Source: Haliotis cracherodii
Taxonomy: Eukaryota
Assembly (NCBI RefSeq): GCF_022045235.1
Contig: NW_027266308.1
Location: forward strand, 15,376,001-15,440,000
Reading direction: 5' to 3'
Length of the DNA stretch: 64,000 nucleotides
The notes below the pieces were generated by a model. It saw only the letters and a list, made by a program, of their open reading frames with translations. It was not told the DNA's origin and ran no database searches. The position numbers were made by a program, and so were the translations under genes. This document shows, one piece after another, positions 1-64,000 of the stretch. Numbering within the stretch: the first letter of the stretch is position 1; each line of letters begins with the position of its first letter.

Positions 1-472
1 GAATTGTAACCTTGTTTCGTTTTGTCGCTGTGTGTACATCTGACTGCACTCCGTAACGTTATGACAGGACACGACTATGGTCAACAACGTCTGACTGCGT
101 GCATGTGGCCGTGACGTCTCATAGACTAGGGTTAGAGTAGCTTCCCTTTGACAAAGGGCAGTTACTCTAGCGGACAGACCGATGGGTTGCCGCGAAAGGT
201 AAGTAAAACAATTCGTGTAGGTAATTGTTGGTTTCCGTACATGTTGTTTAGCCACTGTATAAGAAACTTGTTTCAGTTGAAACTATATTGGCTACTGTCA
301 CTGTCCGACTGACACATCAATTACCCTGTGACGTAATATATATATTGATGCGCACATTCCAGGAAAACTTGCAATGTTTCGGTAATGTTTGTGAGAGAAG
401 GAAAGTGATTTTCAAGCACAGAATTGAAGAATGACATTATATTATAAAGGGGTTATCACGTTCGTGTGTTTT

Positions 473-574
473 GGGATGGTAAATATCCTGTATTAGGAAT
501 AAACAATATGTATTTAGCTCGCCAAGGCTCGCTAAATACAATGTTTATTCCTAATACAGGATATTTACCATCCC
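473..574. repeat. Near-perfect inverted repeat (~45-bp arms, 12-nt loop)
   Basis: gggatggtaaatatcctgtattaggaataaaca..tgtatttagc / gctaaataca..tgtttattcctaatacaggatatttaccatccc. Confidence 0.9.
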
Positions 575-1094
575 CAAACCTCTATGGATTTGATAGAAAC
601 ATGACATTAACATACACGTTGTGCATTGTGCGTTGTGTTGAGCGGCATCGTGTCTGGGTTTTAATGTATAATAAATCTGACTTTTCTTTCTAGCCTTATT
701 CATATTACACAACAGTAGCATGAAGATCAATACTAATGCTGTGTACAAGTTTACTTTTATCTCACGTGTTTCCATTTACCATTCAGACCATATCTCATTT
801 CTTTTTCACGTTGTATCCTATAATATATTGAGGGACGAGCCATTAGAGTGCCACTGGATTCTATTTGCGAATATTATCATTTCCCCAGGAGATTCCTTCT
901 GTATGTTATTTCAACTGATGGCATTGTCATTTCTGCAAAACTACAAAAAAGTAATATTCTATATAGTCAGAAACTTGGAATTGTGATATGAATAATTTAG
1001 AGTTTATGTTAAATCAATTTTTCAAATAATGTTTTCCATTAACTTCTTTGATAGGCATTTAGAAGCTGGAGTACTATGTAAGGATATTTTTTTT

Positions 1095-1160
1095 GATGAA
1101 CAACTTCTTTATTGCAATTAAGAGTGACGTTTCGGTGTAGGTTCTAACACCGTTACCTCT
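1095..1160 (-). mobile_element. Penelope-like terminal remnant
   Basis: Minus strand CGGTGTtagaacctACACCGAAACGTC..AATAAAGAAG. Shares the loop tagaacct with the 40.2-kb remnant and AATAAAGAAG with the 11.7-kb remnant. Confidence 0.5.
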
Positions 1161-2194
1161 CCGGTCTAGGGCTTAAAAACTTATAAGTAGATTATATCCG
1201 ACGTGGAGATGCAACGTGTGTGTCACTATACGAAAGAACAACATCAAAAGGAATATTAAATAATATTCCTTAACTCATCCAAGATGTACTCTCTTCCCGA
1301 GGCCTTTTTAAGGGACATATTACCACAATAATATTTTAGTGCCTTAATTACAGAAATAGGTACACAGCCATCTCTCGGGCTACTCCGTCACCAAATAGTC
1401 GGAGATCACGCACCGCCGTAGGCAACCTGCTATCGCAGACACCCATCGATATAATGAATGGTTTAGTAATACCGTAATGGCGGTGAATACAGTCATTAAG
1501 AGAACATATGTTGCTGTATCTGACTGTATATGACGTCTCATGTGACGTACACAAGATCGAAAAGGTTATCAAGGGGATTGTTAGACAAAAACATGTTGCC
1601 TTTGTTATGTGTGGTGTATATAATCTTAATGTTAAGGTTTTGAAAGGATAATGACCCAGTCTGAAATATACACCCTTTGTTATATGTGACGTAAATAATC
1701 CTAATATGATTGTGATGAAAGGATAATGACTGAATAGACATCCTTTGTTTTTCTTGATTTCTATGATCCTGATGGGAAGGTGGTGAATGGATGCCTGCAA
1801 CACACATCCTTGTTGGGAATGATTCATATCTGAAGAAAGACCAAACAAGGATGCATTTTTTCACGAATACATGCTTTCTTAGACATTTGTGTAGTCCTGT
1901 ATATGATCTCTGATTTTCAGTGATATTTCATATAATTTTCACTGTTTCGGCAGATAATCGAGACTGGTTAATCTTTAGCGTTGACATTTGAGATTTATGT
2001 GTACTATGAATAGTCTTAATGTTCTTGTGGCGAAAGGATCATGAAAGGCCATACATACCATCTTAAAGACTAAGATATTCATGTTCCTTTACTTTGGCTC
2101 CTGTGTTTGATTGAGGGATCAAACTGTTCAGTAGCTCTGTAGGTAGCAAGGTTCCTTGGCTCCGGCCCAATCTGACTTTTCTATTAAAAATTCA

Positions 2195-2700
2195 TATCTG
2201 TTGAAATCAGGCAAATAGACTATCTCTTCAAATCAAACACATGCCGTATCTGTTGAAATGAAGCACATGCCTTGCCTCTTGACATAAAACACATGCTCTA
2301 TCGGAAATTAAGTACACCCCCTAACTGTTGAAATCAAACACATGTCCTATCTGTTTAAATCAAATACATGCTCTATCTGTTTAAATTAAATACATGCCCC
2401 ATCGGAAATCATGTACATGCCCTATTTGTTGAAATCAAACACATGCCACATGAGTTGAAAACAAGGACAAGCCATATCGGTTGAAATCAAGCGCATGCCC
2501 TTTTTGTTGAAATCCAGCAGATGCCCTATCGAAAATCAAACACATGCCATATCGTTTGACATCAAGTACATGCCATATCAGAAATCAAGTATATGTACAT
2601 GCCCCATCGGAAATCAAACGCATGCCATGTCGTTTTAAATCCAGCACATGACCTAATTGTTGAAATTGAGCACATGACCTGTAGGTTGTATCAAGCATGC
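2195..2700. repeat. Degenerate ~28-31 bp tandem repeat
   Basis: Recurring ctgttgaaatcaa(a/g)cacatgcc.tat. Confidence 0.75.
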
Positions 2701-2962
2701 TTACCTATGCGTTACTTACACCTTGACTTATACTGTTTGAGCGATGTATACATTAATGTGATTGACCTTTTCAAGGACAAACACGTATCCACATACAGTT
2801 GTTTAATAATCACGAGTTAACATTGACAGAAAGGTTGTCCTGTGTTGATCGAATGTGTTACTTGCAGAAGCACATTAACATACAAGTAACATGCGAACAC
2901 GGCATGCTAAACTTGTATTCACACAAAGAACATTCTTTTTACGCTTAGCCCCAGGTAGCCTC

Positions 2963-3746
2963 ATCAGGGGTCTGTGTTAAACGAGAAGCACCTTCAGGGG
3001 GCTGTGTTAAACGAGAAGCTCCATCAGGGGGCTGTATTAAACGAGAAGCTCCTTCAGGGGGCTGTGTTAAACGAGAAGCTCCATCAGGGGGCTGTGTTAA
3101 ACGAGAAGCTCCTTCAGGGGGCTGTGTTAAACGAGAAGCTCCACCAGGGGGCTGTGTTAAACGAGAAGCTCCATCAAGGGGCTGTGTTAAACGAGAAGCT
3201 CCTTCAGGGGGCTGTGTTAAACGAGAAGCTCCATCAGGGGGCTGTGTTAAACGAAAAGCACAATCAGGGGGCTGTGTTAAACGAGAAGCACCATCGGGGG
3301 GCTGTGTTAAACGAGAAGCACCATCAGGGGGCTGTGTCAAACGAGCAGCTCCATCAGGGGGCTGTGTTAAACGAGCAGCTCCATCAGGGGGCTGTTTCAA
3401 ACGAGAAGCTCCATCAGGGGGCTGTGTCAAACGAGAAGCACCATCAGGGGGCTGTGTTAAACGAGAAGCACCATCAGGGGGCTGTGTCAAACGAGAAGCT
3501 CCATCAGGGGGCTGTGTCAAACGAGAAGCACCATCAGGGGGCTGTGTCAAACGAGAAGCTCCATCAGGGGGCTGTGTTAAACGAAAAGCTCCATCAGGGG
3601 GCTGTGTCAAACGAGAAGCTCCATCAGGGGGCTGTGTTAAACGAGAAGCTCCATCAGGGGGCTGTGTTAAACGAAAAGCTCCATCAGGGGGCTGTGTCAA
3701 ACGAGAAGCTCCATCAGGGGGCTGTGTTAAACGAGAAGCTCCATCG
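2963..3746. repeat. 30-bp minisatellite, ~26 copies
   Basis: Unit gctgtgttaaacgagaagctccatcagggg. Confidence 0.97.
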
Positions 3747-5063
3747 GCAACAGGAAACCGTATTACTGCTACTATGTTTGTCGACATGTATCACCTAGAC
3801 TTTTATGTTTGTGTAAAGCAACATGTTTACTTAGGCGTGCATTATGTTTTGTACATAAACAGACTAGGGTGAATGTGATATAACCTGCCGCCTCTTCTAC
3901 TGTGATGCTATAGAGAGATGAACGTGTGCGTCAAACGTTAACCTGGCGACACTTTGCCGTGTGATATGGGTCGTCACCGTGGGGTTCTGGGAGGACGATA
4001 GATCATGAGGGCGTGAGACTGTGCTCTTGCTATCAGTGGTTTACCTGGTCCAGGATCGACTGTTTAAGGCGATATAGCTATATTATAATTAATACACGTG
4101 TAGCATGTTTTGCAATGATGCAATTGTTTCGATATTATTACGTGATTCTGAGTGAGTGGGTAAATTGGTTTTACGCTGCTTAAGTAGTATTTAAGTTAAA
4201 TCGCGGCATGCTAATTTGTTGTGGGAGCAGAGCTAGGGGTAGCACTTAGTGAAAGCCATGGTCATGGTGCTGCCTAACCAAGAAGCCTAATCAGTACTAA
4301 TACCAGAAAATAATCTCCGATCAGCGAAAGCTTTAACAACTAGGCTACCCAACCGCCCATTATTGTCGAATCCCCGGCCGCGTCACACCGAAAAACGTCA
4401 GAAGATGGTACTTGTTGTTACCCTGCCTGGCACGTTGCGATATAAGTGCAATAATCGTGACCTAAAACGTCATTTCACCTTAGGTCACTTTCGTTAATAA
4501 GGAATAATCAGTGACCAGTCCCTTACATATACGCTTTGGCATTTTATCATAATGACATGAGCCAGGGGCCCCGCCGAGGCTAGGGTTGTCCTCTTTGCCC
4601 TTTGCTTCTATTAAAGGTGACTGATGCTGGCGAAGAAGGAAGGCTGGCGTGCCCGGATGACGGCAAGCCAAGGGAGAACACCGCTGTGTCCATCTAATTG
4701 ATCATAGTGTCCCGGCGGCATTGACCATTGCTCGCGAAATCAGTCCAGAGCACATGTCCATGACACAAATTTCATATTACTGACCACCGAGTAAAGCCCT
4801 TACTGACCTGTTCGACCTTGCTTTATTAAAGTACAGACGCAGTTACTCTGTATGAAACGTTCACCAGACATAGGGTTTGGGCACACTGCTCATTGAAGAT
4901 AACGGCACTTTACAGAACGAGTTCTTGCGCAAGAAGTAGCTGAAGTTGACGTAAATCCTTCCTGAAGATGTTGGATGGCGTACAAATCTGAAGAGGACGT
5001 TGGACGTCTATCTCTAGGTGGCGTATCTGGAACTCCGTCCCTCACAGTTCTCTAGACATTACG

Positions 5064-5331
5064 GTGGACCCGTGAAGAGCCGGGATAGAATAGATCTTCA
5101 GTAACCCATGCTTGCCGTAAAAGGCGGCTATGCTTGTCGTAAGAGGCGACTAACGGGATCGGGTGGTCAGGCTCGCTGGCTTGGTTGATACATGTCATCG
5201 TATCCCATTTGCTTGGATCAATTCCCATGATGTCAATCACTAGATTGTCTGGTCCAGACTCGATTATTTACAGACCGCCGTCATATAGCTGAAATATTGC
5301 TGAGTGCGGCGTAAAACAACAAAACAAACAA
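5064..5331 (+). mobile_element. SINE-like / non-autonomous retroposon family B (no tRNA head, structured 5' end), 8-bp TSD
   Basis: gacccgtgaag...gtcgtaagaggcgactaacggg...gaaatattgctgagtgcggcgtaaaacaac(aaac)n. TSD acattacg at 5056 and 5332. Many other copies in the window. Confidence 0.85.
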
Positions 5332-8300
5332 ACATTACGTTAATCAAACAGACAAACTCGATGGCATAAACATGTAAATATTCAACTGCAAGTACTATGT
5401 GAACATTTCAGCAGTACTTGTCCAAGAAGACAGTCACGATGTAGCAGACTCCGATCTCTCAGTCTTAGAAGTAGTTTTTCTTACTGACGGCCCATCAGTC
5501 CACATACAGCACATACAGTGGCCACTATTTCCTAAATTTGGTTGCTTTTTTTCGTCAGTTTCAGTCGTGAGTGTAGATATGGATTTTGGTTGTCCCATTG
5601 ATGCCTAGTCTGTCATACAGACCCTGAAACAAGTATATCCAAAGCAACACATAGTCTATACTATTTGGCAAGTCTAGATTTCTGCAGTATCAGGAATGTA
5701 AGTCTCTGCGCTCCTTGTTATCATAGTTTATAACTATAATTTAACAACTAAAAGTGTTCTTTTCAGAGACTAGATGTTAGTCTACATAATGCCCTGTTTT
5801 GACGTTTTTATTCAGTACAGAACAGTACAACCTTCACCTCGCCTACGACTTCACTTAAAGTGTTTAAAGTCGTGTTAGTGATGCCATTTTTATTCAATTC
5901 AGCTTATGAACTCAATATTATTGAACTGAACTAGCGCTATATAGCTATCATATAAATTGTATAATGGTATGTCCTTTCAAGTCTTCAACAAAACAGTCCT
6001 AAGTGTGACTGGCCAGACATCTAAGTTGTATATCAAGCCTGAACACCAGGAACCGATAATTGCCTTCTTTGATTCTCAGCCGCGGGTTTGTTGTTGTCTT
6101 TGTTATGCACATAGTGTTTATATTAAAGGTTTTAGCTCAAGGCTGAACGAAGAACAACTGAATACAACGTCATAACATTTCTCTGTTTACAATGATAATA
6201 CAATATTAACTTGTGTTCTTCTGGGATCTAAATCGTTACCTTAAATTATTTACATTTATTGATTATAAGTAGTTTAATCATATCACAACGTGTAGAAAGA
6301 ACATATAACGCTAAAAATGTCGATTCGGTCGGGATCATTTTGATATGATGTTCCTGAAAGATACCGTCAGGCCAGGCTGACTTATTTATCATTGTTCCTA
6401 GTTTGCAATACAGGAACATTGTGAACCTTTTAGACTTGTCATCAAATGTTTATTAGTGTCCTGTTAAATGACTTGCCTTTGCATGCGTTTGTGATTTTAA
6501 TAGTGATTCGATAACACATGTTCATGATACAGTCGGAATCGTAAATCGGCTCTGACTATGGAAATGTTTTTACATTAAAGGTATAAGCAAATGCATTTTG
6601 TGATAATAAACAAATTAAGTTGATGTGGCAATGTAGATGTCGCTCCCAGTGAAATATGTAACGACCGTGCATGCAGGTGGAACAAAATGGTTTTAAATGC
6701 CTTGAATCCGACGTCCTTGGACTGCCCATTTTATTTGACCCCTCGTCCCTCTTTAAGAATGTGAATCCAATCGTCCCTCTTTAAGAATGTGAATCTAATT
6801 GCCAATATAATGCCGCGAGAAAATCAGACGACCTCGAGAAAGCCAGTTTGCTGCATAAAGATATAATTGATTTGGCCGTCAATCGCCAATAACCGGCAAC
6901 GGTCTCCATTCCAGCTGATCACAAGAACAAACCGTTCACTATCGGGTGCATTGATCTCCTCGTATAATCACAGTACTTTCAACTCAGTCAATAGGTTAAT
7001 TCACAGTTTACGAAGCTGATCAATAGCTCTCCAGCCTTTCGGGGCTTGTTACCCCTATGGAGAATCCTTGTTCGTCACAGCGTTCCAAACGCTCTGATGT
7101 ATCCCTTCGATTGTCTTTCGACTCCCCGAGGATTTCAAAAGTCTTCGATAAGAATCTGAACTCCTTTAGCACAGGTCGATCACGCTCTTGCGATCAGCGT
7201 CGATGACGTCATCGCATGTCTGTCGTCTTTGCGATATGGAAGGAGACTATGTCGAGCCGGAGATGAAGTTTCAATCTATTCAGTTCTTCCACTTCTTCTG
7301 TCTTCGTCAATAGGATGTGATAAAGCAGGTTCATTTGGGATCCCACTTCAAGAGAACATATTTGCGTGGATGTTTAGGAGCCATGTCCAACAATACAGTC
7401 TGGTTTTGCCCCTTATAAATTGGAATGTCTCTGAGAGAGAAATGAAAGAGACGAATTTCTTTGATCTGGCTGTGAGAATATTGTTTCAGTGGTGTGCAAA
7501 GTACACTACGCTTAGAACGTTAAACGTAATAACTACTAGCCATATCGTTTTCAAAGACAATTTACTCACTGGCAAAAGTAACAGAAATCGTCTTGTATTC
7601 TATCATTTGGGAATATTTCAGACGCATGTAAATCCAAAGTTTTCCTTTGAACTCCATGTATATTGCAGTTTAACTGGGCTGTAGAAGGGTGATCACATAC
7701 ATGGACGCTTTCTACAGATTTGTAACTTAAAAGTATGAATCAATTTCAAATTCAATTTCAACGTTTGTGTTGTCTTCACTCAAGTTATGGTTATAAAGTC
7801 TAGTTATATTTACCTAAATAGAGATGTACAGGTAAACCACTTTGAAAGGAAAGACATATTTGACTACTGACCGTCTTGATGGCCCCGATACTCATAACTG
7901 CATCAATGTACCCTGGTCTCTCTTGGCAAATGTTCCTTGTGTACAGTTAGCCATAGAGTCAGCGTAATTATAATTAATTTTTAGTTATAAGTAAACTGAT
8001 ACCATTGAAGACTTAGTTATATTTTATATTTTGGCTTTGAATAAGTAACACGCAAGTTGTGCTTGTACGTGTCTCCAAGTAAGGGTTAGCGTTCAGTAAG
8101 TATGATATAGGAATTATTCCTCACATACCACGAGCTCCACTGTACAATATAGAAGTGCCCCTTGTGTCTTATTGTTTTACACCACATAAACCTTATTATA
8201 TGTATGCTGGGATTGTTGTCTATTTCCAGGAGACAGACCAACATCTCTGATATGTTTCAAGGGGAACTCAGTGTGAGGCAACGTTCAAGCCTTGGCTGTG

Positions 8301-8332
8301 TTAATGCATCCGATCTCACACAAGGCATTAAT

Positions 8333-9085
8333 GTCACGGGGCACTAACTTCATGTATGACACTCATGTCACAGGGGCACAACTTTCATGTATGACACTCA
8401 TGTCAAAGGGGCACAACTTTCATGTATGACACTCATGTCACATGGGCACCAATTTCATGAATGACACTCATGTCACATGGGCACTAATTTCATGTATGAC
8501 ACTCATGTCACATGGGCACTAATTTCATGAATGACACTCATGTCACATGGGCACTAATTTCATGAATGACGCTCATGTCACAGGGGCACAACTTTCATGT
8601 ATGACACTCATGTCACAGGGGCACAACTTTCATGTATGACACTCATGTCACATGGGCACTAATTTCATGAATGACGCTCATGTCACAGGGGCACTAATTT
8701 CATGTATGACACTCATGTCACAGGGGCACAACTTTCATGTATGACACTCATGTCACATGGGCACTAATTTCATGAATGACACTCATGTCACAGGGGCACT
8801 AATTTCATGTATGACACTCATGTCACATGGGCACCAATTTCATGTATGACACTCATGTCACATGGGCACCAATTTCATGTATGACACTCATGTCACAGGG
8901 GCACTAATTTCATGTATGACACTCATGTCACAGGGGCACTAATTTCATGTATGACACTCATGTCACAGGGGCACTAATTTCATGTATGACACTCATGTCA
9001 CAGGGGCACTAATTTCATGTATGACACTCATGTCACATGGGCACCACTTTCATGTATGACACTCATGTCACAGGGGTACTAATTT
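8333..9085. repeat. 35-bp minisatellite, ~21 copies
   Basis: Unit catgtatgacactcatgtcacaggggcactaattt, with internal TGACA-ctca-TGTCA dyad. Confidence 0.96.
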
Positions 9086-11689
9086 TACATTTGACACAAC
9101 TGTCATACAATGCAATTATTGCAAACGTAAAGCTATTTTTAGAAAGCACACCAAGGTCATACGTGACACCAGTATCACAAGGTGAAGCCTATTTCAAGCA
9201 GGACACTGCATAACCCTTGCGTTGTACTGGAAACTGTTCGTGTAGTCCACATCTAGCGTAAGAAACCCTGTCGGATAATGAATATCACGATGGAGTTCAT
9301 GAAAATACTTGTCAATTAGTTGTATATGAATATAATCAGGATACATATCCGGGGTGTTCTGCCAAATGGCTACCGGCTTATTCAATCGTATCCATGATCT
9401 ATTGACAACGCAAGGCGTTGTACCATAGGTCGTTCAATGTTTTAGGAAATAGACATATGAGGATGAAAGGGGGAGTGATGGGGCAGCCGTTACCTAACGC
9501 TGATAACAGTTTATGCCCATGGCTGTGGATGGTGGTCATTGTATTTGTTGATAGCAGTCATGGTAACACACCTTGAGGCTTGGTGCCAGGATGTTTTATT
9601 TATTTACCAGATTCAAATTAATCAAGTCACAAACTTACAATTTCCTATGTCACGAGATGACATGAATCATTAATCAGGCCTCCACGCCCCTCTCCCCATA
9701 CTGTAAGCATGAGGCTGTGTTGAGCATTGAGCCCACGGCTTTACCTCCAGTCAACAAGAGAGTCATTGTGTATGGAATCCATTAAGGGACATTTTCGCGT
9801 TTTGCTATCTCGAAAATCGAAAAACTACGAAAGCGCGATAACGCACACTTTCGCTAAATGTCGCGTTCTTCCGTTGTTGACTTTACCAATATTTACCAAC
9901 ATTTGTGACTGTTTACCAATGGTCGAGATCACCAAAACGCAAAAAAGCAACTCGACTATCTCCACAAAATCTTGTCCACAGTGTCTCTAAAGGCGCGGTA
10001 TTGATGTATATCAGCTTAAACTAGATACTCGTTTAAAAGGACCATTGTATTTATGAAACTCATCAGCAAGAAGGGGTTTTACTGACTGCTGTCTTGTGAT
10101 GTTTACTACTGAAGGTTCATTATAAGAGTGTTTTTGTGATATAGAGTAAATCGTATATGTACACATTTCAAGCAGAGATTTCTTATGATTATGGAAACGT
10201 TTTATAGCTGTTATGAATAATTAAACATATAATTTTATTTTAGGAAAAACAAAAGAACGAGTAAAATTGTGATAGTAGGTCCTTTTATGAAAATGTCTCT
10301 TCCATATTCTCTCAAGTGACCTAAACATGAACTTGAATACGCCTGATACCGTTTTTGTTAACTTTAACTACATTCACGCCCATCCGAATGGCTATGGAAG
10401 TGTTGAGAGGTTACGAACGGGTTTAATTAATACCAGAAGCGATTTGAAGTTATATAATGTTTATTAATTCAAACCTGATTTGACAGCCATGGCGGTTGTG
10501 ACGTCTATGATAACACCCACAACGCCCAGGTCAACACTGTATCAACTCAATACTTTCAAGGCGAGACGCATGGTACCGTTACTGTTATTTAATTATATTG
10601 TATCCGCATATCCATATTCGCCTGCACATATGTTTAATGCGCAGAACAATATCGCCAGTGAGTCATAACATCCATGTCCCATCTGTGTCCATTCGATACT
10701 ACAGGCTGGCCATTTCTGAATATGTTGCAGACACGATGACATCTGGAGATAGCACACAGACGTGAATAACACACCTGTTCATTATGACAGGAAATCACCA
10801 TGGTGATAATAATAAAAATAATAATAATCACTGAGGGCCCTATGCAATCAATTCCTATAAACATCTATTTTCACATCTTTATCTTTGAACAAATAGTATT
10901 CTCGTAACATGAATAGTTTATTAAAGAAAACGTTGTCAGGTTATATTACTACGTCACCAAATCATATCTAACCAGCTGGTAGCTGATTTCATTTCACATC
11001 GTGTATACCTGTGTTATACCTATATCACATAACATCTTGTCGATACTTTTGTTGCTCTGTTACCATATGGCTGAGACACATGTACAAGTTTCTATTAGTC
11101 TCAATATCCGCATTGCCTCCGTGATTAGTCACACGTGTTAGTAACAGAAGCACCACATACTTTTGATGACTAACAACGGTAACGGATATTCAATTAAATA
11201 AAAGCAACAAAATCCTTTCTGTATTCATACAAAAAACGCCGAGTGCACGATATCAAAAACATGCGTTTATGAATCACTATCAAATTGTGATGATGTCAGG
11301 TGTTCGCAAAAATGTGAGCGTATGAAGGCTATACACTATTGCAATATACTATTATCCGCTCCAATGTTAATATCCGTTATTCGACATTATGTCCTGCTGA
11401 CAACAACTTTCTAGCTGTTCAAACGTTGAACTCTTGGGACCTTGCCGACTCAGGTGTCGCATCCATCGTGTCCAGCCAGGCTTCTTGCACCTCAGGAAGA
11501 GGGGATCTTCCTTGCAACTTTAGTACAAAACGGGTTGCTATGTGCATTTCACTTTGTAATAAGACTCTCAACCCGTTTTGTAAAAATTATTACACCTGGG
11601 GATCTTCCTTGCAACTTTATTACAAAACGGGTTGCAACACAGCTAAGCCAAGGTCTTGAGTCTCCAAAAGGTATTTAGAAGTGATTACA

Positions 11690-12240
11690 CATAAGGAAGA
11701 GAATATATGGATGTCTACTTCTTTATTATGAGGAACACGTTTCGGAGTATATGCTTACTCCTTCATCAGGTGAATGAATGCCATGAGGCAGAAAGCATCT
11801 GTATGTACATGTAAGGACAACAAAATTAATAAGATAGCAAAGGGTGTAAAATAACAAAGGATAGAAACTACCAAGGAAAGCCAACAACACTGGGCAAACG
11901 GGAGACCGGGGTAATTAGCAGCTGATAGGTGAAAGAATGGACATAGCAGAGGGCAAATTGAAGACAGCTAGGTGATTAGCCCCGACAAAGATCAAAGCAA
12001 TAAGTCCCAAGTACTAGGAAGACAGGTTCCCTGGTCACGGTTCATGGCTGGCTGGTGTCTCCTGATGTCAATGGCTTCTTGTAGTTTTCTTTGTCGCCAG
12101 TTGTTATTGTTGGTAGGAGGCTTCCAACATGATGTTATGGTTTTAGTTCTTCAGGATGTGTTTGGAAATAGCGGATTTCAGGTGGAGTTTGTTAACAGAG
12201 GTCCGATGTTCTTTGAGTCTGGTGTTGAGAGGTATCACTA
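11690..12240 (-). mobile_element. Penelope-like element 3' fragment (C-terminal half of GIY-YIG endonuclease plus 3' terminus)
   Basis: Minus translation LNTRLKEHRTSV..KSAISKHI..NWRQRKLQEAIDIRRHQPAMNRDQGTCLPSTWDLLL* (~12235-11992). It is followed by CTGATGA..stem..GAAACG..AATAAA, typical of PLE ends. Confidence 0.82.
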
Positions 12241-12649
12241 ACGAGTTGGAGTAGCACACTCTGCCCACAGTTGGGAGCAGCTCATAAATTAGTAATGAAG
12301 ACCAGGCAGTTTTACTGGTCACACTTGACTGTCGGACAAATGGGATGTTTGATAATTGGGCGTGAACCCTCTCCAGCGTTGAATGAAGGACGATAGCTCT
12401 GATTTTTGTCTGATATCAACATGAAAATGTCTTTAATACAGACATGTCCTTTCAACAAGATGTTGCTGTTTTAAAAAAAGAGAGAACTAATTACCATCTG
12501 TAGCCTCTCTTTACTTAAGTATTACGTTTTTAGCATGACTTGCGTGTCATCGGACGACGTTGGCGTGGATCGGTGCTCACAATATCCCTCACTGGATCGT
12601 CTGATTTTAATTTCATGCGTAATAAATATATAAAGTAAAAATAAAAGGG

Positions 12650-12890
12650 TTCAATGAAGCCTGGGATAAGAAATAAATTTGCAGCCACATAATCCCTACC
12701 ATGTTTGAAAAAGCAATTTTATTGAATATTAAAGATAAGATGTCAAAGATACACCTCATCAGTTGTGTTTAATACGATATTTGTTAACTTTTGATAGTTT
12801 TAAATAAACTTATTTTTTTAAATAAAACTATGCAGAAGTATTCTTTAATGCGCCACTACAGTTAATTGTTTGGATATAATATCGATGACT
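12650..12890 (+). repeat. Dispersed repeat (probable DNA-transposon fragment), second copy at ~63620-63850
   Basis: Shared blocks ctggg..aagaaat.aatttg, cctaccatgtttgaaa, aactatg.aga.gt.ttctt and tttggatataatatcg in the same order. Confidence 0.6.
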
Positions 12891-25996: not shown

Positions 25997-26179
25997 GGAC
26001 GTTTATTTCTGGTGTCAGTGTGTTATGCTGCTCCGAAGTACGACCCAAAGGCGCCAGTCGACGTAACGTGGTGTGGGTAAACGCCGGTGTCGCTCTGCTG
26101 CAGTTTCTCACGACGTTTTTGTTCCTGCTGGGCTGGATATGGAGCATAACATGGGGGGCAGCGTTCCTGACAATTGCAA
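25997..26179 (+). CDS. stum: stum/SPEC3-family membrane protein, paralogue A, internal coding exon (phase 1/1)
   Basis: Acceptor tttgtgttgcag|GG ACG and donor GCA A|gtaagg. Translates (G)TFISGVSVLCCSEVRPKGASRRNVVWVNAGVALLQFLTTFLFLLGWIWSITWGAAFLTIA, matching the STUM/SPEC3 pattern GT.VS...LC...N...AL.Q......GW.WSI.WG as recalled from the family. Confidence 0.92.
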
Positions 26180-27954
26180 GTAAGGAATCTATAGCATGTA
26201 GAGTCTTGCAAATGTTCATGTCATGGTACCTCCTAACAGTAGAATGCTTGGGTAATGAACGCTGTTTCGCTTACATGTCACATTAAACAGGGCATCCCTG
26301 TCCTTAATGCCACCTGATGCCATGTTACACCATGGACACTCTGCAGGGGTTTCGGGGAAGGATAGGTCCCAGTAATCCTGAAGATCGTGTAGTTACAATG
26401 TATGTCTTCTAGCCCGATGGCGTCGGAATAATGGTGCTTTTTGTGTGACGTTATATAACATTCTCTGACAGTGCAGTAATATTGACTGAATCTTGAATCT
26501 TCTAAAGTATCTAAAAAATATGTAAAAAATATTTACGTTGAAAAGATTGAATGAGATACCCGTGATTATTGGAAGGAATGGAGTTGGTGAGTGAGGACTT
26601 ATATCACTCAGGGAACATAGTCCGTGTTGGCAGAGTATAATCTTAAAACAATTGACGAAGAAGGGTATTGTTGAGTGAGCATGTCGTTCCCAGACACCCA
26701 TCATGTCCCGGGATGTCAATAGCAGCGTTATTAGAATTTTAGAAAACAAACGGACTGTAACTCTGTCCCAGAGGCGATGGTCATGGCGTCGTAATAAAGC
26801 TGTTTGTCTGAGATGACACACATGGCTATTGAACAGTTTACCCATGTTAATAAAATGTGTCCCACGTTGTCATCCTTGGTTAGACTTGGTCCCAGCAACC
26901 TCTTCTTGTCGTATCAGGCAGCCACGTGGATCAGGTGGTCAGGCACTTAAAGGCGTGTCATCGTGCCCCGACGGAGTGGATCGGTGCTCAAGATATCAGT
27001 CACTGGATTGTTTGATCAAGGTTCGATTGTGTACAGAATGTTTCTGAGTGTGGAGTTAATCAGCAACAAACAAACATATGTCATTGATTAATTTTATCGC
27101 TTTGCAAACGTATAAAGTGTAAATGTCTAATGTTTTCATGGTCTTGGTGTTGAAAGACCTCAACATTCTCACAAACGCCTCCAGTGCAATCTGTAGTCAT
27201 GACTTCCAACTGATGTGTGTTTCTCTGAAGGCATACCCCATTAGTGGATAACACCATGTTCCCTGCTGGTATAGCGTCAGCCTGGTCATTGACACCAGCA
27301 GTGGTCTTGGACGGGCGCCTACATTCGGTACACTCATATGACGTTACCTATGACGTCATAAACGGACCCCTCTCGTGTTACCATGCTGGTTTAGAGTCCG
27401 ATGAAATGTGCACAAAGAAACAAAGTAACTAATAACGGAAGTTCAGATAATTAAAACAGGCGAAATGGCTAGCTATATGAACTAATTAACGTTAAAAGGA
27501 TACTTATTGCGGATGTGTTTTCCCTTACTAATATTTAATCGGTTTCTATGCTTAACCCAGTTTCGATAATATATAACCACGGGTTTAGCTATAAAATAAT
27601 TGACTTGGCATTACAGGATGTGTGGATCAGAGATTAGCTTCTCCACAATGGATCTTTTAATGTGAACGAAATTGTCAGCTACAAGGTGAATCCTGACACA
27701 TGGGAATGTGTATTTGATAAGAATACAGTTCTCTCAGAGAAAAAATGTTTCTGTTTCCTGACAGTTGAACCTACTTTGAAAACGTCCATTAAGCTGTCTT
27801 GCCTAGCATTGATTGCTGATCGACATGCTGAAATGACAGCCTCTTTGTTGATTTCAAGTCCGATACAGTCCTGCGCATAAGCTGCCCTAAGCTGCCTTCT
27901 GAAGTAATTACCAACGTCGGGCAGCTTGTGCTGAGTGAACGTAATTAACGTAGG

Positions 27955-30335
27955 ATGCAGCATATTTCAGCCAATTCCCCAAGTAGAGTACAGTACAATC
28001 TGTGTGTTCGAGATGTGTTGTGATGCAGCATTCAGTCAATTCCCCAAGTAGAGTACGGTACAATCTGTGTGTTTGAGATATGTTGTGATGCAGCATTCAG
28101 TCAATTCCCCAAGTATAGTACAGTACAATCTGTGTGTTCGAGGTGTGTTGTGATGCAACATTCAGTCAATTCCCCAAGTAAAGTACGGTACAATCTGTGT
28201 GTTCGAGGTGTGTTGTGATGCAACATTCAGTCAATTCCCCAAGTAGAGAACAGTACAATCTGTGTGTTTGAGATATGTTGTGATGCAGCATTCAGTCAAT
28301 TCACCAAGTATAGAACAGTACAATCTGTGTGTCCGAGGGGTGTTGTGATGCAACATTCAGTCAATTCCCCAAGTGGAGTACAGTACAATCTGTGTGTTCG
28401 AGATGTGTTGTGATGCAGCATTCAGTCAATTCCCCAAGTATAGTACGGTACAATCTTTGTGTTTGAGATATGTTGTGATGCAGCATTCAGTCAATTCCCC
28501 AAGTATAGTACAGTACAATCTGTGTGTTCGAGGTGTGTTGTGATGCAACATTCAGTCAATTCCCCAAGTAAAGTACGGTACAATCTGTGTGTTCGAGGTG
28601 TGTTGTGATGCAACATTCAGTCAATTCCCCAAGTAGAGAACAGTACAATCTGTGTGTTTGAGATATGTTGTGATGCAGCATTCAGTCAATTCACCAAGTA
28701 TAGAACAGTACAATCTGTGTGTTCGAGGGGTGTTGTGATGCAGCATTCAGTCAATTCCCCAAGTAGAGTACAGTACAATCTGTGTGTTCGAGGGGTGTTG
28801 TGATGCAACATTCAGTCAATTCCCCAAGTATAGTACAGTACAATCTGTGTGTTCGAGATATGTTGTGATGCAGCATTCAGTCAATTCCCCAAGTAGAGTT
28901 CAGTACAATCTGTGTGTTCGAGATATGTTGTGATGCAGCAGTCAGTCAATTCCCCAAGTAGAGTACGGTACAATCTGTGTGTTCGAGGGGTGTTGTGATG
29001 CAGCATTCAGTCAATTCCCCAAGTAGAGTACAGTACAATCTGTGTGTTCGAGGTGTGTTGTGATGCAACATTCAGTCAATTCCCCAAGTATAGAACAGTA
29101 CAATCTGTGTGTTCGAGGTGTGTTGTGATGCAACATTCAGTCAATTTCCCAAGTATAGTACAGTACAATCTGTGTGTTCGAGGGGGGTTGTGATGCAACA
29201 TTCAGTCAATTCCCCAAGTAGAGTTCAGTACAATCTGTGTGTTCGAGATATGTTGTGATGCAGCATTCAGTCAATTCCCCAAGTAGAGTACAGTACAATC
29301 TGTGTGTCCGAGGGGTGTTGTGATGCAACATTCAGTCAATTCCCCAAGTAGAGTACAGTACAATCTGTGTGTTCGAGATGTGGTGTGATGCAGCATTCAG
29401 TCAATTCCCCAAGTATAGAACAGTACAATCTGTGTGTTCGAGGGGTGTTGTAATGCAACATTCAGTCAATTCCCCAAGTATAGTACGGTACAATCTGTGT
29501 GTTCGAGGGGTGTTGTGATGCAGCATTCAGTCAATTCCCCAAGTAGAGAACAGTACAATCTGTGTGTTCGAGATGTGGTGTGATGCAGCATTCAATCAAT
29601 TCGCCAAGTAGAGTACAGTACAATCTGTGTTCGAGATATGTTGTGATGCAGCATTCAGTCAATTCCCCAAGTAGAGTACAGTACAATCTGTGTGTTCGAG
29701 ATGTGGTGTGATGCAACATTCAGTCAATTTCCCAAGTATAGTACAGTACAATCTGTGTGTTCGAGGGGGGTTGTGATGCAACATTCAGTCAATTCCCCAA
29801 GTAGAGTTCAGTACAATCTGTGTGTTCGAGATATGTTGTGATGCAGCATTCAGTCAATTCCCCAAGTAGAGTACAGTACAATCTGTGTGTCCGAGGGGTG
29901 TTGTGATGCAACATTCAGTCAATTCCCCAAGTAGAGTACAGTACAATCTGTGTGTTCGAGATGTGGTGTGATGCAGCATTCAGTCAATTCCCCAAGTATA
30001 GAACAGTACAATCTGTGTGTTCGAGGGGTGTTGTAATGCAACATTCAGTCAATTCCCCAAGTATAGTACGGTACAATCTGTGTGTTTGAGGGGTGTTGTG
30101 ATGCAGCATTCAGTCAATTCCCCAAGTAGAGAACAGTACAATCTGTGTGTTCGAGATGTGGTGTGATGCAGCATTCAATCAATTCGCCAAGTAGAGTACA
30201 GTACAATCTGTGTTCGAGATATGTTGTGATGCAGCATTCAGTCAATTCCCCAAGTAGAGTACAGTACAATCTGTGTGTTCGAGATGTGGTGTGATGCAGC
30301 ATTCAGTCAGTTCCCCAAGTAGAGTACGGTATAGT
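27955..30335. repeat. 65-bp satellite, ~36 copies, within stum-A intron
   Basis: Unit gatgcagcattcagtcaattccccaagtagagtacagtacaatctgtgtgttcgagatgtgttgt. Confidence 0.97.
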
Positions 30336-33300
30336 CTGTCTCGCCTAGACGCGATTGTCATGGAGTCATTGTGAAGCAGTTTGTCGGGTATTGTACCTGT
30401 TGCTAGGGTAGTTTGACCTTGTTCAGGTCTGTTGTAAAATAGGTTTTGCATAACTTTGTTTGGTCAAGGATTTTACGATATGTATGTATGTAACACGGAT
30501 ATAGACTGGTTATATACATACTATCTAACGGTTAATTATGACTGGCTTTAAGTTTTATTAACTATGCATTTGTTCTTTTGTTTGAACCAATTTTTATGGA
30601 GTTTAACAAATGGCTAAGTTTAAAATCTAATTTCTAGAGTTTGTGATAATGTTTTGGAAATGATGTATATCGCTATGTTTTGGAGTCGACCAAAAAGCTT
30701 TCCAAAACAATGAATATAGTATTGTATGATGCATGCACTATTAAGCCATGGTGCCTATATACATATGACATCCCAAACACCCCACTGTGATGATCGTATG
30801 AGGCGAATACACTGGATCGGATGGTCGGACATTTGTGATGGCTTGTCATCGTGTGACCTGATGGCGTGTGTCATATCTTCTGTCCTCAGTCACCGGTCTC
30901 TCTGTCACAGCAGGCAGACGTCAACTATAACTGGAATATTGCCTTTTTAGGTGAAACACAATTGTTACTCACTCACACACATGCAAGTTATTTTCAGTGT
31001 ATGTTGTAGGGGATATGCTAAGCCTGTATAGAGACATATGAATAAACGATTTTTAGAATATTTGATTATCTCACATTCCCTGATAAATAGACATTTAAAC
31101 ATATTATTTTATTTATTATTCAGTTTGAATGTATCGGATTTATTTTCGAAAATGAATAATTCGGTGATCATGATAGTGTAGTTATTAAAAAGACTGCACA
31201 TCTCCATACCTTTCAGTAGCGACACAGAGATTAAATAGAATGAGTGCATATTATTTTATTCTGCATTAACAATTTTGCAGATTTTCATGACGAGAAACCA
31301 TTGAGAGGGATAGGCTGTAACTATTTTGCACTCACACTCCAATGGGTTTATTTGTTAACCGAAACTTTATGTAGATTAATATATCAGTCAATAAGCACCA
31401 TAGTGGCACTCAGACAATGACTCAGTTTCACACCTGGCGCTAATTACAAGAGGCAAACAGTACGCTTAGCATAGTCTCCCTACAAGAAGCACCTGTGAAA
31501 TTTATCACTGTTTGCAATATTGCTCCCATGAGGGTCATATATCATATATCAAACAGCCATATCTTGTCTTAACGTTATTTGTCTGGACAACCAGAAATAG
31601 AATCTTTCAAGAAATGTTTTAGTTAATGCAGAATCAAACTTCAACCAAACTTAGTATTGAATATGGAGTTTCAATGAGCTTGAAGTGTTCTTCAGTGATA
31701 TCATTTTAGGTGGTTAGATGAAACGGAGTTCAATGTCGCGTTCAATCTTGCATTCACGTTTGTGTGTTTGTGTGCGTGATGTAAACCCATCGAATTATAG
31801 AAATTGACAAGTAATTCAGTTTGTATGATTTGTGTACGTTTGGCATTGTTGTATTGCAAGAAATATGATAGAACATACACCAGTGGCATATACATTAGAG
31901 GCACCTATAGTTCATAATTATTGTAATCAGTTAGATTCTACATATATGATTAATTCATTTTTATTGAATACAATTTACTAAACAGATTAATGCATTATTC
32001 TATTTAACTAATATGCACAATAAAGTACACTCATTCATCAGTGTTAATTCAACAGCAACGCAATATCATGTAAATTAATTTCTGATAAAGAAATATAACT
32101 ATACTTAACTAAACCAAATTAATCTAAATTAAACTAAACTTAACAAAACTGAGCTGAGCTGAGCTGAACTTGACTAAACTAAACTAACCTAACATGAAAA
32201 AAACAAGCCGGCATATGCATTTCTCCACTATATAGGCCTTTACGTAAATCAATATTTACAGATTTGTCAATCACTTGTGACAGCAGAGGAAGTCAAAGTC
32301 TATACACCAAACAACAGTTCGTGAGGTCTTGGCTGTGTACTGTACACTGTAGACCAGGTCTGTAGAATCACATCTGAGGTGCGTCCTCTATCCAACGTTG
32401 GTGGAACGTCACTGATAAATCCTCACTGGGGGCTCCATTTGTAACCGGGGGTGTTCATGAATAACACAGGTCGTTATTTGTCGTGAGAATTTATTATCAG
32501 AACAAACGCCCTGAAACATATTAAACTCAAAGATAGATATACACGTAAATATATATGTATGTTAATATACACAAACATAGATATATAAGAGCACATCACA
32601 TTATATTCATTCACATCGTCACACCGACGACATCATAGGAATAGATAGAACTCTTGCTTTCAACAAATACATTAAAGGATGTGTTATAACTTACAATAAC
32701 TATATATACATTTGTATCCCTATACATGTGTAATAATATGATAAATACAATTAATTAATTTCATTAATACACAAGAAAATACAAGCATACCCTGTAGGTG
32801 AAACTGGGGCGGGAACTGCGTTCACCAACGCAAATGACAGGACTTATAATGCCTGCATCTAAATACAAAGACAAATATACTCACTAAGGTAAAACGGGTT
32901 ACCTTAGAAAACATGAATTATGTGTTACACATACAAATGAATGCTTTACATTATACATAAATAAAAATCGCAGAAGCAAACACATACATCATAAATACAT
33001 ACCCACTCGCTCATTCATTCTCAAATGAAACATTTAGGAAAGGTGAAGATATACAGTGCTAACCTAGTTAAAACATGGCTGCAATTATATGACTACATGT
33101 AATGACCTACCTAAATATGTATTAAGACTGTGTAACACTACAGCTGATTACACAAAAAGATGCAAGTACATTATAACAATATGTATAGAAACATCACTAA
33201 CCTATATGGACGGTCTCATATGAAAATACTACACAGAGCAGATATTTGTTGTCCGCATGGCAAGGTGTAGAGGCTGGTGTGCTGGTTAAATGCTGGGTGT

Positions 33301-33596
33301 TAGTATTTGAAACAAGGCCAATCAGGCGCAAGCTGTACTAAACAAAGGACCGACCCAAGGTTTGGATAACGTTTGTATTAGGGTGTCATCTAATTTTCAT
33401 GTGTGTATTTTCTTTTGTCCAGTATATAATTTGTAATAGGTTTTGTCGAATATTGTATAATTAAGCCATTCCACTGATTTATGAGTGCTAATTCAATTTA
33501 TGTTAACACAAGACCATTTACGAATAAAGTATGAAAAACAATACATTGATTGATTGATTGATTGCATTGAAATTAACATTTATTTTTATTTTTCAG

Positions 33597-34060
33597 AAGA
33601 ATATGGTAAATCAAAAGAAGTGCAACACACACATACAATAAAAATATCTCCCAAGCACGAAAGAAACTATCAAGAAGCATCCACAAGCCGCGACACCCTA
33701 ACACCCAGTAGCAATGGAACCGTAAAACATGGAGACGATATGTATTTAAGCCCAAGTGCAGCCAGCCATCCGCAGCCAATGATTACACTTCAACAACCCC
33801 CTCTCTTGAACCATTCCGTGGAGAAAATCTCCCCCTCGCGACCTTTAATGAACGCCCGAACAAGGCATCAAAAAATTCTTCAAAGGCAGATGTCTGAAAA
33901 TCAGTTGTCTCCTTTTACGTTGACCAATGAAAAACTGGAGGCTATTGTCATACACGACATTGTCCCAAGGCCCACACGTGCTGCTGCTGTACAAAGGACA
34001 GAGACAGTTGAAAGTGTGGAATCCATCTCGGATTCAGAAGATCCAGCTGGAAAGTCGTGA
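33597..34060 (+). CDS. stum: stum paralogue A, terminal coding exon (~154 aa hydrophilic C-terminal tail)
   Basis: Strong acceptor tttatttttatttttcag|AA GAA TAT. Phase 1 joins the upstream exon (A|AA = Lys). Open frame KEYGKSKEVQH...DSEDPAGKS to TGA 34058-34060. AATAAA at 34861. Confidence 0.78.
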
Positions 34061-35017
34061 CGAGGAATACGCAGGTGGAACAGAGACACTCTCCATTGTG
34101 GTACCTCTCTGCTCACGATTTTTTATACATAGTTATACATGGCCTTTCACTCACAACATTACCAGAGAGTTTTGGTCTGTTTTTTTCAGATATTGTTTTA
34201 TTTTGAAATATGCCTATGTTTGTACGATGATATATATTTTTTCGTTAAAGGAATAGATCCAGATGGGGAATGTTAGGGACAAGCTGAAGTCATTTATAGT
34301 AAGATGTTTGGGTTCGCTGATCAAAGTACCCACAGAACTAATAAACGGTAAGAACACGAAACAAGTTGGAACATTTGCATTTATGACCAAGGTGGCTGTG
34401 TTCTTTATTAAAAATGACAAATATATTTAATAATTTCACTAACAAAATAAGAAATATGCAATGCGTTGAGAAGAAAGTATTAATCGACCATTGGAATTGC
34501 TTGAACTAAATATTGTGTTCACATCTTTGGCTTGGTCAATATTGAAGTAACTATTTCTTTGACTAACACGCTTCTTATGAGCCAACTGTACCTTGACCTT
34601 CGCTCTCTGTCGGTAGTAAATGACATTCTCACCTCTTTCGCGATGATGTCACTGTAACTTACAATAATTTGTTAATGTTCGTAATATAATTCGTCGCTTC
34701 CATTTTATTTGGATTCTGTGTCCCAGGACAGAGATGCGACTGTGAATATTCTTATAATCTCTGATTAATGTTTATGGCACGTATTAAACGAGGACCTCGG
34801 ACCCCCGGTGTATATAAATGTGAACAGTGCTTCTACCTACCCCTGTATGGTAATGGTACAAATAAAACCATCTGAACATGTCATATTTGCAGATAAATCT
34901 TATACTCACGTGATAAAAATAATATTATGACGATATTTTTATCAATGTATCACTTGTATGTTATCAGAATGCCATCATCATTCATTCACCTTGTCATGAC
35001 AGGTTTTGGGTATGTAA

Positions 35018-35393
35018 ACTGCTGGGCAAAAGAAAATATCTGGATTTGGCCTCAAATACAAACGTTATCAAAACGTCCCGAAACTCTGCAAACGTAAGGT
35101 CAAAAACACATATATGATATCCGTGTCAAATACATCAACATTGAATAACCATTTCTTGTTTGTTTGTTTCTTGTTCAAACATGGGTGTATACTTACTTTT
35201 GCCCGGGGCGGTAGGGTAGCCTAGTGATTAAAGCGTTCGCTCGTCACGCCGAAGACCCGGATTCGATTCCCGACATGGGTACAATGTGTGAAGCCCATTT
35301 CTGGTGTCCCCCGCCGTGATATTGCTGGAATATTGCTAAAAGTGGCGTCAAACCATACTCACTGACACTGACACTTACTTTTGCTCGGCAGTT
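35018..35393. mobile_element. MITE-like element with ~16-bp TIRs, interrupted by a SINE
   Basis: aactgctgggcaaaag ... cttttgctcggcagtt (2 mismatches). Internal sequence recurs at ~57415-57575. Confidence 0.6.
35207..35372 (+). mobile_element. tRNA-derived SINE (family A), full length, with 16-bp TSD
   Basis: A box TAGCCTAGTGA, B box GATTCGATTCC, tail ..ggcgtcaaaccatactcact. Flanked by acttacttttgc(c/t)cgg at 35191-35206 and 35373-35388. Confidence 0.88.
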
Positions 35394-38179
35394 TGTGAAA
35401 ACTAATGTTTTCTACATAGGTATGATAACAACGCTAGTGTCCCTTTATAGCATAATGTTATTAACTAACACCGTTAGTATATAGTAAACATGATAGTTCA
35501 TGACATTAACATACTAAGCAGATATTCACATAACTCTGTATTAATATAACTAATATATAAATGTGTAAACTTTTGAATTCTAAACACATGTATCAAAACT
35601 ACATTGCGCTTACTATAGGTATGGGATCAAAGCATTTTGTGACCACTATGTGACCATTACAGATGTAAAACATATTATAATTCTTGTAGACTGAGAAAAC
35701 GACATATATATGTGTGAATTTGATCAAAGCATATTATTCCGACTTCATATTTTAATACATCTGCAGTGGAAGATATCAACTGATTACAATCTGTCATCAA
35801 GGGAGAAGGATGCAGTTGAGATCAGTTTACCATGATCTTTCATGAACTACGTCAGTATTTAAGTACATGTTATCAGTTGTTATAACAGTGGTGTGTCAAG
35901 CAGCACACACCATCCTGGATGGTATAATGTCATGTTCTCAAATGTTATTAGGCGCCATTGGATGTTTCAATGTAACCGTGTACTTCAACCATGTTTTTCA
36001 TCAGTGTATCCTCAGTCGGCCCTCGGCGCAGCATAATTATATGTCACATATGTTCCTGTCTTTGGTATGGAATTTATGTGTGTTATACGTTTGTTGTGAG
36101 CTTTATCATAACACCGTCAATTATTGTAGTCAAGTCAGAATGGGTAGTGCATAAGAGTTATCTCCCTTAGTTGCCTTCCTTCCGTCATATATTTGCATAA
36201 TTATCGCTATCATCGCATATATGAAGAAAGCTTTTGTTTGGGATGAGAACTTGTCCAATGACCATAATATTGATCAATTTCTGGTATTCCTTACGATGAA
36301 ATACGGTTGTTTTCTCTGTAAACAAAAACATGTTTGGAATTGTATCTAAAGCGCGTTTTCGTGTCATTTACGCAAATGTATTGTATTGCCGTTAATGTTT
36401 ATGTATGTGGGCCACAAACGCTTCCAAAATAAAGTGCGCAATAAGTCGCTTAATTAGCTACCTATAAACGAAGCTTTCTTTGGGGCAAGTGCACCATGTA
36501 TTGATGTATTACGGTAACTAGTGGTGTGTGATAGAACTTACTGATTCAAAGTACACACGACTGAGTCATCAGTTTTCCCATACGATAACGGTTTGCCTCC
36601 CAATGTTAGACCACCGTGAAACACTTGGACGTAGAAAATACCTGATAACAACGTCATTGCAAATCTCAATTGTAAGTTGAACATTGCAATTTAACCAGGA
36701 AAACTGGTACAAGGTCACAGTGGGATCCAAAGACATAAAAGCTTTCTATCTTTATCATTAAGAGAGGAAAACTCGGAAGATCAACATCCCTCATCTATTC
36801 CTGCTTTCAAAATCTTCTTGAAGGACAATGACAAATCAAAAGGTCCAACTCTCTCTCGTAATTCGGCTTTTCTAATCAAATTGTAAAAGATGAATAGCTC
36901 AAACCATCGTTTACATGATTATATGTTTAACTAATGAGGGCAACACTATTTTAAGAATGTATTTTGTAGAGTCTAAATATTATAACATAACGAAAGCTGT
37001 AGTAAATATCGAGGTTTGAAGCCTATCATTCTGAAATATGAAATGCTCGGCATGAAGACTATTGGAAAGTTGAAGTCGTCCCTCTCGTCATTCAGTCTTA
37101 TTGATATTTTTTGGCACTCTAAATCTAAATACACAGATATCAATATGAAACAAATGAGGCGGTGTCTCTGGTTTCTTTTATTTCTCGCTCAATGGAAGGG
37201 AATTGACTAGTTCACCATTATTGAATATAACAGGTCTTCGATATACCTAAAGTTAAACTTCTCGGCGAAATTACCTTGTTTTGAATTTGCAATTCCGAGA
37301 AGAAATATAATTTATTTGCATAAAGAAACAGACTGCACAATTGGTGTCCATGCTCGAAGCTGTATTACAAGTGTGAATGTAAGCATGGAGCTTATCATGT
37401 TCCAAAGAAGAATACAACGGCTGAAATACGACTGCGGTTTTGAGATCTAGTCCATTCCATCTAATCACTATGGAAAGCAGAACTGCCAAACGATGCACTG
37501 ACCCATTTCAAACAAAACTCTATCTGTGTTTTACATTAATATATGTCAAGGATACGAAGTCGATTGTTATACGTGTTTTTATACTGACATATTTCAGAAG
37601 GTGTGTACAGTAATGTACGTAAGATGGGATGTTCTGTAGATTGTATTTGTTTATTTTCTATTCATAACAGAATATTTGTTGTTACAAAAGAGTTGTATTG
37701 CCAGACAATATATTGGTAGTGTAACGTCCCATTTTAAAACATGCAGCCATGTTGCTGATAAAGAAATACATGCCTAGTCAGTACATTTTACATTAATTGC
37801 GAACAGACCGAGAAACAACTGTGATGTGTTGATCGCGGTAGGATTCCGTCAAGATTACGATTGGTCGCGTTCAAGGACGAGTATTTACGGTAAATCTGGG
37901 ATTCGAACAAAACGATCGTAGGGCTCTGTGATGCCTAAGGGACGCAATTCTCTACAGCAAACGTCGTCTTTGACGACCGTGTCTCTCTCGGCCCTAAGAG
38001 AACGAACACCCGTATTCGTTGGTGTTGGCATATCATTCCATGGGATTGGCAGTAGTAGCTTAATGTTTAATATATGGCACACGTTATGTCCATCGGTTGT
38101 GCCAGGATCCAATGATAGTTGGTTTGATTATGACCGTTGGGACAAAAGTGTCGACCTTATGTGCCCCATTTAGAGTGAG

Positions 38180-38422
38180 TGAGTGAGCGTTGTTTAACGC
38201 AGAAGTCAGCAATGTACCAGCTCCAACACGACGGTCTGTGAATAATATTGTCTGTGCCACTCGAACCGATGACTGAAGCATGAGTAACGAGCAACACTTT
38301 AGGGGTAAGATTAAACTTAATCAGCCAAGTCACGGTGCCTGATGACCCAATCCTCATTCGTCGGCTCTGGCGACAAGCAAGGGTGAATGGGGATCAGTTC
38401 TGACCGGGAAACCCCACGGGGG
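38180..38422 (-). mobile_element. Retroposon family B copy (diverged)
   Basis: Collinear with family B from the cccgt start to the ttaaacaac/ctcactcact tail. Confidence 0.7.
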
Positions 38423-40194
38423 ATTCCATTTAAGTCTTACCTGAATATTTGAAAGGACTCGATCATATTTTTAATATCCTTCATTGAAAATGTCAACAGC
38501 GAGAACGCCTTCATGAACTTACACATACCTCCAAGGGACAGACGTATTTTTCAGAACTGTCATACGTGTTTGGGATACTATTTGTGGCAGAATGAAAAAG
38601 ACGCGGATTATAATTCTATTAGAAACACGTTGATCGATAACATGTATTTATATTATATTTTGATAGGACTGTCATTTTCGCCACTGGTATTGACGTCATT
38701 CAAACGTGACACAGGTGTATGTATTTATCCATTTATCCAATATGTTCATAAATCCATATTTTCAATATACATTCCCATCAACTGTGAAGTAAATACTATG
38801 TGACAGAAAGTATGACATGTATGTTGATACTGTTAGATATCTGTCTGCATCCTCATTGTTTGGGGGGGGGGGGGGGGGGGGGATGAACTGTCACATCTGT
38901 AGGAACTGGAGCAACAATTTTAACTTTATAAAAAATAAAATAAAAAATGACACCAGTAATAGATACAAATGAATGTAACATTGAAGCATTATAATCCCGT
39001 TATCAAGCGATCCCTATCAAGTGTGTTCGGTGCACTGTATCTCGTGTCATCCACGGGGAAATCTATTGCTAATGAAATCTACATGTTTTGAAAATAAACC
39101 TTTCCCATGTTCTATAAAAGACGTGTGTTTTGTTCTTTGGGCTAAACATACCACCAACACCAAAGAGTGGTACTGGCCTAGTAGAAGTATAATGACGCTC
39201 TCAGCAGTAATTACAGTTGTATGGCGGCGTGTAGCCTTCATAAAGGAGGACAGCCGGAAAATAGGCAGGTCTTACTCTTTGGTGAATCCCACGAGCAGGG
39301 GTACATGCAGCAGAAAAACCAAAGCTCATAACCAGGGTGAATATAGGATTCGAACCTTCGATCATGTTATGCTGAGATGCCTGTAGGATGCAACTCGAAT
39401 ACCACCGGACAACCAACAGGGCAACAATGCCCTGTCTTGTCTTGAAGCACCATGTCTGTGTTCATGGATTTTATCAAGATATTAAACGTGTACAACCTTA
39501 TTGCTATGGTGCGGACAAACAAAGGATCATAATCAGGGCTGATAGTGGATTCGAACCCACGGGATGCTGACACTCTTAACGGACGCAACTCCCCTCGGCG
39601 AAGAGCCGACCGTGTCCCCTGAGTTCATTAGGTAACATGAATATTAATTAAATGAGTTCAACATCCACGTGCCAGGCTATCCGAAGGTGATTCATCACAA
39701 TGTGGTATTTATAAATAATCATTAAAACTACATGTTGCTGGCAAACGGAGGTTGCGAACATCAGACTCATTCGGCTGACCTCTGTTCCACAGGTCATAAT
39801 TTAACCAACTCTGAGAGGAATCCATATTGGAACGGATATTCCACTAGTTTCACTAGTTCACGTAACGCGTGGTTTACTTCGTCAATTAAGCGAGATAAAA
39901 CTCACTCACTCAATCTGTAAGTACTTGTCCATATTTCCATGACATTCACAATCGCATCACTGTTAGAATATTGGTTTAACATGTTAATAAACATTAAAAC
40001 AAACAAAATTGTAAGGAATTTAAACAACTAAATACGCCGTGCCATAAGATGATGCTTGTAAATAGAGAAAAATCTGGTACACCATTGCTTCGCTCACAAC
40101 AGCGTCATAGGGAGACCACCTTAACGAAAAATAACTCCCAAATATTTCTCCTCATTCACAAAGATTACACTGCACACATATTTCAATTATTATA

Positions 40195-40440
40195 AAGAAA
40201 ATACCTTCTTAGGGGCAACGTTTCAGTTTAGGTTCTATCACCGTCATCAAACAAGTGATGCAGATGTACAGAGTATGGCAGATAAGCATACATACAGGTA
40301 TGAGGTGGTTCTGATACAGTTGAGTAGATGGACATGTAGTAACAGTGGAGTGGCGCAGCCTGTGATGTACGGCTGGTATAAGCTTAAGGTAGACAGGCGG
40401 AGCCAGTGGTAGTTAACAGAGTTCGGCAATGAAGCCACTT
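40195..40440 (-). mobile_element. Penelope-like terminal (pLTR) remnant
   Basis: Minus strand TTGATGAcGGTGAtagaacctaaaCTGAAACGTTGC, the same architecture as the 11.7-kb and 1.1-kb remnants. Confidence 0.5.
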
Positions 40441-40821
40441 ACGATTTCCTCACTAATTTTGCTAAAGAAGAAATTATCTTATACTCCAGAACAAGGATCA
40501 CAGTTTTGTTGCCATCAGATAAGTTTTATGAATGATTTTCCTTCCATTCTTGTCTGTCTGTAGTAAAGATCCATCTTCCATAATTTTCTTCTATTTATTT
40601 CATTCTAGTAGAATCTAGAAAAACAATTCTCAATTTCCTTTCACACATAATTCATACATGTTTTTGCTGCATATGATTTTCTGTCTTGACAATTGAAAGA
40701 TCAAGTTCATTTACTCATTTTTCATAAATGGCATCGGGTTAGAATAGATATTCAATAACTCATGCTTCGTTGCGTGCATTCTTCTAAGAGTGTGGTAGGC
40801 AGGGCGACCACATTCACTGAA

Positions 40822-41038
40822 CACCTGTGAAGATCCGGGCTAGAATAGGTATTCAACAGCTCGTGCTTGTCGTAAGAGGCGACTTTTGGGATCGGGTGGT
40901 CAGGCTCTCTGACTTAGTATGTCATAGTATCCCAATTGCGCAGATCAGTGCTCATTATGTCAATCAAGTGATTGTCCAGAGTCGATCATTTACAGACCGC
41001 CGTCAAATAACTGGAATATTGCTGTAACAAACAAAATA
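40822..41038 (+). mobile_element. Retroposon family B copy
   Basis: acctgtgaagatccgggctagaatagg..gtcgtaagaggcgac..ggaatattgc..aacaaac. Confidence 0.82.
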
Positions 41039-41809
41039 AAAAAAATGTTCAGGGAGTCCAAGAGACCCCGCCTATCCTTATCGTTAAAGCCTTCATTCGC
41101 CACTGAAAGCAAGTCCCTGTGTTCGATGCGACACATGGGATGCCTGAAGCCCTTTCACGTGATACCCTGTTGTGACTCACTACTAACTGCGGGACAATGC
41201 ATATTTTAAAACTCTTCGTACAGCCATGGTAACAATAAGGAGTGGAAAAGGCAGCGTGGATTCGACAATCCTTCAGGAGTTATCCTCCCTGGTGCATCAA
41301 CTGTTGGATAACGACCGAGCCGGGATGATATGATGAAATCACGGGGGCTCTGTCACGAAAAGGGGTGTACATGCAGCGGATACGCCTCGCTCACAAACCA
41401 TGCATACATCATGCAAATCCAATTGGTATTTCGTGTCTTGTGAAATCGCACGTGTGAATGCTGTTTTGGCACTGATGATATACCATACAATCGCTCAAGA
41501 AAGCAAAAGACTGATTTTCTTTTTGTAAACTCACAATTGTCAGACGTCTAAAGCTTAACCTGACAGTGAATTCTGTTTTTAACAGCGCTTTGAATAGCAT
41601 ATCAGTTGTATTCGTGCTTGTCGGCTTAGTGTGGTCGGAAAGAACCCAAGAAAGCAAGCCTAAGACGTTCACCACAAACAAGAGCTTGTAATCGAGCCGA
41701 ACCTTGGATTTTATTCCACGATCATTGGATCCGAGCACGCATATGAAGCGACGAATCTCTGCTGCCATAGAGGGAAAGGTCAGGGGTAGGACTTCTATGT
41801 CACACTGTA

Positions 41810-44315
41810 GGCAGAACGTGAGTGTTTGGTCTTGAATCACCAATCCCTAGAGTTATCACATTAGGCATTACGTGAGTGTAGGTTCTTGAATCACCCATCC
41901 CTGGTGTTATCACATTAGGCATTACGTGAGTGTAGGTACATGGATCAGGAACACCTGGTGTTATCACATTAGGCATTACGTAAGTGTCGGTTCTTGAATC
42001 ACCCATCCCTGGTGTTATCACATTAGGTATCACGTGAGTGTAGGTTCTTGAATCAGGAACACCTGGTGTTATCACATTAGGTATTACGTGAGTGTAGGTA
42101 CATGGATCAGGAACACCTGGTGTTATCACGTTAGGCATTACGTGAGTGTAGGTTCTTGAATAAGCCATCCCTGGTGTTATCACGTTAGGCATTACGTGAG
42201 TGTAGGTTCTTGAATCAGGAACACCTGGTGTTATCACATTAGGTATTACGTTAGTGTAGGTTCTTGAAGCAGGAACACCTGGTGTTATCATGTTAGGCAT
42301 TACGTGAGTGTAGGTTCTTGAATCAGGAACACCTGGTGTTATCACATTAGGCATTACTTGAGTGTACATTCTTGAATAAGGAACACCTGGTGTTATCACA
42401 TTAGGCATTACGTGAGTGTAGGTTCTTGAATAAGCCATCCCTGGTGTTATCACATTAGGTATTACGTGAGTGTAGGTTCTTGAATCAGAAACACCTGGTG
42501 TTATCACATTAGGCATTACGTGAGTGTATGTTCTTGAATAAGCCATCCCTGGTGTTATCACATTAGGTATTACGTGAGTGTAGGTTCTTGAATCAGGAAC
42601 ACCTGGTGTTATCACATTAGGCATTACTTGAGTGTCGGTTCTTGAATCAGGAACACCTGGTGTTATCACATTAGGTATTACATCAGTGGAGGTTTTTGAA
42701 TCACGAACACCTGGTGTTATCACATAAGGCATTACGTGAGCGTAGGTACATGGATCAGGAACACCTGGTGTTATCACATTAGGTATTACTTGAGTGTCGG
42801 TTCTTGAATTGGGAACCTCTGGTGTTATCACTGTGGATATTACGTCAGTGGAGGTTCTTGAATCAGCCATCCCTGGTGTTATCACATTAGGCATTACGTG
42901 AGTGTAGGTTCTTGAATCAGGAACACCTGGTGTTATCACATTAGGCATTACGTGAACGTAGGTTCTTGAATCAGAACACCTGGTGTTATCACGTTAGGCA
43001 TTACGTGATAGTAGATTCTTGAATCACCCATCCCTGGTGTTATCACATTAGGCATTACGTGAGTGTAGGTTCTTGAATCAGGAACACCTGGTGTTATGAC
43101 ATTAGGCATTACGTGAGCGTAGGTTCTTGAATCAGGAACACCTGGTGTTATCATGTTAGGCATTACGTGAGTGTAGATTCTTGAATCACCCATCCCTGGT
43201 GTTATCACATTAGGCATTACGTGAGTGTAGGTTCTTGAATCAGGAACACCTGGTGTTATCACATTAGGTATTACTTGAGTGTCGGTTCTTGAATTGGGAA
43301 CCTCTGGTGTTATCACTGTGGATATTACGTCAGTGGAGGTTCTTGAATCAGGAACACCTGGTGTTATCCCATTAGGTATGACGTGAGTGTAGGTTCTTGA
43401 ATCAGGAACACCTGGTGTTATCACATAAGGCATTACGTCAGTGGAGGTTTTTGAATCACGAACACCTGGTGTTATCACGTTTAGCATAACGTGAGTGTAG
43501 GTTCTTGAATCACCAATCCCTGCTGTTATCAATATGTATATTACGTCAGTGGAGGTTCTTGAATCACCTGGTGTTATCACGCTAGGCATTCGGTGAGTGT
43601 AGGTACATGAATCAGGAACACCTGATGTTATCACGTTAGACATTATGTGAGTGTAGGTACATGAATCAGGAACACCTGGTGTTATCACATTAGGCACTAG
43701 GTGAGTGTAGGTTCTAGAAGCAGGAACACCTGGTGTTGTCACGTTGGGCATAACGTGAGTGTAGGTACATGAATCAGGAGCACCTTGTGTTATCACGTTA
43801 GTCATTATGTGAGTGTAGGTACGTGAATCAGGAACACCTGGTGTTATCACATTAGGCACTAGGTGAGTGTAGGTTCTAGAAGCAGGAACACCTGGTGTTA
43901 TCACGTTGGGGATTCGGTGAGTGTAGGTACATGAATCAGGAGCACCTTGTGTTATCACGTTAGTCATTATGTGAGTGTAGGTACGTGAATCAGGAACACC
44001 TGGTGTTATCACATTAGGCACTAGGTGAGTGTAGGTTCTAGAAGCAGGAACACCTGGTGTTATCACGTTGGGGATTCGGTGAGTGTAGGTACATGAATCA
44101 GGAGCACCTTGTGTTATCACGTTAGTCATTATGTGAGTGTAGGTACGTGAATCAGGAACACCTGGTGTTATCACATTAGGCACTAGGTGAGTGTAGGTTC
44201 TAGAAGCAGGAACACCTGGTGTTATCACTTTGGGGATTCGGTGAGTGTAGGTACATGAATCAGGAGCATCGGTGTCATAAATGTAGATATAACGGGAGTG
44301 TAGATTCTTGAATCT
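41810..44315 (-). repeat. 54-bp tandem array, ~46 copies, reading as 18-aa repeat MPNVITPGVPDSRTYTHV (possible disrupted coding gene)
   Basis: ORFs 42948-44228 and 41800-42948 are separated by a 1-bp deletion near 42975. There is also an in-frame 6-bp deletion near 43565. Confidence 0.9.
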
Positions 44316-44989
44316 ATCTCCAATTTGTCTGGGGTCTTGTTATAGATATTGGAATATGAATATACCAAAGGTATTGACAACAAAATAAAGATTTGAAGCT
44401 TTTATTTTCTGAAATACTCCGCCGCTCGTCACAATCACGTTATATGTAAAATACGAATATGACATAAACATAAAAAAATCGTCAACGTCAAGACCAAAAG
44501 ACATTTTACACGACATTTGTGTGACAGTTGTAGATGTAATGCCAAATACAAAGTTGATGGTCGATAAATAATTAAATAAATGATGACATTCACAATACAG
44601 AACCCATGCATGCAAAATATAATTATTGTAATATTTGATATTTATTGATTTGTTGTTGAGTTCACGAATTAAAACTTCAGCTATTTCAATACCATCAAAC
44701 AAATACACCAAACTCAAAGATATCACATTTGACCAATAAATAACATTTCATCAACTCACTAACATACCATTATGTGTAACTTATCAAACAAGACCATCAC
44801 AAACATACCATCGGGTGTTAGTTATCACACATGACCATCACAAACTTACTATTATTTGTAACATATCAAGCAATCCCATTACAAAATATTATTTCACTTA
44901 ACAAGAGAAAACATTGCAAATTCTCATTGACTTTATCTCAGCAAGCAAACATTACCATTGCGTTTCATTTACCCAACAAGAACATTACA

Positions 44990-46483
44990 AACGTACCATT
45001 AAGTTTAACCTATCAAGTAGAACCATTTCATGTTTACGATTAAGTTTAACCTATAAAGTAAAACCATAACGAGTGTACCATTAAGTTTAACCTATCAAGT
45101 AGAACCATTACGAGTGTACCATTAAGTGTAACCTATCAAGTAAAACAATTACGAGTGTACCATTAAGTGTAACTTATCCAGTAAAATCATTACGAGTGTA
45201 CCATTAAGTTTAACCTATCAAGTAAAACCATTACGAGTGTACCATTAAGTTTAACCTATCAAGTAAAACAATTACGTGTGTACCATTAAGTGTAACTTAT
45301 CCAGTAAAATCATTACGAGTGTACCATTAAGTTTAACCTATCAAGTAAAATCATTACGAGTGTACCATTAAGTGTAACCTATCCAGTAAAATCATTTCGA
45401 GTGTACCATTTAGTGTAACCTATCAAGTAAAACCATTACGAGTGTACCATTAAGTTTAACTTATGAAGTAAACCACTACGAGTGTACCATTAAGTTTAAC
45501 CTATCAAGTAAAACCATTACGAGTGTACCATTAAGTGTAACCTATCAAGTAAAACCATTCCGAGTGTACCATTAAGTGAAACTTATGGAGTAAACCCATT
45601 ACGAGTGTACCATTAAGTGTAACCTATCAAGTAAAACCATTACGAGTGTACCATTAAGTGTAACCTATCCAGTAAACCCGTTACCAGTGTACCATTAAGT
45701 TTAACCTATCAAGTAAAACCATTACGAGTGTACCATTAAGTTTAACCTATCAAGTAAAACCATTACGAGTGTACCATTAAGTTGAACCTATCAAGTAAAA
45801 CCATTACCAGTGTACCATTAAGTTGAACCTATCAAGTAAAACCATTACGAGTGTACCATTAAGTTCAACCTAAAAAGTAAAATCATTACGAGTGTACCAT
45901 TAAGTTTAACCTATCAAGTAAAACCATTACCAGTGTACCATTAAGTGTAACCTATCCAGTAAAATCATTTCGAGTGTACCATTTTGTGTAACCTATCAAG
46001 TAAAACCATTACGAGTGTACCATTAAGTTTAACCTATCAAGTAAAACCATAACGAGTGTACCATTAAGTTTAACATATCAAGCAAAACCATAACGAGTGC
46101 ACCATTAAGTTGAACCTATCAAGTAAAACCATTACCAGTGTACCATTAAGTTGAACCTATAAAGTAAAACCATTACGAGTGTACCATTAAGTTTAACCTA
46201 TCAAGTAAAACCATTACCAGTGTACCATTAAGTGTAACCTTTCAAGTAAAACCATTACGAGTGTACCATTAAGTTTAACCTATCAAGTAAAACCATTACC
46301 AGTGTACCATTAAGTTCAACCTATAAAGTAAAACCATTACCAGTGTACCATTAAGTTTAACCTTTCAAGTAAAACCATTACGAGTGTACCATTAAGTTGA
46401 ACCTATAAAGTAAAACCATTACGAGTGTACCATTAACTTTAACCTATAAAGTAAAACCATTACGAGTGTACCATTAAGTTTAA
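44990..46483. repeat. 41-bp minisatellite, ~36 copies, with a degenerate leading edge from ~44740
   Basis: Unit gagtgtaccattaagtttaacctatcaagtaaaaccattac. Confidence 0.96.
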
Positions 46484-49400
46484 CGGAAAATGTCACCAGC
46501 CCAGTCACTAACATTGATGGTATAAAGTCGTAATGCTTGTTTAGTGTTCCGAGCTTGGATTATAGGATATTTGTGTTTTAAATAGTTCGGTGTAATAAGA
46601 TTCCAGTGCTTTGTTAAATCAAGACCAGCATGTATCGAATCACTATTTTAATTTACATAATACATTCTACATGATTAGGTCCCGTGGACCGTCACGCAAA
46701 AATGTATACAGACATCAAATAAACAAGGAATATACAAAATGCAATGGACAGTTATGAAATAAATTCAAAATATACAAACAGTTTTAAACGCATAAAAAGG
46801 GCAATGTCATGACTGATAAAGGACTAGGATCAATAGAGATACAGAAAATACTGTTTGGAAATCAGATGAGAGTTATATGAAAACTACCATATTCCCCAAA
46901 ATGAATATCTATCATAACGTTACACATGATAAACGGTTGTTTCGTAGTGCAGACATCACTATTTCACAGAAGACAAACTTCACAATCACCTGACACGAAT
47001 CAGGCGAACTCGGAAAGGCCACCCCAAATTGATCGTTTCCAAATGTTTTTTTTCTGAAACGAATGATTCTAATTGACTTTATATGGCATTTATTAATTAT
47101 AAATATGCTAGGAAATACATATTTACCTTCAATACCGGTATCTCAACAAATATTTTCCAGTTTTCTATAAATAGATCCAATAAAGGTCAATAACAAAACT
47201 TCAAAATGGTTTATCCATAAAACGAACCAGAAAAATCGAATAAACAGATTCTACGTTTGAAAAATTGCTTTAAAAAAAAAAAAGGGAAACAACTCTTGTC
47301 GCATTATTGCACATCTAACCAGAAAGTCAAGTGCCTGAAGGTTAAAGGTATCGATTTCTGTTGTATACAACACTGAATGGATGAGTTATTTATGATGAGG
47401 GCACTAGGTCCATGTGGAATTGGCGGCCCTAGCAGGTTGGATTCAAGTTGTTGAAACACCACTTCTGTTGTCTGATATATTATTTATGTATATAATTCTC
47501 ATAGCTATTTAATGATTACCTCAAGGCTATAATCACACATGGCACTGAACACGTCAATACCTAGACTGGAAAAGGGTGCCAGACCAACGAGAACACTTTC
47601 TCTTTAAAGTGGGAGAGAAGGAGATAGTGACACCAACTGTGTACGTCCACACTGATGAAACCGACGAACAGCGTTGCGCCCGCAGACCAAAGATTCGAAC
47701 CAACCAAGAATGCTAATGAAATACCTCATCTTAACCTTCATTATGAACAGGCGACAACGTCAAAAGCTGCCAGTTTTGATCAAGTACGAACTACAACTAT
47801 CCAATATCTTTGATGCGAATAATTACGTACTTGAATAACAACACAATTGAATAAATATTTTAGACCCAGATACAAGGAAGGACTCAAGATTGTGGCATAT
47901 TTACAGTTTGATGAAATTAACTAATCAAAAGAAGTTAAAGAACATCCGATTTTCTTTTCAAACACTATCGTTAATCTGTCATGGTTGGTGGGCATCGCAA
48001 CACGCAGCCGTCCAATTTTGTGATTTCTTTAACTTATTTTGAGTAGCATATTATTACATTATGTAACGCAGTGAATAATGAAGAAGTTTGAATAATGATC
48101 TTCCTAACCCTGAAATGACCCCAGCAATAGTAAAGGGTGTCCAAAGGCTCAGATGGAGGGGCACAGAACGAAAGACATGAATACATGTCCCTGATGACAT
48201 TGCACCAACATTACGTCATATGATAACTCGAGCATACATTTTGTCAGGGATGAGACAAGCTACGGATGTGAAGCCAGCTATGGGTCTGACTCCTACATGT
48301 ATTTCATGGCAGTGCTCCAGAACAGGGACAAATATTGTCACTTCAGCTTCATTTTAAGTAGTATGGAAACAAATGTGTGAGATACCTATAATTATCTTTG
48401 TTTTCGGTTTTATTTTCAATATCATCTATTACGCATTTGAAGTCGTTCTTTTGTGTAACTTAATTATTACATATTTAAACAAGACACACTGTTTAACCGA
48501 AAGAATGATTTATCAAAACGTGTGAGACGAAATGAGGTGGGCTTTTAGTAATTATTCTGCAATATTACGACGGGTAGTAGGGGATCCTTACCTTATTAAC
48601 TTTTTGTGAGGAATAAATGATCTTAGCAAACGAGGTCACAATCTATATGTGTCGACGTGTATCCTTGCAATGCTAATCGGATGCTGTTCAGACTAAGAAA
48701 GGGAGATTAAAATAAATCAAACCGTTCTTTTGCTCAATGAAATATTTTAGAGATGAATATTGCACCAAATTTACAATCAATCGTGTGAAGAATAATATCA
48801 TCTATGATCATACAATCCTAATATGAATGGCGTTTCAGTACGATCTCGTAACAAAACAATAAATGTTATCGTCCAGCTAACATGACAACATTACATATGA
48901 ATATAAACCACTCTGGCGGAGAATCACACAGAACATGATTAAAATGAATGTCACGGCGTTTGAAAATGTTCAAAATAATATTGACATACATTTCGCAAAA
49001 TATCGGAAACACCCGAGTTCTGCCGAGTTGCTGATCACGTGACTCGATACACTCAACAAAGGACACCACACATGCCAGCGACAGACGCTTCTGCAGAAGA
49101 TAATTAAATCCTTCAGCAACCGAGTGTAACAGAGGGGCCTGTATCCACGCATTCCTGAGTGTAATCTAAGTTATTTCCCTCTTTCTCAAACTCTGGTTGG
49201 CTTTTCTTGACGTCTCGGCATAACAAGATGGCACTCGCGTGCCACCGACGATAGGTCAGTGCATGTGAAGAAAGGTCACAAAGGGCAGATCACTCTACAC
49301 TGCTTTGCCTTCTGACATAGTAAGGTATCCTTTGGGATTCGCCCGATGCCACTGGAAACGGAAGTATTGAAAACTAATGACACTATGTGAAACTGATCTA

Positions 49401-50104
49401 AACATATATGGATATAAAGCTTGTGAACAGAATATAATTTGAAAAAAAACATGTACTACGAAATCAAATAAAAGACAGCTCAGATCGGGTACATGTGTCA
49501 AAGCAAACATGCTAAAGGAAAATGATAATTCTCTAGAACACTGGCGGATTTGATATTCTAGAGGGCACATAAGTTCTTTTTCGACACAGAAAAAAACATA
49601 TTTTAAACTATACATTCTATTAGTCACACTTCACACCACAACACACTAAGAAAACCGGTTGAGAAATTCGCAGAGGAATGCTAAAATACAGTTCGGAAGT
49701 ACTCAGCATTCCGGATCAAACATACATGCAATTGTTAGTTGAAAATAGAGTTGTGGGGATTAAATCTCCCACATGGGGAAGCAGACAGACTGAGCGAGTG
49801 GGCGTGTGACCTTGGTTGACATCATTATGAAATCCACTGGATTGGTGAAATCCACGAGCACGTGTCTATGGTAGAGGCAAACGTACCGTGATCTTGTGCT
49901 AGTCTCACAGTTCACAGCAATGTTGATGGCGGAGTGTAGGTGGATGGTGAGCTGGACAAGTGAATTGGTTCGAAACTTTCCTCTGTTCACCAACAGCGAA
50001 ACTGTACCCGACAGGATGAAAGGGTAATGCGGAAGCAAATCTTCCGGTGTCTAAAGGGCAGCGTGGGCTGTATACTTCCCAGGGTGTGAGAATGCAATTG
50101 GAAT

Positions 50105-50361
50105 NNNNNNNNNNNNNNNNNNNNNNNNNNNNNNNNNNNNNNNNNNNNNNNNNNNNNNNNNNNNNNNNNNNNNNNNNNNNNNNNNNNNNNNNNNNNNNNN
50201 NNNNNNNNNNNNNNNNNNNNNNNNNNNNNNNNNNNNNNNNNNNNNNNNNNNNNNNNNNNNNNNNNNNNNNNNNNNNNNNNNNNNNNNNNNNNNNNNNNNN
50301 NNNNNNNNNNNNNNNNNNNNNNNNNNNNNNNNNNNNNNNNNNNNNNNNNNNNNNNNNNNNN
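50105..50361. other. Assembly gap (N run)
   Basis: N run. Confidence 0.99.
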
Positions 50362-51823
50362 CATGACCTACAGTGTTGTTATCATAATATATCGTGGAAG
50401 AAGGAGTCTGGTACATGTAAGCGGCTCAACTGCCATTACAAAGTGACTGAATGCTGTTCATTGGCTTGAAAGACCTGATGTTCTCGGGTATTTATGAGGT
50501 TGACAAATGGAAGAAAGTTTACGTTAACTGACGATAAATACCACCTTGTTACTACACTGTCATCACACTAACCCGAAGATCGAGTTGATAGTTATATACC
50601 TGACAGGCATTACGTGCCGAGTTTCACGAACACTATCAGTTAAAAATGTATTGCAGTTTATGTCAAAGATTTAGAATCTTGTCGGGAATGTTAAATGTCC
50701 CTTGTGTTGTATGTAATGAACATGGAGGTTAACCTCGGTCCCGAAGCCTTGAGGATTGGATTTCCCACATTGGAATATGTTCGAAGCCCATCTCTGGTGT
50801 CTCCTGCCATGATATTGCGTGGCGATTTCGAAACGCGGCGTAAAACCACACACTCAAAATTACAAAGAATAGTGCATGAGACTAAAATAAAACTTCATGT
50901 CGAGGGACATGAATACATCAACTTCCAAAATCTCCATGCCGAAATCAGGAGATGTACACAGATGAAAACTGCCTATGCAAGCTCAACTCAGTCGGAGTAA
51001 AAATAGTTAAAATATATTATTTAATTCATTCCAAGTGCTTCCAACTGTGTGACGACACTGAACAAGAACTTGACGAGCCAACGTTTTAACCATTAGACGG
51101 GGCACAAAAGAGTGGCCCAGTTGACTGAGGTGCCGGAATTCGCTGGTCCTGTTTCTTGGTTTGTCAGCACCACATCCGCGCTCGTGGGTTTCATCAAAGT
51201 AGTAGTATATCTGCATCACTTCGGGCTTTCCTCACAAATGTAGCTGACACGGCTCGATATAACTGAAATACTGTTCAAAGCGGCGTTAAACCCGACTCAC
51301 TCAATCACTAACTGAATCATTACACTACCTGACTACACTTTAAAGCACAACATGTTTTATTCACAGCAAGAGTAATACTCTGGAGACAAAAAATAATGTC
51401 GGCAAAAATAATACAGCAGGGCAAAGGAATGTTGGCATATGTGAAGCGGGCGTTTCGTTACGTCAGGTTCGTCACGATATGGCTGAAATATTGACGATGT
51501 GACGTTAAACTTTAACTCACTCACTCACGTTACGTCAGAATATGCCGAATCATTAAACCGATTTCTCCTACCTTGCTAAGGTATAACGGGAACACAAATA
51601 AGCCCTATGTGCTAAAGAAAACTGTAAGATAAAACGAATGCCAATCTTGTTAAGCCACACGTGTTGTTCTGTCACCAGAAGATGAAGAGGAAGTATGCAT
51701 CGTCTCCCCAGCTGGGAGCCCGCGTGGGTCGGTAATAGATCGCTAAAGAGTTCGTTAGTCAGGACATGCTTGGTCTTAAAGGGACATACACCTACATCTT
51801 TCGGCTACAAATTACAGGTTCCT

Positions 51824-51870
51824 TTAAACCATTGTGGTTTCTCTTCCATCCTTCTCCTTAGATTCATCTT
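51824..51870 (-). CDS. stum: stum paralogue B, terminal coding exon (KDESKEKDGRETTMV*)
   Basis: Acceptor ttttgctttctttgctcag|AA GAT, phase-compatible with the 52869 donor. TAA at 51826-51824. Minus-strand AATAAA at 51361-51356. Confidence 0.75.
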
Positions 51871-52868
51871 CTGAGCAAAGAAAGCAAAATCAAGATGATT
51901 GGAAAATTGAGTAGGTTAAGTTGAAACAACACTTTTGTCGAGGAGTTCTGGTTAACGATGTTTCACAGTAAAAGGATACACTATGGTGTTTATCTGCACA
52001 CATGGAACATCAATAACAAAAAACGTCTATTTACAGAACGACATGTATATTACATGAAACAAACTATGGGAAACGGTTGTTCATATCTACGCAGGTACTA
52101 CGTGTTTCCACGCTATGTCTAAATTTACTATAATATTTCAAAATGCATTCTAACTAGTCACAGATTAGACATAACCACAGAAATGAATATTAACACATAC
52201 CCTCAACCACAAACAACAACAAAATACATTATTGATCTCCAGGACACAGAGGGTTGTCGATAAGTATGTTTCCTATCACGGTAACAAGACAGGCATGGCC
52301 CCTGCTTACTAGCTGTCGAGTGTTGTTTTGTGGCCCATGTCTACCAAGCGACCTGAGAAATAATCAAGTAAGGGACAGGCACCCAGAAACTGATATCATG
52401 ATCAGCGATCTCCCCGCTTCACCCCAGGTCCCGACCCCCATTATGGCCGCCAATTATGAGTATCGGGTGTTGGGACCTAGTCTGTCCCCGGATACCCACG
52501 GTTTTACGCCGCTTTTGGCAGTTCTCCAGCAATATCACCGACCCCCAAAATGCCCTACTGCCCCTCACAATCACAGGAGTACGCGAGTAATGAAGGATGT
52601 GTCACGCCGCCTTCAGCAATATCCCAGCAATGTGGAGGCATGGGGGTCGGGCGTTGAGGGTGGACATGTTTGGGATTCGATCACGGGCTTCGGCTCAGCG
52701 ACCCAATGTTATAACCACTAAACCTCCCATAAAACTTTGAAGATTAATACATCTAGTTATCATGTTCTAATATGAACGTAAAGTTAAGTGTTACCGCTAT
52801 TAAATGAGGTAAATATGTATATATCTGTTGCCGCCAAGAAGTGCATGAAGCCGGGATGTCTGACATAC

Positions 52869-53042
52869 TTGCGATCTGGACGAAGTTCATCCCCCAGATA
52901 ATGCTCCACACCCAGCCGACTATGATGATGAAAGATGCCATTTGTAGAAGTGCTGACAAGATGTTTAATCCGAATGCTTTTATTGGCTTGTCTATCCTCG
53001 TCTTTGCTCCACATAACACAGAGAAGGCCGAGATGATTGTAC
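52869..53042 (-). CDS. stum: stum/SPEC3-family membrane protein, paralogue B, internal coding exon (phase 1/1)
   Basis: Acceptor cccctctgctgttccag|GT ACA and donor GCA A|gtatgt. Translates (G)TIISAFSVLCGAKTRIDKPIKAFGLNILSALLQMASFIIIVGWVWSIIWGMNFVQIA, close to vertebrate STUM (GTFVSAFTVLCGART...GWIMSIFWGM, from memory). Same intron positions as paralogue A. Confidence 0.93.
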
Positions 53043-53079
53043 CTGGAACAGCAGAGGGGACATCAAAACTAGTGACAAA

Positions 53080-53278
53080 TGTTTGTTTGTTGTTTAACGC
53101 CGCAATATTCAAGCTATATGACTGAGGTCTGTAAATAATCGAATTTGGAGCAGACAAGTCATTGATTGACATCCTGAGCATCGATCTACGCAATTGGATA
53201 CGATGACATGCGAGCCAGATCACCTGGTCCCGTTAGTCGCCTCTTACGCCAAGCATGGGTTGTTGAGGACCTATTCAT
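53080..53278 (-). mobile_element. Retroposon family B copy, immediately upstream of the stum-B acceptor
   Basis: Reverse complement of the family B body and (aaac)n tail. Confidence 0.8.
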
Positions 53279-53529
53279 TTATTGTCATTTATGTTCATAA
53301 TTAGACAGGATGAGAGAATATAATGTGACGTATCACCCAGACAGAATTGCATTCAAAATGTTCTATGAGCCACGCGTCAGCTACCGAGATGTGCTTGTGT
53401 TGGTATACCAAAATGAAAGAAAATGAGGAACTGTAGTGTCTGGACTCTCCTAAATCCTATATTGACATGGTAAAGTATGACAAAGTTGTTTTTAGTAATA
53501 CTATGATCGTATTTTTTTTAATTGGAAGG

Positions 53530-55032
53530 TACGTTGTGGTGTGTTGAGGTGTGTTGCGGTAGGGTATGGTGTTATGTGGAAATGTGCGGTGCCATGCGGT
53601 GTGGTGTTGTGCTGCTTTGTTGTGCTCTGTTGTGAGATGAGGTGTGGGGCGGGGCGGGGCGGGGCGGGGCGGGGCGGGGCGGGGCGGGACTGTAAGTTAG
53701 AGTACGGTGTAGTGTTTTGCTGTGTGCTGTAGTCTTGTATAGTGGCTTGCGTTGCGTTTGGATGCCGTGTGGAGTTGTATGGTGCGGTGCGGTACGGTGT
53801 GGCGGAGAGGGGTGCGGAGCGGAGCGGTGCAGTGCGGTGCAGTGCGGTGCGGAGCAGAGCAGTGTAGTATTGTGTGGTACAGTGCAGTATGAGTGTAGTT
53901 TTGTGAAAGGTAGTAATGAAGTTTAGCTTTTTAAAAGTGTAGTAGCGTGTATCTATCACATGGTGGTGTAATGTTGTGCCACGCCGTGCCGTGCCGGGCA
54001 GNNNNNNNNNNNNNNNNNNNNNNNNNNNNNNNNNNNNNNNNNNNNNNNNNNNNNNNNNNNNNNNNNNNNNNNNNNNNNNNNNNNNNNNNNNNNNNNNNNN
54101 NNNNNNNNNNNNNNNNNNNNNNNNNNNNNNNNNNNNNNNNNNNNNNNNNNNNNNNNNNNNNNNNNNNNNNNNNNNNNNNNNNNNNNNNNNNNNNNNNNNN
54201 NNNNNNNNCAGTGATGTGTACTATAGTGTAGTGTAACAGTGATGTGTAGAGTAGTGTAGTGCAGTTTAGTGTAGCAGTGCTGTTAAGTGTAGTGTAGTGC
54301 AACAGTGATGTGCAGAGTAGTGTAGTGCAGTTTAGTGTAGCAGTGCTGTTTAGTGTAGTGTAGTGTAACAGTGATGTGCAGAGTAGTGTAGTGCAGTTTA
54401 GTGTAGCAGTGCTGTTAAGAGTAGTGTAGTGCAACAGTGATTTGCAGAGTAGTGTAGTGCAGTTTAGTGATGTGTAGTGTAACAGTGATGTGCAGAGTAG
54501 TGTAGTGTAGTTTAGTGTAGTGTAGTGTAACAGTGATGTGCAGAGTAGTGTAGTGCAGTTTAGTGTAGTGTAGTGTAACAGTGATGTGCAGAGTAGTGTA
54601 GTGCAGTTTAGTGTAGTGTAGTGTAACAGTGATGTGCAGAGTAGTGTAGTGCAGTTTAGTGTAGTGTAGTGTAACAGTGATGTGCAGAGTAGTGTAGTGC
54701 AGTTTAGTGTAGTGTAGTGTAACAGTGATGTGCAGAGTAGTGTAGTGCAGTTTAGTGTAGCAGTGCTGTTAAGTGTAGTGTAGTGCAACAGTGATGTGCA
54801 GAGTAGTGTAGTGCAGTTTAGTGTAGCAGTGCTGTTAAGTGTAGTGTAGTGCAACAGTGATGTGCAGAGTAGTGTAGTGCAGTTTAGTGTAGCAGTGCTG
54901 TTAAGTGTAGTGTAGTGCAACAGTGATGTGCAGAGTAGTGTAGTGCAGTTTAGTGTAGCAGTGCTGTTTAGTGTAGTGTAGTGTAACAGTGATGTGCAGT
55001 GTAGTGTAGTGCAGTTTAGTGTAGCAGTGCTG
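53530..55032. repeat. Pentamer-derived simple repeats (GTGCG, GGGGC, GTGTA) and a 45/66-bp composite array, spanning an N-gap
   Basis: (ggggc)n at ~53646-53688. Units aacagtgatgtgcagagtagtgtagtgcagtttagtgtag.. at 54209-55032. Confidence 0.9.
54002..54208. other. Assembly gap (N run)
   Basis: N run. Confidence 0.99.
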
Positions 55033-55039
55033 TGTGGTG

Positions 55040-55305
55040 GTTTGTTTGTTTGTTGTTTAACGCCGCACTCAGCAATACTACAGCTGTATGACGCCGGTCT
55101 GTAAACAATCGAGTGTGGACCAAACAATCCAGTGATGGGCATCATGGGCATTGATCGCTGCAACTGGGATACGATGACATGCATCAACCAAGTCATCGAG
55201 CCTGACCACCCGATCCCGTTAGTCGCCTCTCATGACAAGCATACGCCTGTTATTACAGGCAAACATGGGTTGCTGAAGACCAATTCTCTTTCCGGACATT
55301 CATGT
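55040..55305 (-). mobile_element. Retroposon family B copy
   Basis: Reverse complement of family B. More decayed copies at ~19260-19460(-), 26880-27075(+) and 30780-30975(+). Confidence 0.82.
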
Positions 55306-56367
55306 AGATACGTGATGTTACGTCATTTACCCTGACACCGTGTATTTGATAACACTTTATCAATGTTTTCATCTTCTAGCATAGATTTACTATTCTGTCA
55401 TTCTGCATTAAATTCAAATTTTCTGAATCAGTTTAAATTCCAAGCTTCAAATTGTCATCATTCAACTTAACAACAAGTAATGTCCCTCTCCCAGAGCTTG
55501 TCACAACATGGCCATGGCCGGAATCCAACGGCTGATTTAAGACAAAGCTGTACAATAATCACGCCCGAGCCACGCCAACAAGTGTCGATGACCTTTCCAA
55601 TGCAAGCTATTAATGCCAAATACCTCCGTTAATGGAACAAGAAACCCGGCAGATGTAGATGACTCTGCTATATTCATCCTTGGCCCATAGGCCCTCGCAG
55701 AGATCTCATGAAGATCTCGTCAATGTGATGAATGCTAATCCAAGGAGCCTTCAAAGAGCGAACGAGGTCTGCATTGCAAATTCAGATTCTTACTTCCGGT
55801 TAAGAATATATCTTCGTTTGAGCATGCGCTGGAGCTGCTGCTGCGTAGAAATCTAACACGGTGTGACGGAAGAAGACTGGCATTGTGGACACATATTCCA
55901 GTCGGATGGGTGCTACACACGTTATGCCAGGATAGATGAAGAGGTCTTATTGCAATAAAGTGAGCGGGACTGTAGTGATGAATGGTCATCAGTTCAGTGA
56001 ATGTCCTTCGAGGCACTTAATGCAAATTATTTTGATGACTGCGACCTGAAAAAAAGGATTAACAATCGGGACAATACCTTTTTAATAATGAATCATTTAT
56101 ATTTTCTAAGTGAATGTTGCTCTTTAAAACTTTCGATATGAACTTTCATTTTGACAAATGCATTGTGATACCCTTTAATTTGGAAAAGCGTGAAAACGTT
56201 TACAGGAAAATAGTGATACGGAGCACCCAACTCCAGCCGCATCTAGGCCACAGTGTAATTATAATGTTGGCAAACGTTGGAACACAGTAAATAAAATCGT
56301 TTGGACTACATTGTTCTCTTCAGTAGATTTATAACACCAAGACCTTCGTTTAGAGGTCGTCTCAATT

Positions 56368-56507
56368 AGGGGCCTAGTGGTTAAAGCGTTCGCTCGTCAC
56401 GACTTAGACCCGGGTTCGATTCCCGACATGGGAATTTCTGGTGTGCCCCGCCGTGATATTGCTGGAATATTGCTAAAAGCGATGTAAAAACAATATCCAC
56501 TCACTCA
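56368..56507 (+). mobile_element. SINE family A copy, slightly 5'-truncated, 10-bp TSD
   Basis: gcctagtggttaaagcgttcgctcgtcacg..GGTTCGATTCC..cactcactca. TSD cgtctcaatt at 56358 and 56508. Confidence 0.85.
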
Positions 56508-57979
56508 CGTCTCAATTGGTGGAAAGTGCCTCACAAGTCTGATGTATGCAAAAAAATCACTGATTTGAAAGATTTGAGAGACATGCTCTTGAAACAAAAC
56601 ATGAACATGCATGGCTGTAGAACTATATGCCAAGGTTTGTGCAGCATTCAAGAAGTCATGTATTCATCATAATTTCAGTACTCGCTGTAACGTACGTCTC
56701 CCTTTTATTATGGTGGCGAAATATCTTGTCATTGCTAGAAATCAAAACGTCTTTAAAAATATACATGCCATTTTTCATAAATAGACTCCATGTATACAAC
56801 TCATTTCATGTGAAACTAAAAGAAAAAACCCAAACACTTAGAACAAACTGACAATGCATGCATTTCTCGCTCAATCACACACATTGTCCAAAAATATCAT
56901 CGCCAAAAGTTTTAGACTGTTTTAACGGTTTACCAAAAGCCATGAAATATGATACCCTATTTGCTGTCGATTAATGAACTTGTACAAAACGAATTCTTTT
57001 TACGTTACAGTCCTTTACGAACCGAATTCTCCTATTACCAATACAGCAAATACAGCTGTGCATATAGCTCTAGATGTTTCGCCGACATCACTATTTGAAC
57101 CAGAATGTGCCTAATGTCTAAATAAATATTTAATGCAAATTACATCTCTATATCTAACACGAATTTAATAAACAGTTTGTTGACAATAACTTGCATAAAT
57201 ATAAGTAAAATACACTTTCGTTATATCATATCCAGAGGTTACGGAGCTACAACGATTCCAATACAGAGAAAAAATTCTTGTCTGCATTGGAAAAAACAAA
57301 AACTTACACATGTCTACAATCACTTTTAGTAACCCCACATTCAACACGGAATCTTTCAATATACAGTTCCATATATACTAGTCATTGTCCTCAAACATAT
57401 CCTAAACTAATTATGCCGGGCAAAAGAAAGTATACATTTGAAAATTGGATTTGACAAAACAATTCCAAAATTACAACAATGCTGAAGACAGTCGCCGAAA
57501 CATTGGAAATTTAGGTCCAAAACACAACTGGGATATCTGTATCAAATACATCACCGTCGAATGACCATTTCGTATATGTTTTTAGCCACCATCAAACCAG
57601 ACAGTTTATTTCAATTTTATGACAAAACGAATGTTTTCTTTAAAAAGTGACAAAGTCATATTTAAATACAGAAACTAACATCGATTATCTAATGTCATGT
57701 GTCTCCTTTACGTCAACACTTATTTGACTACCTTTCAGTTGCCTCATCTCTTTCCTTATATAACATGATGTTACCCTGGACCTCCTACCATTTGGAGGGA
57801 CATCACGCTTAACCTTTTACATATATGTATATAGGCTTCAGAGTCTGGTATATATATATATATAATAAAATAATAAACATCTTCTTTATATCAGTTATAT
57901 GATCTGATATAAAGAAGATGATGGACTAACGTGGACTTTATTATTTTATTATATATTACATTTACACCGAGTGAACATT

Positions 57980-58174
57980 NNNNNNNNNNNNNNNNNNNNN
58001 NNNNNNNNNNNNNNNNNNNNNNNNNNNNNNNNNNNNNNNNNNNNNNNNNNNNNNNNNNNNNNNNNNNNNNNNNNNNNNNNNNNNNNNNNNNNNNNNNNNN
58101 NNNNNNNNNNNNNNNNNNNNNNNNNNNNNNNNNNNNNNNNNNNNNNNNNNNNNNNNNNNNNNNNNNNNNNNNNN
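57980..58174. other. Assembly gap (N run)
   Basis: N run. Confidence 0.99.
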
Positions 58175-58914
58175 AGAATGAAATGGTTTGTGAGACTGAT
58201 TTCCATCGATTTCACATGAAAAATTCGTCCATGACCCCAGAAAGGAAGTCATTTTCTTGGACAACGGATCAAACGTCTACACTCCGAGATTAGTGAGAAT
58301 GTGTGAACGGCCAAAAGCCATTAATGCGACATAATCTAGACCCAGGGTGAACACAATCAGCAAATAAATGTTCCTCCCGTGTGACAACATGGCTAATGTA
58401 GCTAAGAAGGATGCCATTGCTTCCGATGTAGTTTATGTTTGGTAGCCTATCAACCTTCTTAACATAACAAACAATTGATGTCATGTGGGCTTCTTAAAGT
58501 TCCCGTTTCTTTCTAATCATGAATCGAAAGAGCCATAGATTCGGATGAGAGCCGTAATGAAATATTTGCCCTTGTGTAACACGCAGACTTAAACATCTTT
58601 CAACGAGGAACTGATTTTTACATACGCATGGTCACATGTACTTGGATATATGAAATGCTAATGCTTAAGGCATTTTTTACCATTTTGAGACTTTGATAGA
58701 TATGTGGAAGTTTATCGTTCACAGCGACACGTGTGGGTGAGCAAGACGTAAAGTAACGACGTGTATAAAACTACATCATTATCGTGTGTCTCTACGTAAT
58801 CAATGGTCCAATATGGTATTTCACATTATATGTATTCATTTTAAGTTTCATGTTAACCTGTAACATGTTCACAACTTAATTGTCAATGTCAGTGATTTTA
58901 TAGCTCGATTCTGA

Positions 58915-59105
58915 AGTCATGCAGGTCTGGGACGTTTACCACTCTGGTAAAAAACAAGGGCATGGGTATGGTGCTGACAAACCGAAAACCATAATCGGGG
59001 CAAACCGGGATTCGAACCCACAATGAAAGGTTTCTGGCGTGCCCAAGGGAAGTGGTTCTGCAGAGCGAATTGCGGCGCCTTAGGCGACTGGGCCTACCGC
59101 GCCAC
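58915..59105 (-). mobile_element. SINE family C copy (5' two-thirds)
   Basis: Reverse complement of 19495-19680. A 3'-half copy lies at ~51150-51305(+). Confidence 0.8.
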
Positions 59106-60059
59106 TACCATAATGAGACAAGTGGAAACCTTTAGTTCGAAGTCCTGGGAACCAGAATATACATCGAGATGTCTGTTGTTCCAGACAAGCTGAGCGCCGA
59201 TATAACGATGTCTCGGTATCATAAACTTATACACAGACTTATACGATAAATTATGTTTGAAGATACGCGTTAACAGGCTTTGTACTGTACATTTACCGTT
59301 CACATTGCACACATAAGGATTTATCCTTGGTAATAAAGTTACATCGTCATAAATGATACATACGGAATTGACGAGATTCGACTGTATGGAATAGCAAAAG
59401 TTACATTCCACCAAGGGTTAACTGTAAACGTATGACGTTTAAGTGGAAGCACGTACAACCAGTAAACCATTACGATGCCTCTGCTAGAATGGTTTCCCAT
59501 ATGTCTTTCAGAGAAGAAAAAGATCAAAGCTATCTTTGTGTTGTCTCTGTTCCCGTTGTAGGACTGTTTGACATTTTATTACCTGGGGCTGTTGCGAAAA
59601 GAGCGTCGTTGTTTTAGCATGTAGGCGACTGTAGGCCTTTTTCCATTCAATAGCGAGGAGCAGTTTGGGAAGTGATAACACGCGACTAGACACGACCGGT
59701 AGAGATTTAGTAGCTTGATGGATGGGGGAAGTGATGGCAAAACCATCCAAAGAAAAAGTTCATTCTAACAATGGTGTTTGTTTAGTCTGGCTGGGAGAAG
59801 GTGATTGGCTTTTAATCATTTGGATGTGCAGCCTGTTTTCACTGTACTGGCATTAAGTCAGTGTTTAACAAGCGTTATACATTAGTTGTACGAATAGTAA
59901 CAACACACAGTATTAAGTTGTCGATTTCATATTGGCATGGTTTGATGTCGACGTATGATTATCATTGTCATTGCTGTACTAGCAAATAGTTAAATACATA
60001 AAGCCCTTTCGAAGTTTATTTCTGCTCTTTTCTAAATGTATAAGCCCCAGGTTCATTCG

Positions 60060-60635
60060 TGTGGTATCTAGGCTCCATGGTGTGGTATCGAGGCTCCAAG
60101 GTCTGGTATCTAAGCTTCATCGTCTGATATCTAGGCTCCAAGGTCTGGTATATAGGCTTCATGGTCTGGTATCTAGGCTTCATAGTCTGGTGTATAGGCT
60201 TCATGGTCTGGTATCTAGGCTTCAAGGTCTGGTGTATAGGCTTCATGGTCTGGTATCTAGGCTTCATGGTCTGGTGTATAGGTTTCATGGTCTGGTATCT
60301 AGGCTTCATAGTCTGGTATCTAGGCTTCAAGGTCTGGTGTATAGGCTTCATAGTCTGGTATCTAGGATTCATGATCTGGTGTCTAGGCTTCATATCTTAT
60401 TATGTAGGCTTCATGGTCTGGTATCTAGGCTTCATGGTCTGGTATATAGGCCTCATGGTCTGGTATATAGGCCTCATGGTCTGGTATCTAGGCTCAATGG
60501 TCTGGGCATCACAGTCTGGTATCTTGGCTTCACGGTCTGGTATCTAGGCTTTATGGTCTAGACTTCATGGTCTGGGTTTCATGGTCTGGTATCTAGGCTT
60601 CATGGTCTGATATCTAGGCTTCATGGTCTAGAATC
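60060..60635. repeat. 21-bp minisatellite, ~27 copies
   Basis: Unit ggtctggtatctaggcttcat. Confidence 0.93.
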
Positions 60636-61468
60636 TAGATTTGTTCTCATAGTCTTCAAACCTCAAATTGCATCAAAATGGATTTTTGAAAAAAATACTC
60701 TTAGTACGTGGCAGGCGTCATAATATACTCTGTCATAAGTTCATAAAATATAACGACATACGACATGGCAACCGAGTTAGAAGGACCTTTGTTACATTGG
60801 TATCAGAAAAAATGTTCGTGATTTGTCACGAATATTCTTAAATCATTTATCATCGAGAAGCTCCATCACAATTAGACCACACATCATCTATCTCAGTTAG
60901 CCAGATCCATACCATGTATTAAAATAGCCGAACAAAACACGTCCACGGTGATTTCTTACGATATCGAGACTACATCCGTTTGAGAGAACGCATTTGTAAT
61001 GTTTCTAAACACCTGCCCTATTACCTGTAGGCTAGTCAGGAATAGTTCCCATCTACCATTCCCCGCGCAACCTTGGGACAGGGGTTCAAGCAGCGCCCCA
61101 CCCAGCGGCCACCATGATGTTTAAAGAAAATAACACCACCACACCAGTGTCTTCATTACGGTATCGCTTTAGCTTAGTTAGCGGTGTTCATGCCATGGTA
61201 AGATGGGCATAATTACCACAGGTCGCCCACTGTTTGACACAATCACCACACCTTTGATGAAGGTAAAGTTCTGGCAGAACCTTGACTGTAATCTTGGTCA
61301 CTGACGTACTGACGTATGGTTTATGAATTGGCTTACTTGGCAAAACCGTATTGAAGTTCAGAAGTACAGATATTGATTGACATTCATGCAGACTGGTATG
61401 TTTATATGCTGGTCTGGTTTCTTTACTTACCGCCCACTTGAACATGTTGTCGGATAGTAGGTCTTTAG

Positions 61469-61472
<4 letters not shown>

Positions 61473-61542
<70 letters not shown>

Positions 61543-61718
61543 TACATGGTAATAAACTGCAGAATATGTAGTTTCATAGTTAACACTTATCTCATCTACC
61601 CTCTGCATCGCTGCGGCACGATGATTATGTTCACATGATTTACTGAATTATTACTAACCGAGGTCTGACAAACTCCGTGCCATGCATATGTATTCGGCTT
61701 CCACTGGCTTGATGAAGC

Positions 61719-61808
<90 letters not shown>
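61473..61808. repeat. Two (GA)n tracts enclosing a 185-bp exact copy of 22031-22215
   Basis: Base-by-base comparison of 61538-61722 with 22031-22215. Confidence 0.95.
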
Positions 61809-61812
<4 letters not shown>

Positions 61813-62888
61813 TTATGGAACTGGGTTTTAATTGAGATGTGCGGCACATTTAACACGAGTGATCTTCAACAGAGCTATCGGGGTATGTCACGTTCAACGG
61901 AGTCAACCAAACATTTGGTGATAGTGGTTGAAAGGCTGAAGTAGTGGTGGACGTTGGTGTCGGTGACAGTTCAGGGTGAAAGTGTGACAGATTCAGCAAA
62001 CGCGATCTATATATATATTTTTTTTAATTTGAAGTTTACACGATAAATGGCTTTTCAATTGGACGATAGATCAGTCATGTTACCGCGAAATTGACGTTCA
62101 TAAGTGCATGAACGACACAATTTGACATTCATACGTTTTTCACGTGACCGTGTTCTTGTAATGACGTAAACACTGACGGACTAATTCTACATTCCTTGGG
62201 AAAACCATGGGAATTCCGAAGCACGAATACATACAGAAGCGATCTTTCTGATCATTTAGACCCTTTAATCTTAAACTCAGCGTTTCAGTATAAATTGAGC
62301 AACGTCAGAGAGTTCGACTGCATGATCGTTTACGAATATCTTCGCTACGACCGAACCTTAGTGAACAAAACGAAGAAATGCATATCCACACTATCGAAGT
62401 ATCGACTCGATCCATGTCTTAGCTGACAGTGACAGTCTACAGCAATCTATGAATTTACGTCATGTCTAATTAACACATCTCTAATCACCTTTCAATGATC
62501 GACCAGTTGATCAATGATGACTAAAACATGTACCGCCACAGGTTCATGAACAACTTCCGAAATCTCTCCCGACACGTTTATCGTGTCGGCCATTTTGACG
62601 TCTTGTACTTGATGTAAATGTATTACGACTCGCTGTCATTGTGACTGACTTACCGAGGTAGTTCTTATCAGACATTTCTTATGAGGATATATTTTGAATA
62701 CATGTGTTGTTCCCGTAGAGCATGTGGAGCATGCATATTTTCATGTCACCTCTCGTTTTGAGGAACTATTTTTTCCGCGATACAGCTGGTTGTTGTATGG
62801 CTGTCAGTGTAAACATGAAGTCATACGTTCTAAATAAAGCGTATAAATCTAGATCCTTGGAGGTACAAAATAGTGATACAAAAATTTA

Positions 62889-63175
62889 TAAGAATTGACA
62901 TTGTGAACGCAAGCTCCGACGTTCATACAGATTGACCCTCACTCTATAAAGGTTCATACTCCAATGAACTCACACAAAGTGAATGTCAATTCTTAACTGA
63001 CATTGTGAAGCGGAGCTGCGTTCAAAATCTCAACATATTAACCAAGCTCCCACGTTCATACAGTTTGGCCCTCACTCTATAAAGGTTCATACTCCAATGA
63101 ACTTACACAAAGTGAATGTCAATTCTTAACTGACATTGTGAAGCGGAGCTGCGTGCATATCTCAACATATTAACC
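62889..63175. repeat. ~133-bp tandem duplication overlapping a 14-bp inverted repeat
   Basis: caagctcc(g/c)acgttcata at 62910 and 63043. taagaattgacatt (62889-62902) pairs with aatgtcaattctta (62982-62995). Confidence 0.8.
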
Positions 63176-64000
63176 ATGCTGCAAACGCAACAGCGTGAAA
63201 TAACTTCCATACATACAAAGGTGCATTTTAGCGATTCTCAAAGCGATTTGTAAGCTGAACTAATAGAAAGAGACACGATCATACAATTGTAAGTCATCAA
63301 ATCAATAGGTTGACATCAATGTTTATATTTGTTATCATTTAACCCGTTTCATTCGATTTTCTGAATGATGTATTATCTGTTCCTCTTGAGTGCGTGGTGA
63401 AAGTCCATCGTCAAAAGTTCGATACTTACTGGTAATCAGATTATTCCCAACATGTCGTTGGCTTTTTGTAATCCTAGTCTCGCGAATCTAAACTGATGGT
63501 CAAAAGAAAGTATACCGAGTGTGTTTTTCACATAATTGAAAATATAACCATCACTCATTCCTGCAACTGTTTGTAAAAAAGCGATCCCTGGCTGGGTAAT
63601 TTTGTGTTAAAATATATTGGTAGATGAAGTCTGGGGAAAGAAATGAATTTGTAACATCATGACGCCTACCATGTTTGAAATGTTTGAAAAGTCGACTTTA
63701 TTGATTTTCTCAGTGTATTGTGCACACAAAAAAATCATATTTCAAAGTTTTAAATCAAATTATATTTTTAAAAATGCAACTATGTAGACGTGTTCTTGGG
63801 AGCTGATTAAGCGCGAGCACTGTTACATTTTGGATATAATATCGTTCAAGACACTAACAAACGAATTACTTTTAATCTCAATATGTCGATTAAATGTCTG
63901 CCTCCTGATTACCCCATTGACAAACGTTTACAATGGGGTGAGATGTGTGGGTTTATAAAAACCGTTCGATACAATATATGTGGGGAGATACTGAGCGGAG

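Follow-up and report, generated by a model that had tools for sequence, protein, structure and literature searches.

Judged by comparison of its sequence across lineages, the head of a short retroposon of Haliotis cracherodii is a real, unclassified structured RNA for which only a candidate function can be offered. The retroposon lies in the window, as we call the whole stretch of 64,000 nucleotides that was analyzed, and its head is modeled as an H-type pseudoknot, built from a 5'-terminal stem (S1) and a second stem (S2), followed by a third stem (P3) that closes a hairpin domain. Three stems covary (p ≤2e-5 in each case), and this conserved, covarying structure coincides with the 5' end of the element, as the initial annotation of the window had proposed.

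In the fold model, S1 has 4 to 6 bp, loop 1 is a single U, S2 has 7 bp, loop 3 is variable and ends in AGAAU, a linker A-G-Y-N follows, and in the hairpin domain a stem of 5 to 6 bp closes an internal loop and a hairpin of 4 to 5 bp. Applied to the focal copy, on the forward strand throughout, the model places the 5' strand of S1 at 5067 to 5072, the first base of the element being the first base of the stem, and pairs it with the G-run at 5081 to 5086 through four Watson-Crick pairs, one A-A mismatch and one G-U. The loop-1 U at 5073 is present in 16 of 17 representatives, and pseudoknot geometry suggests its role as a one-nucleotide loop. S2 joins 5074 to 5080 with 5093 to 5099 (six of its seven pairs are intact here), with the conserved AGAAU at 5087 to 5091 closing loop 3 and the linker at 5100 to 5103 leading to the hairpin domain. 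There the 5' strand of P3 (5104 to 5109), which the initial annotation had used as the 3' strand of a different stem, has its partner across lineages at 5153 to 5157 (p 1e-5); the 3' strand is assigned to 5154 to 5159, where the LINE-derived head ends. Enclosed by P3 are the hairpin core at 5132 to 5153, consisting of GCUU, a GUCG/CGAC stem with a purine-rich loop, and UAA, and a 22-nt tandem duplicate of this core at 5110 to 5131 that is diagnostic of the dominant subfamily. The core is invariant by search design, being fixed by the search patterns, and the covariation test therefore covers S1, S2 and P3 only. Across lineages, strong conservation extends to around 25 bases in junctions and loops. 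AGAAU, though it was not part of the search pattern, precedes the core by 18 to 21 nt in 31 of 38 unique instances.

Covariation was assessed with one representative per lineage on anchored blocks, by comparing the duplex energy of each sequence's own strands with that of swapped partners over 100,000 permutations. Among 17 representatives, own and swapped energies were -6.35 and -4.85 kcal/mol for S1 (p 2e-5), -9.00 and -3.15 kcal/mol for S2 (p 1e-5), and -4.31 and -2.01 kcal/mol for P3 (p 1e-5), values to be read with the limits that the 5' strand of S2 was partly located by complementarity, that offsets were set by hand and that the lineages are only partly independent. An earlier swap-test set without viruses and without mollusc-type rows gave the same picture. 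Pairs were counted on hand-anchored blocks, without a covariance model, because a MAFFT alignment misregistered the 5' blocks; in a set of 14 representatives, from which the ambiguous locus L182 was excluded, S2 is paired in 93 of 98 cells and six of its seven pairs show changes on both sides, and S1 is paired in 63 of 84 cells, its outer two pairs being mostly open.

These results redraw the fold first put forward for the head. The letters that the initial annotation quoted are all present where it placed them, and its first pseudoknot stem (GAAGAnC/GAUCUUC) is real, being identical with our S2 (p 1e-5, n 17). The compensated change that it saw in this stem, from GAAG/CUUC to GGGG/CCCC, is also borne out: exact matches in the animal's own genome comprise 5,499 AA/UU and 108 GG/CC forms, many of the latter in tandem arrays, against 5 and 1 mixed forms. 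The swap marks an older subfamily and is one historical event. Two other stems fared worse. An outer stem CCCGU/ACGGG has no lineage-specific pairing (p 0.18), nor has a stem GGGnUA/UAACCC (p 0.23), and both were rejected in every swap-test run. The outer stem is present in the minimum-energy fold of the focal copy, with a z of -1.19 and 22 of 200 shuffles equally good. It can pair in 58 of 70 cells, and GGGnUA/UAACCC in 37 of 42, because both are pairings of a C-run with a G-run; an alternative register of this kind is physically possible in many members. As for further compensatory changes proposed from single copies, the hairpin variant GCCG..CGGC at 5114 to 5128 occurs in one of 21 duplicated-hairpin copies in an unbiased sample, which is the focal copy itself, and those at 40836 to 40862 and 55245 to 55260 are confined to the copies in which they were noticed. 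A search of Rfam with the window, 14 homologous loci and 5 loci from viruses, to a limit of E 1, returned zero relevant families.

The focal copy is a full-length, non-autonomous retroposon of LP-SINE type (5067 to 5331, forward strand, ~265 nt) from the duplicated-hairpin subfamily. It is flanked by 8-nt target-site duplications (TSDs) at 5056 to 5063 and 5332 to 5339, with three unmatched bases between the left TSD and the element start, and its part at 5160 to 5331 holds the body, a tail that also occurs in a SINE with a tRNA head, and terminal repeats of CAAA type. The focal copy has one mismatch each in S2 and P3, and it may well be inactive. The element is a dispersed repeat with about eight copies in the window. 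These include an old-subfamily copy with GG/CC in S2 and a single hairpin (38189 to 38420, reverse strand), a full-length copy with a single hairpin (40823 to 41040, forward), a duplicated-hairpin copy whose 5' end is decayed or truncated (55040 to 55289, reverse), 5'-truncated copies with a duplicated hairpin (14697 to 14926, reverse) and a single hairpin (53080 to 53276, reverse), and two diverged copies (19261 to 19446, reverse; 26893 to 27037, forward). A search of the animal's own genome with the element gave 2,008 first-look candidates, 40 of which were scored, and 174 profile matches were found in 663,341 unmasked bases made up of the window and 60 evenly spaced 10-kb stretches; by extrapolation, the genome-wide copy number is on the order of 180,000.

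The subfamily with the 22-nt hairpin duplication is the commoner one, both in exact matches across the genome (5,234 against 674 for the single-hairpin form) and among sampled copies (37 against 10), and its mean body identity to the focal copy is 0.883, compared with 0.858 for single-hairpin copies. The duplicate disturbs the conserved geometry of the hairpin domain; the success of this subfamily thus implies that the domain tolerates change or counts less than the pseudoknot for the spread of the SINE. Extra hairpin copies are also seen at two further loci in the genome (L016 and L289). Tandem arrays with a period of ~51 nt, the unit being the pseudoknot half of the head, occur at four sites (C15:4781838-4783449, C17:6442396-6443191, C7:20011957-20012446 and C1:5446351-5447399), so minisatellites have arisen from the head of the SINE on repeated occasions. 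The window also holds a second SINE, which has a tRNA head in the genome sample, at 16662 to 16801, 35210 to 35366, 51150 to 51299 and 56367 to 56492; the ~45 nt of tail that it has in common with the retroposon suggest that one partner LINE serves both. The window also contains a 251-bp stretch repeated at 100% identity 39.5 kb apart (22028 to 22278 and 61535 to 61785), a long near-palindrome at 468 to 579 that is probably a MITE-like inverted repeat (a weak Rfam match to MIR2646 falls far below the gathering score), and at least eight minisatellite arrays (2962 to 3747, 8331 to 9105, 20499 to 21230, 22364 to 23530, 27954 to 30339, 41798 to 44314, 44761 to 46493 and 60059 to 60638).

From its sequence, the element very probably corresponds to the LP-SINE that Matetovici 2016 described from Haliotis (PMC4758252), and the element family and its head sequence have therefore been in the literature since that year. 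That paper describes LP ('LINE promoter') SINEs in Haliotis (Hdi_LP/Hmi_LP), oysters and Littorina, with a ~70-bp head common to Nimb-17_LMi, I-3_DR and RTE-9_CPB (PMC4758252). The element agrees with it in having no head derived from tRNA or 5S RNA or any other small RNA, variable TSDs, a short tandem-repeat tail and a similar length (the published consensus is 255 bp), and by eye its ~70-nt head matches the scallop 'Nimb-17 homology' heads of Fig. S2, which share its C-run, AGAAU spacing and hairpin core and carry another compensated version of S2 (PMC4758252). The AATATA hexamer of the published text reads AATATT in the focal copy, and the 22-nt duplication of the dominant subfamily here is a difference from the published LP-SINE. 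A SINE with a Snail domain, Pan_3, listed in the supplement and apparently not counted among the LP-SINEs, also starts with the motif (PMC4758252). The text consulted treats the head as a promoter, a function that it calls untested, names the trypanosome Pr77 promoter/ribozyme as a parallel, and mentions neither structure nor viral occurrences. Among open-access papers, searched by their text, the fold and the viral occurrences of the motif were not found, and 15-mers of the hairpin core had zero occurrences in the main texts of papers.

The motif also lies upstream of LINE open reading frames, which bears out the LINE origin that had been proposed for the head. The exact 22-nt core was found at 39 metagenome loci, and five of seven downstream ORFs scanned encode APE endonucleases. 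At a further locus, L174, the motif sits behind an (AAT)n tract and upstream of an APE-less ORF that has no Pfam match and a weak match to non-LTR reverse transcriptase proteins (E 3e-4 to 0.01). By appearance, we take homologous loci to be RTE-like, R4-like, termite and bivalve-like. In prokaryotic genome bins there were four matches, one of the core only and three with the upstream motif, the latter being probably host DNA in the bins; phage and plasmid records gave zero matches. Repeats of the whole motif in tandem were seen at some element 5' ends (a 74-nt unit in at least three copies at L186 and two diverged copies at L157). In the animal's own genome, inserted SINE copies aside, 12 RNase-H LINE stretches and 16 APE loci were found to lack the head ahead of their ORFs. 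These searches did not find the parent LINE, and the tails of 30 RNase-H LINE loci differ from that of the element. An abundant LINE family in the same genome (L216 to L226, e.g., C45:66021482-66030482) has open APE-RT-RNase H frames of 1,260 to 1,266 amino acids, no such head and another tail.

The element begins sharply. Of 100 profile matches of at least 40 bits that reach the tail (663 kb searched), 34 start at model positions 1 to 4 and 9 at positions 5 to 10, the rest being scattered. The common start point claimed at the outset is thus real, with the correction that the first base is 5067 and not 5069. The absence of a tRNA head also stands, as ARAGORN finds zero genes in the element (L001) and none of the bases at -6 to -1 is conserved in 46 copies; an extra G before the start is present in only 8 of these 46. 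Among resolved TSDs, 8 of 14 (27 cases examined) and 8 of 13 (24 examined) end exactly at the first base; among older, pattern-selected copies 2 of 11 do so (31 examined), with 7 of these 11 within one base. The boundary is the first base of S1 in the H. cracherodii element, as it is in another family with 7 distinct flanks, and in the scallop SINE it lies at most five C ahead of the loop U (PMC4758252, Fig. S2). The first base itself varies by family: the Haliotis element has G and the scallop SINE has C, a difference that would be easier to reconcile with processing than with initiation. In all full-length retroelements examined the head is the 5'-most part, even where a tRNA-derived part follows it. 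At L182 and L187, tRNA-like sequence was seen by eye directly 3' of the motif, as in the scallop SINE, and ARAGORN finds no gene there.

Outside retroelements, four unrelated RNA-virus records carry the motif in sense, 4 to 72 nt behind the last stop codon. It follows the stop codon by 22 nt in L196, which has an RdRP_4 domain (119 nt from the record end), by 4 nt in L319, with a nodavirus-type capsid (67 nt), by 9 nt in L313/L322, one virus with a Peptidase_A21 capsid (73 nt), and by 72 nt in L323, with an RdRP_3 domain (27 nt), all of these being distances to record ends that may be incomplete. Relatives of the L196 polymerase were searched for and none was found. In a 212-kb DNA-virus record, L195, the full motif lies between two ORFs, 155 nt before one of them, and the region upstream of the related ORFs in L307 and L308 is without it, which suggests that the motif was gained or lost as a module between these viruses. 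Successive viral scans gave zero matches, then structured matches in two of six, the same two of 6, of 2 and of 7, and in a looser scan six of 18, adding four new loci from three viruses; matches without S2 were taken as chance. A profile made from non-viral rows scores the RNA-virus loci at E 6e-16 to 5e-7, values that are inflated in that the patterns force part of the match, and P3 is weak in L195, L319 and L313, which make up three of the five viral lineages.

With about as much confidence as doubt, we propose that the head is an unclassified Xrn1-type roadblock to 5'-to-3' exoribonucleases (Xrn1/Xrn2) that would fix the RNA's 5' end. Copies of the element would be transcribed from host promoters; after decapping or intron turnover, the nuclease would stall at the base of S1, so that read-through transcripts would lose everything 5' of the knot's first base, with the stem-loop domain docking on the pseudoknot and bracing its 5' end. 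A partner LINE could then recognize the tail and reverse-transcribe the protected, unit-length RNA, yielding copies that start at the same base, and in viruses a short subgenomic 3' RNA would result from the same fold. A roadblock is placed ahead of self-cleavage because four unrelated RNA-virus records have the motif, in sense, where their 3' UTR begins, and a roadblock fits both contexts, since it covers the retroelement boundary at S1 as well as this viral position. The viral 3' UTR is the usual location of exoribonuclease-resistant RNAs, or xrRNAs (PMC8374639), and two features of that class are present here, namely sense occurrence in a viral 3' UTR or intergenic region and, by covariation, a pseudoknot that engages the 5'-terminal helix.

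Comparison with known xrRNAs shows both likeness and distance. In plant viruses, class 3 xrRNAs stop Xrn1 exactly at the base of P1 (PMC12397905), which matches the element boundary, and like them and the flavivirus xrRNAs the motif combines a pseudoknot with a 5'-terminal helix and lies in 3' UTRs or intergenic regions (PMC12397905, PMC8374639). It has an AGY-like linker after the pseudoknot, where class 3 xrRNA has AGY in J1/3 (PMC12397905). It lacks, however, their T-loop L2B/J1/2 network and three-way junction (PMC12397905, PMC8374639), and its hosts, unlike theirs, include retrotransposons. The coremin xrRNA of beny- and cucumoviruses offers another parallel, modeled as a small pseudoknot, in which the single base of loop 1 is constrained, plus an essential downstream hairpin (PMC10321173), and it too is found in viral 3' UTRs (PMC6546385, PMC10321173). 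The motif differs from it in having neither the YGAD loop nor the conserved 10-nt spacer, in its longer stems, and in that the downstream hairpin is here the sequence-conserved part, whereas hp2 of coremin is variable (PMC6546385, PMC10321173). Several points speak against a roadblock. The head has none of the motifs that define class 1, class 3 and coremin xrRNAs; Xrn1 is not stalled by frameshift pseudoknots of the ordinary H-type, even when a hairpin is added (PMC10321173); and an S1 of 4 to 6 bp alone would presumably not thread a ring, which in xrRNAs surrounds the 5' end and measures 15 to 16 nt. In a 2021 review, xrRNAs had been characterized in viruses only, an animal-genome xrRNA being sought and uncharacterized (PMC8374639). 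Furthermore, the dominant subfamily keeps its sharp start despite a duplicated hairpin and a P3 mismatch, and TSD ends are not always exact.

A rather unlikely alternative is that the head is an unclassified self-cleaving ribozyme that would cut just 5' of S1 and free the element from read-through transcripts. Its position is that of the HDV-like and twister ribozymes established at the 5' ends of RTE and R4 elements (PMC5786205), upstream of APE ORFs in five of seven proteins scanned and of the APE-less ORF of L174; as in RTE, R2, R4 and Ingi, the TSD abuts the motif, and a ~70-nt 5' piece is modularly common to unrelated LINEs, as is Pr77 (PMC5786205, PMC6765202, PMC8501958). The conserved junction and loop bases, the 5'-most place of the head and a hairpin domain laid out like twister (stem, GC, hairpin, UAA, stem) also favor it. 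However, no Rfam ribozyme family matches, and the misfit to HDV, hammerhead and twister that was suspected early on is confirmed feature by feature. HDV-like ribozymes form a nested double pseudoknot, P1-P2-P3-P1.1-P4, with a catalytic C in J4/2. The initial annotation had seen an outer stem enclosing the pseudoknot and an HDV-like order of stems, whereas the covarying stems run in a different order, and a P3/L3/P1.1 block is absent. Twister ribozymes combine an L4 GUCCYAAGC, a T1 partner GAGGG after P2 and a UAA/AA cleavage loop; likeness to them is limited to a partial resemblance to L4, the sequence after the closing stem being variable and without the conserved GAGGG partner for T1. The hammerhead blocks CUGAnGA and GAAA are absent in any permutation (PMC10085705), with no CUGA in 5067 to 5160 and no such block among the conserved positions. 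Although UTRs of toti-like viruses do carry ribozymes, most viral ribozymes precede ORFs or occur as tandem pairs (PMC13725137), and a cut at this site would separate four RNA-virus genomes from their 3' ends. Nor is the first base conserved, and in the most successful subfamily the conserved domain is disturbed.

Translation elements occur both in the 3' UTRs of viruses and in the 5' UTRs of LINEs, and the head could be a protein- or ribosome-binding cis-element, whether a cap-independent translation enhancer or a site for a polymerase or ORF protein, that serves at the LINE 5' end and in the viral 3' UTR. Such a role, which we consider improbable, would suit the conserved purine-rich loop as a protein site and the position of the motif 155 nt before an ORF in L195, but leaves unexplained both the base-exact 5' boundary and the retention of the head in non-coding SINEs of several lineages. 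There is only a slight chance that the published hypothesis is correct and that the head is an internal DNA promoter whose folding is incidental. An internal promoter should give a fixed start, and the position at the 5' extremity, common to Nimb and RTE LINEs, agrees with such a promoter (PMC4758252). It is opposed by compensatory pairing in three stems, by the lack of a conserved extra G before the start and by occurrence in viruses that have no DNA stage, as a DNA promoter cannot serve an RNA virus; PMC4758252 itself, as noted above, calls the function untested.

Of the two leading readings, exonuclease roadblock would make the motif an xrRNA that animal genomes encode and self-cleavage would make it a new class of ribozyme, and the published 'LINE promoter' head is reinterpreted as an RNA structure. 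Our broader proposal, which we hold to be slightly more apt to be wrong than right, is that the motif represents an undescribed class of xrRNA that has been exchanged between RNA viruses and several retrotransposon clades, in which LINEs and SINEs let a host decay enzyme carve their exact 5' end. To our knowledge, the origin of the defined 5' end of promoterless non-LTR elements is known only for those that carry ribozymes. If the proposal is true, this would be a genome-encoded xrRNA with copies numbering on the order of 100,000, and the trimming of element transcripts would constitute a third route to an element's 5' end, beside promoters and ribozymes.
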